A DNA stretch of 64,000 nucleotides from Planctomycetaceae bacterium (GCA_040375295.1 JBEISR010000004.1:122584-186583), one strand, 5' to 3'; positions 1 to 64,000 are shown, numbered from the stretch's first letter. Numbers and translations: made by a program. The notes: generated by a model not told the origin, from the sequence alone.

Positions 1-673
1 TGGCTGGCACCACCTCCTCGAGAATGCTCGCGGCACTGGGGAGGAATTCATAGTCTTCCTTCGAACCGCTGGACGCCGTGTCGGTGGATGGTTGGGTGAA
101 TGGAAGCAGCGTCTCGACCACCGCCTGCTGTTTGGAAATGCTTTGGAATCGCGTGTAGGCAACGTCCACGCGATCGATCTGTCCGGTGACAAATCGCTGA
201 ATCAGGTCGTCGGCGATCTTGGAGACAGCATCAAAGGATGGCTGGTCTTCGAACTGAGTGTACGTATTCTCGATGTCGACGCCTCGGAATTTGAGCGCCG
301 CGATGCCTCGCTTGCCGCTGACCTGAAGCGATGATTTGCCAGTCAAGTCGGCCAGTTCCGCTCGTCGCTGCAGCGCGACCCGAACCACCGAACCGTTGTA
401 GCCACCACACAGTCCCCGGTTGCTGGTGAGGACCATCAGTTCGGCACTGGATGGTTTATCACGGACTTCCAGAAGCGGATGGGAGACACTGGCACCGGAC
501 CGAGCCAGATCGCGAACGATCGCAGTGATGCGATCGGTGTAGTCGGTTGCCGCCGCCGCTCGATCCATCGCTTTCTTAAAGCGCGCCGTCGCGATCAGCT
601 CCATGGTCCGCGTGATCTTGCGGATGTTCTTGATCGACTTGCGTCGTTTGTCGAGAGCCCGAAGATTGGCCAT
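1..673 (-). CDS. atpG: F0F1 ATP synthase subunit gamma (partial; C-terminus lies beyond the window start)
   Basis: Absent from the ORF track because it runs off the window. The reverse complement from the ATG at 671-673 reads MANLRALDKRRKSIKNIRKITRTMELIATARFKKAM...LTSNRGLCGGYN, a canonical gamma N-terminus. It sits directly downstream of atpA. Confidence 0.85.
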   Translation of the reverse strand, partial: MANLRALDKRRKSIKNIRKITRTMELIATARFKKAMDRAAAATDYTDRITAIVRDLARSGASVSHPLLEVRDKPSSAELMVLTSNRGLCGGYNGSVVRVALQRRAELADLTGKSSLQVSGKRGIAALKFRGVDIENTYTQFEDQPSFDAVSKIADDLIQRFVTGQIDRVDVAYTRFQSISKQQAVVETLLPFTQPSTDTASSGSKEDYEFLPSAASILEEVVPA

Positions 674-775
674 CTTTCGATCCAGCTATCCGGTTTGGTT
701 GGTGAGGGCGTGGTGGAAGTGGGCCGACCGAACCCAATCGGTCGGCCACTGTCGGTGGCGAGCGGTCGCCTTAGG

Positions 776-2284
776 CTACGCTCGGAATGTCGCCTTGAAG
801 CCGCTGATGGCTCCCTTGATCGCCTCTTCGATTTCCGGTGTCAGGTCGCCGATCTGAACGATCTTCTCGAGCAGTTCCGGAGACCGGTTGCGGACGAAAT
901 CGAGCAGCCCCTGTTCGAACTCGCGAACCTTGGCAACCGGCACGTCATCCAGATGACCACGGGTCCCTGCGTAAATGCTCACTACCTGCTCCGCAACGCT
1001 CATCGGCTGGTACTGCGCTTGCTTCAGCAACTCAACCATCCGATAACCGCGGTCCAAACGAGCTTGGGTGGCAGGGTCCAGTTCGGTACCCAGCTGTGCG
1101 AAGGCCTCCAGTTCACGGAAGGATGCCAAGTCTAGGCGCAAACCACCGGCGACCTTCTTCATCGCCTTGATCTGAGCCGCACCACCGACCCGCGAAACCG
1201 AAATACCAACGTTCATCGCGGGACGAATCCCGGAGAAGAAGAGGTCAGGTTGCAGATAGATCTGTCCGTCGGTGATCGAAATCACGTTGGTGGGAATGTA
1301 CGCGGAGACTTCCCCTTCCAGCGTCTCGATGATGGGGAGGCTAGTAAGCGACCCGCCACCTAGATCCTTCGACAGCTTAGCCGATCGTTCCAGTAGTCGG
1401 CTGTGGCAGTAGAAAACGTCCCCTGGGAACGCTTCACGTCCCGGAGGACGACGCATCAGAAGGCTCAACTGCCGGTACGCTACCGCCTGTTTGCTCAAAT
1501 CGTCATAGACGATCAGCGCATGACCGCCGTTGAACATGAAGTGTTCGGCCATCGCCGTGCCGGCGTAGGGAGCGATGTACTGAAGGGGTGCAGGTTCGCT
1601 AGCGCCCGCTACAATCACGGTCGTGTAGTCCATCGCGCCGTGTTTCTTGAGCGCTTCGATCACCAGAGCGACCGAAGAGTCCTTCTGGCCGACGGCGACG
1701 TAGAAACATTTAACGCCAGTGTTCTTTTGATTGATGATCGCATCGATCGCGACGGCGGTCTTGCCCGTCTTGCGGTCACCGATCACCAGTTCGCGCTGGC
1801 CTCTTCCGATCGGTGTCATCGCATCGATCGCCTTGATCCCCGTCTGCATCGGCTCATGCACCGGATGGCGTTCGGCAACGCCGGTAGCAATCAGTTCGAC
1901 AGGTCGCTTCAAATCGGTGTTGACGGGGCCTTTGCCATCGAGCGGGTTGCCCAGTGGGTCGAGCACCCGGCCGATCACCGCGTCTCCGACGGGAACCGAA
2001 AGAAGTCGGCCCAGCGCCTTGACTTCGTCCCCTTCTTTGATCGAAAGATAATCACCGAGGATGATCACCCCGACGCTTTTTTCTTCGAGATTGAACGCCA
2101 GCCCGGTGACCCCGCTGGGGAACTCCACCATCTCACCGCTCATTACGTTGGAGAGACCGTAGACGCGAGCGATCCCGTCCCCCACCTCCAGCACCGTGCC
2201 GACCTCGCGGACGTCCATCTGGCTTTCAAACTGCTCGATCTCCTTCTGGATGACCGAAGCGATTTCGTCCGAGTTAAACTTCAT
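776..2284 (-). CDS. atpA: F0F1 ATP synthase subunit alpha
   Basis: 502-aa ORF with Walker A GDRKTGKT. The alpha-type N-terminus ([18 protein letters not shown]) and the operon position between delta and gamma agree. Confidence 0.97.
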
Positions 2285-2392
2285 GCCTCACCTCAATCGG
2301 TGCTGACTGACCGAAAATTATGAAATGAAAAAGAATTCTGATGCCATCTATTCTGGTGCGGCTGAGCGATCCTGCTGGAACACCCTGCCGGT

Positions 2393-3007
2393 TCAACGTA
2401 CCAATCGAGACTGCTGTTGCCTGAGCGACTGCTCGGTCTTCTCCATTGCGATTTTCTGGCTGCTACGGAGCCGGCCAACGACGCTGCCGTCCAGAACCGT
2501 GTCGCCATGCCGGATCAATAGGCCTCCAAGGATCGACGGATCGACCCGTTCCTCTAAAACCACCTCGGCCTGAAAGCGATCTTTCAGACCTTTTCGAATC
2601 TGTTCCCTTTGGCCATCCGTCAGCGGCGCAGCCGTGGTGACAGTGACCGCTTGGCGACCCTGAGAGGCATCGAAAATTTTCCGAGTGCTGGCTGCGATAC
2701 TACGAATCGACCCGAAACGTCCGCGTCGACAGACCACCTTGAGGAAGCGTAGTAGTACGTCGTCCACCCTGCCCCGAAGTGCCCGGTCGATCCATTCCAT
2801 CTTGCGTTCCATCGGAACACTTGGACTGACCAGCGCGGCATCGAATGCAGGAAGTTTCGTCAGCACCTCAGCCACCAGCGACTCCAGCTGTTCGACGCCG
2901 GTCCCGGACTTGGAGCCAAGAGCCCCTAAAAGGGCTTTGCCATACATCTCGCCGATCACTTGGTCCTGATCGTCAAAGACGGTTTCGATAGGTTGCGCGT
3001 CCGCCAT
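2393..3007 (-). CDS. atpH: F0F1 ATP synthase subunit delta (OSCP)
   Basis: ORF 2393-3046. I prefer the internal ATG at 3005-3007 (MADAQPIETV...) because a GGAG lies about 9 nt upstream. Size and position between b and alpha fit delta. Confidence 0.8.
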   Translation of the reverse strand: MADAQPIETVFDDQDQVIGEMYGKALLGALGSKSGTGVEQLESLVAEVLTKLPAFDAALVSPSVPMERKMEWIDRALRGRVDDVLLRFLKVVCRRGRFGSIRSIAASTRKIFDASQGRQAVTVTTAAPLTDGQREQIRKGLKDRFQAEVVLEERVDPSILGGLLIRHGDTVLDGSVVGRLRSSQKIAMEKTEQSLRQQQSRLVR

Positions 3008-3156
3008 CGGGTCGACTCCATGGCAACCGATTGAAGCGGTCACCACTGTGATCTAAGGAAATCGATTCGATCGTCAGGGAAATTCCTGACAATCCCGTTC
3101 GATCCACCTTCCTCGAACGCCGTCCGAGCGATCGAGGAGTAGGTAGACAACGCGTT

Positions 3157-3843
3157 TCAATTCGCGCTAGGCAATTTCCGTAGCGCTTCTTGAATCAACT
3201 GCTGATGATCTTCTGCCTTCACTTCGCGTCCCACAATGCTCCGCGCGAGAGAGAAAGCAAGGTCGGTGCTTTTCTTCCCCAACTCGCCAATCGCTGCAAC
3301 CTTCGCCGCATCGATTTCGGCCAAGGCGTTGTCCCGCTGTCGCTGGGCTTCGGCCTGAGCCTCCGAGACAATTCGCTGACCTGATGCCTCCGCATCTTTC
3401 TTGGCTTGAACGAGCATCTCCTGAGCCTGCAGGGCAGCGGCATCGAGTTTCTGCTGGTACTCGGCCAGCTTTCTCTGAGCCTCTTCCGATGCATACTGAG
3501 CGTCACGAATCTGCTTGTCGATCTTCTCTTCCCGGGCGGTGAGAGCCGCTTGGATCTTCTTCCAGGCAGCAAAGTACAGACCCAGCAACAGCAACCCAAA
3601 GACGATCGCCGAAAAGATCGCTTTGTCGGTTCGCCACTCCACAGGAGCCAGCAGTTGGCTGGACGCATGCCCATGCGTCAAATCGACCTCGTGATGACCA
3701 TCGGCTCCGTGGCCCTGCTCGTACATCGCCAACGGCATCGCAACATCGAGAACCGATGCGTGCACCCCGTTGCCAATCAGCACGCCAAGCAAGAGCGACC
3801 AGGCCATCCAGCCCCACCGCACCTTCAACGCTTGCATCATCAT
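3157..3843 (-). CDS. atpF: F0F1 ATP synthase subunit b, with an N-terminal hydrophobic extension
   Basis: ORF 3157-4053. The likely start is MMMQALKVRWGWMAWSLLLGVL at 3843. A TM helix (AIFSAIVFGLLLLGLYFAAW) is followed by a long charged A/E/Q/K-rich helix typical of subunit b. Confidence 0.8.
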   Translation of the reverse strand: MMMQALKVRWGWMAWSLLLGVLIGNGVHASVLDVAMPLAMYEQGHGADGHHEVDLTHGHASSQLLAPVEWRTDKAIFSAIVFGLLLLGLYFAAWKKIQAALTAREEKIDKQIRDAQYASEEAQRKLAEYQQKLDAAALQAQEMLVQAKKDAEASGQRIVSEAQAEAQRQRDNALAEIDAAKVAAIGELGKKSTDLAFSLARSIVGREVKAEDHQQLIQEALRKLPSAN

Positions 3844-4217
3844 GAAGTCCTTGCAGCGGATTCCAAAAGGAAAACCACCCTTCAAATGTCTTTCGCTCAA
3901 TCTCTCTCGACGCAATAACCTACGGACTGCCACCGTTGAATCACGGCCCGAGCAGACGAATGACCATAGCAATCGATCGACTCGGCGTTCCAGATTCCAT
4001 CGATTGCTCGATGACCTCCAAACCTGCCGACAGATGCGATGCAGTTGCCACAAGCCTTTCCGTCCGTTCTCGGAAACAGACCGTCTTGTTCCGGCTTTCC
4101 ACTTGCCAATCGACTGCCGTTGGGAGCAATCGACACCAGATGGACCAAGACCACCACTCTCCCAAAACCGGACCGATCGAATTCAATCGTCCGGAAAGGG
4201 AAGGCAGAATGGTCCGC

Positions 4218-4529
<312 letters not shown>

Positions 4530-4594
4530 CTAGAAAAACAGAAACACCAAATCGTATCCCTTTCACCCGCCTGACGCCAAACAGTCAATATCCA

Positions 4595-5923
4595 TCAATG
4601 ATGATGGATGGCACTGCCGACAAACAACGCCGCCAGGAAGGTGAAAATGTAAGCCTGAAGGAAGGCAACAAACAGTTCCAGAAAACTCAATGCAGTGGTC
4701 CCCAGCAGCGAGATAATCGCCAGTGCCGACCAACTGCCCGAATGCATCGTTAGCGCGTGGGCGCCAAAGGCCATGCCCATGATTCCAAGTAGCACCGAGT
4801 GACCGGCCACCATGTTGGCCAGCAATCGCATCGCCAAAATGAAGTGCTTGATCAAAAGTGAAGCTGCCTCAATCACCCAGAGCAGTGGAACGATGAAGAT
4901 CGCCAAATAAGGAGGAAGGCCTAAGGAAGGGCAGATATTTTTTAGGTATCCCAACAGCCCGAATTGCTTGATCCCTAGGTAAAGCCCGAGCAGAAAAACA
5001 AAGATGGCCAGCGTTCCAGTCGTGCCGATGACGCTGGTGGGGGCTCCTACCCAAGGAATCATTCCGGCCAGGTTGCAGCCGAGAATGAAGGTGAATAGTG
5101 TCCAAAAGAAAGGCATGTATTTGTCGGCATCGTGTTCGCCCATGGCAGGTACAACCACCTGGTTGCGAACGAAGGTAACCATCCCTTCTAGTGCGTTCCA
5201 GAGTTTGCCTTTGGGGGCATCGCCTGACGACATCTTTCCGGCCAACCATCGGAAGAGATAAAAGACCAGAAGAGCCACCGCCAGTTCGATCAGCATGTAG
5301 CGGCTGATGCAGAATCCGGCGCCAGGTTCGTAAGCGTTTTTCAATGTGCCGAAGGGCTGCGGGATGAAGATTTTCCCGTTCAGCGATTTGTTGTAGGCCT
5401 CTATCTTGGCGGCATCCCACTTGGCACCGGGCGACTGCGCCAAGTAGCTGTCGAGTGTTTCCTTGGAATCTGCCGACAACTGGGCCGCTTTCCACTTCTG
5501 CAGTTTGGCTGGATCTTTGTAGATTTCATTGACCCAGGCGAGCGGTTCTTCAGGGTGGTTCGAAAGGTAGACCGAAACGACATCTTTTTCCTGAGGTGCC
5601 TTCTTTTTCGCCCAGGCTTTGGCCCTCACCGTCAATTCGCTATGGTGACGATCCAGCCAAGCGTCCAGCGGCCAAGAACTGTTCGAGTGGTTCTTGTGAG
5701 TCCAAGTCTTCCACTCCTCTTGTGCCTCAGCGATCTGGTCGGCACTAACCCCCAGCTCCTGCAAAGTCTGCTCAAATCGCTTCGACTCCCACTGCTGGTA
5801 GTCGTCGTCCAGTCGAACCATCCACGATGGAAATTCGCTTGCCGACTTGCGGTGGCTTGGCCAAAGAAAGCGAGGGACTTCGAAGTAATAGCTGTCTTTG
5901 ATGTGGAGGATGTCGTCCGCCAT
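4595..5923 (-). CDS. atpB: F0F1 ATP synthase subunit a, with a ~200-aa N-terminal extension
   Basis: 442 aa. The C-terminal ~230 aa form the polytopic a-subunit core, including LAMRLLANMVAGH with the conserved Arg. The N-terminal ~205 aa are hydrophilic. Confidence 0.88.
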   Translation of the reverse strand: MADDILHIKDSYYFEVPRFLWPSHRKSASEFPSWMVRLDDDYQQWESKRFEQTLQELGVSADQIAEAQEEWKTWTHKNHSNSSWPLDAWLDRHHSELTVRAKAWAKKKAPQEKDVVSVYLSNHPEEPLAWVNEIYKDPAKLQKWKAAQLSADSKETLDSYLAQSPGAKWDAAKIEAYNKSLNGKIFIPQPFGTLKNAYEPGAGFCISRYMLIELAVALLVFYLFRWLAGKMSSGDAPKGKLWNALEGMVTFVRNQVVVPAMGEHDADKYMPFFWTLFTFILGCNLAGMIPWVGAPTSVIGTTGTLAIFVFLLGLYLGIKQFGLLGYLKNICPSLGLPPYLAIFIVPLLWVIEAASLLIKHFILAMRLLANMVAGHSVLLGIMGMAFGAHALTMHSGSWSALAIISLLGTTALSFLELFVAFLQAYIFTFLAALFVGSAIHHH

Positions 5924-5932
5924 AAGTCACTG

Positions 5933-6316
5933 CTATTCACGAGTCGGTGGGGGAGAAGATTTCCAAATGCTGAGCCCTGATTCTAATAACAGGAAAGGGA
6001 AATAACAGCCCAGCAAGCATTGGGCGAAAAAATTATCCCCTGGCCATTTCGTCGCACCTGCCAGTAAAAGGACGGCCAGGTACGAACCAAGTCTCCATGC
6101 GACGATCAGCAGCGGTCCGCCGGCTCCCAATCGATTCCAATTGCCCGAGCTGCTGACCAGCAAGGATGGAATCGAAATGGATAGCGCGATACCTGCGGCC
6201 AGCCACCAAGACCGGCGATGCCCATCGCCAGTGATCAGGTGAGTCAAACCGATTCCGATCAGTGGGCTGATCCCTGCCAACAAGATCGCTGCAGCCAGGG
6301 CTTTGGTGAAGTTCAA
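5933..6316 (-). CDS. small polytopic membrane protein, ATP synthase protein I-like
   Basis: 127 aa with 3-4 hydrophobic helices, immediately upstream of atpB in the position atpI usually occupies. The call rests on context and topology only. Confidence 0.5.
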   Translation of the reverse strand: MNFTKALAAAILLAGISPLIGIGLTHLITGDGHRRSWWLAAGIALSISIPSLLVSSSGNWNRLGAGGPLLIVAWRLGSYLAVLLLAGATKWPGDNFFAQCLLGCYFPFLLLESGLSIWKSSPPPTRE

Positions 6317-6426
6317 TATCGGTCTCCCCTAGATCCATCGTGCCTTCTGCCGTTGGAAGCTATCTACCCTTGGCCGATCAGTGGCAGGTGGAGGGACCAG
6401 CCGATCTTTCGGAGATGCCAAAGCCG

Positions 6427-6750
6427 CTAGGGTCGTTCCGATTCCCGATCTGGCTGGGTTGTCTCCAGCGGCTCATCCACCAGTGGTTTTCCCCGCGCAG
6501 GGTGCTGAGCGTGGAACCGCGCAACCAGGACCACCAGTCCAACCATGCCGGCGAGCATCCCTAAAAGGAATCCAGCGGCTGTGAACCAACGAGTCGCCAG
6601 TTGGCGATCGAGCCAGGATCCAAGCATTCCAGGGGCGACCATCACCAGAAGGACCGCCAGGACGCGCGAAACCCAGTCGATAGCACCCGCAGCAGCGATT
6701 CTGGGGCGAGGGGATTTGCTGGAATTCAAATCGTCTTCCGAGACTCTCAT
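6427..6750 (-). CDS. AtpZ/AtpI-family small membrane protein (putative F0F1-ATPase accessory subunit)
   Basis: ORF 6427-6777, with an alternative start MRVSEDDL at 6750. Two TM helices carry an AtpZ-like pattern (VLLVMVAPGMLGSWLDRQL...GFLLGMLAGMVGL). It is the first gene of the atp operon. Confidence 0.55.
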   Translation of the reverse strand: MRVSEDDLNSSKSPRPRIAAAGAIDWVSRVLAVLLVMVAPGMLGSWLDRQLATRWFTAAGFLLGMLAGMVGLVVLVARFHAQHPARGKPLVDEPLETTQPDRESERP

Positions 6751-6780
6751 GCATACCCCTCGAAAGAAAGTGGACAAACG

Positions 6781-6880
6781 AGTCTTTTAATCTTTTCTAA
6801 TCGATTTTTTGTTTCATTCATTTGATAAAAAGTAGTGTACATCTATTTCAAAACTAGGCAATTCTTCATTTGGCAAGCAT
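6781..6880 (-). promoter_or_regulatory. AT-rich island, candidate atp operon promoter region
   Basis: This stretch is the most AT-rich I noticed in the window and lies directly upstream of the atp operon. On the minus strand it reads TTGCCT-N16-TACACT, and TTGAAA-N17-TTATCA is an alternative. There is no experimental support. Confidence 0.3.
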
Positions 6881-7193
6881 ACTGTTTCGGTCAGAATGTC
6901 CGTTCGGCACTTCAGGGGGCCGATGGCACGGGAGACAGATTGGGCGGTTGTTTCAAGAAGACGAATTTGTGGAAATAACGATTTCCGATGCGAATCGATG
7001 CTTCTCGGAGGCGGCTGGATCGAGTCGCCAGAGCGGCTCTTGCTTTGTTGGCTGGCCGTTATGCAGCGACGGTGTTGGGAGCCAGCGGAATCGTCGTCCG
7101 ATAGACAACCTTTGAGTTCCGATCGACCTTCAAGCCCACGACTACCTACCTTCCCCTCTCCACCCTTTCTACCTCATCCGGATTGCTAAGCCT

Positions 7194-8495
7194 ATGGCCA
7201 GCGCCCCGAAGAAAAAAACTTCTGCTCCTGTTCGCAAACCGACCGCTGCTGCCAGTCCCAAGGGCCGTGTGTCCAGGCCGGGCACTAAGCCAGGTACTAA
7301 GGTTGGTGCCTTAAAGCAGGACAAGGGCTCCAAGCCCAGTGCGCAGGCAAAGGGGAGCACGGCCAATGGTGGAAAAAAACCAACCGCCGTCGGGAAGGTG
7401 GCAACCAAGCCGGCAGCTCGCATCAGCGCGCCATCGCCAGCGGCCAAGAAGTCGGCCAAGGTGGTTCCGGCTCCCGTCGTGAAGAAGGTGGTCAGCAAGC
7501 CACAGCCATCAGCGCGTCCCAAGCCATCCAAGCCGACTGTCGAAAAGGTGCCGGTTGTCAAGCCGACCCCGGCGCGTGTTATCAAGAAAATCCGAGATAT
7601 GCAGGCATCCAAAGAGCTGCGAAAAGATTTGGCGCAGCCGATACGCCTACCGGTCCCCAGCGCTCATACAGTCAGCGATTACTCCCCCGATCCCAAAAAG
7701 GATCGGCTCGTTCTGATCGTCCGCGACGCCTACTGGCTTCACGCGTCTTGGGAGGTGACTCGCAGGAGTGTCGAGCGGGCCAAGGCGGCGCTAGCGGACC
7801 ATTGGCATTCGGTTCGTCCGATTTTGAGGCTTTTGAAGGTCGATAACTCCGGTACCACCAACCACTTCGAATCGATCGTTCGGGATATCGAGATCCACGG
7901 AGGAGTGCGCAACTGGTACATCGACGTATCCGACCCGCCCTCGACCTATCGGGTGCTGTTGGGTTACCTGGCCACCGGGGATCGATTTCACGAACTGGCC
8001 AGAAGCAATGTGGTCACGACACCGGTGCCGGGAAGCGATGAAGCGGTCAGTGCGCACTGGGCGGACATCGCCAAGGATGCGGAGCGGATCTTTGCACTCA
8101 GTGGTGGTTACAACGATGAGCGGGAAACGAAGGAACTCCAGGACGTATTCGAAGAGCATTTGAAGCGACCGATGGGTGCGCCGGCTTTGGCTCAATTCGG
8201 CAGCGGGGCAGAGGGCTCCATGCGCCGCCATCGCAATTTTCATTTTGAGCTGGATGCCGAAATGGTCGTCTTCGGCTCCACACACCCCGATGCCTACGTG
8301 ACGCTGGGAGGGGAACCGGTCAAAGTCCGGTCCGATGGTACTTTCAGCGTCCGCGTGCCTCTTCCTGACCGCCGACAGGTTTTGCCTGCCACAGCGTGCA
8401 CCCGGGATGGTGTGGAGGAGCAGACGATCGTGATTGCTGTGGAGCGGAATACGAAGGTCATGGAGCCACTTTCCAAGGAAAATGAGGAATCTTAA
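7194..8495 (+). CDS. DUF4912 domain protein with a Lys/Pro/Ala-rich N-terminal tail
   Basis: 433 aa. Residues 1-135 are a low-complexity K/P/A/S/T region. The C-terminal part begins RLVLIVRDAYWLHASWEV, which I recognise as the DUF4912 start. Confidence 0.65.
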   Translation: MASAPKKKTSAPVRKPTAAASPKGRVSRPGTKPGTKVGALKQDKGSKPSAQAKGSTANGGKKPTAVGKVATKPAARISAPSPAAKKSAKVVPAPVVKKVVSKPQPSARPKPSKPTVEKVPVVKPTPARVIKKIRDMQASKELRKDLAQPIRLPVPSAHTVSDYSPDPKKDRLVLIVRDAYWLHASWEVTRRSVERAKAALADHWHSVRPILRLLKVDNSGTTNHFESIVRDIEIHGGVRNWYIDVSDPPSTYRVLLGYLATGDRFHELARSNVVTTPVPGSDEAVSAHWADIAKDAERIFALSGGYNDERETKELQDVFEEHLKRPMGAPALAQFGSGAEGSMRRHRNFHFELDAEMVVFGSTHPDAYVTLGGEPVKVRSDGTFSVRVPLPDRRQVLPATACTRDGVEEQTIVIAVERNTKVMEPLSKENEES

Positions 8496-8921
8496 GCGGC
8501 AACCCCCCCACTGCCCAGATTTCTTAATTTGCCAAAACGACCGATTTTTTCGGTATCTTGGCGGTTGGGACTGCGCCTTTTCGCTCTAATCATTAGAGAC
8601 GAATTAGTTCACGGTTTGGCGCAGGTGTTTGAGAGACTTCAGGGGGGATAGTGATGCCAGGAAAGCGGATGGGACGGACTTTGCGTTGCGAGGTACTGGA
8701 GAGCCGATCTTTGATGGCGGCGGACTTGGTGACTCACAATTTTCTTCAGCCCCAGCGATCTCCGGCACCCGGAAAAGCAAAAATGTCAAAATGTAGTGAT
8801 TGCGGAGAGTTTTCTTGCGGTGTTTTGCTTGCAATACGCGCATGGGAGGGAGGGAAGCCAGGGTGGGCGAATGCTTCCTGAGGGGGTTTGGGGAAGCGAG
8901 ACCGTCTGCGGGGAGAAGGGT

Positions 8922-9740
8922 TCAGCGGGCGGTCCAGCCACCATCGACCACCAGAAGGCTGCCGGTGGTGAAGCTGGCAGAGCGGCTGGCGAGGTAGATG
9001 GCGGCTCCTTGGATCTCTTCCAGTCTGCCCCAGCGGCCCATGGCGACGGCGCCGATCAGGAATTTCCTGGTATCCTCCGAGTCGGCGATCGGTAGGTTCA
9101 TCTCCGTTAGGAAGGGGCCAGGGCAGATGGCGTTGCAGGTGATCCCATGCTCCGCCAGCTCTAGCGCCAGCGTTCGCGTCATCTGGACGATGGCTCCTTT
9201 GCTACTGGCGTAGGGGGTGCGTCCAGCCAGTCCGACCATTCCCAGAGTGCTAGCAATCTGAATGATCCGTCCATAGCCGTTGGCTTTCATCAATCCCACT
9301 GCAGCACGTGTTGCCAGCCAGGTTCCGGTGACATTGGTTTCCATGACTTGGTGGAACTGATCGAGGGAAAGCGATTCGATGGGACCTCGGATGTTGATCC
9401 CGGCGCTATTGATCAGGATATCCACGCCACCCCATCGCTCGCTGGCCAGATCGACCATTTTCCGGCAGTCCTCTTCTTTGGTCACATCGACCGAGGCAGC
9501 CAGAGTGGGGACGTTGAAGTGGTCGGCGATGGCAGCGGCAGCAGCGGAGGCCTGTTCGACGTGGCGACTGGCGATCATCACGGAGGCACCGCAGCTGGCC
9601 AAGCCTTGCGCCATGGCCAGCCCAAGCCCTTTCGAGCCACCGGTGACGATGGCGCGCTGGCCGGACATGGAGAAGCCGGCGATCCCTGGAAGCTTTTCAA
9701 ATGGTTCAGCACGGCTCTGAGACATCTTGTGCGGCTCCAC
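8922..9740 (-). CDS. SDR family oxidoreductase (gluconate-5-dehydrogenase-like)
   Basis: TGGSKGLG cofactor motif and YASSKGAIVQMTRTLALE catalytic YxxxK. An alternative start is at 9725. Confidence 0.85.
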   Translation of the reverse strand: MEPHKMSQSRAEPFEKLPGIAGFSMSGQRAIVTGGSKGLGLAMAQGLASCGASVMIASRHVEQASAAAAAIADHFNVPTLAASVDVTKEEDCRKMVDLASERWGGVDILINSAGINIRGPIESLSLDQFHQVMETNVTGTWLATRAAVGLMKANGYGRIIQIASTLGMVGLAGRTPYASSKGAIVQMTRTLALELAEHGITCNAICPGPFLTEMNLPIADSEDTRKFLIGAVAMGRWGRLEEIQGAAIYLASRSASFTTGSLLVVDGGWTAR

Positions 9741-9937
9741 CTATTTCTCACCTTCTATCGGCATCGACTCCGCGTTGCCAGCGGTGCATGATGATACCAC
9801 GGCAGGTTGCCCTTCTGGCAATGGCCTAGCGGTACCAGCTGGGGAGCGGTACCAGCTATGGAGCGGGGGTGGATTGGATCGATTCGGCAAGAGTTGCTCA
9901 GACTGAGTTTTCTCGTGGTGGCAAAGGGGGAGCAGCG

Positions 9938-10747
9938 ATGTTTCGCTTGGATGGTCATGTGGCGCTGGTGACTGGATCGACGCAGGGAGTCGGCGCGGCG
10001 ATCGCTCTCCATCTGGCTCGTGCAGGAGCCGGGGTGATCCTGCATGGCCTGCGGGAGGACGAGGCGGCTCGGGAGACGATGGAGCGATGTCGAGCTGAGG
10101 GGGCGACGGTGCATCAGATCACCAGCGATCTATCTGGTCCGACACCCGAAGCGGTCGCCGAGATGATGGGCGCGTTGGATAGGACGGGCATGAGCGTCTC
10201 CCTGCTGGTCAACAATGCGGGGACTTTTCGTGAGCCGCCGTTTTTGGAGATGGAGTACCAGGACTATCAGCATACGATGCGATTGAATGTCGACGCTGGT
10301 TTCTTCCTGACGCAGGCGATTGCCCGTCGCTGGGTGGCTGGGGGGATCCGAGGCCGGGTGCTCTTCACGGGATCGATCAACGGCTTGCTGGCGGAAGCCG
10401 ACCATGCGGCGTATGACACCAGCAAAGGAGCGGTGGCGAGCATGGTTAGAACCTTATGTGTTGCGCTGGCTCCCAGGGGAATTCGAGTCAACGGGGTGGC
10501 ACCTGGCTTGGTGCGAACCCCATTGACCGATCAGATCCTGTCGGTCGATCGAGATGCGATGCGCTGGATGCAACTGCATACTCCCAACGGTCAGGTACCT
10601 GCCGCCGAGGTGGTGGGGCCGGCTGCGGTGTTTTTGATGAGCGACGAGGCGGAGCATGTTCAGGGGCAGATGCTGTTGGTGGACGGCGGGATGAGTGCCT
10701 GGCAGCAGCCGGATCTACCGTCATCTCTACGCGGCCGATGGTCCTGA
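9938..10747 (+). CDS. SDR family oxidoreductase
   Basis: ORF 9869-10747. I prefer the ATG at 9938 (MFRLDGHVALVTGSTQGVGAA) because AAGGGGGA lies upstream. YDTSKGAV supplies the YxxxK motif. Confidence 0.85.
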   Translation: MFRLDGHVALVTGSTQGVGAAIALHLARAGAGVILHGLREDEAARETMERCRAEGATVHQITSDLSGPTPEAVAEMMGALDRTGMSVSLLVNNAGTFREPPFLEMEYQDYQHTMRLNVDAGFFLTQAIARRWVAGGIRGRVLFTGSINGLLAEADHAAYDTSKGAVASMVRTLCVALAPRGIRVNGVAPGLVRTPLTDQILSVDRDAMRWMQLHTPNGQVPAAEVVGPAAVFLMSDEAEHVQGQMLLVDGGMSAWQQPDLPSSLRGRWS

Positions 10748-10983
10748 CAGCGATGCTGAAGGACCCCGTGTGGCTCGTCATTGCAAGGCTCGATCGCTCA
10801 CCCATGACGCCGTCGAGGTTTCCGCAAGCCACTCGCAATAGGACAAAGTGTGGTCGGAATGTTTCGGTGATGTGTGGCGGATAGCCGAAGGTGCGAAAGC
10901 TAGCCGTGGTTCCTCGAGTGATCTTCTGAGGGTGGAGGTAGACGGCATCATTGCCTCTCCGCAGCACCGATCGCGTGCAGGGC

Positions 10984-12054
10984 CTAGAAGGATCGATCGA
11001 AGGATCGATCGTCCTCCGGGTAGAGAATCTTGGCGATCTCATCGGGATGGCGAAAGAGTTTGACAGGGACGGGTTGGCATCGGTGAAGGACGCGCCGTAG
11101 TCGTTCGCCTTCCATGGGTCGTTGAGGCAGGTCCCGAATCAGCACATGGCGGACCTGATAGGGGTACTTGGAGGCGAGTTTGGCGTAGATTTCGGGATCC
11201 CTTTCGCCACTGTCTCCGATCAGCACGAACTTTCGCTGGGGCATTCGATCGATCATTCCTGCGATGATGCCGCCTTTGCTTTTACGCCGCAGCAATCTCC
11301 ATCGTTTGAAGATTTCGTCTCTCAGTTGAAACCATCGCAAGTGCATGGAGCCGGAGGGGAATTGGGAGGCCTCCAGGAAGGCCTCCAGGGGTTGGAACAG
11401 TTGCCAGGGGCTGCTGGAGACGTAATGGAACAGTGCTCCCTGATCGCTCCACATGCGATACAGGCTAGCCATCCCGTCGATTGGCTCAAAGGGACGCAGG
11501 AAGGTTTGAGCTAGGAGTTCCTTGCGATCGGTCACTCGCGTGTCTTTGATCGTGTCGTCGATATCCGTCACGATGCTGGTGCCCCTGGGGGGGATCAGAA
11601 AGATCTTGCCTCGAGCGGTGATGGCCTCTTCCTCTAGCGAGCAATCGATGGTGATGGAAGGGTGCCAGGTGCCAGCTTCCTCACCGGGGATTTGGAGGAT
11701 GGATGCAGGAAGATCGATCTTCGAGGCGAACAGTCCGTTGCCTCGCGTTCGCCTTTTGAGTCGAAGGGTATGGGATCCGATGCGGAGGAAGATGCGTTGG
11801 CCAGCTTCTCCTTTGCGAAGAAACGGGCCGATGCGTTCCTGGAAGCATTGCTGGTCGATGTCGCGCTGGTTGGCCTTGAGCGACCGAAGCAGTTGATGCA
11901 GCAACCAGCGTTTGCCGATGGAAGGGGGCGCCTGGCGCGTCAGTCTTCCTTGCAGCATCAGTCGCCAGGTCTCGCCGCGCGGATGTTGGTACGCGATCGA
12001 GGGAAAGATATCCAGTTGCAGCGGCATGGATTGCGCAGTCACTTGGGATGCCAT
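10984..12054 (-). CDS. App1-like phosphatidate phosphatase (DUF2183 family)
   Basis: IVTDIDDTIKDT is a DxDxT motif. FHYVSSSPWQLF and VLIGDSGERDPEIY match the App1/DUF2183 pattern. The start is ambiguous (12102, 12054 or 12027). Confidence 0.7.
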   Translation of the reverse strand: MASQVTAQSMPLQLDIFPSIAYQHPRGETWRLMLQGRLTRQAPPSIGKRWLLHQLLRSLKANQRDIDQQCFQERIGPFLRKGEAGQRIFLRIGSHTLRLKRRTRGNGLFASKIDLPASILQIPGEEAGTWHPSITIDCSLEEEAITARGKIFLIPPRGTSIVTDIDDTIKDTRVTDRKELLAQTFLRPFEPIDGMASLYRMWSDQGALFHYVSSSPWQLFQPLEAFLEASQFPSGSMHLRWFQLRDEIFKRWRLLRRKSKGGIIAGMIDRMPQRKFVLIGDSGERDPEIYAKLASKYPYQVRHVLIRDLPQRPMEGERLRRVLHRCQPVPVKLFRHPDEIAKILYPEDDRSFDRSF

Positions 12055-12079
12055 GGAGCGGAAAGCGGAGGGGCGCTCA

Positions 12080-12907
12080 TCAGGGCTTGAGCGTTTTCGC
12101 ATCCAGACGCTGTTCGAACAACCACTGATGCAGTTCCGGGTTGGCGTAGGTGGCTGTCCAGCTGTCGTGGCCCGCCTCGGGGTACTCGGTGTACTTCGGC
12201 TTCCCCCCCGCTTGCTCCATCGCCTTGATCATCTCGCGCGATCGTTCCGGCTTGACCACGCCATCCCTTCCGCCATGGAAACACCAGACGGGAAGCTGCT
12301 TGAACCGGGGTGCGGTCTTGGGATCGCCACCACCGCAGATCGGTACGGCGGCTGCAAACAAATCGGGGTAGCGCGCGATGGCATCCCAAGTGCCATACCC
12401 ACCCATGGAAAGCCCGGTGATGTAAATGCGGGTCGGATCGGCTTTCTTTTGTTCGATCAGATCGCGAACGATGGCGACGGCAAGGGCCAGCGAATCGGAG
12501 GAGTCTTTCGGAAGATCATGCTGATCGGCCGACCAGTCCACCTCCACCCAGCGCCGTCCAGAGGGGCACTGAGGAGCGATGACGTAGCAGGGATGCTTCG
12601 ACTGGGCATCCTTGGAAACAAACTGAGAGACCCCATGGACCAGTTGCTTCGAGTTGTCATCGCCCCGCTCCCCGGCCCCATGAAGGAACAGGACCACTGG
12701 CAGTGCTTCGGTCGCCTGGGCAGGTTCCAGGATGCGGTACTTGAGCGATTTGTCGCCTTGAGTCAATTCACGGCGAGCCAATTGCTCCATCCAATCCTTT
12801 CCATCCTGGCCCATGCATCGGGAAGCTGAGGGAAGCAGGAAACAGGCGAGGGTCAGCAAACCGCAAACCGTGGCAGTGGGTATCGGTCTTTGAAAAGCCG
12901 GAAGCAT
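12080..12907 (-). CDS. secreted alpha/beta hydrolase (esterase or predicted peptidase)
   Basis: ORF 12080-13000. A signal peptide follows the start at 12907 (MLPAFQRPIPTATVCGLLTLACFLLPSASRC). LFLHGAGERG and the nucleophile elbow GLSMGG are present. Confidence 0.8.
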   Translation of the reverse strand: MLPAFQRPIPTATVCGLLTLACFLLPSASRCMGQDGKDWMEQLARRELTQGDKSLKYRILEPAQATEALPVVLFLHGAGERGDDNSKQLVHGVSQFVSKDAQSKHPCYVIAPQCPSGRRWVEVDWSADQHDLPKDSSDSLALAVAIVRDLIEQKKADPTRIYITGLSMGGYGTWDAIARYPDLFAAAVPICGGGDPKTAPRFKQLPVWCFHGGRDGVVKPERSREMIKAMEQAGGKPKYTEYPEAGHDSWTATYANPELHQWLFEQRLDAKTLKP

Positions 12908-13105
12908 GGAAACACTCCTGATGCAGGGTGTGCGACGAATCTGGCCGACCCAAGTGGCTTGGCCACGCAACGATAGTGCGTCGATCTTCCCCAGTTCCAT
13001 CTGCCTGGAAAAGACGATCGCTGATCCACAGTATAGTCACAACCAGACCAATCGCAGGAATTAGGCGATGTCCCGAACAACTGATTCGGGTTCCGGAATC
13101 GACTA

Positions 13106-14065
13106 TCAGGTTCCCTCAGGAGAGGATTCGGCCATTTCCCGAGCGTGATAGCTGCTTCGGACGAATGGCCCGGAAGCGACCTGGGAAAAGCCCATACCCC
13201 GCGCCAGCTTGCCGAGTTCTTCAAATTCAGCCGGGGGAATGTATCGAACAACCGGAAGGTATTTGGGGCCAGGCTGCAGGTACTGCCCGAGCGTCAGAAA
13301 GTCGCAATCATACTCCCGAAGATCGGCCAGGCATTCCAGCACTTCTTCCTGGGTCTCGCCCAGTCCCAGCATCAAGCCGCTCTTGGTTTTAATCTGGGGA
13401 TCGTATTGCTTGACTCGGCGCAGCAATTCCAGCGTCCAACGGTAGTCGCTTTTGGGACCACGAACGCGTCGGTAGAGTCGGGGGACGGTTTCCATGTTGT
13501 GATTGAAAACTTCGGGTCTGGCCTGGCAGATTCGCTCTAGCACCTCTTTTTGCTGGACGAAATCGGGCGTCAGCACTTCGATCGTTGCGCCGGTCCGCCG
13601 TCGCACCTCCTGAATGCACTGGGCGAAATGCTCGGCTCCTCCATCCGGAAGATCATCCCTGGTCACGCTGGTGAGCACGACGTGCTTGAGTCCCAGTCGC
13701 TCGGCGGCCAGCGCCACTCGCTCCGGCTCATCGGCTTGTAGCGGTTGAGGACGACCTCGCGAGACGGCACAGAAACCACAGGGGCGAGTGCAGACGTTGC
13801 CAAGGATCATGAAAGTGGCTGTCTTCTGTGAGTAACACTCCATGCGGTTAGGACACTTGGCGTTGTCGCAGACCGTTTCTAGCTTCAGCTCTTCCAAAAG
13901 CCCGGCGGTGAAGTGATTTGCGTTTCCCTTCGGGATTTCTCTTCGAAGCCATTCAGGAAGTCGACCAGACCGCTCGAAGAGGGGAGGTTGTGCCTCGACA
14001 GCCCTAGAGCCGCTGGGACCTTTTGGCGGATTGGAATCGTCCGAAACGACAGGCAGTTCAATCAT
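13106..14065 (-). CDS. lipA: lipoyl synthase
   Basis: It carries the N-terminal auxiliary cluster motif CPNRMEC and the radical SAM motif CTRPCGFCAV. Length is 319 aa. Confidence 0.95.
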   Translation of the reverse strand: MIELPVVSDDSNPPKGPSGSRAVEAQPPLFERSGRLPEWLRREIPKGNANHFTAGLLEELKLETVCDNAKCPNRMECYSQKTATFMILGNVCTRPCGFCAVSRGRPQPLQADEPERVALAAERLGLKHVVLTSVTRDDLPDGGAEHFAQCIQEVRRRTGATIEVLTPDFVQQKEVLERICQARPEVFNHNMETVPRLYRRVRGPKSDYRWTLELLRRVKQYDPQIKTKSGLMLGLGETQEEVLECLADLREYDCDFLTLGQYLQPGPKYLPVVRYIPPAEFEELGKLARGMGFSQVASGPFVRSSYHAREMAESSPEGT

Positions 14066-14248
14066 GTTGGTTAGGTGAAGCCCGAAGTGTTGAGTTCCGT
14101 GAAGCGATCGTTAGGCCTCCGACCCAAGTCGCAGGCCAACAAGAGGCGGTCATCCATCGCTAATCTCTTGCCAGTGTACCAGCAGGTCGAATCTTTGCAT
14201 TCGGAACCAAACAACACACCCAATCCAACAACCTCGCTACCCACTCAT

Positions 14249-14606
14249 TTCCTTCTTTGCCAGCATTTTCCTCAATTGGTGCCACCCACCTTTTGTGCAC
14301 CTTTTGAGATTGGTGCCACCCACCTTTTGAGATTGGTGCCACCCACCTTTTGTGTTTGATGTTGGTTTGGGGCGAAAGGGATGGATGGGTGGTGTGTGGG
14401 GTTCAGGGAGGCAAGTTGGTGCCAGGCACTAAACAGCGTTTCTAATCAGCGTTTTTCCTTCTTTGCCAGCATTTTCCTCAATTGGTGCCACCCACCTTTC
14501 GAGATTGGTGCCACCCACCTTTTGTGTTTGATGTTTGTTTGGGGTGAAAGGAATGGATGGGGGGTGTGTGGGGTTCTGAGAAGCAAATTGGTGCCAGGCA
14601 CCAATC
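14249..14606. repeat. imperfect tandem duplication (~206-nt period) containing five copies of ATTGGTGCCACCCACCTTT and two TTGGTGCC-A-GGCACCAA palindromes
   Basis: Unit A spans 14249-14430 and unit B 14455-14606, and both start TTCCTTCTTTGCCAGCATTTTCCTCAATTGGTGCC. Short-motif copies lie at 14275, 14309, 14332, 14481 and 14504. There is a perfect palindrome at 14588-14604 and an imperfect one at 14416-14430. G-tract-rich segments lie in between. Confidence 0.85.
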
Positions 14607-15283
14607 CGTTCTTTGCTGACATTCTTGGGAGGTTATTTCCTCTTTTTGGGGGATTTCTGGGGAGCTGAAACGACTGGCAGTTGGTTGTCGAGTTCCTCGA
14701 TCTCGGGGCCGCGACAAGGTCCACGCATGTCTATCCCCCTGAATGAGCGTAGGGTGTGGCTAAAGAGTGTTCACCTAAATTGGGGGGTGTGGTGGAGTCT
14801 TTTTGTCCTAGCCAAATCCGGTAACCGCGAGGTTTTTCTTGTGGTTGAGAGAGTGGCTTCCAATCGATCCGGCCAGGAAGTGGATGACCTGGGGGAGTTG
14901 TTCGTCGCAGTTTCCAGGCAGGGTGATGAGAGGATACCGTTCGTTATCTTGGGCCGACCAAGCCAACGAGTTGGGCGCGAAGGAGGGAGGGATGGACGGG
15001 TGTTGGCATCGATCTCGGTTTTGAGGTGGAGGAACTACGTAGCGGAATTGGTGCTGCGGAGTCTCGGAAAACGATTCCTCGGTTTGGGCGGACCAGTGCA
15101 AGCGGTCCTGTGGAATCGAGCGCTGGGCCGGCAAGGTAGGCATGGTTCCATTTCCGCCTACAATGATCTTGGCTATGCCAGCGTTCCTTCTTCGTAGACG
15201 GCAAGTCCTTTGTTTCAGTCAGGCTCCTATTACCAGCCAAAGACTCCAACGGGAGCTGGCTCAAGGCGAAAGCATGCTGCTGG

Positions 15284-15808
15284 ATGTCTAAGTCGAAGGG
15301 GAAAAAAACTGGCGCGCCCCCGGACAAAAGCGCTGCCGCCCAAGGCAACCCGGCCAACGTGAAATTGATCGCCGAGAACCGAAAGGCTCGCCAGAGGTAC
15401 GAAATCCTCGAACAGGTCGAGTGTGGGATGGTTCTGGTAGGGAGCGAGGTGAAGAGCCTACGCAACGGCAAGTGCTCGCTGGACGAAGCCTATGGTCGCG
15501 TCAAAGGGGGTGTCTTGCTATTGGTTGGATGCGATATCCCCGAGTACAAGCAAGCCACCTTCTGGAATCATGAACCCAAACGCCCTCGCCAACTGTTGCT
15601 CCACAAGCGTCAATTGAACCGATTCGTCGGCAAGTCGGTAGAAAAAGGGCTGACGCTGATTCCCTTGAAGCTGTACTTCAACGAGCGGGGGATTGCCAAG
15701 TGCCTGATTGGCCTTTGTCGCGGGCTGAAATTGCACGACAAACGGGAGCAACTCAAGAAGGCTGACGCTCAACGTGACATTCAGCGTGCGATGCGCAAGA
15801 AGGGGTAG
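15284..15808 (+). CDS. smpB: SsrA-binding protein
   Basis: 174 aa. NRKARQRYEILE, GSEVKSLR and the basic C-terminal tail (LHDKREQLKKADAQRDIQRAMRKK) are present. Confidence 0.95.
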   Translation: MSKSKGKKTGAPPDKSAAAQGNPANVKLIAENRKARQRYEILEQVECGMVLVGSEVKSLRNGKCSLDEAYGRVKGGVLLLVGCDIPEYKQATFWNHEPKRPRQLLLHKRQLNRFVGKSVEKGLTLIPLKLYFNERGIAKCLIGLCRGLKLHDKREQLKKADAQRDIQRAMRKKG

Positions 15809-15813
15809 CCAGG

Positions 15814-16488
15814 GTGTTGCGGATCAAGAATCTTCGCAAATCGTATCCTGATCCGTCCGGAGGACTGGTCGAGATTCTTGACATTCCGCATTTTGAGGTC
15901 GCCGAAGGCGAGCAACTGGCGTTGGTTGGCCGAAGCGGAGGAGGCAAGACCACACTGCTTCACATCATTTCGGGGATTACCAAGGCTGACAGCGGGTTGG
16001 TGATGCTGGACGGTATCGACCTGACTCGGTTGAGCGAGGCGGCGAGAGATCGAGTTCGCGCCTCGAAGATCGGTTATGTCTTTCAGACCTTCAACCTGCT
16101 TCCCGGCTTCACCGCCCTGGAGAATGTCCGGCTTGGAATGACCTTCGCTCAGGGCCGTCGCGATTTGGGGCGAGCCAAGGAGCTGTTGGAAAGGGTTGGA
16201 CTGGCGCAGCGAATGCACTACAAACCGAACCAACTTTCGGTCGGTCAGCAGCAGCGAGTTGCAGTGGCAAGGGCTTTGGCCAATCGCCCGAGGCTGCTTT
16301 TGGCCGATGAACCGACGGCGAATGTCGATGCAGCGCATCAGCAGATGATTGTCGATCTGTTGCGAGAGGTCTGCCGACTGGAAAAGGTTGGGATGCTTCT
16401 GGTGACACACTCCCAGGAGGTTGCAAGGCAAATGGACCGGGTCGAGCATCTGGAGCAGATCAATCGAACCCTGGAAGGTGTCTCATGA
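15814..16488 (+). CDS. ABC transporter ATP-binding protein (LolD/MacB-type)
   Basis: GTG start. Walker A is GRSGGGKTT, the ABC signature is LSVGQQQRV and Walker B is LLLADEP. Confidence 0.9.
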   Translation: MLRIKNLRKSYPDPSGGLVEILDIPHFEVAEGEQLALVGRSGGGKTTLLHIISGITKADSGLVMLDGIDLTRLSEAARDRVRASKIGYVFQTFNLLPGFTALENVRLGMTFAQGRRDLGRAKELLERVGLAQRMHYKPNQLSVGQQQRVAVARALANRPRLLLADEPTANVDAAHQQMIVDLLREVCRLEKVGMLLVTHSQEVARQMDRVEHLEQINRTLEGVS

Positions 16489-17897
16489 ATCTCTTCCACA
16501 TCGCCTGGCGCAACCTTCAGCACCGTTGGCTGGCCAGTTGGTTGACACTACTTTCGATGGCCTTGGGCGTGGCGCTGGTGGTTTTAGTCCTGGCTATCAG
16601 CGGTCTGATTCAGGAGACGTTTCGTCGCAACAGCAACGTCGGGTACAACTTGGTGGTCGGTCCCAAGGGCAGTCCCCTTCAACTGACACTCAGCTCCGTC
16701 TTCTACCTCAGTAAGCCGGTCGGGACACTCCCTTATCGCTACTACCTGGAGTACCTGCCCAAGCCCGCGCGGGAGCAGGCGTATCGGCAGCTGGGTGGAT
16801 CTCCCGAGGAGGGGGCTCGCAATGGTAGCTACGGCATGTTTGTCGGCAATGGTTTTGCGCTGCCGATCTGCCTGGGTGATTACGTCGGGCCCTTTCGAAT
16901 TGTCGCCACGACAGTCGACTATCTGGGGCAGCTAAGGCACGGACCAGATAACGACCGCACCTTTGAGTTCGCCCAAGGGAGGAACTTCCAGGAAGATTCG
17001 CAGGAGCATGGTTTCTTCGAAGCGGTGGTCGGTTCGATCGTAGCCAAGGAGATGAATTTCAAGCTGGGGGATGTCATCTATCCTTCCCATGGGCCAGATG
17101 GCGAATCCCATGGCGATGGCTTCACCATCGTCGGCATTCTCGAGCCAACCGGGACACCAACCGACCGCGTCGCCCTGATCAACATCGAAGGTTTCTACCT
17201 GCTGGAAGGGCACGTGGCACCGGAGCGGGATGAGGAGACGGGACTTGAGAAAGCGACCAAGCCAGCCGGGGATCTACAGGCACGGCAGGCCGACCAGCAG
17301 GTCGATCCACCGGCCAATTCCAAAGCGGGTCGCAAACGGCTGCCTCTCGATCAGCGCGAGGTCTCGGCCATTCTTCTAAAGACGGCAGGGTTTGTTGGAA
17401 TCGGGCTGCAACAGCAGATCAACAAAAGCTCGCGAGCTCAAGCGGTATCACCCATCGGCGAAATCGCAGGGCTGCTGGAGACCTTCTTTCAACCAGCTCA
17501 GTGGGCACTTCTGGCACTGACGGTGCTGGTTTGTCTGGTGAGCGCCATCAGCATTCTGGTGAGCATCTACAACTCCATGCATGAACGGACACGCGACATC
17601 GCCGTGATGCGAGCTCTGGGGGCTGGTCGAAACACCGTGCTTCTGGTGATCCTTGCCGAAGCCCTTCTGATTTCGGTGGGTGGGGGATTGCTGGGTTGGA
17701 CGATCGGCCATGCCATCGCCGCAGCGGCAAGCCCAGTCGTCGAAGCGAGAACTGGAATTCGCGTGGGATTCTGGAGCATGAACTCGGTGGCCGAGCCTTT
17801 CATCATCCCGGGGTTGGTCGTCATCGGAATCCTCGCTGGCTTGCTTCCGGCATTGATGGCCTACCGCACGGATGTCTCCCGTTCCCTCGCATCCTGA
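16485..17897 (+). CDS. ABC transporter permease, FtsX/MacB-like
   Basis: It overlaps the ATPase stop by 4 nt. It has an N-terminal TM, a large periplasmic domain and a C-terminal FtsX-type 3-TM bundle (RDIAVMRALGAGRN). Confidence 0.85.
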   Translation: MNLFHIAWRNLQHRWLASWLTLLSMALGVALVVLVLAISGLIQETFRRNSNVGYNLVVGPKGSPLQLTLSSVFYLSKPVGTLPYRYYLEYLPKPAREQAYRQLGGSPEEGARNGSYGMFVGNGFALPICLGDYVGPFRIVATTVDYLGQLRHGPDNDRTFEFAQGRNFQEDSQEHGFFEAVVGSIVAKEMNFKLGDVIYPSHGPDGESHGDGFTIVGILEPTGTPTDRVALINIEGFYLLEGHVAPERDEETGLEKATKPAGDLQARQADQQVDPPANSKAGRKRLPLDQREVSAILLKTAGFVGIGLQQQINKSSRAQAVSPIGEIAGLLETFFQPAQWALLALTVLVCLVSAISILVSIYNSMHERTRDIAVMRALGAGRNTVLLVILAEALLISVGGGLLGWTIGHAIAAAASPVVEARTGIRVGFWSMNSVAEPFIIPGLVVIGILAGLLPALMAYRTDVSRSLAS

Positions 17898-17910
17898 GCG
17901 ACTCGTTCGC

Positions 17911-18579
17911 TCAATCGCCAGAATCGATCTTCGGGACCAGCAATCGCATCGCAGCAGCGGCATCGACAGCGGACAAGGAGCGCGTTTGCCGCGTCTCCTT
18001 CGCGACGCACGACTCCAGCAAAAGGGCTCGCGGCAGAGATGCCAAGCCACGCACCCGTGTTCGTGGTGGAACTGGTAGACCAGCTTCACTCCTTCGCTTC
18101 ACCTCATCCATGCACTGCTCATCGGATCGGAACCATTTCCACGTCCCCTCTTCTTCCCAATAGAGCATCGGTGGGATGGCCACTTCCAGCCGGTTTCCCT
18201 CCAGCAGTTCTGGAATCATCCGATGAAAGAAGAGCAAGAGAAGCATGCCGGCGTGGACTCCGTCGGCATCGGGATCCATCAGCAGTACGATACGACGGTA
18301 CTGCAGGGCGACACGAGTAGGAGGCGGGGCGGAATCCTCAGGGCCTGCAATCGCCACCAGCAACTGAGAGAGCAATGGATGATTTCGTATCTGCTGCTCG
18401 GAGCACTTGTAGGCGTTGCGAGGTTTGCCCTGCATCGCCATCACAGCTTGGTGCACCGGATCGCGCACCGCAAGTACCGCACGCGCGGCCGAGTCACCTT
18501 CTACCACCAGCAGTTCGCCCAACTCCTGCCTTCGGTCGGTACTGCATTCGACCAGATGGGTTTTCCAGCGACGTTCCAT
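17911..18579 (-). CDS. stand-alone Toprim domain protein (GyrB/ParE-derived)
   Basis: ELLVVEGDSAAR aligns with the GyrB ELYLVEGDSAGG motif. LLMDPDADGVHAGMLLLLFFHR aligns with [23 protein letters not shown]. No ATPase or transducer domain is present. Confidence 0.7.
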   Translation of the reverse strand: MERRWKTHLVECSTDRRQELGELLVVEGDSAARAVLAVRDPVHQAVMAMQGKPRNAYKCSEQQIRNHPLLSQLLVAIAGPEDSAPPPTRVALQYRRIVLLMDPDADGVHAGMLLLLFFHRMIPELLEGNRLEVAIPPMLYWEEEGTWKWFRSDEQCMDEVKRRSEAGLPVPPRTRVRGLASLPRALLLESCVAKETRQTRSLSAVDAAAAMRLLVPKIDSGD

Positions 18580-18758
18580 GGAGTTGGTCTTTCACTGCGG
18601 GGCAAAGAACTCTGCTGGATGTCCTCTGGAGCATCTGGGCCGCAGGGTCTTACCCCGGCCAGATCGCTAACGCTGGTATCCGGATGTATTCCCTCTCCAT
18701 CTGCCGTGTTAGATTGATGCAATCGAGCGCCAAATGCAACATCGAAAAGGATCCTGCC

Positions 18759-21107
18759 ATGATGCCATACCGCCCGTTTTCAAGCCATGGCATTGGGTTG
18801 GTTGTTCATTTCGCGATGCTCGCTGGCCTTGTCGTCGGCTTGGAGGCATATTCTATTCCTTCGCATTGCCAAGCTCAGGAATCGACGACAGTGACCCAAG
18901 AGTCTGACCAGTCCAACCGTCCGCAAGCGGCATCCGTCGCTTCCTCTGACCTACGGCAGGCACCCACTGCGACTTTGGAGAGTCTGGTTTCCCAGGTGCG
19001 AGCGTCGCTGGTGGCGATCCGAGTCGACGATCGAGATGGGCGGCAGGTGGGGATAGGGACCGGATTTTTCGTCGATTCCAAGGGATTGATCGCCACCAAT
19101 TTCCATGTGATCGGCGAAGGTCGGTCCATCCAAGTGGAGTGGGGTAAGGGGCGAGTGCTGAAGGTGGAGGGGATTGAGGCGTTCGATCGAAAGGCCGATC
19201 TGGCGCTGGTTCGCGTGGCCCAGGATTCGACTCCGTTCCCAGCGCTGCCGCTGAATCTGAGGAACGATCTTCAGCAGGGATCCGATGTGCTTGCATTCGG
19301 CAATCCTCTGGGTTTGGAGTACAGCGTGGTTCGAGGGATTGTTTCGGCCTTGCGCGAAGTGGAAGGCCAGTCGTTGATCCAGTTGGCGATGCCGATTGAG
19401 CCGGGCAATAGCGGTGGTCCGCTGGTGGATCTGGATGGCCACGTGCACGGCATCGTGAACATGAAATCGGCCGTCGATGACAATCTGGGATTTGCGATCC
19501 CGATCGACCAGTTGCAAAAGCTGATCGATCGACCCAACCCCATCACCTGGGACCGATGGCTCCGCTGGGGTACGCTCGATGCGCAGCGATGGGAGACGCG
19601 ATTTGGAGCGATATGGACGGAACAGGCGGGGAGGTTAGTCGCCAGGGGAACCGGAAATGGATTCGGGGGCCGAGCGATTTGTCTGTCGACCCAGCTGCCT
19701 CCCGAACCGCCGTACGACATTGTGGTTCGTGTGCGATTGGACGATGAGCGAGGTGCTGCGGGACTGGTGTTTTCCAGCGACGGCCAGGAGCGGCACTTTG
19801 GTTTTTACCCCAGCGGCGGTCGATTGCGACTGACCGATTTTCAGGGCCCCTCAATCTATTCTTGGCAGGTCCTCTCCGATGTTGCTTCACCTCACTACCG
19901 ACCCGGGCAGTGGAATCACCTCCGCGTCCATGTGGAAAAGGAGCGGTTCCTTTGTTATGTCAATGGACAGGAAGTGGCCAGTGGCGCGATGACGCCTACC
20001 GAGGGGCGGCAACAAGTCGGCTTAGCGAAGTTCCGTGACACCGTCGCTCAGTTTCAAGGATTTCAGATCGGAAAAGACCTAGCGGAAAAACCGCTTGACT
20101 CCAGACAGATGGAGGCGATCGAGCGCTGGAGGCGTGCCGATGGCGAGCCGATTCAGATGGAAGGGGATGCCTGGGACGCTTTAGCGGAGGGATCTGCTGC
20201 TTCAATCGACGCGATTCTGAAGACGGCTGCGTCGCTGGAAGAGCGAGCAAGGCAGATGCGGCAGGCGGCTGCAGCGATCGAATCACTGCCTGCATTTCGG
20301 CGATGGGAAGCGATCGTCCAGAGACTGGATCAACCGGAACTTCTGATGGAGGCAGCTTTAGCGCTGGGTGCCATCGACGACCCGGCAGTGGAGGTGGATC
20401 GCTACGTGAACCAATTGGACAATATGGCGAGGGAGATCCTCGCGCGATTTCCAGAGGGCTCCAGTGAGAAACAGAAAATGGATCTTCTGCTGAAGTATCT
20501 GTTCGAAGAAAACGGCTTTCACGGAAGTCGGCAGGAGTACTACCACACCGCCAACAATCAGATGCACCGGGTCATCGAAGATCGGGAAGGGATGCCAATC
20601 GCCCTCTCGGTCCTCGTGATCGATCTGGCGCGTCGCTGTGGAATCGGCGTAGAAGGGGTTGGGATGCCAGGGCACTTTCTGGTCCGAATGGCCTCGGCTG
20701 ATCCTTTGCAGGGTCCATGGATCGATCCCTTCGAGGCAGGTGAATGGATCGATGACAAGCAACTGCGGAAGCGCTTTGTCGAAACGACTGGGCAGGGATT
20801 TCTGCCAGAGGATCTACCTACCTTTTCCAATCGTCAGATTCTGCAGCGAATGCTTCGCAATCTAATCGGTTCAGCAGAAAGAAAGGGTGATTCTCAGACT
20901 GCCCTGAGGTATCTGGACGCCATGGTGGCTCTCTCTTCAGATGACGTGGCCACCAGGCTACAGCGCGCCGTGCTTCGGGGGCAAAATAGCAGATACCAGG
21001 AGGCACTAGAGGATCTGCAATGGGTGATCGACCAGCAGCCCGAATCGATCGATATCCATGAACTTCTGCGACTGCGCCAGTCGATCCAGGAGCGATCAGG
21101 CGGATGA
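18759..21107 (+). CDS. secreted or anchored multidomain protein: S1C (HtrA-like) serine protease + DUF1080/ConA-like domain + SirB1-type transglutaminase-like/TPR domain
   Basis: ORF 18375-21107. The likely start is MMPYRPF at 18759, followed by a hydrophobic segment. The catalytic triad contexts are NFHVIGEG, DLALVRV and GNSGGPLVD. The C-terminal part carries GMPIALSVLVIDLARRCGI...GMPGHFLV plus TPR-like helices. Confidence 0.8.
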   Translation: MMPYRPFSSHGIGLVVHFAMLAGLVVGLEAYSIPSHCQAQESTTVTQESDQSNRPQAASVASSDLRQAPTATLESLVSQVRASLVAIRVDDRDGRQVGIGTGFFVDSKGLIATNFHVIGEGRSIQVEWGKGRVLKVEGIEAFDRKADLALVRVAQDSTPFPALPLNLRNDLQQGSDVLAFGNPLGLEYSVVRGIVSALREVEGQSLIQLAMPIEPGNSGGPLVDLDGHVHGIVNMKSAVDDNLGFAIPIDQLQKLIDRPNPITWDRWLRWGTLDAQRWETRFGAIWTEQAGRLVARGTGNGFGGRAICLSTQLPPEPPYDIVVRVRLDDERGAAGLVFSSDGQERHFGFYPSGGRLRLTDFQGPSIYSWQVLSDVASPHYRPGQWNHLRVHVEKERFLCYVNGQEVASGAMTPTEGRQQVGLAKFRDTVAQFQGFQIGKDLAEKPLDSRQMEAIERWRRADGEPIQMEGDAWDALAEGSAASIDAILKTAASLEERARQMRQAAAAIESLPAFRRWEAIVQRLDQPELLMEAALALGAIDDPAVEVDRYVNQLDNMAREILARFPEGSSEKQKMDLLLKYLFEENGFHGSRQEYYHTANNQMHRVIEDREGMPIALSVLVIDLARRCGIGVEGVGMPGHFLVRMASADPLQGPWIDPFEAGEWIDDKQLRKRFVETTGQGFLPEDLPTFSNRQILQRMLRNLIGSAERKGDSQTALRYLDAMVALSSDDVATRLQRAVLRGQNSRYQEALEDLQWVIDQQPESIDIHELLRLRQSIQERSGG

Positions 21108-21385
21108 GGGGAGCGGTTTAGGAAAGCCGAAGGCGATCCCAGTCGCACGCCAGCCGCGCCTCGCAGGGCAGATGGCTTGAACGGATTTCTGTACCCTGAG
21201 GCTATGAACCCGGGGCGGTCGGTCGAGGTTCGGGGATTCGCTGCTCAGCAAGTAGCGATTCGCATCGGTTTCGATTCGCACCCGTCCTGTGGCTTGGAGT
21301 AGAATCGGAGCGTTGATCGGGCGAGGATTCCGGCCTTGGTGCCGGGAGGATGCGCCGACTCGATTCGCTGTCACTCCAATGAAGG

Positions 21386-24300
21386 TTGCTTATGTCGTCC
21401 CCATTTTTTCCTGTTGCAAAGCAGCATGAGAAGCGGAATCGTTTCTCCTTGTTCTTTTCTTTGTGTCTTGGCTTGCTGGCGCTTTCGTTGCCTGGGATTG
21501 CGGGCTGGACTGTTGCTGCCGACGAAGAGGTACCTGGGAAACAGTTTTTGAAGCGGCCGCCCCGCGCGAAAAAGGAGGCGTTGCCCTCCCCTGCCCTCCC
21601 ATGGCCGATGGTTCGGGGGGAGCGGATCGCGTTTCTTGGAGGTTCGTTAGCCGAGCGGCAGAACCTGTTTGGGCATTTGGAAGCGGGTCTGCATGAAGCA
21701 GCTCCCGACATGCAACTGGTGATTCGAAACTTCGGGCGACCAGGGGAAGAGGTAGCGATCCAGCAGCGGTCGGCCAACTACTCGCGGCTGGATGATCCGC
21801 TCGATGCTTTTGGTGCCGATACTTTTTTCTGTTTCTTCGGTTTTAATGAATCGTTCGCAGGGGCAGCAGGAGTCGATGCATTTCAGAACGCCTACGTGGC
21901 GATGATCGATCGCTACAGAAAGACTTACCCACGCGACGACGAAGGGTCGCAGCCACGATTTCTACTCTTCACTCCGATTGCGTTCGAAGAGACGGACGAT
22001 CCTCTGCAGGCCGACGGGAGGGCAGCCAACGAGCGGTTGGCGCAGTACGCCCAAGCGGTGCGCGAGGTAGGCAAGCAGCTGTCGATTCCGGTGGTCGAAC
22101 TATTTCAGCCGACGCTGGAAGCCTTCGCGGCGCAGCCCGGATGTCAGTTCACGATCCAGGGCTTTCAGCTCGACCAAGCAGGGGATGCGCTGTTGGCCTC
22201 GGTAGCCCTGCCGCAGATTCTGGGACGCGATCGAGCCGCAGTTGTTGGCAAAGATGCAGCGCGGCTGGAGAGGATTCGCAGTGTGGTCAACGACAAAAGC
22301 TGGATCCATCTACAGGATTACCGGATGCTCAACGGTTGGTATGTCTACGGTGGCCGTCGGACCTGGGATCACGAGACATTTCCTAGGGAGTATTTGAAAA
22401 TTCGAGGGATGGCTCAGGTTCGCGATCAGTATCTTTGGGACCTCGCGGCAGGAAAGCCGGTTCCTGCACAACCGGACGACTCTCAGACGGGCGACCTAGT
22501 AGTGCCCGATACCCGTTTCGGAAATCCTCAGCAGGACTACAGCGAGCCAGAGGAACTGCGGTATTTGAGCCCTGAGGAATCGATCGCCGCGATGGAGGTG
22601 CCGGAAGACCTACAGGTTCAGCTTTTCGCCGATGAGCGTCGATTCCCGGAGCTGGCCAAGCCGGTGCAATTAAACTTTGACGACCGAGGGCGACTGTGGG
22701 TTGCCTGCATGCCGACCTACCCCCAGTGGCGACCCGGTGATGCCAGGCCAGACGATCGACTGCTGATTTTTGAAGATGAGGATGGCGACGGGCAGGCAGA
22801 TCGGTGCAAAGTGTTTTATGACAAGCTGCATTGCCCAACTGGCTTTGAGTTCTACCGTGGCGGGGTGCTGGTGGTCGACCAGCCACGCTTGATCTGGCTG
22901 AAGGACACCGACGGCGACGATGTGGCCGACCAAGTGGTGCATCTTCTGGATGGATGGGGAACGGACGATACCCACCACACGATTGGCGCCTTCGAGAACA
23001 GCCATGGTGGGCTGCTGACGATGCTGGAAGGTGTGGCGATGAGCACTACGGTCGAGACGCCGTGGGGACCGAAGCGATGGCAGGGAGCGGCAGGGGCCTT
23101 TGAGCTTGACCCGGTCACGCTGGAGCTGCGACGCTTCACCACCCCCGGGTATGGCAATCCCTGGTGCATGGTCTACGACCCCTGGGGACAGGGGATCGTC
23201 GGGGACGGCACCACCGCGCAGCAGCACTGGGCAACTGCGCTCAGCGGCGCGCAGATCGGGCCTCGTAGGGGTCTCGACCCGATCTTCGACAACCAGGGAA
23301 TGCGGCCGGTGATCGGCAATGAGTTCTTGATCTCGAGGCATCTGCCTGATGCCTATCAAGGGGATTTCACCTATGCCTGCGTGATCAACATGAATGGGTT
23401 TCCACGATTCCGATTTGGCGACGATGGCGCGGGCCTGGCTGGGCAGCGCTTGATGCGCGCGGACGGGAAACCAGATGATCTGATTCGCAGCAGCGACAAA
23501 AACTTCCGTCCGGCCGATCCGCAAATTGGCCCCGACGGGGCGCTCTGGTTTGGCGATTGGTGCAATGCATTGATCGGGCACATGCAATACTCGCAGCGCG
23601 ATCCCAATCGGGATCACCAGCGAGGCAGAGTCTATCGACTGGTTGCCAAGGATCGACCGCTGGTCGTTCCGGCGACGCAGGCGGGCAAGAGCGAGATGGA
23701 GCTATTGGAGCAGTTGCGGGAGCCAGAGCCGAGGACAAGGTATCGCGTGCGCAATGCGCTGGCGGCGCGACCGACTGGGCAGGTGGTGGAGGCGGTGAGG
23801 CGTTGGTTGCCTACCATTCGCACTGAGGATCCTCAGGCCGATCGACTCCGCACCGAAGCGCTCTGGATCCTCCAGCGTCACCATGTTGTCGATTCCGGTT
23901 TGCTCAATGCGGTCCTTGACTCCAGTTCCAAGGAGGCGCGTTCGGCCGCTGTTCGCGTCGCTTCGGACCTGCAGCGTCTGATCCCGGAAAGGGAGCTATT
24001 CGAGATCCTTCGTTCGGCATCGAACGACGCGGACCCGAGGGTGCGTGCCGAAGCGGCGCGAGCTCTCAGCTTTTTTCCAAACGAAGAGTCGGTTCGGATG
24101 CTGCTAGAGATCGCCTCCAAGCCGATGGATAAATGGTTGGGGTATGTGGTCGAACATGCGATTGGGGCGACCGAGTCGACTTGGTCGCCTTTGCTGGAGC
24201 AGGGCAAGTTGGCGGATGCACCGGCCGACGGGATGAAGGCAGTTGACCGCTACCTCGCCTCCTCGCGTCCCGGTCTGGCTGCACAGAGGCACTTGGTCAC

Positions 24301-24775
24301 TCTGTTGAATCCTGAAAGTGGCGAGGTGGCGAAGGTGCGAGCCTACTCGGCGCTCTCCGGGCTTGCAGGGAACAAGGACAACGGGCAGGCGGTATTTGCA
24401 CGGGTATGTGCCAGCTGCCATAAGGTTGGCGACAAGGGATATGCGTTTGGACCCGAGCTCACGGATGTCGGAAGGCGACTGACCCGCTACGACCTGATCG
24501 AATCGATTGTCGATCCGAATGCCAAGATGGATAAAAAGTACCTGACCGAAATCATTCTCACCGACGATGGCAAGGTGCATACCGGCTTCATTGGAGAAGA
24601 GACCGACACGACGATTCTGCTGCTGCTGCCCGAGGGGAAGCGGGAAACGATCGCCAAGGAGGAGATCGAGGAGAGGAAGGTGGCGATGCAGAGCAGCATG
24701 CCGGAGAATCTGGGGGCAACGATTGCGCCGTCGGAGTTCCTGGATGTGATCGAGTATCTGGGATCGCTGAAGTAA
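21386..24775 (+). CDS. PVC-type heme-binding CxxCH protein with N-terminal SGNH/GDSL-like domain, membrane-bound-dehydrogenase domain and HEAT repeats
   Basis: Signal peptide present. IAFLGGSLAE and FGFNESF are SGNH-like. LFADERRFPELAKPVQLNFDDRGRLWV matches the Pirellula/Verrucomicrobium dehydrogenase N-terminal domain. The C-terminal region has CASCHKVGDKGYAFGPELTDVG. Confidence 0.8.
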   Translation: MLMSSPFFPVAKQHEKRNRFSLFFSLCLGLLALSLPGIAGWTVAADEEVPGKQFLKRPPRAKKEALPSPALPWPMVRGERIAFLGGSLAERQNLFGHLEAGLHEAAPDMQLVIRNFGRPGEEVAIQQRSANYSRLDDPLDAFGADTFFCFFGFNESFAGAAGVDAFQNAYVAMIDRYRKTYPRDDEGSQPRFLLFTPIAFEETDDPLQADGRAANERLAQYAQAVREVGKQLSIPVVELFQPTLEAFAAQPGCQFTIQGFQLDQAGDALLASVALPQILGRDRAAVVGKDAARLERIRSVVNDKSWIHLQDYRMLNGWYVYGGRRTWDHETFPREYLKIRGMAQVRDQYLWDLAAGKPVPAQPDDSQTGDLVVPDTRFGNPQQDYSEPEELRYLSPEESIAAMEVPEDLQVQLFADERRFPELAKPVQLNFDDRGRLWVACMPTYPQWRPGDARPDDRLLIFEDEDGDGQADRCKVFYDKLHCPTGFEFYRGGVLVVDQPRLIWLKDTDGDDVADQVVHLLDGWGTDDTHHTIGAFENSHGGLLTMLEGVAMSTTVETPWGPKRWQGAAGAFELDPVTLELRRFTTPGYGNPWCMVYDPWGQGIVGDGTTAQQHWATALSGAQIGPRRGLDPIFDNQGMRPVIGNEFLISRHLPDAYQGDFTYACVINMNGFPRFRFGDDGAGLAGQRLMRADGKPDDLIRSSDKNFRPADPQIGPDGALWFGDWCNALIGHMQYSQRDPNRDHQRGRVYRLVAKDRPLVVPATQAGKSEMELLEQLREPEPRTRYRVRNALAARPTGQVVEAVRRWLPTIRTEDPQADRLRTEALWILQRHHVVDSGLLNAVLDSSSKEARSAAVRVASDLQRLIPERELFEILRSASNDADPRVRAEAARALSFFPNEESVRMLLEIASKPMDKWLGYVVEHAIGATESTWSPLLEQGKLADAPADGMKAVDRYLASSRPGLAAQRHLVTLLNPESGEVAKVRAYSALSGLAGNKDNGQAVFARVCASCHKVGDKGYAFGPELTDVGRRLTRYDLIESIVDPNAKMDKKYLTEIILTDDGKVHTGFIGEETDTTILLLLPEGKRETIAKEEIEERKVAMQSSMPENLGATIAPSEFLDVIEYLGSLK

Positions 24776-24845
24776 GTGACTCAGGGGGACCGGAATCTGG
24801 CGATCTGCCAGACATGAATGGTTGCCGGTGGAGGAAGGGGGATCG

Positions 24846-27800
24846 ATGTACGGCGGGCGCTTTGCCTTCGAGAGACCCGAGTACCTGCTGTTGCTTCTGG
24901 TGCTGTTACCCTGGATCTATTGGGTCAGCCGCCAGTCGTTGGCGGGTCTGGGACCGGTGCGTCGGTGGCTGGCCCTTCTGCTCCGTTCGCTGGTCCTGCT
25001 TCTGATCGTCGCGGCGCTTGCGGGCGTGCAGTGGGTTTGGACCAGTCAAAAGATGACGGTTCTGTACCTACTGGATCAGTCGGACAGTATCCCTGCCCCA
25101 AAACGGCAACTGATGCTTCAGTTTGCGATCGAAAATGCCAATGCTCACCGTCGCGCGGCGAGACAGGACCGCGCTGGGTTGATCATTTTTGGTCGAGAGG
25201 CGGCAGTGGAGTTTCCTCCTCTGGACGACGATCTTCCCCCGATTCGCACGCCGGAAAGCTACTTGGGAAAGACCGATGCCACCAATCTGGAAGGGGCCTT
25301 GAAACTGGCCAAGGCCAGCTTTCCGGAGGGAGCTTCGCGTCGAATCGTCGTGCTCACCGATGGCAATGAGACGCTGGGTGCTGCAGCGCCGGTGGCTCAA
25401 AGCTTGGCGGACGAAGGGATTGGCATCGACATCGTCCCCATTCGACTGGATTCCCAGTCGGAGGTTTTGGTCGAAAAGATCGACATACCGGCTCAGGTGA
25501 AGCAGGGCCAGATGGTCGATGCCAAAGTGGTGCTCCAGCGCTACAGTCAGGAGCCCGATGCCCCAGCGACGCGCGGTGTCCTTCGGGTGACGCGCCGGAT
25601 GGGCAACCAGGCCGAACTGCTGGCCGAGGAGGAAGTCTCGCTGGACAAGCCCTTGAGTGTCTTTCCGGTGCCGCATCGCGTCGAGTATGCATCGGGTTAT
25701 ACCTACGAAGCACAGTTCATCCCGGCGGAAGCTTCACAGGATGCGCTGGCACAGAACAATCAGGCGACCGCCTTTTCGTATGCCCGCGGCAAAGGGCGGG
25801 TGCTGTTGATCGAGGATGCGGGACGACGTGGCGAATTCCAATTGCTGGTAGATGCCCTGCGACGCAGCGAGATCGAGGTGGAGGTGCGCGACCCGGCTGC
25901 GCTCTTTTCCAGTTTGATCGAACTTCAGGCCTTCGACTCCGTGATCCTCGCTGGTGTCCCTAGGACCAGTGGCGAAGCAGCGACCGAATTGACCACGATC
26001 TCCGACGAGCAGATTGAATTGATGGTGCGCAATACCCAGCAGTTCGGAGGTGGGCTACTGATGCTGGGGGGGCCTGAAGCCTTTGGCGCCGGTGGCTGGA
26101 GCAATACCAAGCTGGAGGAGGCGATGCCAGTCGACTTTCAGATCAAGAACAGCAAGATGGAAGCGGTTGGCGCTCTGGCGATGGTGATGCATGCATCGGA
26201 GATCGCGCAGGGGAACTTCTGGCAGAAGATGATCGGAAAAGCCGCCCTCGATGTCCTCGGCCCGCTCGATTATTGCGGGGTAATCGAGTACCAGGGGTCG
26301 GAGAAGTGGATGTGGGGAAATCGCTACGGGATGCTGAAGGTGGGCCCGAATCGTTCGGTGATGCGATCGCGGATGACGCGAATGACTCCCGGAGATATGC
26401 CTGATTTTGATCCTTCGATGCGATTAGCTTTGGCAGGGCTCACCAACACCCCCGCCGCCACCAAGCACATGATCGTCATCAGCGATGGCGACCCTTCACC
26501 TGCTTCAGCCGGAGTTTTGGATGGCTTCGTCAAGCAGTCGATCAAGGTGTCGACGGTGGCCGTTGGGGCGCATGGTCCGGCAGGTCATCAGGAGCTGCAG
26601 CGGATCGCCAACACGACGGGAGGCAACTATTACGTCGTCACCAATCCCAACGCTCTGCCGCAGATCTTCGTTCGCGAAGCCCGCCGTGTTGCTCGGCCAC
26701 TTGTCTACGAGCCCGAAGGGGGTGTCGTCCCTCAGATGCTGTTTCGGCACGAGATTCTGGCTGGGCTGCCACAGCAGTTGCCCCCTGTACGCGGATTCGT
26801 GTTGACGCAGCTGAAAGAAAGCCCCCTGGTGGAAGTCCCGCTTCGCTCGCCTATGCCCGCCGAGCCAGAGAATGCGACGTTGCTTGCGACCTGGACGTAC
26901 GGATTGGGGCGCACTGCAGCCTTCACGACCGATGCTGGCCAACGCTGGGCAGCTCAATGGGCCACCTGGCCGCAGTTCGATCAGTTTTTCAGTCAACTGG
27001 TCCGGTGGACGATGCGTCCCACCCAGGATGATGGCAAGTTCCAAATCGCAACCCAGGTGCGCGATGGCCGGGTGCAGTTGGTCGTCAGCGCCCTGGACGA
27101 GGAAGATCGGTTCCTAAACTTTCTTGATCTGTCGGCCGCGGGCGTTGGTCCCGATCTGAAACCCTTCACCATTCGGATGGCGCAGTCGGCGCCCGGCAGA
27201 TACGTCGGCGATTTCGAAGCCAGCCAGTCAGGCAGCTACCTGCTTAGTGTCATCCCGGGCCCGGGGCGTGCGCCCTTGATCACGGGGGTCAATGTTCCTT
27301 TTTCCGACGAGTACCGGGTGCGTCAGGCCAATTTGGGATTGCTGACACAGATGGCTTCCCTCAAAGCTTCCGGAGGCCAGACCGGCATGGTGACTGAGCC
27401 TCTGGAGTCGATGTCGCTGAAGGAGTTGCTGTCGTGGGACAGCTACCGCGAAGGGGTGCCACCTGCGATTTCATTGCAGGATATCTGGCCCTGGGCGGTG
27501 CTGCTGGGATCGGTGCTGTTTTTCACCGATGTGCTGGTCCGCCGCGTGGCGATCGACCCCGGCGCGTGGCTCAGGTGGTTGGCCAAGCGGAGAGCGGCCC
27601 GCACCGCTGTCGTACCCGACGAACGACTCGATCGCCTCCGAAAGCAAAAGTCGGAGGTCAGTGGAGAACTGGCTCGGCGAGCCGGGGGGATCGACGATGG
27701 CGATTCCGATCAGGGTCGCGAGTCAACGCGAACCAGTTCACCGAGTGATGCGGCCGCAGCGATTCAGTCTTTTGATTCGCTGGATTCCTCTGCCAAGCCA

Positions 27801-27935
27801 ACCTCACAGCCAGGGGCAGCGCCACCCGCTGCATCTCCAGGAATGGCCGATGCCAAGGAAGACACCAGCTATACTTCCCGATTGTTGCAGGCCAAACGCG
27901 ATGCCCAGAAAAAGAATCCTCCTACCAATCCGTAA
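24846..27935 (+). CDS. large BatA-N/vWA domain membrane protein
   Basis: ORF 24822-27935. I prefer the ATG at 24846 because GGAAGGGGG lies upstream. The N-terminus is FERPEYLLLLLVLLPWIYW, an aerotolerance-regulator N-terminal type. It has two vWA-like blocks (VLYLLDQSDSI and MIVISDGDPS), a C-terminal TM and a Pro/Ser/Ala-rich tail. Confidence 0.75.
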   Translation: MYGGRFAFERPEYLLLLLVLLPWIYWVSRQSLAGLGPVRRWLALLLRSLVLLLIVAALAGVQWVWTSQKMTVLYLLDQSDSIPAPKRQLMLQFAIENANAHRRAARQDRAGLIIFGREAAVEFPPLDDDLPPIRTPESYLGKTDATNLEGALKLAKASFPEGASRRIVVLTDGNETLGAAAPVAQSLADEGIGIDIVPIRLDSQSEVLVEKIDIPAQVKQGQMVDAKVVLQRYSQEPDAPATRGVLRVTRRMGNQAELLAEEEVSLDKPLSVFPVPHRVEYASGYTYEAQFIPAEASQDALAQNNQATAFSYARGKGRVLLIEDAGRRGEFQLLVDALRRSEIEVEVRDPAALFSSLIELQAFDSVILAGVPRTSGEAATELTTISDEQIELMVRNTQQFGGGLLMLGGPEAFGAGGWSNTKLEEAMPVDFQIKNSKMEAVGALAMVMHASEIAQGNFWQKMIGKAALDVLGPLDYCGVIEYQGSEKWMWGNRYGMLKVGPNRSVMRSRMTRMTPGDMPDFDPSMRLALAGLTNTPAATKHMIVISDGDPSPASAGVLDGFVKQSIKVSTVAVGAHGPAGHQELQRIANTTGGNYYVVTNPNALPQIFVREARRVARPLVYEPEGGVVPQMLFRHEILAGLPQQLPPVRGFVLTQLKESPLVEVPLRSPMPAEPENATLLATWTYGLGRTAAFTTDAGQRWAAQWATWPQFDQFFSQLVRWTMRPTQDDGKFQIATQVRDGRVQLVVSALDEEDRFLNFLDLSAAGVGPDLKPFTIRMAQSAPGRYVGDFEASQSGSYLLSVIPGPGRAPLITGVNVPFSDEYRVRQANLGLLTQMASLKASGGQTGMVTEPLESMSLKELLSWDSYREGVPPAISLQDIWPWAVLLGSVLFFTDVLVRRVAIDPGAWLRWLAKRRAARTAVVPDERLDRLRKQKSEVSGELARRAGGIDDGDSDQGRESTRTSSPSDAAAAIQSFDSLDSSAKPTSQPGAAPPAASPGMADAKEDTSYTSRLLQAKRDAQKKNPPTNP

Positions 27936-27990
27936 CCCGCTTGGTGTTGACCCTCTGGGGCACCTGAGCGGTTCGAAGGAATGAAAGAAC

Positions 27991-29001
27991 ATGAGCCAAA
28001 CTGATCCCCAGATGTTGCAGCAGCAAGCCGAACAGTTTCGCGATCGGTATCGCAGTTTGCGGGAGGAAATCGGGAAGGTGATTGTCGGTCATGAGGAGAT
28101 CGTCCAAGGCGTGCTGACGGCGATCTTCGTCGGAGGTCACTGCCTGCTGGAAGGGGTCCCCGGCCTCGGCAAGACACTGCTGATCAAAACGCTCTCGGAA
28201 ACTTTATCGTTGGATTTCAACCGCATCCAGTTCACACCCGATCTGATGCCCTCCGATATCCTCGGGACGAACATGATCGTCGAGACGCCGGAGGGACGTC
28301 GCAGCTTCCAATTCCAGAAAGGGCCGATCTTCACTCAGATCTGCTTAGCTGACGAAATCAACCGCGCGACACCCAAGACGCAGTCGGCCCTCCTGGAAAC
28401 GATGCAGGAAGGTTCGGTGACAGCCGCCGGTACGCGTTATGAACTGAAGAAACCGTTTTTCGTCCTGGCGACACAGAATCCGATCGAACAGGAAGGAACC
28501 TACCCACTGCCCGAAGCTCAGTTGGATCGATTCCTTTTCAAGCTGGTGGTAGGGTATTCGACCCGCGAGGAGCTCAACACGATCATCGACCGAACTACGC
28601 GTGGCGTGAAGTTAGTGCCGGAGAAGGTGATGGATGGTGAGGAGATCCTGAAGTGGCAGCAGCTGATCCGGCAGGTGGTACTGGCCCCCAATCTGCAGGA
28701 TTACATCGCCCGCCTGGTACTGGCAACCCACCCTGAGGGCCAGCACGCGGTGGCAGCAACCAATCGATCGTTGCGTTGGGGTTCCAGTCCGCGCGGAGCC
28801 CAGTCGATTGCGCTTGCAGCCAAGGTTCGGGCTCTTCTAGATGCTCGCTACAACGTCAGTTTCGAAGACATCCGACGCGTCTATCTGCCTGCGCTGCGCC
28901 ACCGAGTGGTCCTGGACTACGAGGCAGTAGCGGAGGGCCGCACCACCGATCAGGTGCTGAGAGAGCTTCTGGAGCAGGTCCCCGAACGTCTGGAAGGTTG
29001 A
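27991..29001 (+). CDS. MoxR family AAA+ ATPase
   Basis: GHCLLEGVPGLGKTL is the Walker A and CLADEINRA the Walker B. VLATQNP and the C-terminal SPRG region (WGSSPRGAQS) are present. Confidence 0.92.
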   Translation: MSQTDPQMLQQQAEQFRDRYRSLREEIGKVIVGHEEIVQGVLTAIFVGGHCLLEGVPGLGKTLLIKTLSETLSLDFNRIQFTPDLMPSDILGTNMIVETPEGRRSFQFQKGPIFTQICLADEINRATPKTQSALLETMQEGSVTAAGTRYELKKPFFVLATQNPIEQEGTYPLPEAQLDRFLFKLVVGYSTREELNTIIDRTTRGVKLVPEKVMDGEEILKWQQLIRQVVLAPNLQDYIARLVLATHPEGQHAVAATNRSLRWGSSPRGAQSIALAAKVRALLDARYNVSFEDIRRVYLPALRHRVVLDYEAVAEGRTTDQVLRELLEQVPERLEG

Positions 29002-29016
29002 GCAGCACGGGCGGAA

Positions 29017-29622
29017 TTGCTGAAGGAAAAAGTGTCGCCAGCCCCAGGGAGCATTCTCGTGAAGCAAGTCTTGATCATCGTCGGCGATGCCACCGAAACG
29101 CTCGATACGATGTATCCCTTTTACCGGCTGATCGAAGCGGGTATGAAGCCGGTGGTGGCAGGTCCGCAGAAGCGACGTTTTCAGATGGTGCTTCATGAAG
29201 TCAAGCCAGGATGGACGATCACCAAGGAATGGGAGGGGTACACGATCGAGGCGGATATCGCATTCGACGAGGTCGACCCCACACGGTATGCGGGGATCTT
29301 CTTCTCTGGCGGAAGGGCGCCGGAGTACATTCGGGATGATCCCCACCTGATCGCCATGACCCGGTACTTCTTTGAAAAGGGAAGACCGATCGGCAGCGTT
29401 TGTCATGGCGTCGAGATTCCCGCTCGGGCCGACTGCGTGCGAGGCAGGCGGATGGCGACGGTGGCCAAGTGTCGGTTCGACCTGGAGGTGTGCGGAGGCA
29501 TCTACGTCGATGCTCCCTGCGTGATCGACGGCAATCTGGTCAGCGGCAGAACGTTCCACGACAACGGCCATTTCGTCGGTCCCTGGATCCGATTGTTGGA
29601 ACAGATGGACAACCCGTCATGA
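29017..29622 (+). CDS. DJ-1/PfpI family protein
   Basis: TTG start 15 nt after the moxR stop. The nucleophile elbow is IGSVCHGVEI, and the Cys-His pair is conserved. Confidence 0.85.
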   Translation: MLKEKVSPAPGSILVKQVLIIVGDATETLDTMYPFYRLIEAGMKPVVAGPQKRRFQMVLHEVKPGWTITKEWEGYTIEADIAFDEVDPTRYAGIFFSGGRAPEYIRDDPHLIAMTRYFFEKGRPIGSVCHGVEIPARADCVRGRRMATVAKCRFDLEVCGGIYVDAPCVIDGNLVSGRTFHDNGHFVGPWIRLLEQMDNPS

Positions 29623-29955
29623 CGAGCCTCAGGAGATGATTGGTGATCGGACAGCAATGGCCAATGACCAGCAGAGAAACCTGTATTTCAGTGCGTGTGT
29701 TTCTCTCTTCAGCCAGGAACACAGGCGGGAGAGCCGCGCAACCCCTCGTTTTAACGGCGCCAGAGCTTCCTTTTCGGGAGGGAATCTTTGGTGACTCTGC
29801 CGTTTTTGAAATGACCCATTACAATCGAAGCAAGCCGGAAGACGGAAGGTCTCGTCGTTGAAACCACGGTGGGGATGCTGGGGATCTGAAGATGGCCAGC
29901 AGCTGTTCTCTCAACCGCTTGATAGCCAGCAACGGAAGCTGTCTGTTGGGAGCCC

Positions 29956-30690
29956 ATGAAGCTTCTCAGACGCGTTCGTTACGTCTCATTAGGGAGTTGT
30001 TCATTCATGGGAAATCTGGTTCGTGGATTGCTTGCGAATGTGATTCAACCATTCCTGCTGGGTCGGGGGATGGCGCTGGCCTCGTTCCCGAAGGATCTTC
30101 CAATTCTGCGTGATGCGAAGCTCAGGGAAAAGATGGATCTATTCCGAGTGGGGACCCTTCAGTATCTTCGCGACGAAATCTACGAGAACAAAGTCCCCGG
30201 CGACATCGCTGAATTGGGAGTCTACCGCGGCGACTTTGCTCGTTATATCAACGTGCTTTTCCCGGATCGAAAGTTCTATCTCTTTGATACCTTTGAAGGA
30301 TTTTCAGAGAAGGATCAGCAGACGGAGCGACAGAAAAGTTTCTCTGCGGGGAAACCGGGGTTTCAATCGACCAGCGTGGAGCTGGTGTTAAGCAAACTGA
30401 AACATCGGGAACAAGCGATTGTCAAACAGGGTTACTTCCCGGAGAGTGCAGCGGGTGTCGACGCAAGATTTGCGTTCGTGAGCCTAGATCCGGATCTCTA
30501 CGAACCGACTCTTGCCGGCCTGAATTACTTCGTACCGCGGATCAATCCGGGTGGGTTTATCTTTATCCATGATTACACCAATCCGGAGTATAAGGGCGCA
30601 CGGGTGGCAGTGCAGGAATTCTGCAAAGCCAATGGACTTCGGCATGTTCCGATCGCTGATGGCTTTGGCAGCACTATCATTGCGGTTTGA
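29956..30690 (+). CDS. TylF/MycF-family class I SAM-dependent methyltransferase
   Basis: GDIAELGVYRGDFARYI and LFDTFEGF match the TylF pattern. An alternative start is at 30007. Confidence 0.78.
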   Translation: MKLLRRVRYVSLGSCSFMGNLVRGLLANVIQPFLLGRGMALASFPKDLPILRDAKLREKMDLFRVGTLQYLRDEIYENKVPGDIAELGVYRGDFARYINVLFPDRKFYLFDTFEGFSEKDQQTERQKSFSAGKPGFQSTSVELVLSKLKHREQAIVKQGYFPESAAGVDARFAFVSLDPDLYEPTLAGLNYFVPRINPGGFIFIHDYTNPEYKGARVAVQEFCKANGLRHVPIADGFGSTIIAV

Positions 30691-30800
30691 TCGTGTAGGA
30701 GTGCGATCGCTCAGAGGCTGTTGCCTTGCGGGACCTGAGTGGCTGACGGGATGATTCATTTACGAATTGATGGGATCGTTCCGAGGGAGAAGACCAGCCC

Positions 30801-31247
30801 ATGTTGCAGGATGGAAACTGGTTGCTTTGGGCTCTTATGTCGGCGATCTTTGCTTCGATGACCGCCATCTTGGCGAAGGTAGGGGTTCGCCACGTCGATG
30901 CGGATCTGGCCACTCTGATTCGGACGATTGTGGTGGCCTTGGTTTTGGCGCCCCTGGTATTCTTCACCGGCAAGTGGATTCCCCCATGGCAGTTGCCCGG
31001 TAGCTCCCTGCTCTTTTTGTTCCTTTCTGCGTTGGCGACGGGCGCGTCGTGGGTCTGTTACTTTCGCGCGCTCCAACTGGGGGACGCATCCCTGGTGGCG
31101 CCGGTGGACAAGCTGAGTCTCGTGGGCGTGGTGCTCTTTGCCTTCGCGTTGCTCGGAGAGCGACCTCAGTGGCACCAATGGCTTGGGATCGCCATGGTGG
31201 CTGGGGGAGTGCTGCTGGTGGCCATCCGTTTCAGCCCTGCCCGATGA
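30801..31247 (+). CDS. EamA-family (DMT) small transporter
   Basis: 148 aa with about 5 TM helices and an EamA-like C-terminal helix pattern (GIAMVAGGVLLV). Confidence 0.65.
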   Translation: MLQDGNWLLWALMSAIFASMTAILAKVGVRHVDADLATLIRTIVVALVLAPLVFFTGKWIPPWQLPGSSLLFLFLSALATGASWVCYFRALQLGDASLVAPVDKLSLVGVVLFAFALLGERPQWHQWLGIAMVAGGVLLVAIRFSPAR

Positions 31248-31267
31248 ATCGATCGGTGGCAGTCTTT

Positions 31268-33400
31268 TCATTCGGATGGCTGGGATGCGCTGGCCTCGAC
31301 CTGCAGAATCAGCCCGCAGATGCCGCCTAGAGATGTTTGCCACAGGTAAGGGAGATAGCGAATCATCCAGTCGGCTTTTTGGAGGAGTTTTTGGGGTGGC
31401 CCATCGTCCGCAAAAGCGGCTAGCCAGTGGCTGATGCGAACTCGATCGGCGATGGGCCAGGGGTGCATGGCCGGCCCCAGTCGCTCATCGATCTGATCGA
31501 TCAGAGAGCGAAGGTTCGACAGGTGGTTCTGCAAGATCAGATCGGTTGCGGGGTCGGCGGAATCGGCGATGCATCGAGCCAGTCTCTGAGCTGAATAGTC
31601 GAGGTGGTGTTGCATCGCATTGCCGGAAGCTAGGCATGTTCGAAAACGTTCCAACACCTGGGCGCAACGGAGGGCATGGAGGCGGTAAGCTTCTGGGGAT
31701 GGTGTGAGGCGACTGGCGATGCGCGGATGGGCGGTCAATTGGAAAGCCAAGGTGGCACGCCGTCCCAGTAGTTTCCACCACCGCGCCGCTTCCGGCAGAT
31801 CCTTCCAAATCGCTTCCCACTCTTTTGCCCATCCATCCAACGGCGAATCAATATTCCCATCGGGTAGTGGATGGCCTGGAAGCCAAGTCGCTTTCCTGTG
31901 CTTCCAATGGTCCATCTGACGCAGCATCGCATCCCGGTTCACCGCCATCTCTCTGGCGCTGGAAAAAAGCTCTTGACGAACTTCGGAAGGGGACTGATTA
32001 CCCAGGTACGATGGAATATCCCACTCGAAGTCGACCGGAAATGGCTCGATAGGACCGGCGAGGGCCAGAAGTGACTGAAGGGCATGTCGCTGAGCGGTGT
32101 GGCGTGCGATCCAGAGGGGCGGATCGCAGGGGATCAGAGAGTCGGGAGGGATGGAGCCAGAGTCGGTCATCCGACCCAGCATCGCGTCAGTCAATTGCAG
32201 GTCGATCATCTGGCACGATTCCACCGATCCCAGCAACTTCCATGCAGGGGCATTCGATACGATTCTGCCTGGTGCCGCCATCTGTTCCACCTTCGCGATG
32301 CGAAGGGAAAGGGGAGGGTGAGTCCCATGCGACTGATCGAGATCCTTCTGGGTCAGCGAGCGGGTCCAAGCATGCTGCGGCTGGGTTTCCTGCAGCGAGC
32401 GCAGATGGATCACAAGGTCGGCCAGTCGTTCGATGCGCAAAAGTTCGAGCGCAGCGATCTGGGCGGAGGGGAGGGTCTGAGCGGACGCGGCCGAGAGGTG
32501 CATCAGTTCCAGGAGTGTGGCTGCAAAGCAATCGCTGCCTGCCACCTCCGCCTCGGCTTCATCGGCTTCATACTCCAAGGGATGTGTCAGCCAGCCAAGC
32601 GATCGTTCGAAGCTGGGAAGGATCTGGCGCCAAAGGGCACGTGGTAGATGGCGGAGGAACTGTGCCATGCGGGCAGGCCAAGCGAGTCGAAGATCGCGAT
32701 CGACGGTTGCCTCATTCAGCCATCGATCCAGAGGGCTGACCCGGATAGACCATTGGCTGGTGCGCTGGATGGTCTGGCCGACAGCGGCTGCCATCCGGGC
32801 GGCCCAGCCTTGCTGAAAATGCCTTAGTTCGTGAGCCACCACACCGGCCAACTGCCGCTCGCTGAGCGACATCAGGAGCGGGAGTCCCAACTGCACCACA
32901 CGCAGAGGCCCGGAGGAATTTGAAACGGTCGAGTTGGCTAGATTCCGTTTGGCAAAGGTACGGGATTGGGCGGAGGCATTAACCTGCAGATCGAGGACGG
33001 CAGCATCGGGGGGTGGCGCCCCCAGCATGTTGGCCACCTCGTCCATCAGTCGGTAGAGCTCTGGAGCTTCGCTTCTTTCGATCCAGCGTTCGATCGGGGT
33101 AGAGCTGGGCTTGGGGACAGGCCAATAGAGTTCCAAGGGCGCTGCTGCGATCCATGCCACCGGCAGCAGGAGCAGCCACAGCAAGAGTCGAACTGCGATC
33201 GAGTCGCTGAGGGCAGGCACCAGCCAAATGGAAGCCGCCAGGATCGCCAGGAGAGTGGCCACGGGAACCATTAGCAGCACCAAATGGACCGCAAACAAGG
33301 CGGCCAGTTGCCATCCTGCCAGTCCCAAGCGACGCAAGCTACCTAGAGGCTTGTTGCTGCCGTGGTGTTGGGGTGTGTCCTGTCGGTACCTCGTCTGCAT
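31268..33400 (-). CDS. membrane-anchored M48-like metallopeptidase with a long helical C-terminal region
   Basis: ORF 31268-33490, with a likely start MQTRYRQ at 33400. It has N-terminal TM helices, the HExxH motif VVAHELRHF and a downstream PLEYEADEAE that fits the M48 third-ligand region. Confidence 0.6.
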   Translation of the reverse strand: MQTRYRQDTPQHHGSNKPLGSLRRLGLAGWQLAALFAVHLVLLMVPVATLLAILAASIWLVPALSDSIAVRLLLWLLLLPVAWIAAAPLELYWPVPKPSSTPIERWIERSEAPELYRLMDEVANMLGAPPPDAAVLDLQVNASAQSRTFAKRNLANSTVSNSSGPLRVVQLGLPLLMSLSERQLAGVVAHELRHFQQGWAARMAAAVGQTIQRTSQWSIRVSPLDRWLNEATVDRDLRLAWPARMAQFLRHLPRALWRQILPSFERSLGWLTHPLEYEADEAEAEVAGSDCFAATLLELMHLSAASAQTLPSAQIAALELLRIERLADLVIHLRSLQETQPQHAWTRSLTQKDLDQSHGTHPPLSLRIAKVEQMAAPGRIVSNAPAWKLLGSVESCQMIDLQLTDAMLGRMTDSGSIPPDSLIPCDPPLWIARHTAQRHALQSLLALAGPIEPFPVDFEWDIPSYLGNQSPSEVRQELFSSAREMAVNRDAMLRQMDHWKHRKATWLPGHPLPDGNIDSPLDGWAKEWEAIWKDLPEAARWWKLLGRRATLAFQLTAHPRIASRLTPSPEAYRLHALRCAQVLERFRTCLASGNAMQHHLDYSAQRLARCIADSADPATDLILQNHLSNLRSLIDQIDERLGPAMHPWPIADRVRISHWLAAFADDGPPQKLLQKADWMIRYLPYLWQTSLGGICGLILQVEASASQPSE

Positions 33401-33716
33401 CGATGGTTCCAAGTCGAGCGAGGGGGGAAATGGATTCCCTGACGCTCCATCGTATCGGTCTGGACAGTCGCAGGGGGCGGGCAGAAGCAAAAAGGGTTGT
33501 CGCTGGTTCCCATGGGAGCCCAGCAGTTATTCGGCTCCCGCGGCCTGGATATCGCGAAGGGGGGCTGGGTATCCGCTAGGGTCGAACTGGCGATCGGTTG
33601 GCAGTTGGTGATGCCAAGGTCAGAGTCTACAATGAAGGGAGGTTGGTGGAGGCGGTATGGGATCGCCCTTTTCGGACGGACGATCGATTTTAAAAAAGGG
33701 CAGATGGACGCATCCG

Positions 33717-34451
33717 ATGGCCAACGAATCTCAGGGGGTGGATGCGAAGACCTATGAGGATCTTCAGCGGCGGTACCATGAACTGGCGGAGTTGGCCGGT
33801 TCGTTGGCTCACGAGATCAAGAATCCGCTTTCCGTCATCCACATGAACGTCGATTTGCTTAGCGAGGAGCTAGTCGAGTGCCAGGTTCCTGGATTGCGTC
33901 GATCGATGGCCAAGGTCGATATGATCCGGCACCAGTGCGAGCGGATGGAGACCTTGCTGAGGGATTTTCTGCGGTACGCTCGGATGCGCGATCTGGAGAT
34001 GACGCCGGGTGACTTGAACGAGCAGATCAACACGGTGCTGAAGCTCTATCAGGCACAGGCGACCAAGTTGGGTGTCGAGATCGTCCGTTACCTCGACCCA
34101 AACCTTCCCTCCATCATGCTCCATAGCGACTCCCTCCAGGCGGCTCTGATCAATCTGGTAAAGAATGCCTTGGAAGCGATGCCTGAAGGAGGGCAACTGG
34201 TGGTGCGCAGCCACGCGACGGCCGGTGGCGTAGCGCTGGATTTGATCGACACCGGTTGCGGGATGGACGAGAACACAGCGATGAATATGTTCGAGCCCTT
34301 TTACTCGACTAAGGCAGGTGGATCTGGGTTGGGGCTGCCGACCGCGCGAAAGATCATCGAGGCGCACGGTGGACGGATACGCGTCCAGAGCGAACTGGAT
34401 CGCGGGACGAAATTCGTTCTGGAGTTCCCCATGCCGGTGCGGCTGCGATGA
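33717..34451 (+). CDS. cytoplasmic histidine kinase (HisKA + HATPase_c only)
   Basis: ORF 33657-34451, with a likely start MANESQG at 33717. The H-box is SLAHEIKNPLS, the N-box LVKNALEAM and the G-boxes DTGCGMD and GGSGLGLPTARKIIEAHGG. I see no TM or sensor domain. Confidence 0.85.
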   Translation: MANESQGVDAKTYEDLQRRYHELAELAGSLAHEIKNPLSVIHMNVDLLSEELVECQVPGLRRSMAKVDMIRHQCERMETLLRDFLRYARMRDLEMTPGDLNEQINTVLKLYQAQATKLGVEIVRYLDPNLPSIMLHSDSLQAALINLVKNALEAMPEGGQLVVRSHATAGGVALDLIDTGCGMDENTAMNMFEPFYSTKAGGSGLGLPTARKIIEAHGGRIRVQSELDRGTKFVLEFPMPVRLR

Positions 34452-37400
34452 ATAGCAGACGGGATGGCCAGGACGGATCGGGTGATCGATCCAGTCGGTG
34501 GATTCCCGGTGCGCGGCTGGCCGATGGGGCTATGGAGGGAAGTTGGTGGCGTCCGGCTGAAGAAGACCAGGGCGGTTTGGATGGCACGATTCTGTGCACG
34601 CTTTGCCCACGTCAGTGCATGCTGAAGCCAGGGGATCGAGGGTTCTGTTTCGTGCGAGAGAATCGCGACGGCCGAATGGTGCTGAGCACTTTCGGACGCA
34701 GCACTGGACTTTGCATCGATCCGATTGAAAAAAAGCCACTTTTCCATTTCTACCCGGGAACCAGCGTGCTTTCGCTGGGGACGGCGGGATGCAACCTGGG
34801 ATGCAAGTTCTGCCAGAACTGGGATATCTCCAAAAGTCGGCAGGTGGAGCGGCTTAGTGCGAAGGCAGAGCCAGATCAGATCGTGGCTGCGGCGCTGGAG
34901 CATCGATGCCGCAGCGTCGCCTTCACCTACAACGACCCGGTGGTGTGGGCCGAATACGCGATCGCCACGGCGAGGGCGTGTCGGCAGGCCGGTGTTGCTG
35001 CCGTGGCTGTCACGGCCGGCTATATCCAGCCGGAGGCGCGGGGCCCATTTTTTGAGGCAATGGATGCGACCAACATCGATCTGAAAGGGTTCACCGAATC
35101 GTTCTACTGGAAGACCACCTCGGCTCATTTGCAGCCGGTTCTGGACACGATCCGGTATGTCCATCGCGAAACCGATTGCTGGATGGAACTGACCAACCTG
35201 ATGATTCCTGGAGTCAACGACTCCCCGGACGATTTTCGAAGGATGTGTGAGTGGATTCTTGGGAACGTCGGGGATCGGGTGCCGTTGCATCTTACGGCGT
35301 TTCATCCCGATTTCCGGATGATGGATCGTCCGCCCACGCCGCTGGAAACTCTTCTGGAAGCCCACCAGATCGCCATCGGTTGCGGGCTGAAGTATATCTA
35401 TATTGGCAATGTGGCCAACGACCACCAGTCGACCCGATGTCCACACTGCGGGCATCCGGTTGTACTTCGACACGGCTACACGATCGATGCGTATCACCTG
35501 ACCGATGGAAACTGCAGCGCATGTGGCGGTACGATTGCAGGTCGCTGGGGTGCTGCAGTGGGTCGTTGGGGGGCACGTCGACAGCCGATTTCCATCGCAA
35601 ATCAAATTTCTTCTCCTCAAGGACTTCATGGCATGCAGCCGTCGAACCCCTCGGTGACGCTTCCCGAATGGACCATCGATCAATGGAGAGTTATTCATCG
35701 ACAGGCAGCACGATGGCTGGCGCTCTCCGCGATGCAGCAGACGCTGCCTAGCGAGCCGGCTTCGGAGGAGCTGACCGAGCTGGCGGGGGTGGAGTTGGAG
35801 GGATGCTTTGTCAGCGTCCGGCGCGGAAAATTGCTGCGTGGATGTTGCGGCAGTTTGGGGCGAGGTCGATTGGAAGATCAGCTGCGTACCTGCAGCTACC
35901 GCACCGCCTGCGAAGACCATCGCATGGCGTCGCTGTCTCCTATCGAGCTGCAGTATCTGGACCTCGAAGTCACCGTTCTGGGGCCCTGTGAGCCGCTGCT
36001 GGGTGGGGCCGATCAGTGGCCAAGTCAGATCGTGCTGGGAACCCATGGTCTGCGACTGCGATATCGCGATCACCAGGGCGTGTTGCTGGTGTCGGTTCCG
36101 ATCGAACAAGGGTGGAACGTCGAGCAGTTTCTAGGAGGGCTCTGCAGGAAAGCGGGACTGCAGGAGAGAGCATGGAAGGAATTGCCGGTGACGATAGAGC
36201 GGTTCGAGGGGCGGGTTCACGGAGCGCCGCTGATCGATGCATTGCCGGAGCTTCCCAAAACGGCTCGGCGAGGCACCATCCATCCGGATCAGGTGAAAAA
36301 CCTGAGGGCCTTAGTCGGGAGCAACATGCTGGCGATCGCTCAGGGAGCCACGCCATCGTACACCGCTCCCGATCTTCCCGACGGTACGGTTCAAGGACTG
36401 GTCCTGTCGCTGTGGGAGGAGGGGGCAGCGAGTGCCATGGCGCACCTGATCCGCCTCAGTTTGCGCCCTGGAGTCCCATTGCAGTCGACCCTTTTCGAAC
36501 TGGCCAAAACCGCGTCGCAAATTCTTCAGCAAGCAAGGCCCGGTCGACATCTGCAGGTACAGGTGGAACTGGCGGTGCTGACCGATCCGGTTCCGATCGG
36601 TGGGACGCTTGCTAACGAACGATGGGCAGGCAGGACTCCCTCGGTGGCCGACCTGGAGGAAAGTGGCTTGGATTGGCGAGGGCATGATCCTGGTCGTCGC
36701 GCAATCGTCGCCATGCAGGGAGGAGAGCGGGTATCGGTCACGTGGGATGCTTTCTCCACACCCGACGCCCTCATCGATCAGGGGCTCCAGCATCTGACGC
36801 GCCGCGCAGCCCCCGTGACGATCTATTCGATGGCGGTGGTCGCCACCAAGCCGCAGGGGATCGCGACCAGTGCGGCTGGAGCTCAGATGGGACCTGGGAT
36901 CCGTCCACCCGCCGTGGCGGGTAGCTTTTATCCGGCGACCGACGAGGAACGATGGCATGGGGAAGCTCCATGGATCGTCCAGGCACCTGCCGATCGGCAG
37001 TCGGTGCTGGCAGCCATGGTGCCTCATGCTGGCTGGGGGTACTGCGGGAAGATTGTCAGCGAGCTGTTTTCGTCGATCGAGTTTCCGAAGTCGGTTTTGC
37101 TGATTGGCCCCAAGCATACGCGAGAAGGGGTCGACTGGGCGGTCAGTCCGCACCGAGCCTGGGAGATTCCCGACAGCACTCCGATGGAAGTCGACCTGCC
37201 GCTCACCGAGCAGATTGCCACGCACGTAACCGGGATGCAATTGGATGTCGCGGCCCATCGTAGGGAACACGGAATCGAAGTGCTGCTGCCGATGCTGAAG
37301 CGGTGGAGCCCTTCCAGTCGCGTCGCGGCGATGGTTTTGGCGGACGGGTCCTGGAGTGAGATCCAGAGGGCAGCCGTGGAGTTGGCCGAAGTGATTCGAC

Positions 37401-37750
37401 GCCAGGCGACCAGACCGCTGCTGGTGGTCTCCTCCGACTTGAATCATTACGCGGCGGATGCCGAGAACCGACGGCGCGATGCGATGGCGCTGGAAGCGAT
37501 TCAGACGGGGGATCCCGAGCAATTGCTGGCGGTCTGTCGCGAGCAGCGGATCAGCATGTGCGGAGTCATTCCGGCGGCGCTGGTGATGGAGACGCTGCGG
37601 CAATTGGGATGCGATGCCCGATGGCATCTGCAACGTTACGCTACCAGCGCTGATGCGGGGGGGGATCCCCGCCGGGTTGTCGGCTATGCGGGAGGCTACT
37701 GGCTGAATGCATCCAATCCACCGCAAGTCCAGGAGGCTAGATCCTCATGA
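34448..37750 (+). CDS. fusion protein: AmmeMemoRadiSam-type radical SAM enzyme + AMMECR1 domain + unassigned module + Memo domain
   Basis: The N-terminal part has CTLCPRQC...GFCFVREN and GCNLGCKFCQNWDIS. The middle part has GCFVSVRRGKLLRGCCGSLG and VPIEQGWNVEQFLGGLCRKAGL. The C-terminal part has AVAGSFYP, MVPHAGWGYCG, LIGPKHT, HGIEVLLPML and VVSSDLNHY. An alternative start is Met29 at 34532. Confidence 0.8.
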   Translation: MNSRRDGQDGSGDRSSRWIPGARLADGAMEGSWWRPAEEDQGGLDGTILCTLCPRQCMLKPGDRGFCFVRENRDGRMVLSTFGRSTGLCIDPIEKKPLFHFYPGTSVLSLGTAGCNLGCKFCQNWDISKSRQVERLSAKAEPDQIVAAALEHRCRSVAFTYNDPVVWAEYAIATARACRQAGVAAVAVTAGYIQPEARGPFFEAMDATNIDLKGFTESFYWKTTSAHLQPVLDTIRYVHRETDCWMELTNLMIPGVNDSPDDFRRMCEWILGNVGDRVPLHLTAFHPDFRMMDRPPTPLETLLEAHQIAIGCGLKYIYIGNVANDHQSTRCPHCGHPVVLRHGYTIDAYHLTDGNCSACGGTIAGRWGAAVGRWGARRQPISIANQISSPQGLHGMQPSNPSVTLPEWTIDQWRVIHRQAARWLALSAMQQTLPSEPASEELTELAGVELEGCFVSVRRGKLLRGCCGSLGRGRLEDQLRTCSYRTACEDHRMASLSPIELQYLDLEVTVLGPCEPLLGGADQWPSQIVLGTHGLRLRYRDHQGVLLVSVPIEQGWNVEQFLGGLCRKAGLQERAWKELPVTIERFEGRVHGAPLIDALPELPKTARRGTIHPDQVKNLRALVGSNMLAIAQGATPSYTAPDLPDGTVQGLVLSLWEEGAASAMAHLIRLSLRPGVPLQSTLFELAKTASQILQQARPGRHLQVQVELAVLTDPVPIGGTLANERWAGRTPSVADLEESGLDWRGHDPGRRAIVAMQGGERVSVTWDAFSTPDALIDQGLQHLTRRAAPVTIYSMAVVATKPQGIATSAAGAQMGPGIRPPAVAGSFYPATDEERWHGEAPWIVQAPADRQSVLAAMVPHAGWGYCGKIVSELFSSIEFPKSVLLIGPKHTREGVDWAVSPHRAWEIPDSTPMEVDLPLTEQIATHVTGMQLDVAAHRREHGIEVLLPMLKRWSPSSRVAAMVLADGSWSEIQRAAVELAEVIRRQATRPLLVVSSDLNHYAADAENRRRDAMALEAIQTGDPEQLLAVCREQRISMCGVIPAALVMETLRQLGCDARWHLQRYATSADAGGDPRRVVGYAGGYWLNASNPPQVQEARSS

Positions 37751-37772
37751 GGAACGCAGCCGAAAGGTCACG

Positions 37773-38186
37773 ATGGGAGACAACCGCTTGAAAGGAACGA
37801 AGCGCTGGGATGCCGACCACTGGAAGAGGAAGTTTCGCCAAGCTGCACGGGGAGTCCTCTGGGGGATGGAGGGGCAGTCGAGCTTTCTGGTCCACGGAGT
37901 GATGGCGGTAGCCGTATTGGTTTTCGCTGCATCGCTGCAGTGCAGTCAGTCCGAGTGGTTGCTGCTGATTCTCTGCATCGGGGGTGTGATGACGGCGGAG
38001 CTGTTCAACAGTGCGCTGGAGTGGATGGGCCGGGGGTTGTGCCGTGAAGAGAACGCGGAACTGGGGAGGGGACTGGATATCGCCAGTGGCGCTGTGCTGG
38101 TGGCTTCGATCGCGGCGGCGATCGTCGGGCTGGTGATCCTAGGTGGCCGCATCCTGTCGCTGATGGGTTTTGGGGTGGTAGAGTGA
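37773..38186 (+). CDS. dgkA: diacylglycerol kinase family protein (DgkA/undecaprenol kinase-like)
   Basis: ORF 37707-38186. The ATG at 37773 lies 22 nt after the upstream stop. FRQAARGVLWG, three TM helices and TAELFNSALE fit prokaryotic DAGK. Confidence 0.78.
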   Translation: MGDNRLKGTKRWDADHWKRKFRQAARGVLWGMEGQSSFLVHGVMAVAVLVFAASLQCSQSEWLLLILCIGGVMTAELFNSALEWMGRGLCREENAELGRGLDIASGAVLVASIAAAIVGLVILGGRILSLMGFGVVE

Positions 38187-38402
38187 ATGGGAGGGGGAGC
38201 CGGTTCCGATCCAGTTGCTTGGTCGGAAAGCTGCTATGCCTCCGATGCCGGCTCGTTGTTCCCCGTCTCGACTTCTCATAGAATCGGTGCCTTGCCCGAG
38301 ATGCTTCCACCCGCGGTTGTTGCAATGACGATCGATTAGGGATGAGCGACTGGATGCAGACGGTTGTCAGGTTGGTTTCAATGGTTGCGTGGGGGACCGC
38401 CG

Positions 38403-39455
38403 ATGCTCCGAAGAATCGTCTCGATCGCGCTGGTGGGGCTCTGGTTGGCTCCCCAGCTTTCCGCCTTACAAGCTCAAGGAGCTCCGCCGGTGAAGGACCC
38501 TCAGTCGGCTCATTGGACGATCGTACTGCATGGCGGGGCAGGCGCAGACCCGGACCGATGGTCCGATGCGATGAAGCAGGATCGTCTGGATGGGCTGCGA
38601 TCGGCGCTGCGCGCCGGCGTGGATCGGATCCAAGAGGGTGCCGAGGCGATGGATGTCGTGGAGACGGTGGTGCGGGTCCTGGAAGATCACCCCGGGTTCA
38701 ATGCTGGACGAGGCGCGGTGCTCAACGAATCAGGTGACGCCGTCCTGGACGCTTCGATCATGGACGGACGCGATCGCAGCAGCGGAGCGATCGCCGGTGT
38801 TCGGACGATTCGCAATCCGATCACTGCAGCGCGTAGGGTTATCAGCGACACGCGTCATGTGCTGCTGATCGGTGACGGTGCAGACCAGTTTGCTCGGTCG
38901 ATTGGCCTGGAGCAGGTGGAACCAGATTACTTCAAGACTCCCGAGCAGATCGAGAAGTGGCAACAGTGGAAGGCGAGGCAGGAAGACCAGAGAAAAACTT
39001 CCCGACATCCCCTAGCGGTCGACGATCCGCTTTTCTACCTGGGAACCGTCGGCTGTGTGGTACTGGATGCGAAAGGGAATCTGGCTGCAGGCACCAGCAC
39101 CGGCGGGCTGTTGGGCAAGCAGTTTGGTCGAGTCGGGGATTCGCCGATCATTGGCGCGGGGACGTTTGCCGATAACAAAACGTGCGCCATCAGTTGCACT
39201 GGAACTGGTGAGTACTACATCCGCAACGTGATCGCGGCAACGATTGCCGCCAAGATGGAGTACGCAAAAATGCCGCTCACAAAGGCCGCCGACGAAGCGA
39301 TCCACCAGGTCCTTCCAGAAGACTCAGGCGGTTTGATCGCCGTTGATCGTCAGGGGAATGTGGCGATGCCCTTCAACACCCCAGGAATGGCACGCGGGGT
39401 GGCAGATAGCAGCGGTCGCATGGAGGTGGGCCTGGGGAAGACAATGAGCCAGTGA
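38403..39455 (+). CDS. isoaspartyl peptidase / L-asparaginase (Ntn hydrolase), secreted
   Basis: A signal peptide follows the start at 38403 (MLRRIVSIALVGLWLAPQLSALQAQG). HGGAG, FNAGRGAVLN and the autocleavage/nucleophile site GTVGCVVLD are present. Confidence 0.88.
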   Translation: MLRRIVSIALVGLWLAPQLSALQAQGAPPVKDPQSAHWTIVLHGGAGADPDRWSDAMKQDRLDGLRSALRAGVDRIQEGAEAMDVVETVVRVLEDHPGFNAGRGAVLNESGDAVLDASIMDGRDRSSGAIAGVRTIRNPITAARRVISDTRHVLLIGDGADQFARSIGLEQVEPDYFKTPEQIEKWQQWKARQEDQRKTSRHPLAVDDPLFYLGTVGCVVLDAKGNLAAGTSTGGLLGKQFGRVGDSPIIGAGTFADNKTCAISCTGTGEYYIRNVIAATIAAKMEYAKMPLTKAADEAIHQVLPEDSGGLIAVDRQGNVAMPFNTPGMARGVADSSGRMEVGLGKTMSQ

Positions 39456-39508
39456 GGAGGGAGCGGGAGATTTGAGGTCGACCCGCAGGCAACCAGGAGA
39501 GGATCGGA

Positions 39509-40267
39509 ATGCGGTTTCAGGATCGAGTCGTGATTGTCACGGGCGGCGCAATGGGGATCGGCGGCGGGTGCTGCGAGGTCTTCGCACGCGAAGGAGGCCG
39601 CGTGGCGGTAATCGATCGAGATGCCAAGGCGGCTGAATCACGCCTTGCTTCACTTCCTGGGAAGGGGCACCAGCACTGGCAGGTGGATGTGGCGGATTCG
39701 GAGCGGCTGGAGGAGGTGATCCATCAGATCGCTCAGGTGTTTGGCCGCATCGACTGCTTGATCAACAACGCTGGCGTCCATCCACCAGATTTGAAGATCG
39801 AGCAGATGACGTCGGCCGAGGCGCTGCGCGTGCAGCAGGTGAACTTTCTGAGCACTTATGCAGCTTCGCGAGCGGCGCTGGGACATCTGAAGAAGACGCG
39901 AGGGACGATTGTCAATATGAGTTCCATGACCGCTGTCCTGGGACAAAAAGGCTCGACTGCCTACGCTGCCAGCAAAGGCGCCCAGCTAAGCTTCACCAAG
40001 GCGCTAGCCCTGGAGGCAGCTCCCTATGGCGTGCGAGTCAACGCGATTCTCCCCAGCAATGTCGATACTCCGCTGATGCGTCAATGGGCAGCGACTCTTC
40101 CCGACGCCGAGGCTGCCCTCCAGCGGATCGCCGCTCTGCAACCTCTGGGTAGGATGGCGCAGCCTTCCGAAATCGGAACGATTGCCCTTTTCCTGGCGAC
40201 CGAAGACAGCAGTTTTCTTACCGGCCAGGGGATCGAGGCCGACGGTGGCGCGGCGCTCGATTACTGA
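39509..40267 (+). CDS. SDR family oxidoreductase
   Basis: TGGAMGIGGG, NNAG and YAASKGAQLSFTKALALE are present. Confidence 0.88.
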   Translation: MRFQDRVVIVTGGAMGIGGGCCEVFAREGGRVAVIDRDAKAAESRLASLPGKGHQHWQVDVADSERLEEVIHQIAQVFGRIDCLINNAGVHPPDLKIEQMTSAEALRVQQVNFLSTYAASRAALGHLKKTRGTIVNMSSMTAVLGQKGSTAYAASKGAQLSFTKALALEAAPYGVRVNAILPSNVDTPLMRQWAATLPDAEAALQRIAALQPLGRMAQPSEIGTIALFLATEDSSFLTGQGIEADGGAALDY

Positions 40268-40439
40268 GCAGCTTTCCGGCACGCGGTGCAATTTCCGGAA
40301 ATTCGTCGGCTGCCGCTTCTCTGGCGGCGGCACGCATCCTACGATTTTCCGCGATAGGTTGTAGATGTGGGTGCAGGCCAGCCTCCAATCCAAGGGCGGT
40401 GCTGACCCAAGCTGGCTTCTGGAGAAAGGGTGCTGTCCC

Positions 40440-40802
40440 ATGGACCGTTGGTTTGATTGCGAAGGGTGGTGGGAACAGTCGCTGCTAGGGCGCCAGGCGA
40501 TGGATCAACTCCAGATTTCCTGGAAAGAAGGACAGCTTCTTGGGAGCGGCCATGATTGCGTGGGGCTTTTTTCCCTGGATGGCGTCATGACTAGCGACGG
40601 GCTGATCGACATGACCAAAAGCTATGCTGGCAAGCACCGAGTCCGTTATGTCGGAACGTACGATGGTGAGGGATTGATGCAGGGGACATGGCGTCTGACC
40701 GGACAGCATGGCCCCTGGGTGATTCGATTGCGTCGACATCGGTCCACCAAGGAATCGGAGATTGCCGAGATGCGTCCGCAGAAGCAACCAGCGGGTTCGT
40801 AG
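40440..40802 (+). CDS. hypothetical protein
   Basis: ORF 40365-40802 with an internal ATG at 40440 (MDRWFDCEGWWEQ). The Trp/Gly-rich pattern (GSGHDCVGLFSLDG...YVGTYDGEGLMQGTW) looks protein-like, but I cannot name a family. Confidence 0.4.
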   Translation: MDRWFDCEGWWEQSLLGRQAMDQLQISWKEGQLLGSGHDCVGLFSLDGVMTSDGLIDMTKSYAGKHRVRYVGTYDGEGLMQGTWRLTGQHGPWVIRLRRHRSTKESEIAEMRPQKQPAGS

Positions 40803-41113
40803 CGAGATCCGCCTCTAGTGCGTTGTTCTGTATAACGGTCTGATGAAAGCCAAGTTCGCGGCTTTGTTGGGGCAACTGACTGCGGGTTTCCGCAGCAGTT
40901 GCACAAGCCGAAAGGTGCCGCCGCGACCAGGTTGTGTTGGCCGTTTTTGGTTGCCTAACGCTTCTTCGATTCAGGGGAATCTGTCTGTCTCGCACCTTCG
41001 CAATGCTGGCCTCCCTTAGCCTTAGGAGACATCCTCGCTACACTTGGCTTTTTCGCGTTGCATTGCAGCATGCTGCAGGTTTGCTACTTCTCTTCCGATC
41101 GGAGAGCTCCTCA

Positions 41114-42226
41114 ATGACTCGGTATCGACTTGCCTATTTGGTCTTTGTGCTTGGGATGGGATGCTTGCTTCTCTTGGGTGAGCGAGCTAGAGCGTGTACG
41201 GGCATCACCTTGCGGGCGAAAGATGGTGCAGTGGTTTTCGGGCGGACGCTGGAGTGGGGGGCGTTTGATCTGAATTCGCGCCTGGTGGTGATTCCCAGGG
41301 GCCTGGAGTTCCAAAGTCGATTGCAGGATGGGAAGGTGGGCCGTAGCTGGAAGGCGACCTACGGAGCCGTCGGACTGGATGTTCTGGAGAAGGATTATGT
41401 CGTGGATGGCATGAACGAGAAGGGGTTCGCAGTGAACGTCTTCTACCATCCTGGCTTTGCCGAGTATGGGGCTCTGGATCCATCCAACACTTCTTCGACC
41501 ATCGAGGTGCTTGATCTGTGTCAGTACCTGCTGACCACCTGCGCGACAGTGGAGGAAGCCAGGAAGGCCATGGCAGGTATTGCGGTAACTGCTGTCGTCG
41601 AACCGGCCATTGGGATCGCACCTCCAGTCCATCTGATCGCGACGGAACCTAGTGGTAAGGCGATCGTCATCGAATTCACTAAAGGAGTGAATCAGGTTTA
41701 TGATGCACCCCTTGGAGCGATCACCAATGCGCCCAACTACGATTGGCACATCATCAATCTGCGAAACTACCTGAACCTTTCGCCCGTGGGGATTCCCGAC
41801 AGGAGCATTGAGGAGATGAACTTCCGACCGCTGGGGGGCGGTAGCGGGATGATTGGCCTGCCGGGGGACTTCACACCTCCCTCCCGTTTTGTGCGAGCAG
41901 TGGCTTTTTCGAAGACTGCGCGCCCGACGGATACGGGGTCTGAGACGATGGTGGAACTGTTCCGCATCTTGGATAACTTCAATGTTCCTTTGGGGGCTGC
42001 CGAGGGCGAGGGAGAGGTGAAGACCAAGGGGATGCGCAGTTCGACCATTTGGACAACTGCCTACGACACAAAGAATCTGGTGCTGCGGTACCACACTCAA
42101 CACAACCGTCGGATCCGCCAAGTGGACCTCAAGAAGATCGACTTCACCAAGGCCAGGGGGTTGGTACGATTGCCACTGGATAAGGAAAAGAATGAAGACA
42201 TGGAAGAGCTGACACCAAGCCCGTAG
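41114..42226 (+). CDS. choloylglycine hydrolase family (linear amide C-N hydrolase, Ntn), secreted
   Basis: ORF 40934-42226. The ATG at 41114 follows a GGAGAG. The signal peptide ends in ...RARA|CTGITL, which exposes the nucleophile Cys. Confidence 0.83.
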   Translation: MTRYRLAYLVFVLGMGCLLLLGERARACTGITLRAKDGAVVFGRTLEWGAFDLNSRLVVIPRGLEFQSRLQDGKVGRSWKATYGAVGLDVLEKDYVVDGMNEKGFAVNVFYHPGFAEYGALDPSNTSSTIEVLDLCQYLLTTCATVEEARKAMAGIAVTAVVEPAIGIAPPVHLIATEPSGKAIVIEFTKGVNQVYDAPLGAITNAPNYDWHIINLRNYLNLSPVGIPDRSIEEMNFRPLGGGSGMIGLPGDFTPPSRFVRAVAFSKTARPTDTGSETMVELFRILDNFNVPLGAAEGEGEVKTKGMRSSTIWTTAYDTKNLVLRYHTQHNRRIRQVDLKKIDFTKARGLVRLPLDKEKNEDMEELTPSP

Positions 42227-42452
42227 TTTCGCATTCGATAGGAAAAGGGGAGAATTGGGTCGTAAGGACGCGATCACCATTCCAAGACCCATGTCTTGGT
42301 TTTGCGAGGGGCTCAGACCTTCACCCCGATCTTCGCAAGGCGAGGATCGGCAGCGTATGGCCGTTGTCCACCGCTATCCAGAAGTGCGATGACCGAAGTG
42401 GATCGGTGGGCGCGAGGGTGGTCTGGAAGCATTTGGAAGACCAGCCCAGCAT

Positions 42453-43208
42453 GTGGTTGCGATACCAGATCTGTCTGGGAAGCAATTTGGATCGCTCATG
42501 GTCAGCCATCGAAGTGAGACCCTCAGAGTGCAGATTCCCAATCTCCCCTCACTGCTCTGGATCGCCTATGCCTGCCTGCTTCTTCCTTCGGCGGCTTGGC
42601 GATCTCGCCGGGTGCTTCGCCTGTTGATGGCGGACCAGTCGACCGAAAGCCGCTGGAATTCCGCAAAGATTTGGCAGCGTAATTTGAGCCAGGCAGCGAT
42701 CCTGGGGTTGCTCTCCTGGATGGTGGGAACCACATTCGGATTTTCAGTCCGCTGGCCAGTAAAGCCTTGGCAGGAATGGTTGGCCGCTGCCTCGCTGGCG
42801 CTGCTGGCCTGTTTGTCGTTGCGAGCTTTCTTGCTTCGATGGATCCGCAGCGATCCGGAGCGGCTGAAGCTGAGTCGGTGGATGGAGCCACAGGATCGCG
42901 GCCAAAGATGGCTACGTCGATTGGCGATCGTGGTCGCAAGCGTCAGTCACGAGTTAGCCTACCGGGGCATAGGAGTGGCGATTCTCAGCTACTCACTGGG
43001 GAGCATGCCACTGGCTATTCTTCTCTGTGTTCTTGTCTACGCAGCACTTCATGCAGTGCAGGGATGGCGATCGATGATCGCCGTTGCAGCATTCGCGATC
43101 GTTCAGCATGCGTTGGTTTCCTATGCTGGGTCGCTTGTCCCCGCAATTTTGGTTCACGCCATCTACAATCTCCTAGTGGTCGAATTCCGAAGCCTGCATA
43201 CCAACTGA
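42453..43208 (+). CDS. CPBP family intramembrane metalloprotease (CAAX/Abi-type)
   Basis: Polytopic. Motif 1 is SHELAYRG (EExxxR with His at the first position), motif 2 is YAALH and motif 3 is HAIYN. Confidence 0.72.
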   Translation: MVAIPDLSGKQFGSLMVSHRSETLRVQIPNLPSLLWIAYACLLLPSAAWRSRRVLRLLMADQSTESRWNSAKIWQRNLSQAAILGLLSWMVGTTFGFSVRWPVKPWQEWLAAASLALLACLSLRAFLLRWIRSDPERLKLSRWMEPQDRGQRWLRRLAIVVASVSHELAYRGIGVAILSYSLGSMPLAILLCVLVYAALHAVQGWRSMIAVAAFAIVQHALVSYAGSLVPAILVHAIYNLLVVEFRSLHTN

Positions 43209-43242
43209 TCCGGCCTTCATTGCCGAAGGGCAAGTCCGACTC

Positions 43243-43610
43243 TTGAAGAAATGGTTCGATCCGATCCACCACGACACGATTTGGGAAAGCGGGTTCACCG
43301 CTTGGGGGAACTCGGCTGAAGAAGAGTTGCTGGAACGGTTATTAATCGATGGGGGAATTGGGATCGAGCGGATAGTCGGGAAGAGGGTTAGAAGAGCCTG
43401 GAGGGCTTTGGTACGGTATATCCGTCACGAGGAGTGTGTGGGTGGCAAGGATCCATTGGGTTCGCACGGTTGGGATTCGAGCATCCGCCCAAGGCTTGGG
43501 ATATTGGTGCCGGTAATGCAGGGTTGATTTCAGGGCGCGGCCGGCACTGAGTCGAGTCGAACCGAAGCGATCCGCCAATGATTTGTTCACGGTCTGTCTC
43601 ACCCTGTCTC
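43243..43610 (+). pseudogene. candidate decayed small cupin gene with multiple frameshifts
   Basis: Frame 1 reads ...EEELLERLLIDGGIGIERIVG. After a +1 shift it reads RGLEEPGGLWYG. Back in frame 1 it reads HEECVGGKDPLG...IRPRLGILVPV. The third frame reads SRVEPKRSANDLFTVCL. Together these trace the small-cupin pattern EELFE.LL..GGV.IERIVS.GH.SP.GFWYDQ..EWV.LL.G.A.L.F......L.PGD.L.IPA...HRVE.T....T.WLA. Confidence 0.4.
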
Positions 43611-43651
43611 ACCGCAGGGACGACGGCAGGAAGTTGTCCGGGGTGAGGCAG

Positions 43652-45391
43652 TCAGCCTTGAGTTGGTCGCCAATCGACCAGATGCATTTCGACCTTCTGC
43701 ATCCCACCGAAGTCGTTGATGACCGGCTTGAAGACGATGTCGTGCGGGCGGTTGGTATCCTGAAGTGACGGAATCCACTCTGCCTGACCGAAAGCGACTC
43801 CCCGCAGCGTGGTTCCATGCTGTTTCCATCGCATGCTGCAGTGCCGTTCACCGCTTCCCAGTGCTTTGGCAGGTTCGGCAAGGTAAACTCCGGTAGACGC
43901 TAGAAGGGGTCTTGGGTTTCCCTGTCCGAAGGGGGCGAGCTGTTCCATGGTTTTGACTGTGGCCAGATCCAGCATCCCCAAGGGGGCTTCCGCATCGATT
44001 GCGATTTCGGCTTGGGGTGTCTGGCTGCCCGACTGCATGGCAACTTGTTCGCAGAGCGCCGCGCGAAACGCTGCGACGCGCGACTCCTCAATCCGCAATC
44101 CTGCGGCGGCGGCATGGCCACCGCAACTGACCAGTAGATCGCGACATCCTTTGAGTCCTTCATGGAGATTGAAATAGCTTGGGGATCGACCCGACCCTGT
44201 TCCAGGTTTTTGTCCCAGGGGATCCAGGGCGATCAGCACGGTGGGTCGGTGGTATTTTTCCGCGATCTTTCCAGCAACTACGCCGATCACCCCCAGATGC
44301 CACTGGGGGCTAGCCAGAACCAAAGCGGGCGATTGTTCCAGATCCATTTGCTCTTTGATCTGTTTGACTGCCCCCAGATAGACGCTTCGCTCCAGTGTGT
44401 TCCGGTCCTCGTTCAGCTTTCCCAGATACTCGGCCAGAGCAGTAGCTCGCTGGGGATCTTCGGTCGTCATCAATTCGATCGCCAGCTGCGCTTGTCCCAA
44501 TCTGCCGGCTGCATTCAGGCGTGGGGCTAAGGTGAAAGCGATGTCTTCGCTATCGAGTCGTTCCTTGCCTCCCAGACGATTTGCCTGTTTGAGGGCGGCG
44601 ATCCCGAGGCAGGGTTTTTGTGCGAGGCTGATCAGGCCGTGGTGCACCAGGGTTCGGTTTTCTTCAATCAGTGGGACGACGTCGGCTACCGTACCGATGG
44701 CCGCCAGTCCGACGGCCGACAGCAGATAGTCTCGTAGTTGCGGAGTGACGCGTTGAGCCTGACAATGCTTCTGGCAGAGCGCCCAGGCGACTTTGAAGGC
44801 AACGGCTGCACCGCACAACCAGGGGAATGGGTAGCCATCAAGTCCGGGGTGCACGATGGCTGCAGCGTCGGGGAGTTGGTCCCCCATCGTATGGTGGTCA
44901 GTGATGATCAGTCGCACACCGCGCTGGCGGCAATACTCCGCTTCCCGCAGCGAAGCGATTCCGCAATCGACGGAGATGATCGTCGACTTTCCATGATCGA
45001 TCAGTCGTCCCAGAGATTCTAGGCTCAGGCCATACGGATCTTCTAAGCGATTAGGGACATAGTAGTCGACGTTACCACCGATCAACCGGATCGCTCGGAC
45101 AAGGATCGCGGCTGCCGTCATGCCATCGGCGTCGTAATCGCCGTAGACGACAATCGCTTCCTGTGCCGTTACCGCTTGGTGCAGTTGGTCTACTGCTTCA
45201 GCCACCCCGGGCAGTTGGAGCGGATCGCGAAGATCATTCAGCTTGGGGGTCAAAAAAGAAGCGACGCGGATGGGATCTTCCATGCCGCGTCGCAACAAGA
45301 GTTGAGCGATGATGGGGGAGATGTTGGCAGCTTGAGCCAGGGCATCGACGCGTGCCAGATCCACTGGTTCCAGCCGCCACCGTTTGCTCAT
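43652..45391 (-). CDS. recJ: single-stranded-DNA-specific exonuclease RecJ
   Basis: 579 aa with DHH motifs (VVYGDYDADGMTA, ITDHH) and a DHHA1 region (GGHAAAAG). Confidence 0.93.
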   Translation of the reverse strand: MSKRWRLEPVDLARVDALAQAANISPIIAQLLLRRGMEDPIRVASFLTPKLNDLRDPLQLPGVAEAVDQLHQAVTAQEAIVVYGDYDADGMTAAAILVRAIRLIGGNVDYYVPNRLEDPYGLSLESLGRLIDHGKSTIISVDCGIASLREAEYCRQRGVRLIITDHHTMGDQLPDAAAIVHPGLDGYPFPWLCGAAVAFKVAWALCQKHCQAQRVTPQLRDYLLSAVGLAAIGTVADVVPLIEENRTLVHHGLISLAQKPCLGIAALKQANRLGGKERLDSEDIAFTLAPRLNAAGRLGQAQLAIELMTTEDPQRATALAEYLGKLNEDRNTLERSVYLGAVKQIKEQMDLEQSPALVLASPQWHLGVIGVVAGKIAEKYHRPTVLIALDPLGQKPGTGSGRSPSYFNLHEGLKGCRDLLVSCGGHAAAAGLRIEESRVAAFRAALCEQVAMQSGSQTPQAEIAIDAEAPLGMLDLATVKTMEQLAPFGQGNPRPLLASTGVYLAEPAKALGSGERHCSMRWKQHGTTLRGVAFGQAEWIPSLQDTNRPHDIVFKPVINDFGGMQKVEMHLVDWRPTQG

Positions 45392-45422
45392 TCCAACTTC
45401 GCCGTCGCCAAGCGGCGCCCTG

Positions 45423-45587
45423 TTACTTTCGCTTTTCGAGGTGCAGCGTGACTCGTCGGAGACGAGGGCAGTACTTCTTCAACTGCAACTTTTCTCCCCC
45501 AGGCCGGCGGTAGAGGGTGTAGTTGATGTCGCCGGTTTCCTGGCAAACCAAAAAGACAGTTTCTTTCTTTTTCTTGCTCTTGGCCAT
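45423..45587 (-). CDS. rpmG: 50S ribosomal protein L33
   Basis: Below the 60-aa ORF-track cutoff. The reverse complement reads [54 protein letters not shown] followed by a stop. It ends 31 nt upstream of the recJ start. Confidence 0.9.
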
Positions 45588-45846
45588 GTTGGACCACTAC
45601 CTGAAGGAGAATGCGATACCTTTCTTTCGGATCCGGTTGCCGCGGGTCGCTACACGGCTACGGGAACCCCAAAGTATAGGAAACAGTCGGCTCCATCGGC
45701 TAGATCAAACCAATCGATTCCTGCCGTTTCCCCTCGGGAGGGTGGTTTTCCTGCTTCGGTTGCCTCCGTTCGGCACAGGATCGTCCTGACCAGGAAAAGC
45801 CTCGATTCCCTGGATCAGTTGGATGCCCTCGCGATGCTAGCATTTG

Positions 45847-45890
45847 AAAGGTGGGTGGCACCGATTGAAAAAGGTGGGTGGCACCGATTG
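45847..45890. repeat. two tandem copies of AAAGGTGGGTGGCACCGATTG (same family as 14249-14606, opposite orientation)
   Basis: Copies lie at 45847-45866 and 45869-45890. They differ from the reverse complement of the 14.3 kb motif by a single A/G position. Confidence 0.8.
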
Positions 45891-46090
45891 TGGGCAACGC
45901 CCCAGACGGGTGGATTCTGGAGGCGATATCGATGAGTTGCCAAACCAACGGCGGTAAAGACCATGAACCTGCATTTCGGTTGCTGCCTCTGAAAACTTCT
46001 CAGCGGCGACCGCCCTGGGGTCTTTGTGAAGACCTTTTTCTCAATCGGCAATGGAGAAGGTTTCGGGGTGAAGTCGGCTCCTCCTACAGG

Positions 46091-47833
46091 CTACAGGCCT
46101 GGCTTGGGCGCCTTGACCGGCGCTTCCCAGGGCGCGGTTCCTGTGGCGTTGATTTTCCGCCGAAAGACTTTGTCCCCGCAGGTGATAAAGAGGATGTTTC
46201 GTTCCTTGCCAGACAGGACGACGTTCGCCAGTGGACCCGGCTGGGGCTTGGAGAAGATGAAGTTGGTTCGGCCCAGTTGGTCGAGCACCTGGAGTCCGTA
46301 CTCGGAGGCGACGTAGAGTCGGCCTTCGGTATCCATCGCCATGCCGTCGGCCCATCCGCTCAACTTGGCGTCGTCTTTGTGCAGATAACCGTAGGTCTGG
46401 CGGTGGGCCAGGGAACCGTCCGACTGGATCTGGTAGCAGTAGGTGAAATTGCTTCGCGAGTCGGCTACATGGAGGAGCGTCTGGTCGGCAGATGCAATCA
46501 GTCCATTCGGGAAATCAAGCCCCGAATCGACTTCACGTTTGGGGCCTTCGGGCAGCGGGACATACCAGAGTTTCTTGTTGCCGGGATCCGTGTAGTAGAG
46601 TCCATGGGGCAGGACGACCAGATCGTTGCAGGATGCATCTTCGGCGACTAACTCTTCCTTCCCTTCCATCGTATATCGCACAATCCGCTTGCGTCCCCCC
46701 TGGCATCCATAGAGCTTCCCATCCGGTCCCATCATCAAACCGCTGACGCCCCCAGTGTCCTTCGCGAACTCGGTCACTTTCCCTTCGTCGTCGACTCGGA
46801 AGATCTGGTTGCGTGGCACATCGACAAAAAACGTCGATCCCTCCGGACCAGTCGCAGGTCCTTCGGTGAACTGGTGACCCTGGCTGACCAGTTGCCAGCC
46901 TTCACCCGGAATCATCAGCTGCATGCGAGCCTTTGGGCCTTCGCTGGCGGTGATCGGTTTGGGGTAGTCCCGCCAAAGCCATCGCATGGCGTCGGGGAGG
47001 ATCGCTGCGGCATGCTTGGCGTTGTGTCCCCCATTGCCCCAAATGTGATGGACGTCGTATCCGCTGTAACGCAAGGCCGAAAGCATGCTCTGGTTAGCCA
47101 TCCACCAATCGCCTGCATAGATGTTTAGATCGTGATCACCATCCTGCAGGAATACTCGCAGCGGCTTGGGTTCGCACTTGCGGATCAGCGTCGGAAAGAT
47201 GTCGGCGCCCCGAAGACCTACGTAGGTGCCGATCGTGCTGAGCACCCGCCGAAAATGATCAGGTCGCTCCCAGGCAGCATTGAATGCACAGATCGCGCCG
47301 GAACTAGCCCCCGCAATCGCTCGATCATTCGGATCGTCGCTGATCTTCACCCGTTTATTGACCTCCGGAAGGATCTCCTCGATCAGAAACCGCGCGTAGC
47401 GATCTCCTAGGCTGTCGTATTCGAAGCTGCGGTTGAAGCGAGGCTGAGCCTGGTCCTTGGGAGGAGGGACCTGTCCATGGTCGATGAAGATCCCAATGGT
47501 GATCGGCATCTGTCCGGCATGGATCAGGTTGTCCATCACCACAGGGAGCTTCCATCCTTGCGCCATCCCCAGGCCATCCTGCACAACCATCGCGCAGGCT
47601 GGCTTGTCTCCCTGATACTGCTGAGGCACATAAAGCCAGTAGTTGCGCACGGTGCCCGGGTAGATGTTGCTTTTCCAGGGAAAAGGCCCTTCGATTTTTC
47701 CCTTTGGAACCCCTGGTTGCTCGACCGAATCCGGATGATCCGGATAGGACTCGTCCTGAGCCAATGCAGGAGCCAAGCTCCAGGGGAAAAAGGAAACCAG
47801 CAGAAGCAACATTCGCGAGAGACTGGGCGTCAT
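46091..47833 (-). CDS. secreted bifunctional-looking protein: esterase (enterochelin-esterase-like alpha/beta hydrolase) + SMP-30/gluconolactonase/LRE-like beta-propeller
   Basis: ORF 46091-47932. A signal peptide follows the start at 47833 (MTPSLSRMLLLLVSFFPWSLAPALAQ). The esterase block has IAGASSGAICAF. The C-terminal half has FTEGPA, DGKLY and ADGMAMDTEGRLYVA propeller motifs. Confidence 0.8.
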   Translation of the reverse strand: MTPSLSRMLLLLVSFFPWSLAPALAQDESYPDHPDSVEQPGVPKGKIEGPFPWKSNIYPGTVRNYWLYVPQQYQGDKPACAMVVQDGLGMAQGWKLPVVMDNLIHAGQMPITIGIFIDHGQVPPPKDQAQPRFNRSFEYDSLGDRYARFLIEEILPEVNKRVKISDDPNDRAIAGASSGAICAFNAAWERPDHFRRVLSTIGTYVGLRGADIFPTLIRKCEPKPLRVFLQDGDHDLNIYAGDWWMANQSMLSALRYSGYDVHHIWGNGGHNAKHAAAILPDAMRWLWRDYPKPITASEGPKARMQLMIPGEGWQLVSQGHQFTEGPATGPEGSTFFVDVPRNQIFRVDDEGKVTEFAKDTGGVSGLMMGPDGKLYGCQGGRKRIVRYTMEGKEELVAEDASCNDLVVLPHGLYYTDPGNKKLWYVPLPEGPKREVDSGLDFPNGLIASADQTLLHVADSRSNFTYCYQIQSDGSLAHRQTYGYLHKDDAKLSGWADGMAMDTEGRLYVASEYGLQVLDQLGRTNFIFSKPQPGPLANVVLSGKERNILFITCGDKVFRRKINATGTAPWEAPVKAPKPGL

Positions 47834-48157
47834 GAGGTAGGTCCTTCTGGAGGGAGATGCCGCCAACGCGGGTCGGCTGATAGTCTCCAGACAGGCTAAC
47901 CCATCGGATGCCACTCTACCACCAGGGACCATTCATGCCGTCGACTTACCAGAGCGACAGTCATACCCCCAATCACAGATTCAACGCCGCATAATCCTGC
48001 CTGCAGTCGCGCCCCCTGCAACGGTCGCTGTCCCTGGGCTATCCTGAGATTCCGCTCCATCGCCTAGAGGCAACGGCTTCCGGGAGCGAGAAAATATTTG
48101 TCTCAACAACAGTTGTTCGAACGATTTTTTGGCGACCTGGATCCCCCTGCACCATCG

Positions 48158-49075
48158 ATGGAGGTTGACATGCAATGCGTCCCGCAACCATGGCTCGCAT
48201 CCCTTCTTTTTCTGGGGCTCCTGATCGCTCCGCTTCAGGCCGGTGATGACCTCTACCAACTGGGTGCCGATTCGCAGCCCAAAGAGGGTGTGCCAGCGGG
48301 GAAAGTGACCGATCACGTCTGGAAAAGCGAGATCTTTCCTGGGACGATTCGCCGTTACTCGGTCTATGTTCCTGCCCAGTACGATGGTTCCCAACCCGCA
48401 GCGGTGATGGTGTTCCAGGATGGGCATGCCTATGTCGATCCCAACGGTCAATTTCGCGCGACTGTCGTGATGGATAACCTCATCCATGCTGGGCAGATGC
48501 CGATCACTATCGGCATCTTCATCGATCCAGGGCACAAGAAAGAATCGCTCCCCGAGAAACGGGGCTGGCAGCCGACACCTGAAAACCGCAGTTTCGAGTA
48601 CGACACGCTGAGCGATCAGTATGCAAGGTTCCTTCTGGAGGAGATCCTACCGGAAGTATCTAAGCAGTATCGTCTGACCGAGGACCCCGACTTGCGCGCC
48701 ATTTGCGGCATCAGTTCGGGTGGAATCTGTGCGTTTACAGTTGCCTGGGAAAAACCAGATCAGTTCCGCAAGGTCATCAGCCATGTCGGGAGCTTCGTCG
48801 ACATCCGTGGTGGTGATCACTATCCATCGCTGGTCCGCAAGGGGAAAAAGCGGCCGATCCGCGCCTTTCTGCAGGATGGATCCGGGGATCTCGATAACCA
48901 GCACGGCAACTGGCCGCTGGCCAATCAGCAGATGGCTGCCGCATTGAAATTCTCCGACTACGACTACCAGTTTGTCTACGGAGAAGGTGGACACAACGGT
49001 ATCCACGGGGGCGCGATCCTGCCGGACGCGATGCGCTGGATATGGCGAGACTGGAAAGAACCTGCAAGCCAGTAA
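48158..49075 (+). CDS. secreted esterase (enterochelin-esterase-like alpha/beta hydrolase), paralog of the N-terminal half of 46091-47833
   Basis: ORF 48098-49075, with likely starts at 48158 or 48170. [21 protein letters not shown] is identical to the paralog. The nucleophile elbow is [12 protein letters not shown]. Confidence 0.8.
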
Positions 49076-49159
49076 GCCCAATGGAGCAGGCAATCGCAGC
49101 GATTTCAGGAAGTGTTTGTTCCCATGTGTCCCCTTGGGGCAGCAAGGAGTCGATGACCG

Positions 49160-50023
49160 ATGACGGAAACATGGAAGATTGCCGGTGTGCAGATGGACGT
49201 GGCGATCGGTGATACGCGAGGCAATCTGGCGAGGATGCTGGAATGGTTTCAGTCGCCATCCCTTTCGGAGTGCCGGCTGGTGGTGTTTCCGGAGTGCGCG
49301 CTGAGCGGCTACTGCTTCCGGTCGCTGGAAGAAGCGATGCCTCATACCGAGCGGCTGGATGGGCCGGCGGTGGAGGCGTTCACGAGGGCTTGCCAGCGTG
49401 GCAATCGGTGGGTCGCCTACGGATTTCTTGAACGAGGCGACTCAGGCGAGATCTACAACAGCTTGGCCCTGGTCGGTCGGCAAGGACTCCAGGGTGTCTA
49501 TCGCAAAGTCCATCTTCCCTACCTAGGGATCGACCGGTTCGTCACCCGTGGCCCGGATCCCTTTCAGGTGCATCACATCGATGGGCTCTGCATCGGGATG
49601 CATATCTGTTACGACGGATCGTTCCCCGAGGCGTCGCGCGTCATGGCGCTCCAAGGCGCCGACCTCCTGCTGCTGCCGACCAACTGGCCTCCCGGTGCCG
49701 ACACTTTCGCTCGTTACCTGCCCAACGCCCGCGCCCTGGAGAACAACTGTTACTTCATGGCGGTCAATCGCGTTGGGACCGAACGAGGATTTCGATTCAT
49801 CGGACAAAGCCGTCTGTGTGATCCCAACGGGCATGCACTGGCGGATGCTGACGAAAGCTCCCAGATGGCCATCATGGGACAGATCGATCCTGCCAAAGCC
49901 CGTCAGAAGCGATTGGTGCGAGTCCCCGGCGAACACGTCATCGACCGTTTCGCCGATCGCCAGCCAGAATACTATGGAAAGCTGGTGGAGCCTCACGAAT
50001 TGGAACGTCGTGTCGATGACTGA
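49160..50023 (+). CDS. carbon-nitrogen hydrolase (nitrilase superfamily)
   Basis: The Glu-Lys-Cys triad contexts VVFPECALSGY, YRKVHLP and ICYDGSFPE are present. Confidence 0.88.
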   Translation: MTETWKIAGVQMDVAIGDTRGNLARMLEWFQSPSLSECRLVVFPECALSGYCFRSLEEAMPHTERLDGPAVEAFTRACQRGNRWVAYGFLERGDSGEIYNSLALVGRQGLQGVYRKVHLPYLGIDRFVTRGPDPFQVHHIDGLCIGMHICYDGSFPEASRVMALQGADLLLLPTNWPPGADTFARYLPNARALENNCYFMAVNRVGTERGFRFIGQSRLCDPNGHALADADESSQMAIMGQIDPAKARQKRLVRVPGEHVIDRFADRQPEYYGKLVEPHELERRVDD

Positions 50024-50078
50024 ATCCCCCTAGCCCCCACTGATCCCATCGCTCACTATCCTTCCATCGGACCTCCGC

Positions 50079-50744
50079 ATGAATGACCCCGACGATACGA
50101 TCTCGCAAGGTGACTTGGAGCATCCATCGCCAGCCCCAAACGATAACCACCGACCGTTCCCCAGGCGCCCCAGTCTTCAAGGAGAGATCGCGCGGATACT
50201 GGAGGAACATCCAAGGGTGCAAGTGGAGATTGGGAGTGGCAAGGGACTTTTTCTGGTCAATGCAGCAGCCCGCCAGAAAGATGTCTACTGGGTGGGAGTG
50301 GAGCTGGCAGCCAAGTACGCGGCGATGGCGCAACGACGGGTTGAGCGAGCTGGATTGAGCAATGCGGTGGTCTACTGTGGCGATGGAGTCGCCACGGTCT
50401 GCGATCTGCTGCCCGAAGGGCGAATCGAGGCGATCCATGTCTATTTCCCAGATCCCTGGTGGAAAGCTAGACACAAGAAACGGCGCGTGTTGCATGCGCC
50501 GATGCTGAAGGGGATCGAGCGAGCGCTGCAGCCGGGAGGGCAGTTCCACTTCTGGACCGACGTAGCCGACTACTTCCAGTCGACGTTGGAACTGATAGCA
50601 GCGACCACCCGTCTGCAAGGTCCCCAGTACGTTCCCGAATCTCCCGTTGAACACGATCTGGACTACCTGACTCACTTCGAGCGGCGGACGCGGCTGAACG
50701 GTCTTCCCGTCTACCGGTCTCGCTTCACGAAGGATTCCGGCTGA
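50079..50744 (+). CDS. trmB: tRNA (guanine46-N7)-methyltransferase
   Basis: VEIGSGKGLF is the SAM-binding motif. IHVYFPDPWWKARHKKRRV is the TrmB signature. Confidence 0.9.
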   Translation: MNDPDDTISQGDLEHPSPAPNDNHRPFPRRPSLQGEIARILEEHPRVQVEIGSGKGLFLVNAAARQKDVYWVGVELAAKYAAMAQRRVERAGLSNAVVYCGDGVATVCDLLPEGRIEAIHVYFPDPWWKARHKKRRVLHAPMLKGIERALQPGGQFHFWTDVADYFQSTLELIAATTRLQGPQYVPESPVEHDLDYLTHFERRTRLNGLPVYRSRFTKDSG

Positions 50745-50916
50745 TCTAATCGCAGGCTGTGGCCGGAGGATTGTTTCTACCTCGAAGAGCCTGGAAGCGA
50801 CGCAGACAGGGCAAGGCTCCAGGCGACCTTCCAATCGGACGCTACCAACGATCGGATGGTGTCGAAAGCAGAAATTTTTCAGGGATCTGCCCCTCATGAC
50901 GCTGCAGTGAGTTTTT

Positions 50917-50932
50917 TGGCACGCTGCTTGCA
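50917..50932 (+). promoter_or_regulatory. candidate sigma-54 (-24/-12) promoter upstream of hsp20
   Basis: TGGCACG-CTGC-TTGCA matches the TGGCACG-N4-TTGCW consensus at every conserved position. It lies about 140 nt upstream of the hsp20 ATG. Confidence 0.45.
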
Positions 50933-51071
50933 ACTCTCGTTCTGGCGTCTAAGTCACTTGCTGCCAGTTTGACAGCAGCTGCCTGCAAGTTGCAGGCGCT
51001 GGTCAGCGGGACGGACGCCGAGCTCGATCCGGCCAAGCGTTTCGAGGGTTGTCCTTGAGGAGGGACTGAAG

Positions 51072-51548
51072 ATGAAGTGCAACAATCACAACAGTCGTCC
51101 GATGCCAATGAGCCTGCAGGATTGGGCGAGCGAGGTGGAGCAGGTGATGGACCGCGTCTTTGGGCGCACGGTTCCCGGTGGTGCGGGAACGGCGTCGTCA
51201 GGCAGCGGCACGACGGCCGGCGCCTTCATGCCGGCGATGGATGTATCGGAGAGTGAGACGGAGTTTCTGGTGCACCTGGATCTTCCGGGAGTCAAGCTGG
51301 AAGACGTGACGGTCGAGATCCATGACGATCGGCTAACGGTCCATGGCAAGCGGCACGGCGTCTGCCAGAGCGAGGGGGCTCAGGTGCACCGCGTCGAGCG
51401 GATGGTTGGGGAGTTCACGCGTCGCGTGGCCCTGCCCAAGACGGTCGACCAGGACAAGGTGCAGGCTCGTTTCGAGCATGGCGTGCTGCACATCCATCTT
51501 CCGAAGCTGGTCAAGAATCAGCCGCGGAAGATCGAAGTCCACGGCTGA
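51072..51548 (+). CDS. Hsp20/alpha-crystallin family small heat-shock protein
   Basis: The alpha-crystallin domain reads PAMDVSESETEFLVHLDLPGVKLEDVTVEIHDDRLTVHGKR...GVLHIHLPK. Confidence 0.92.
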   Translation: MKCNNHNSRPMPMSLQDWASEVEQVMDRVFGRTVPGGAGTASSGSGTTAGAFMPAMDVSESETEFLVHLDLPGVKLEDVTVEIHDDRLTVHGKRHGVCQSEGAQVHRVERMVGEFTRRVALPKTVDQDKVQARFEHGVLHIHLPKLVKNQPRKIEVHG

Positions 51549-51598
51549 TTGCAGCCAGCCGCCCGCCGGATGGGGTGGTAGCTTTCGGAAAACTGCAT

Positions 51599-51629
51599 GG
51601 GGCCGACCGGAAAGGGTCGGCCCCTTTTT
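51599..51629 (+). terminator. rho-independent terminator after hsp20
   Basis: GGGGCCGACC-ggaaag-GGTCGGCCCC forms a 10-bp GC-rich stem and is followed by TTTTT. Confidence 0.78.
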
Positions 51630-51651
51630 CTCATGTCCCCAATGGTTTTGG

Positions 51652-51672
51652 GGCTTCATGAAGCCTTTTTTT
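51652..51672 (+). terminator. second hairpin plus T-tract (tandem terminator)
   Basis: The palindrome GGCTTCATGAAGCC is followed by TTTTTTT. Confidence 0.5.
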
Positions 51673-51730
51673 GGCCCTCCAATGTTTGAGCGGCTGTTTT
51701 GGACCATAATGTCCAAGCAGATGGACAGGG

Positions 51731-52402
51731 GTGTGGTCGGAAGCTTGGTCCGCGCGCCGACGACATCGGCTGGCTGGGTCGATCGAAAGTCTGGAGAACG
51801 AGGCGAAAAGGCGGGACGTGAACGACGAGGCTGCGCTGATCCAATCATCTTTGTCGGGGGATTCCTCGGCCTTCGGCGTGCTGGCGCAGCGCTATCAGGA
51901 TCGCCTTTACTCCGCCATGATCCCGGTGGTAGGCAGCGCTGACGAGGCGGAGGATGTGGTCCAGGAGGCGCTGATCCAGGCCTATCTGAAGCTGGATACC
52001 TTCCAGCACAACTCCCGTTTCTTCACTTGGCTCTATCGGATCGCTTTCAATTACGCCCTCTCCCGCCGTCGCAAGAATCGCGGGCATGTCTCGATCGAGC
52101 AGGCTAGGGAAACTAGCGGCATTGAACCCCTGGATGACCAGGAGGGGCCTGAAGGGACGATGATGCGGGATGATTCGGTCCGTTGTGTCCATCTGGCGCT
52201 CCAGCAGCTCTCGGACGATCACCGCGTGATCCTGGTGCTCCGCGAAATGCAGGATCTGTCCTACGAGGAGATCGCTGAGATTCTTTCGATCGAAATCGGG
52301 ACCGTTCGATCCCGACTCAACCGCGCACGACTCCAGTTGAAGATACAACTGGAGCAGATGTCGGATTGGCGGCCTCCAGAAGACGCAGACGAACTCCCGT
52401 AG
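51731..52402 (+). CDS. RNA polymerase ECF-type sigma-70 family factor
   Basis: Region 2 is DAEDVVQEALIQAYLKLDTFQHNSRFFTWLYRIAFNYA. Region 4 is LSYEEIAEILSIEIGTVRSRLNRAR. GTG start at 51731, with an alternative GTG at 51818. Confidence 0.85.
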   Translation: MWSEAWSARRRHRLAGSIESLENEAKRRDVNDEAALIQSSLSGDSSAFGVLAQRYQDRLYSAMIPVVGSADEAEDVVQEALIQAYLKLDTFQHNSRFFTWLYRIAFNYALSRRRKNRGHVSIEQARETSGIEPLDDQEGPEGTMMRDDSVRCVHLALQQLSDDHRVILVLREMQDLSYEEIAEILSIEIGTVRSRLNRARLQLKIQLEQMSDWRPPEDADELP

Positions 52403-52524
52403 CGGACGCATCGCGGTTTCAGCGATCGCGTTGGATCCCCTTTCTTTTCGGTTTCGAAACCAAGTCGATTCGAGGGGCGCGAGCATCGACCCACTCAGGG
52501 TGTACCGCCGGATCGCGTCTCCTG

Positions 52525-55128
52525 TTAGCTGGCAGGTTTGTCTGATGCCAACCGGTTCCAGCGATCCGATGCCCAGTGGTCGGCGCGGATCGTACCATCG
52601 GCATCGATTTCGATTCGGATGGCCCCCTCGCGCGCCGTCACCCAGACGCTTCGGCCGGGATCTGAGTAAGGAGCTAGGGCTTTGGGGGCCAGGGCGCGAT
52701 CCGATCCGCTGATGGCGATCCAGCGTGGCTGGCACCATTGGATCAACGGACGCGGGTCCTGAGAAATGCTTCCGTGATGCGGAGCCATCAGGAGATCGAT
52801 CGGGGCAGTCGATGAGGCGATCAAGGCTTGGGTACCCGGCGACTCCAAGTCTCCCGGCAGCAGGATCGACCGCCCGGCATACTCGATCCGCAGGCAAAGG
52901 CTATTGGCGTTGTCGCTCCCGGGGACACCCTGCGGGGGTGGATGCAATGCAGTGAGAGTGGCCTGACCCCATTGGAGTTGCGCGCCGGCAGCCCAGGCAT
53001 CGAAGGTGACCCCCTGGCGTTCCAGCGACTTGCGCCAGCGTCGAATCGATGGACTGGGGTGGGACAACACCTGCTGGGTGGTGGCTAGCTGTGCGATCCG
53101 AAATCGTTTGGCGATCCCTTCCAACGCGTTGTAATGATCGCTGTCGCCGTGGGAGATCATCGCCGTGTCGATCGCTCGAATCCCTTCCCACCAGAGAACC
53201 GACGCGATCCCCTGAAAGCTGCGCTGGCCGTCCCCCATCTTTCCAGCATCGTAAAGTAGCGTCTGTCCGTCGGGGGCCTGCAACAGCACGCTGGTACCGT
53301 GACCGACATCGATGAAGGTCAATCGAAGCGTGCCAGCAGGTCTTGGATCCGGGTTGCCTGGTGCTGCCGCCAGCATCGCAATACCGGCCAGCACCCAGAC
53401 CGACATGCCGGCAAGAATCGCCCGCCTTGACAACTTGGCAAATCCCATCAGCGCGGTGGTGCCGATCAGTCCGATGTAGAATCCAATGGTCCAAGGGATC
53501 GATGGCGAGGGTAGCCAAAGGTGGCTTCCGGGAATCGACTCAGCCCAGTCGATCGTCTCCTGCACCACCCAGAGACTGACCCCGCAGATCCATCCCAAAG
53601 GGATGCCGATCCAGGGAAGCCACGTCCCCAGAACCAGAATCCCAAGGCCGCTCATGAGGGCCAACCAGAGCGGGATCCAGAGCAGCAGGTTCAGAGCGAT
53701 GGCGACAGGGGAGACGACATGGAAAATATGGAGGATCAGAGGAGCTGTGACCAACCACACCCAGGTGCTGGTAACCAAAGCATTTCCTATGCCTGCAAGA
53801 AACCATCGGAGGTGAGATTCCCAAGGAGTCATTGTCTGGCGGATCCGTTGATCGAGCGGATCGGAGGGTGAAGTCTCTTGATGGGTATGCAGCGAGAGCA
53901 GCCCCAGCGTGGCGACGGCAAGAAAAGAGAGTTGAGTTCCGATGTCCCAAAGATAAGAGGGGCGAAGATAGAGAACGACGCAGCCCGCAAAAGCCAGCAG
54001 GTTCAAGGTGCGCGTGGGGCGGCCTAGCCATCGGGCCAAGCAAATCGCCACCACCAGCAGCACGGCACGAAGTACCGGGGGCTGGTTGCCGCAAAGGATA
54101 CCGTAGGCGACCACCAGAATTGCAGTGCACAGGAGTGTCCCTTTTCGCGGTATGTGGATGAGAAGGGCGAAGGTGACAAAGGCGATTGCCACCATCTCGA
54201 CATGCAACCCCGAAATGGCCAGCATGTGCATCGTGCCGGTAGCCAATAGCGACTCCTGCATCTCCCATTCCACTTGCTCGCGTTGACCAAGTACCAGCGC
54301 AGACGCGAGCGCGGCTTGGCCGGCAGGTACATGTCGATGGATCGCCGCATCCGCCCGCTCCATGATCCAGCCCATCGGGCGATCCAGTCGCCACCACCAA
54401 GTGCCAGGGCGTTTCTCCACCTGGTCGGCCGATTCCACCTTGGCTCGGATCCAGTACCCCTTTCGCTGAGCATGGCGGCGGAGATCAAACTGACCCGGGT
54501 TGGTCGGGGCAGGAATCCGTTGCCATTTAGCAAAGCATCGAATCCGATCGCCTGGCAGCGGCCATCGCAACGGCGCGTCGACCGTCACTTGCAGGCGACC
54601 ATAGGCGGGTCGCCACTGCTGGTCGTCTCGAACCTCCAGCAGGGATACCTCGAGTATGGTCTGCCAGGATGCTGCATCGCCAGGAGTTCCGCCACGAGCT
54701 TCGTACTGAGTCAATTCGGGCCGCCAGCGCACCATTCCATCCACACGCGCTTCGAAGACGACAGGTCGCCAAGTGTCGTCGGCCATCCAGCGGGTTGGAT
54801 CGCGCCGGGAACGGTCGTCTGCGACCGTCTGGAGCCAAGCGCCCCAGGCGGCGGTACCGAGAAAAATTCCGACAGTGATCGGCCACGAGGAATTGGCTTT
54901 TGTTCCGACTAGCGCCAGCAACAAACCCGCCAGGATCCCCAAGCTGCAGGCCGACAAAGAAAACTGCCAGACAGTGCAAGCCAAGATCCCAGCGACCATC
55001 CCACAGAAAAGGAGCACCATCGGGAGGTCCAGGACGGCGTCCCGCCACAGAGGGTAGCGGTCGGACCAGATATCGGCCAATCCATCCAGTACTTTTCGTC
55101 GCCACGTGATCAATGGCCCTGCAGCCAT
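52525..55128 (-). CDS. comEC: ComEC/Rec2 family DNA internalization protein with C-terminal metallo-beta-lactamase domain
   Basis: 867 aa. It has a polytopic competence domain and an MBL block (FIDVGHGTSVLL, ISHGDSDH). Confidence 0.87.
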   Translation of the reverse strand: MAAGPLITWRRKVLDGLADIWSDRYPLWRDAVLDLPMVLLFCGMVAGILACTVWQFSLSACSLGILAGLLLALVGTKANSSWPITVGIFLGTAAWGAWLQTVADDRSRRDPTRWMADDTWRPVVFEARVDGMVRWRPELTQYEARGGTPGDAASWQTILEVSLLEVRDDQQWRPAYGRLQVTVDAPLRWPLPGDRIRCFAKWQRIPAPTNPGQFDLRRHAQRKGYWIRAKVESADQVEKRPGTWWWRLDRPMGWIMERADAAIHRHVPAGQAALASALVLGQREQVEWEMQESLLATGTMHMLAISGLHVEMVAIAFVTFALLIHIPRKGTLLCTAILVVAYGILCGNQPPVLRAVLLVVAICLARWLGRPTRTLNLLAFAGCVVLYLRPSYLWDIGTQLSFLAVATLGLLSLHTHQETSPSDPLDQRIRQTMTPWESHLRWFLAGIGNALVTSTWVWLVTAPLILHIFHVVSPVAIALNLLLWIPLWLALMSGLGILVLGTWLPWIGIPLGWICGVSLWVVQETIDWAESIPGSHLWLPSPSIPWTIGFYIGLIGTTALMGFAKLSRRAILAGMSVWVLAGIAMLAAAPGNPDPRPAGTLRLTFIDVGHGTSVLLQAPDGQTLLYDAGKMGDGQRSFQGIASVLWWEGIRAIDTAMISHGDSDHYNALEGIAKRFRIAQLATTQQVLSHPSPSIRRWRKSLERQGVTFDAWAAGAQLQWGQATLTALHPPPQGVPGSDNANSLCLRIEYAGRSILLPGDLESPGTQALIASSTAPIDLLMAPHHGSISQDPRPLIQWCQPRWIAISGSDRALAPKALAPYSDPGRSVWVTAREGAIRIEIDADGTIRADHWASDRWNRLASDKPAS

Positions 55129-56661
55129 GCGATGACCTCCTGCGGCAGCATTGGCGGACGAACTTCAGAGAATGGAGCTGGCTGGTAGCGGCTTGGGATC
55201 GAACGAATCCTGCACCGAACGGAAAACTATAAATGCGAAGATCGGTCCGGGAGGAGCGGAGGGTCTGGCGGAATCGACCGGAACGATCGATCGATGTCGA
55301 AATGGTTGGGAGAGTTCCAGTATTCGCTAGATCAGTCCTTGGTTACCGCCATCTTCGACACTTTGTTTCTTGAGCTGCTGAATGCCTGCCGTCGCTGGCC
55401 TCGATCACCCAGATGGAGATCGCCCTGAAACGTACCGGAACCTACCGTTTTCTTCGGCGATCCGAATGGAGGATCAGTCGAGGGAGACAGGGCATGGCAG
55501 TCAGGGAGTCGTTCGACTGGGAAGGTGTCAGCCATGCGGATGGGGTCCCCGGGCCCTGGGCAGGAGTCGGCGCGAGGCGATGGGAGGGAAGAAAGGGCAC
55601 AGCAACATGCGATTAGCACCTGAGAGGGTCGCTAGGATCCAACTTCGGTGTCGCCGGTGGGTTGGTGAGTCACCACCGGATATTCGTCTGTTGTCTGTGC
55701 AGTCTGCGTCGCCACAGGCGACCAGTGCCGCAGGGTAAAACCTGGGGCGCCCTTCATCTGCCCGCTGCTAACATCGGGTCCATCCGTCAATTCTGTGGGT
55801 CACTTGATCTGCAAATCGCTACTGCTACCAAAGGTTGCCAAAAGACCAGTGCAGCCTGATTCCCGTGTCACCGACCATCCCATCGGGTGACCTGCAAATG
55901 GCAACTCGTCGGGATACCTTGAATTCGATCGCAATGCGGAAAAATCCCAGATGAACGAGATTTTTCGCCCTCGTGACTTCTTCCAACTCAATCCTCCGCT
56001 CGCACGAAGCCGCGAAGGCACGAAGCGATGGAGAACCCAGTTCCATTTGCGATTTCTGCCTGGCTATCCAGTCGACTTTTTCTGTGGGCGGTAACCTCTC
56101 GTTGCCAATCGAATCGACAGGTCGAATGGCGCATGCAACGGGGCGTCGTGTGCTGACGAACGATCTGCATCTTGTCGTCCTTCGCGTCTAAGTGTCTTCG
56201 CGAGAGACCATCCGACATACCCGATCGAAAGGGCCAGCAGGCGGCGAAAACTTCCCCGCCTCGTAGCCAATTGACAAGCTTTCCCTTAGCTGTCTTGGAT
56301 CACCGCCCACAATCGTCTCGGATGGACCTAAGATTGACTTGGGCTTGTGTTGCAAGTCGTGTCTTCGCGATCGCATAGCGAGCCGATGGCATCTGATTTT
56401 CCAAGAGGTCTGATGAGCCAGCGATGGGGCGTGGTGTCGGCTATGTTGGGGTAGGATGCATCTGGGATCGCCTGTTGCGTCCCGTTGGCCCCTTCCCTTG
56501 CAATCTCATCAACCCGTTACGCGGCTTGGTTTCCACACAAGGGGCATCCGGATGCATACCTCGCCTCCCGTGAAACTTTTTTCGCAGGAGAAGGATTGGG
56601 TCGACTGACCCGACGGATGGATTGCCTCGGTTTTGGATGGGGAAGCGACTAGCCGAAATGG

Positions 56662-57279
56662 ATGGATCCCATGCTCCACCCTATCGCGCTATCCAACCTT
56701 TTTCGGAGTTCTATCATGGATGCGCCCATATCGATGCCGATGCAGTTCCTGGGTCCTCCCCAGTCTTCGGCTCTGCAGGCGACCGCTTCCCAGGATTCAA
56801 GCTTTTGGGTCGGTTGGATCGTGCTGTGGATCTTTGGGGCTCTGATGCTTATCGGGATCCTGGCCAGGATGTTTCTTGGTTGGATTCGATCGTCTCTGGT
56901 AGTTAGGATTCATGCCAGCTACCGTCCAGATCAAATCCTTCTGGAGGAATATCGGGCCAACTTCTTTGGCAGGGAGTCAGCCGGGGTTTTTCAGGTGCGA
57001 GGCAATGGAGCGTTGGTGCTGACCGCGACCGACCTCCATTTTTTCATGCTGGTACCCAAAACGGAGATCTGTATCCCGATCTTATCGATTCGAGAAATGA
57101 CGATCACCAAGCAGCATCTTTATAAAGTCACCCCATTCGACTTGTTGAAGGTGGTCTATTCAGAGAATGGTCAGCTTGATTCCATCGCTTGGTATCTATC
57201 CCAGCCCGCCATGTGGAAGCAGCGGATTGAAATGCTTCAGGCCAAGAGCCACTCCCGTGGTGAAGGATCGTTCGAATAA
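56662..57279 (+). CDS. membrane protein with a GRAM/PH-like cytoplasmic domain (hypothetical)
   Basis: One TM (FWVGWIVLWIFGALMLIGILA) is followed by a strand-rich domain (GVFQVRGNGALVLTATDLHFFMLVPKTEICIPILSIREMTI). The start is uncertain. Confidence 0.5.
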   Translation: MDPMLHPIALSNLFRSSIMDAPISMPMQFLGPPQSSALQATASQDSSFWVGWIVLWIFGALMLIGILARMFLGWIRSSLVVRIHASYRPDQILLEEYRANFFGRESAGVFQVRGNGALVLTATDLHFFMLVPKTEICIPILSIREMTITKQHLYKVTPFDLLKVVYSENGQLDSIAWYLSQPAMWKQRIEMLQAKSHSRGEGSFE

Positions 57280-57696
57280 CGATGAGCTTGCCCCTTGCAA
57301 CTTCCTGGAAGCAGGGACTTTTGACGAGTGCGAGTGGTAAAGTCGGTCATCCCGTCTTTGATCGAACATGCAGGACGATGAAGGACGGCTTTGATCACGA
57401 GGATGTGACGATCCCAGTCGATTGCTTTTGGTCGATGGCGATTAGGAGCAAGGGGTCCACAGCGAAGACACGCAGGAAAGAGCAACCCCAACGCCGTCGC
57501 TGGTCAGATTCCGCTGGATTCGAAATCCCAACTGACTGCACGAATGACATTGGTGCGATCGCCTAGCTGACGGAGCGTTATCGGTGTTTGGGTCGACTCC
57601 AATCCATCCTTCTGGGTGCATCGGTGTTTCCAGCACGCTGCAAGAAGCGGAAGGAATGGGATCAAAGATTCGATGCACTGCTTCCGAAGGAGTCGC

Positions 57697-58695
57697 TCAT
57701 GGGAGCTCCAAGGGGATGCCATCATCCCTTCCAGCCATCGCGCGGAAAATCGTCATATCGACGTTGGTGGAGATGATATGGGTCGAACCATCCATCAGCA
57801 GAAACAGGGCGCCACCGTTGTGTGGGCTCCAGAAGCCGCCTGGGCTGCCCGTGGGGGAATTCGGGCCACCTGTACGGACATGGACAGTTGCCATGGTGAT
57901 CGCAGGGCGTGCCGTTTGGCCAACGGTTTGACGGCGGCTGCTGGCGATGCGAGGAGAGAAAACGGTTTGCGCCATGGGAATGACACCAGCCCATCCGTTA
58001 GGTGTGAACATGCTCGCCCGCTCTCCGATTCCGATGGTGTTCGAGGTACCGTCGGTGACGTCGCGTACCTTGATCGCGGTGTTCCTGTGAAACATGCCAT
58101 TGAAAGGAAGTTCTTCGTAGAGTGCCGAATAACCCGGCGCATTAGCAGGGTTGCCACCTCCCAGGCATGCGACGTAGCTGGAAGGCGCCAAGTCGTTCAC
58201 TCCCAGAGAAGTGGGCCAGACGGAAACCGGTTGGTTCCAGGTATCCGAAGGGCACTGGTAGGCGCCCACTTTCGAGCTCCTCGCCAATTGGTTCCTTGGT
58301 GCAGTGATCGAAAGAGTGAAGTCAATCGAATTATGTAGATTCGATTGCTCCATCTGCGGAAGCATCAAAGCAAAAAAACTCCATCCTGGGCCGGCTTCCG
58401 GAATCGGATTGTTGCCGCCGCCGGGCCAGGGTCCCGTCACACGGGAGATGAATCCCGGAGGAAACGTCCGGTGGGTCGATTCGTAATTCTGAAACGCGAG
58501 CCCCATCTGCTTCATGTTGTTGCTGCACTGGATGCGGCGAGCGGCTTCGCGAGCCGCTTGAACGGCGGGAAGCAAGAGCCCTATCAGAATGCCAATGATG
58601 GCGATGACAACAAGTAATTCAACGAGGGTGAAACCAGGAAGTCGTCGCTGAATGATGGATGGGGCCTGCTGGTCGCACAGGAAGCGGTTTGGCAT
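57697..58695 (-). CDS. DUF1559 domain protein with prepilin-type N-terminal cleavage/methylation motif
   Basis: ORF 57697-58782, with a likely start MPNRF at 58695. [43 protein letters not shown] is the hallmark planctomycete DUF1559 N-terminus. Confidence 0.88.
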
Positions 58696-59119
58696 GGTTA
58701 GCCCTTCGTCTCTGCGTGATGTCGGAAGAATTGGCTCAACGAATCGAGCAAGCAGCGCGGAACCAATGGACTTGCGTCCCAACTACCTCTCATGTTAATG
58801 ATACTGAGTCTCAATACAAGTAGCCAGATCCTCTTTTAAATCAATTTTTCTTGAGGAAAATAGTCGTCTCCTTTAGCTCAGGAGCGTCAGCGATCTCTGT
58901 CGCGACCCTAGATGAGGCAAGAGATAAGCCGAATGGTGCGTTTTCCTAACGATTTCGAGCTCGCAGATCCTGCCGCCGGATAGTTCGGCATCCATCGCGA
59001 TCGGAGGTGATACCGATTGAAAGGCGGTTGTTTGCTCCCACGGTGCTGATCTTCACGCCCGCACCGCTGTCCGGCCTTCATCCAGTCAGAGATCCACTCT
59101 TTCGGGTGTTTCTTTAATT

Positions 59120-59200
59120 GGTGGGTGGCACCGATTGAGTGGGGGTGCGGGGGGTATGGGTAAATTAGGGCAAGAGAGGTTGGTGGGTGGCACCGATTGA
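59120..59200. repeat. two copies of GGTGGGTGGCACCGATTGAGTG separated by a G-tract-rich 43-nt spacer (third locus of the repeat family)
   Basis: Copies lie at 59120-59138 and 59182-59200. The spacer reads GTGGGGGTGCGGGGGGTATGGGTAAATTAGGG. Confidence 0.8.
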
Positions 59201-59540
59201 GTGCTTCTATTGGGGGGGCGTTTGAAGGACTGCACTTTCGGCCAGCGCTGCGAAGCAAATAAGTCTGAGTTTCGCTTTTAACAACCCAGCGGATAGCGAT
59301 TCCATGGCGCGGTCTTTTCCAAGTCACAGCCATTGGATTTCTTGAAGATGCTATTCTCGAAACCTAGTCCGTCCGATTTCGTTGACTGCGTCGTCTTGGA
59401 TTTCGCTATCAAAAAAAGAGCATCACGCGACGCTGGTCCGACGGTATGGCAGCCGCCATGCAGGATCCAGATCAAGAAGGAAGCCTTCCTTACTTTCTGG
59501 ATTGCTCGGTTTAGTACTTCACGCTGGCGACCCAACGGGA

Positions 59541-60440
59541 ATGAGCATGATGAGCCTTTCTATCGTCGACGGTGATTTGCTGGATCAGGATGTGGAAGTG
59601 ATCGTCAATCCATGGAATCGTAATATCCTTCCCTGGTGGTTGCTTCTGCCTCAGGGGGTTTCCGGCGCGATCAAACGCCGCGGTGGAATCGAACCCTTTC
59701 GAGAACTGGGGAGAATGGGGGCCATCCCGCTGGGGCATGCAGTCGAGACGACGGCCGGCCGCTTGCCGTTCCAAGCGATCATCCATGTCGCTGGGATCAA
59801 TTGCCTATGGCGTTCCTCCGAACGTTCGGTGCGCGACTCGGTCCGCAACGCACTGACCCTGGCAGCGCAGCGAGGCTATCGGTCCATCGCCATTCCATTG
59901 ATTGGTGCAGGATCGGGGGGCGGCGATCCGAAGACCATTCAGGCAATCATCGCGGATCAGTTAGCGCAAAGCCACTACCAGGGAGAGGTGCGGTTGGTTC
60001 GATACTTGCCGACGCCTGTACCGCCATTGGGAAGTAGCCACTTGCTTTCCGCCATCGCAGCGGCAATATCGATCGCAGGACTTGCGACTGCGTTGGTACC
60101 CCGATTCTTTACGTACGATCTTTCGTTGCCTCCCGACCTCTATCCAGAGATCGGAGGTTTGCTGATGGCGATCGCTGGCCTGTTGTGGCTGCTGTCGGTC
60201 ATCCATGGGAAGGCATCCCACGGCGTATCCCGTCGGTGGGGTAGGCGGATCGCTTTCGGGCTGATTGCCCTTGGAACCTGGTTCGGTTGGTTAGGTGTTT
60301 CAGGGAGCGAATCGCGGAGGCTTGGCAAAGTGCGCAAGGCCGACTTGCTGGAGAATATGAAACGGGCGAAAGAAGTACTGGACTCCGGCAAACCGCTGAT
60401 ACGACCATCACCCTCGGAAGTCAGAAAGAGGGCGGATTGA
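59541..60440 (+). CDS. macro domain protein with a C-terminal 3-TM membrane anchor
   Basis: ORF 59382-60440, with a likely start MSMMSLSIVDGDLL at 59541. Macro motifs are VIVNPWN, GVSGAIKRRGG and IAIPLIGAGSGGG. Three hydrophobic helices follow, then a basic tail. Confidence 0.8.
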   Translation: MSMMSLSIVDGDLLDQDVEVIVNPWNRNILPWWLLLPQGVSGAIKRRGGIEPFRELGRMGAIPLGHAVETTAGRLPFQAIIHVAGINCLWRSSERSVRDSVRNALTLAAQRGYRSIAIPLIGAGSGGGDPKTIQAIIADQLAQSHYQGEVRLVRYLPTPVPPLGSSHLLSAIAAAISIAGLATALVPRFFTYDLSLPPDLYPEIGGLLMAIAGLLWLLSVIHGKASHGVSRRWGRRIAFGLIALGTWFGWLGVSGSESRRLGKVRKADLLENMKRAKEVLDSGKPLIRPSPSEVRKRAD

Positions 60441-60619
60441 AACGAACTCCCTGGGAATGGGGGTCTGGCGCGAGGTGTGATGGGGGTTCCATGTCCGTAA
60501 CGGGGAGTTGGGAGCCAACCATTTTTCGATCCCTCATTTTTTTGATCTGAAGGAGTGGTCTGAAGCACTTTTCAAGAAGCGCGGGCCTAGCTTGATCATC
60601 CGAAAGACAGACAGGGGAA

Positions 60620-61870
60620 ATGATGGAGATCGCAATCATTGGTGCGGGATTGTTTGGGAGTGGGTTGGCCCTGGAGTTGGTCGATCGCGGATTGAAGGTG
60701 AATTTGATTGATTCCGCTCCAGTTCCTGTCCATCGGGCAGCCCGACGCAATGAAGGTAAGGTGCATTTAGGATTCGTCTATGCGATGGAAACGGGAGCCA
60801 GGACGGCAGCGAAGATGATGCAGGGGGCACTCGCATTTCGCCGCTCGGTGGTGAAGTGGATTGGGGAGGAGTCCTGGAATTCGCTTTCTCTCAGCACACC
60901 GTACCACTATCTGGCACATCATGATTCGCTGATGGATATGGAGGGCTTGGAAAAACACTACCAAGTGGTTCAGAAGCTGTATGAAGAGGAATTGGCGAGC
61001 CGAGAGGGGGAGGTTGATTATCTTGGCTTCAGACCTGAGAGTTTGTGGCGACCTTTGCGTCATGAGGAACTGGCAAGATATTCGAGAGCAAGGCTCTTGG
61101 GCGGGTATCGTACCGAAGAGAGGGCGATCGATACCGATGGTCTTTGCGATCGTATCGCCGTAGCGATTCTGGGGAATCACCGCATCAACTGGATTGGCGA
61201 GACCAATGTTACTGGGGTTTCGCAGCAGGGTTCCGGTCTGGAAGTGGAAGCAATTCATGAAGGAAAGAGCTGGTCGCGCCGCTTCGATGTGGTGATCAAT
61301 GCCACATGGACCTCGCGTGCCGCGATCGATCGATCGATGGGGATCCATCCACCAGAAGATCATCTGCTGCGTTTGAAGTATCGAGTCATCGTGGAGCTTC
61401 CAACAGATTTGCACATGCGGGAATCAACCACTATTGTTCTTGGCCCATTCGGCGATGTCGTCGTTCGTCAAGATGGTCGTGGTTGCGTCAGTTGGTATCC
61501 AATCTGCCTGCAAGGCTGGACCAATGCGCTTTTGCCACCGCCTTCTTGGGAGCCTCCCATGCGCGGCGAAGCGCCGATCGAGCACGCCACTGAAATCGGA
61601 CTCGCAACGCTTCAGGCTCTCGACCCCTACCTTCCGGGATTGGTACGCTCCAAAATGATCGCGGTTGATGCCGGTGGGATTGTGGCAAAGGGGTCCACCG
61701 ACGTGGATGACCCCGCCAGCCAACTCCACTCTCGAAACGACATCGGCATGATGCATCATGTCGGGACAAGCTATTATTCGGTCGATCCAGGAAAGTGGAC
61801 TACCGCCCCTTGGTATGCAGTGCGCATCGCCGACCAACTGATCAGTGCTTTCGGGGTGGGAGTCGTCTGA
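60620..61870 (+). CDS. FAD-dependent oxidoreductase (DAO-like)
   Basis: The N-terminal Rossmann motif is IAIIGAGLFGSGLALELVDRG. Length is 416 aa. Confidence 0.78.
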   Translation: MMEIAIIGAGLFGSGLALELVDRGLKVNLIDSAPVPVHRAARRNEGKVHLGFVYAMETGARTAAKMMQGALAFRRSVVKWIGEESWNSLSLSTPYHYLAHHDSLMDMEGLEKHYQVVQKLYEEELASREGEVDYLGFRPESLWRPLRHEELARYSRARLLGGYRTEERAIDTDGLCDRIAVAILGNHRINWIGETNVTGVSQQGSGLEVEAIHEGKSWSRRFDVVINATWTSRAAIDRSMGIHPPEDHLLRLKYRVIVELPTDLHMRESTTIVLGPFGDVVVRQDGRGCVSWYPICLQGWTNALLPPPSWEPPMRGEAPIEHATEIGLATLQALDPYLPGLVRSKMIAVDAGGIVAKGSTDVDDPASQLHSRNDIGMMHHVGTSYYSVDPGKWTTAPWYAVRIADQLISAFGVGVV

Positions 61871-62715
61871 TGGCTCTGGAGGCTGTAACAATCTGCCTGG
61901 GCACCTGGAATGCCTCCCGTTTTGTAGCGCAGACGCTTCACAGCATCCAGGCACAGACCTACCCTCATCTACACATTCTGATCGCCGATGATGCTTCCGA
62001 TGACGCAACCCTGGCAACATGCGCAGCGATCGTGGGTGACGATCCAAGGTGCCATCTGATCCAGCGGTTGGAAAATGTCGGTTGGTGCCGAAACTATGCT
62101 GACATGCTGGAGCAGGTCGAGACTGCTTATGTCTGCTTCGCCTTTCATGATGATCGCATGGACCCTGAATATATCGCCCAGCTTGTCGCAGCACTGGAAG
62201 ACGAACCGTCCGCGGTGCTTGCTTACTCGGATCTCAACTTTGGGGTCAATCACTTTGTCCCCTTGCCTGGAGTCTATCGGCAACTGGATCGTGTCGATCA
62301 TCCAACAGCTAGGCTTCGCTCATTGATCCGAATGCAGGGCAGTTGGTGGATCCCTTTCCGCGGTGTGGCAAGGACAAAGTCAGCAAAGCGATGTATCGAT
62401 TCACTGCGAGTCGATCGTGAGGAGTCTTTCTCCAGCGACTGGATCTGGTTGATCCGCATGGCGATGCTGGGTAGCTTTATCCGAGTTCCCCAAAATATGT
62501 ATCAGAAGAATTGGCTTCAGTCGGGGGTTACCTCCACCAACCGCTGGGAGTTTCGTGACGACTACAACTTGCGAACGCGTTGCCTGAAGGAAATTGCGAT
62601 GCAACGACCTGTCGGCTGGAGGCAACTGGTGTTTGTTACGCTGATCGAAATCGTTTTGTTGCCGATGCGCCGATGTCTGCGTCGCCTGCGTTGGTGGTGG
62701 TTTTGTTCGAATTGA
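61870..62715 (+). CDS. glycosyltransferase family 2
   Basis: The ATG at 61870 overlaps the upstream TGA (TGATG). ICLGTWNASRFVAQTLHSIQAQTY...ILIADDASDDAT is a GT2 N-terminal signature. Confidence 0.83.
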   Translation: MALEAVTICLGTWNASRFVAQTLHSIQAQTYPHLHILIADDASDDATLATCAAIVGDDPRCHLIQRLENVGWCRNYADMLEQVETAYVCFAFHDDRMDPEYIAQLVAALEDEPSAVLAYSDLNFGVNHFVPLPGVYRQLDRVDHPTARLRSLIRMQGSWWIPFRGVARTKSAKRCIDSLRVDREESFSSDWIWLIRMAMLGSFIRVPQNMYQKNWLQSGVTSTNRWEFRDDYNLRTRCLKEIAMQRPVGWRQLVFVTLIEIVLLPMRRCLRRLRWWWFCSN

Positions 62716-63053
62716 CCATGTCTACTTTCCCCATCCCTCACGAAGCGTCTGGCCCTCGCGATCCTGGATGAGGCAATAGAACTTTGAAGTGATTTCTTGA
62801 CTGCGACCGTAGTACATGAAGATGAGGCCAGGCAGTTGCCTTCGTATCGATGGGTTCCAAAGATCGCTGATCTCTAGGGGATACCGATTGAGTAGTTATG
62901 TGTCGGTTTTGTGGGAGTTGGCTGTCGGTCGGGGGGATTCACTTCGCCAGGAAAACCTAGTCCCTCGAGACTCTTTGTGGGGTGTTGATGCAGCCGAATG
63001 GTGCAGAAGTTGGTATCAGGCGGTACGAGAAATGAAGAAAGAGGTAACCAGCC

Positions 63054-63557
63054 ATGGAGACGGGAAGCGAGATTCGAATGGTCATCGGCAACCTGGGACT
63101 AGCGATCGGAGCTTTCGGCGCCCTCTGGATGCTGTTTCATTTCTTTTTGGGAATGGCTAGACGAGGAAAGATCCTTGCGACCTTTGCGGCCGATCCTTCG
63201 AGGCGAGTCCTTCGCCGTATCGGTCTGGCATCCAGTGCAGTGCTTTGGTTCGTAGCAGCTTTCTCCGCAGCAGTAGAAGATTGGCGTATGGCTCTATTCG
63301 CGCTGGTAATGTCGGTCTTTGGCACGCTTCCATCGATCGGCGAAATTCAACTCTGCGAAAATGGGCTCTGGCTGCAGTGGATGCTGATCCCCTGGAAGAA
63401 GCTCAAATCCTACCAGTGGCTAGAAGATCGCAAGCTCCGACTGAACATCTCCGGTCAAAGACGTGGCGTGGAGTTGCTTGTTGGGGGAGACGAGCGGGAT
63501 TTGGTCGATCGGTTGTTGCGCGAGAGCCTCTGCCAGGCTTCGTCAGAGGCTGCTTGA
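63054..63557 (+). CDS. small membrane protein with a PH-like C-terminal domain (hypothetical)
   Basis: Three hydrophobic helices are followed by IQLCENGLWLQWMLIPWKKLKSYQW, a pattern like bacterial PH-type DUFs. Confidence 0.5.
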   Translation: METGSEIRMVIGNLGLAIGAFGALWMLFHFFLGMARRGKILATFAADPSRRVLRRIGLASSAVLWFVAAFSAAVEDWRMALFALVMSVFGTLPSIGEIQLCENGLWLQWMLIPWKKLKSYQWLEDRKLRLNISGQRRGVELLVGGDERDLVDRLLRESLCQASSEAA

Positions 63558-63691
63558 GCGAGATCCTGGGTTCTGGCGACCTCGGCTTGTTGGCAGTTCA
63601 CAGGTGCTGTGGAGTACTTCAGTAGGGAAGCGAAAAAAGACGGCTGAGTCGACCGATTGTCGAGAGGTGCTGTGGAGCCGCTACTAGCGAC

Positions 63692-64000
63692 TCAGGATCG
63701 TTTCCATTGAACCGCTTTCGGGAGGAACATACCCGTTCTACTTTGGTAGTCGAGATAGGGGGCGGCAAATCGTTCCGCCAGATGAATCTCCTCACGGTGA
63801 CCCCGAAGCCCAAGCAGGATCGAAAGGATGGTCGAACCGACTGCGATCGGCCACTGATCGGCCATTAGCGAGATGCCACCCAGTAGCAGGAAGGTAGCGG
63901 TATAGTAGGGATGGCGCACCCATCGGTAAGGGCCATCGGTCACCAGCAGACTGTCGGCGTGGGGGCGATCGGAGTTGGCCCAGGATCTCCCAAGAGCCAT
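63692..64000 (-). CDS. isoprenylcysteine carboxyl methyltransferase (ICMT/PEMT) family protein (probably partial; the N-terminus may lie beyond the window end)
   Basis: LVTDGPYRWVRHPYYTATFLLLGG is the ICMT-family signature. The ORF reaches the window edge. Confidence 0.75.
   Translation of the reverse strand: MALGRSWANSDRPHADSLLVTDGPYRWVRHPYYTATFLLLGGISLMADQWPIAVGSTILSILLGLRGHREEIHLAERFAAPYLDYQSRTGMFLPKAVQWKRS

What the first reader, a model, noticed from the sequence alone, without database searches (positions are those of the whole stretch)
33657..38186. Sensor-less histidine kinase overlapping (ATGA) a single polypeptide that carries all three AmmeMemoRadiSam components, followed by dgkA
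Seen in the sequence:
- The kinase has only HisKA and HATPase_c. I see no TM or sensor domain, and no response regulator anywhere in the 64 kb.
- Its TGA (34449-34451) overlaps the ATG (34448-34450) of a 1100-aa ORF.
- That ORF contains, in order: a radical SAM enzyme (CNLGCKFCQNWDIS plus CTLCPRQC and C-terminal CPHCG...CSACGG), an AMMECR1 domain (LLRGCCGSLG; GWNVEQFLGGLCRKAGL), about 200 aa I cannot assign, and a Memo domain (AGSFYP, VPHAGWGYCG, SSDLNHY).
- dgkA starts 22 nt after its stop.

Established knowledge: these three families co-occur as the AmmeMemoRadiSam system. Its substrate and role are still unknown, and as far as I recall it is usually encoded as separate or pairwise-fused genes.

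Inference: an all-in-one fusion tied to a kinase suggests a phospho-regulated enzyme machine and gives a handle on the system's function. A lipid or membrane connection through DgkA is only a guess.
Basis: partly seen in the sequence, partly recalled or inferred. Interest (0 to 1): 0.8.

Follow-up and report, generated by a model that had tools for sequence, protein, structure and literature searches.

The report
Planctomycete all-in-one AmmeMemoRadiSam enzyme
The 1100-residue protein really does combine a radical SAM enzyme, AMMECR1 and Memo in one chain, but this is the usual form of the system in planctomycetes and public databases already name it as such; the kinase next to it is there in only two lineages, and the dgkA neighbour only in a small subclade.

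Summary
A 264-aa histidine kinase with no sensor domain (33657-34451) overlaps by ATGA a 1100-aa ORF (34448-37750). That ORF carries a TIGR04337 radical SAM domain, an AMMECR1 domain and a Memo domain. dgkA starts 22 nt after its stop. No receiver domain is found anywhere in the 64 kb.

- The triple fusion is not unusual. It is the standard architecture in Planctomycetota: at least 120 protein clusters and 45 species genomes were sampled, and NCBI and JGI already name it.
- The kinase belongs to a widespread small planctomycete kinase family that has no sensor domain anywhere. Elsewhere it sits beside pnp and, in distant orthologs, an NtrC-type regulator. It precedes the fusion only in the window's own species and in one other MAG.
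- dgkA follows the fusion, with overlapping stop and start codons, in 5 of the 7 closest relatives. It does so in 0 of 40 other genomes. This makes a weak lipid lead that is specific to one clade.

It lacks the catalytic cysteine, has no Pfam model, is under purifying selection, and occurs only between AMMECR1 and Memo. The substrate remains unknown.

The parts
33491..33656 (.). Divergent intergenic region between the M48 peptidase gene (minus strand) and the kinase. It contains GGAGG at 33648-33652, 4 nt before the kinase ATG. This is the presumed promoter region of a kinase-fusion-dgkA transcript.
   Evidence: Sequence read. The consensus promoter scan found nothing above the shuffled controls, so the promoter is inferred, not shown.
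33657..34451 (+). Cytoplasmic histidine kinase with no sensor domain: DHp/HisKA (33786-33989) plus HATPase_c (34125-34436). H-box is SLAHEIKNPL.
   Evidence: Pfam. The best NCBIfam partial matches are AtoS and ZraS, over the C-terminal halves only. An upstream in-frame stop at 33633-33635 leaves no room for a sensor. Orthologs are 59-77% identical and equally short in 80 metagenome loci. dN/dS is 0.037.
34448..34451 (+). ATGA overlap between the kinase stop and the fusion start.
   Evidence: The overlap is conserved in L083. In L002 the fusion ATG lies 12 nt after the kinase TAA.
34448..37750 (+). Single-polypeptide AmmeMemoRadiSam protein of 1100 aa and four domains.
   Evidence: The full-length AF2 model has pLDDT 88.2 and pTM 0.72.
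34580..35596 (+). Radical SAM domain (residues 45-383). It has an N-terminal Cys group (C50, C53, C57, C67), the CX3CX2C motif (C115, C119, C122) and a C-terminal CX2C...CX2C (C331, C334, C356, C359).
   Evidence: TIGR04337 scores 532 bits. All these cysteines are invariant in 74 homologs. The closest solved fold is PFL-activating enzyme 3cb8, TM 0.75.
35597..35758 (+). Inter-domain linker (residues 384-437), variable in sequence and length. The model is low-confidence over residues 388-400.
   Evidence: Alignment gaps and length variation. pLDDT is below 50 at residues 388-400. dN/dS is 0.66.
35759..36217 (+). Canonical AMMECR1 domain (residues 438-590) with LRGCCG (R464, C466, G468) and DxR (D490, R492).
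   Evidence: PF01871 scores 109 bits. The motifs are as defined in PMC2034487 and are invariant. Sequence matches to 1vaj, 1zq7 and 1wsc.
36245..36883 (+). Second, degenerate AMMECR1-like domain (about residues 600-812). It lacks the catalytic Cys and the DxR motif. Its own motifs are GATPSY, PDGTV and RPGxPLQSTLF.
   Evidence: No Pfam hit at E<=10. The AF2 model has pLDDT 87.7. The top four Foldseek hits are AMMECR1 structures at probability 1.00. hhalign against AMMECR1 gives P=0.0013-0.0017, against 0.4-0.6 for controls. Only 229 clusters match among 1.84e9 representatives, and in every one checked the domain sits between AMMECR1 and Memo. dN/dS is 0.078.
36902..37696 (+). Memo domain (residues 819-1083) with invariant H860, H890, H937, E940, H941, D997, N999, H1000 and C1038.
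   Evidence: PF01875 scores 151 bits and TIGR04336 217 bits. Human MEMO1 structures match at TM 0.80. Invariant columns are listed.
37773..38186 (+). dgkA: prokaryotic diacylglycerol/polyprenol kinase family, 137 aa.
   Evidence: PF01219 scores 81 bits over the full-length profile. GAAAGG lies at 37762-37767. dN/dS is 0.084. The same gene directly follows the fusion in P0002, P0004, P0006 and P0008.

Best explanation
The region encodes the ordinary planctomycete version of the AmmeMemoRadiSam system, written as one four-domain polypeptide: radical SAM, then AMMECR1, then a Cys-less AMMECR1-like duplicate, then Memo.

Shown:
- Domain identities, and conservation of all catalytic and metal-binding motifs.
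- Purifying selection on every domain.
- A confident compact model.
- The same architecture across Planctomycetota.

Inferred mechanism:
- The radical SAM domain is closest in fold to PFL-activating enzyme. It reductively cleaves SAM, and the 5'-deoxyadenosyl radical abstracts a hydrogen from a substrate held in the AMMECR1 cleft, possibly through Cys466.
- The Memo domain's His/Asp/Cys metal site performs a further metal-dependent step on the same substrate.
- The Cys-less AMMECR1-like domain acts as an extra substrate-binding or bridging module between AMMECR1 and Memo.
- Fusion enforces 1:1:1 stoichiometry and substrate hand-over.
- The substrate is unknown. Candidates are an RNA base or an isoprenoid or glycerolipid.

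The flanking genes are lineage-specific operon partners, not part of the system:
- The kinase is an ortholog of a conserved, sensor-less, AtoS/ZraS/NtrB-like planctomycete kinase. Its regulator is probably an NtrC-type protein encoded elsewhere in this genome.
- The dgkA pairing is a feature of one subclade.
For: Domains and motifs.

Architecture is the norm:
- All of the best 120 of 1450 homolog clusters are 1028-1136 aa with all three Pfam domains. Several are named 'AmmeMemoRadiSam system radical SAM enzyme/protein B/protein A'.
- 45 full-length fusions occur among GTDB species genomes from Pirellulaceae, Planctomycetaceae, Gimesia, Fuerstiella, Singulisphaera, Thermoguttaceae and Phycisphaerae.
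- WP_146528554.1 from the cultured Novipirellula artificiosorum has the same architecture.

Middle domain. Selection. Compact model with pTM 0.72.

Kinase is not specific to the system:
- 1 of 45 other fusion loci has it.
- No conserved neighbour of the fusion appears at all. The best neighbour cluster is in 6 of 45 loci.
- 80 kinase-ortholog loci were examined. The fusion lies downstream only in the window's own species (L082, L083).
- pnp lies upstream in 16 loci by ORF clustering. In the stricter per-locus test, which counted only loci holding enough sequence, it is adjacent in 8 of 37.
- An NtrC-type regulator lies downstream in 11 loci by clustering. It is adjacent within 700 nt in 6 of 40.
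- Downstream genes of the closest kinase orthologs all differ.

Prior literature had already described the rSAM-AMMECR1-dioxygenase neighbourhood and AMMECR1-dioxygenase fusions (PMC2034487).
Against: - No biochemical function is known for any of the three families in bacteria, so every mechanistic step is inference.
- Kinase-fusion coupling is tight in two lineages whose fusions are only ~47% identical and which share no other synteny: a 4-nt overlap here and a 12-nt spacer in L002. Both fall in one clade with 80% bootstrap support. An ancestral, possibly selected, kinase-fusion-dgkA operon is therefore not excluded.
- TIGR04335 scores 1.6 bits below NCBI's cut-off.
Confidence: 0.72

Rival explanations
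1. The sensor-less kinase is functionally tied to the fusion enzyme. Either it phosphorylates and regulates the enzyme, or the enzyme serves as the kinase's missing sensor, as PII does for NtrB, reporting substrate or redox state to an orphan regulator.
For: - The ATGA overlap is conserved in the 88%-identical strain, and L002 has a 12-nt spacer even though its flanks are otherwise shuffled.
- The kinase has no input domain of its own in any ortholog.
- No partner regulator lies within 64 kb.
- Both adjacencies map to one clade with 80% bootstrap support.
Against: - The adjacency is absent from 44 of 45 other fusion genomes, from six close relatives, and from every kinase-ortholog locus with enough downstream sequence outside the window's species.
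- The fusion carries no receiver, HPt or other known phospho-acceptor domain.
- Distant kinase orthologs pair with an NtrC-type regulator and with pnp.
- Genes with zero or overlapping spacing are hard to separate by rearrangement, so retention of the pair can be neutral.
Confidence: 0.12
2. The fusion works on a membrane lipid such as diacylglycerol or a polyprenol, or on a derivative of one. DgkA is its pathway partner, phosphorylating the lipid alcohol substrate or product.
For: - A DAGK_prokar gene directly follows the fusion, with a 1-4 nt stop/start overlap, in P0002, P0004, P0006 and P0008. In the window the spacer is 22 nt. All other flanking genes differ among these loci.
- The four dgkA-linked loci form a clade with 82% bootstrap support.
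- From my memory of its abstract, Burroughs et al. 2019 (J Biol Chem 294:10211) linked Memo contexts to aliphatic isoprenoid modification. The paper was not held in the library.
Against: - 0 of 40 other full-length fusion loci with enough downstream sequence have an adjacent DgkA by iterated profile search.
- It is absent in the close relatives P0003 and P0005 and in L002.
- The fusion has no predicted membrane segment.
- Overlapping genes resist separation, so retention may be neutral.
Confidence: 0.25
3. The system modifies an RNA base, as originally predicted for AMMECR1. Alternatively, the PFL-AE-like radical SAM domain installs a radical or a modification on a residue of its own partner domains, in an activase-client arrangement, rather than acting on a small molecule.
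For: - AMMECR1 is built of RAGNYA nucleic-acid-binding folds with a Tyw3-like cleft and a catalytic Cys, and an RNA base modification was predicted for it (PMC2034487; PMC4075521).
- The nearest solved fold to the radical SAM domain is PFL-activating enzyme bound to a peptide substrate (3cb8, TM 0.75). NCBIfam secondary hits are glycyl-radical activases.
Against: No RNA-metabolism gene is conserved next to the fusion in 45 genomes. No glycyl-radical-type motif was tested. All of this is by analogy.
Confidence: 0.3
4. The 1100-aa ORF is an assembly or sequencing artefact that hides stops or frameshifts between separate genes.
For: A few relatives are split: L050 has overlapping ORFs, and L042 has two ORFs in the same frame one stop codon apart.
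Against: - The identical uninterrupted ORF occurs in three independent assemblies and in an 88%-identical strain.
- Forty-five other species genomes and more than 120 clusters have the same single ORF.
- There is purifying selection across the domain junction regions.
Confidence: 0.01

Closest known systems
AmmeMemoRadiSam system (NCBIfam/TIGRFAMs TIGR04337 radical SAM enzyme, TIGR04335 protein A, TIGR04336 protein B)
   Same: All three component families are present with their catalytic motifs. The radical SAM and B components score far above their cut-offs.
   Different: Here they form one polypeptide, not three genes as in Proteobacteria (L076, L078-L080). There is an extra AMMECR1-like domain between A and B. 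The A model scores 97.4 against a cut-off of 99.
Planctomycete triple-fusion proteins already in databases, for example WP_146528554.1 (Novipirellula artificiosorum, 1052 aa) and HUG91003.1
   Same: Same domain order, the same middle domain and the same invariant residues, at 45-51% identity.
   Different: This copy comes from a divergent freshwater lineage whose nearest relative is ~50% identical. It is the only one seen with both the kinase upstream and dgkA downstream.
AMMECR1-dioxygenase (Memo) fusions and the rSAM-AMMECR1-dioxygenase neighbourhood described by Balaji & Aravind 2007 (PMC2034487)
   Same: The same three families are functionally linked, and the RGChG Cys and DxRa motifs are present.
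   Different: That paper describes pairwise fusions. The passages I retrieved mention neither the triple fusion nor a Cys-less second AMMECR1-like domain.
AtoS/ZraS/NtrB-type histidine kinases with NtrC-family partners
   Same: HisKA plus HATPase_c core. The best NCBIfam alignments are to the AtoS and ZraS C-terminal halves. Distant orthologs sit immediately upstream of a receiver-AAA+ sigma54-type regulator.
   Different: No PAS, TM or other input domain in any ortholog. No regulator in this window. Scores lie far below every equivalog cut-off, so it is not an AtoS or ZraS ortholog.
DgkA (prokaryotic diacylglycerol kinase / undecaprenol kinase family, PF01219)
   Same: Full-length profile match. 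The AELFNSALE motif resembles the E. coli DgkA catalytic segment; that comparison is from my own knowledge.
   Different: Substrate unknown. No NCBIfam model matches. It is translationally coupled to the AmmeMemoRadiSam fusion only in this subclade.

Membership tests
AmmeMemoRadiSam system radical SAM enzyme (TIGR04337) | Whole-protein HMM score above the curated cut-off of 220 bits | tested here: met
   532.3 bits; residues 45-383 cover profile positions 9-349 of 349.
AmmeMemoRadiSam system radical SAM enzyme (TIGR04337) | CX3CX2C [4Fe-4S]/SAM motif | tested here: met
   C115-N-L-G-C119-K-F-C122, invariant in 74 homologs.
AmmeMemoRadiSam system radical SAM enzyme (TIGR04337) | SAM cleavage or radical chemistry | not testable with these tools
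   Needs anaerobic biochemistry.
AmmeMemoRadiSam system protein A (AMMECR1; TIGR04335 / PF01871) | HMM score above cut-off | tested here: inconclusive
   TIGR04335 scores 97.4 bits against a cut-off of 99, narrowly below. Pfam AMMECR1 scores 108.8 bits against 25, clearly above.
AmmeMemoRadiSam system protein A (AMMECR1; TIGR04335 / PF01871) | RGChG catalytic-Cys motif and DxRa motif (PMC2034487) | tested here: met
   LRGCCG (R464, C466, G468) and EDHRM (D490, R492) are invariant. The aromatic position after R is Met here.
AmmeMemoRadiSam system protein B (Memo; TIGR04336 / PF01875) | HMM score above cut-off and a MEMO1-like fold | tested here: met
   216.8 bits against 26 and 151 bits against 27. 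TM 0.80 to human MEMO1 structures.
AmmeMemoRadiSam system (as a system) | Co-occurrence of all three components in one locus | tested here: met
   All three lie in one ORF.
Two-component system (kinase plus cognate response regulator) | HisKA phospho-acceptor His and HATPase_c catalytic domain | tested here: met
   HisKA 44.7 bits and HATPase_c 88 bits. H-box AHEIKNPL. N, G1, F and G2 boxes are visible in the translation.
Two-component system (kinase plus cognate response regulator) | Cognate receiver-domain protein encoded nearby | tested here: not met
   0 receiver hits in 790 window ORFs. Distant orthologs have an NtrC-type regulator downstream.
Two-component system (kinase plus cognate response regulator) | Sensor or input domain | tested here: not met
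   Only 43 residues precede HisKA, and an upstream in-frame stop closes the frame. Orthologs are equally short.
Prokaryotic diacylglycerol kinase (PF01219) | HMM score above the gathering threshold over the full profile | tested here: met
   80.7 bits against 22.3, covering profile positions 2-102 of 102.
AMMECR1 (for the middle domain, residues about 600-812) | Sequence-profile membership and catalytic motifs | tested here: not met
   No Pfam hit at E<=10. hhalign probability is only 7-16%. The Cys and DxR motifs are absent. Only the fold matches (Foldseek probability 1.00, TM 0.39-0.48). It is therefore AMMECR1-like in fold but is not filed as a family member.

The most novel reading that the evidence does not exclude
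An ancestral three-gene operon, kinase then four-domain AmmeMemoRadiSam enzyme then DgkA, arose in one Pirellulales-like clade. It survives intact only in this lineage because the parts work together. On this reading the enzyme modifies a membrane lipid that DgkA phosphorylates, and the input-less NtrB-like kinase reads the enzyme's state and signals to a distant NtrC-type regulator. This would give the first functional handle on the AMMECR1/Memo/radical SAM system, which has human disease-linked homologs.
Probability: 0.07. Interest if true: 0.7.

Novelty: new member of a known kind. Interest (0 to 1): 0.3.

Why it matters
AMMECR1 and MEMO1 are conserved from archaea to humans and are linked to human disease, yet their biochemistry is unresolved. 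Any solid genomic context for the bacterial system is therefore useful.

This window does not supply the hoped-for kinase handle. It offers three smaller things:
- It documents that Planctomycetota encode the whole system as one polypeptide, which gives a convenient single-protein target for biochemistry.
- It shows that the previously unassigned middle segment is a conserved, Cys-less AMMECR1-like domain with no Pfam model.
- It identifies a subclade in which dgkA is translationally coupled to the enzyme. That is a weak but testable lead towards lipids.

Tried and rejected
- Hidden stops or assembly artefact: rejected. Three independent assemblies, an 88%-identical strain, 45 species genomes and the dN/dS values all argue against it.
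- Met29 as the start: disfavoured. The conserved DG..G.WW motif starts before it, and the ATGA junction and open frame are kept in L083. The first 28 residues are, however, weakly constrained (dN/dS 0.34).
- ATG 37707 as the dgkA start: disfavoured. Relatives are 123-129 aa, and L083 uses a nearby downstream ATG.
- Single-sequence phmmer for DgkA neighbours first gave 0 hits and looked like complete absence. Look-ups of the closest relatives showed that this missed a real subclade signal, because those relatives were not among the scanned loci. An iterated profile then confirmed absence elsewhere.
- Promoter and terminator consensus scans were no better than shuffled controls.
- No tRNA or Rfam hits in the window.
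- Pfam and PDB sequence searches of the middle domain found nothing. Only the fold search and hhalign were informative.
- Burroughs et al. 2019 could not be retrieved by DOI or PMC id. What I say about it is from memory.
- A literature search for 'AmmeMemoRadiSam' found only incidental annotation mentions.
- Model coordinates are not exposed, so inter-domain contacts could not be analysed.

Full report
**1. Observation check**

The ORF map confirms the kinase at 33657-34451 and a 1100-aa ORF at 34448-37750 on the + strand. The DNA reads CTGCGATGAATAGC, so the fusion's ATG (34448-34450) overlaps the kinase's TGA (34449-34451).

Pfam finds only HisKA (residues 44-111) and HATPase_c (157-260) in the kinase. 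An in-frame TGA at 33633-33635 closes the frame just upstream, so there is no room for a sensor or membrane segment. A GGAGG lies 4 nt before the kinase ATG.

The fusion holds these domains:
- TIGR04337 radical SAM, residues 45-383, 532 bits against a cut-off of 220.
- AMMECR1, residues 438-590, Pfam 109 bits. TIGR04335 scores 97.4 against a cut-off of 99.
- Memo, residues 819-1083, TIGR04336 217 bits.

dgkA (PF01219, 81 bits) most likely starts at ATG 37773, 22 nt after the fusion's TGA, with GAAAGG 5 nt upstream.

Two receiver-domain searches over all 790 six-frame ORFs of the window found nothing, even at E<=10 with filters off. The same queries found receivers in control loci.

**2. Not an artefact**

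The same uninterrupted ORF is found at 99.5% nucleotide identity in an ENA assembly (L001) and a JGI assembly (L082). It is also in an 88%-identical strain on a 312-kb contig (L083), which keeps the ATGA junction.

Window-versus-L083 dN/dS values:
- Radical SAM 0.081, AMMECR1 0.098, middle region 0.078, Memo 0.16.
- Kinase 0.037, DgkA 0.084.
- Only the 384-437 linker (0.66) and the first 28 residues (0.34) are relaxed.

**3. The triple fusion is the planctomycete norm**

The protein search returned 1450 clusters at E<=1e-10. The best 120 are all 1028-1136 aa with Radical_SAM, AMMECR1 and Memo. They come from Pirellulales, Planctomycetaceae and relatives. JGI names many of them 'AmmeMemoRadiSam system radical SAM enzyme/protein B/protein A', and NCBI names them 'AmmeMemoRadiSam system radical SAM enzyme'. 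One is WP_146528554.1 from the cultured Novipirellula artificiosorum.

A scan of one genome per GTDB species found 598 relatives. Of the 80 kept, 45 are full-length fusions, all in Planctomycetota. Outside the phylum the components are separate genes (L076, L078-L080) or only the radical SAM gene was detected.

The neighbourhood of AMMECR1 with a radical SAM enzyme and a ring-opening dioxygenase, and AMMECR1-dioxygenase fusions, were already described in 2007 (PMC2034487). The nearest relative of the window's protein is only ~50% identical, so this is a divergent new member and not a new kind.

**4. The unassigned ~200 aa**

The region between AMMECR1 and Memo is conserved across the family, with motifs GATPSY, PDGTV and RPGxPLQSTLF. 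It matches no Pfam model at E<=10 and no PDB sequence.

An AlphaFold model built from a 33-sequence alignment is confident, with pLDDT 87.7 and pTM 0.84. Its top four Foldseek matches are 1zq7 (chains A and B), 1vaj and 1wsc, all at probability 1.00 and E from 1e-5 to 2e-4. The next hit has probability 0.08. The canonical AMMECR1 domain of the same protein hits exactly these three entries by sequence, and the literature cites them as AMMECR1 structures.

Profile-profile alignment of the middle domain against the family's own AMMECR1 domain is weak but collinear over ~140 columns, with P=0.0013-0.0017. Three control domain pairs give P=0.4-0.6. The RGCxG cysteine and the DxR motif are not retained.

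An exhaustive profile search of 1.84 billion representatives finds only 229 clusters. The domain's position within them fits an AMMECR1-X-Memo order, and Pfam confirmed AMMECR1 and Memo on either side in the eight multidomain proteins scanned; two ~240-aa hits had no Pfam match. Some planctomycete fusions (L043, L053) and the Thermoguttaceae and Verrucomicrobiales two-gene forms lack it.

I read it as a degenerate, non-catalytic duplicate of AMMECR1 that serves as a binding or bridging module.

**5. The kinase**

A metagenome scan found 365 relatives. The 80 kept are 59-100% identical and equally short, so the lack of a sensor is a family trait. The fusion follows the kinase only in L082 and L083, which are the window's own species and share the full synteny EamA / M48 / kinase / fusion / dgkA / asparaginase / SDR.

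Among the others, unbiased clustering of flanking ORFs shows:
- PNPase upstream in 16 loci, with rpsO further upstream.
- A receiver-AAA+ NtrC-type regulator downstream in 11 loci, all among the more distant orthologs.
- Downstream genes that all differ among the closest orthologs.

From the fusion's side, only 1 of 45 other genomes (L002, a Pirellulaceae MAG) has the kinase upstream. There the fusion ATG lies 12 nt after the kinase stop. None of six closest relatives has it. The fusion has no conserved neighbour at all; the best neighbour cluster is in 6 of 45 loci. It also has no phospho-acceptor domain.

The idea of a phospho-regulated machine therefore lacks support. The caveat is that the window and L002 share the tight junction but no other synteny. 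Both fall in a clade with 80% bootstrap support. An ancestral operon is possible, and overlapping genes are also simply hard to separate.

**6. dgkA**

Look-ups of the closest fusion relatives (49-52% identity) show a DAGK_prokar gene directly after the fusion, with a 1-4 nt overlap, in P0002, P0004, P0006 and P0008. It is absent in P0003 and P0005. All other flanking genes differ.

An iterated DgkA profile finds no adjacent copy in 40 other full-length fusion loci. The four dgkA-linked loci form a clade with 82% support, and the window joins them together with L164 and L166 at 65%.

This is a real but clade-restricted linkage. It is compatible with a lipid substrate. From memory, Burroughs et al. 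2019 linked Memo contexts to isoprenoid modification; the paper was not retrievable. It is equally compatible with neutral retention of overlapping genes.

**7. Mechanism (inference)**

All catalytic and metal-binding residues are invariant:
- Radical SAM: C115, C119 and C122, plus the N- and C-terminal Cys groups.
- AMMECR1: R464, C466, G468, D490 and R492.
- Memo: H860, H890, H937, E940, H941, D997, N999, H1000 and C1038.

Structural neighbours are PFL-activating enzyme for the radical SAM domain (TM 0.75), PH0010 for AMMECR1 (TM 0.77) and human MEMO1 for Memo (TM 0.80).

The most likely picture is a single-chain assembly line. It begins with SAM-derived radical initiation on a substrate held by, or tethered to, Cys466 of AMMECR1. 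A metal-dependent step at Memo follows. The Cys-less duplicate provides extra binding surface. The substrate class (RNA base, lipid, or a residue of the protein itself) cannot be decided from sequence.

**8. Verdict**

This is a new member of a known, already annotated architecture. The kinase link is weak, and the dgkA link is modest and clade-specific. The cryptic AMMECR1-like domain is a small new structural annotation. Interest is about 0.3.

Noticed in passing
window 37747-37791; L083 10052 onward: A second ATGA sits at the fusion's own stop (ATG 37747-37749, TGA 37748-37750). That ATG opens a 14-codon out-of-frame ORF that runs past the dgkA ATG at 37773. The 88%-identical strain L083 also has ATGA at its fusion stop, opening a short ORF that spans its dgkA start. 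It may be a bridging mini-ORF for translational coupling, or it may be chance.
   Followed up: partly
L136-L155 (metagenome loci), e.g. L148 7189-8655, L088 3601-5853: Orthologs of the window's kinase form a highly conserved planctomycete family (59-77% identity) that has no sensor domain anywhere. The recurring context is rpsO-pnp upstream and, in the more distant members, an NtrC-type receiver-AAA+ regulator immediately downstream. The window has none of these genes.
   Followed up: partly
L042 7-2670; L050 5899-9188; L043; L053; L072; L063: The system varies in architecture within and near Planctomycetota. L043 and L053 are triple fusions without the middle domain. L072 (Phycisphaerae) has a 215-aa gap that the middle-domain HMM does not recognise. 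L042 (Thermoguttaceae) has the radical SAM part and an AMMECR1-Memo part in the same frame, separated by a single stop codon. L050 (Fuerstiella) has two overlapping ORFs. These could be real splits, frameshifts or sequencing errors.
   Followed up: partly
L002 2179-2196: In L002 the kinase and the fusion are in the same reading frame, separated by one TAA and four codons before the fusion's ATG. A single stop-codon change there would fuse the kinase to the enzyme.
   Followed up: no
window 34448-34531 (fusion residues 1-28) and 35597-35758 (residues 384-437): The N-terminal 28 residues and the linker between the radical SAM and AMMECR1 domains evolve much faster than the domains (dN/dS 0.34 and 0.66). 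The model is low-confidence over residues 1-15 and 388-400. The linker varies from about 40 to more than 100 residues among homologs.
   Followed up: yes
window about 18375-29001 (upstream gene cluster; L001 1-4554): Upstream lie very large ORFs: 910 aa, 1129 aa (GDSL lipase / DUF7133 / HEAT / cytochrome c hits) and 1037 aa (VWA). A MoxR-type AAA+ gene and a DJ-1/PfpI gene follow them. This is a typical planctomycete BatA/MoxR-like cluster and appears unrelated to the finding.
   Followed up: no
whole window: No tRNA genes and no Rfam family reach threshold anywhere in the 64 kb.
   Followed up: yes
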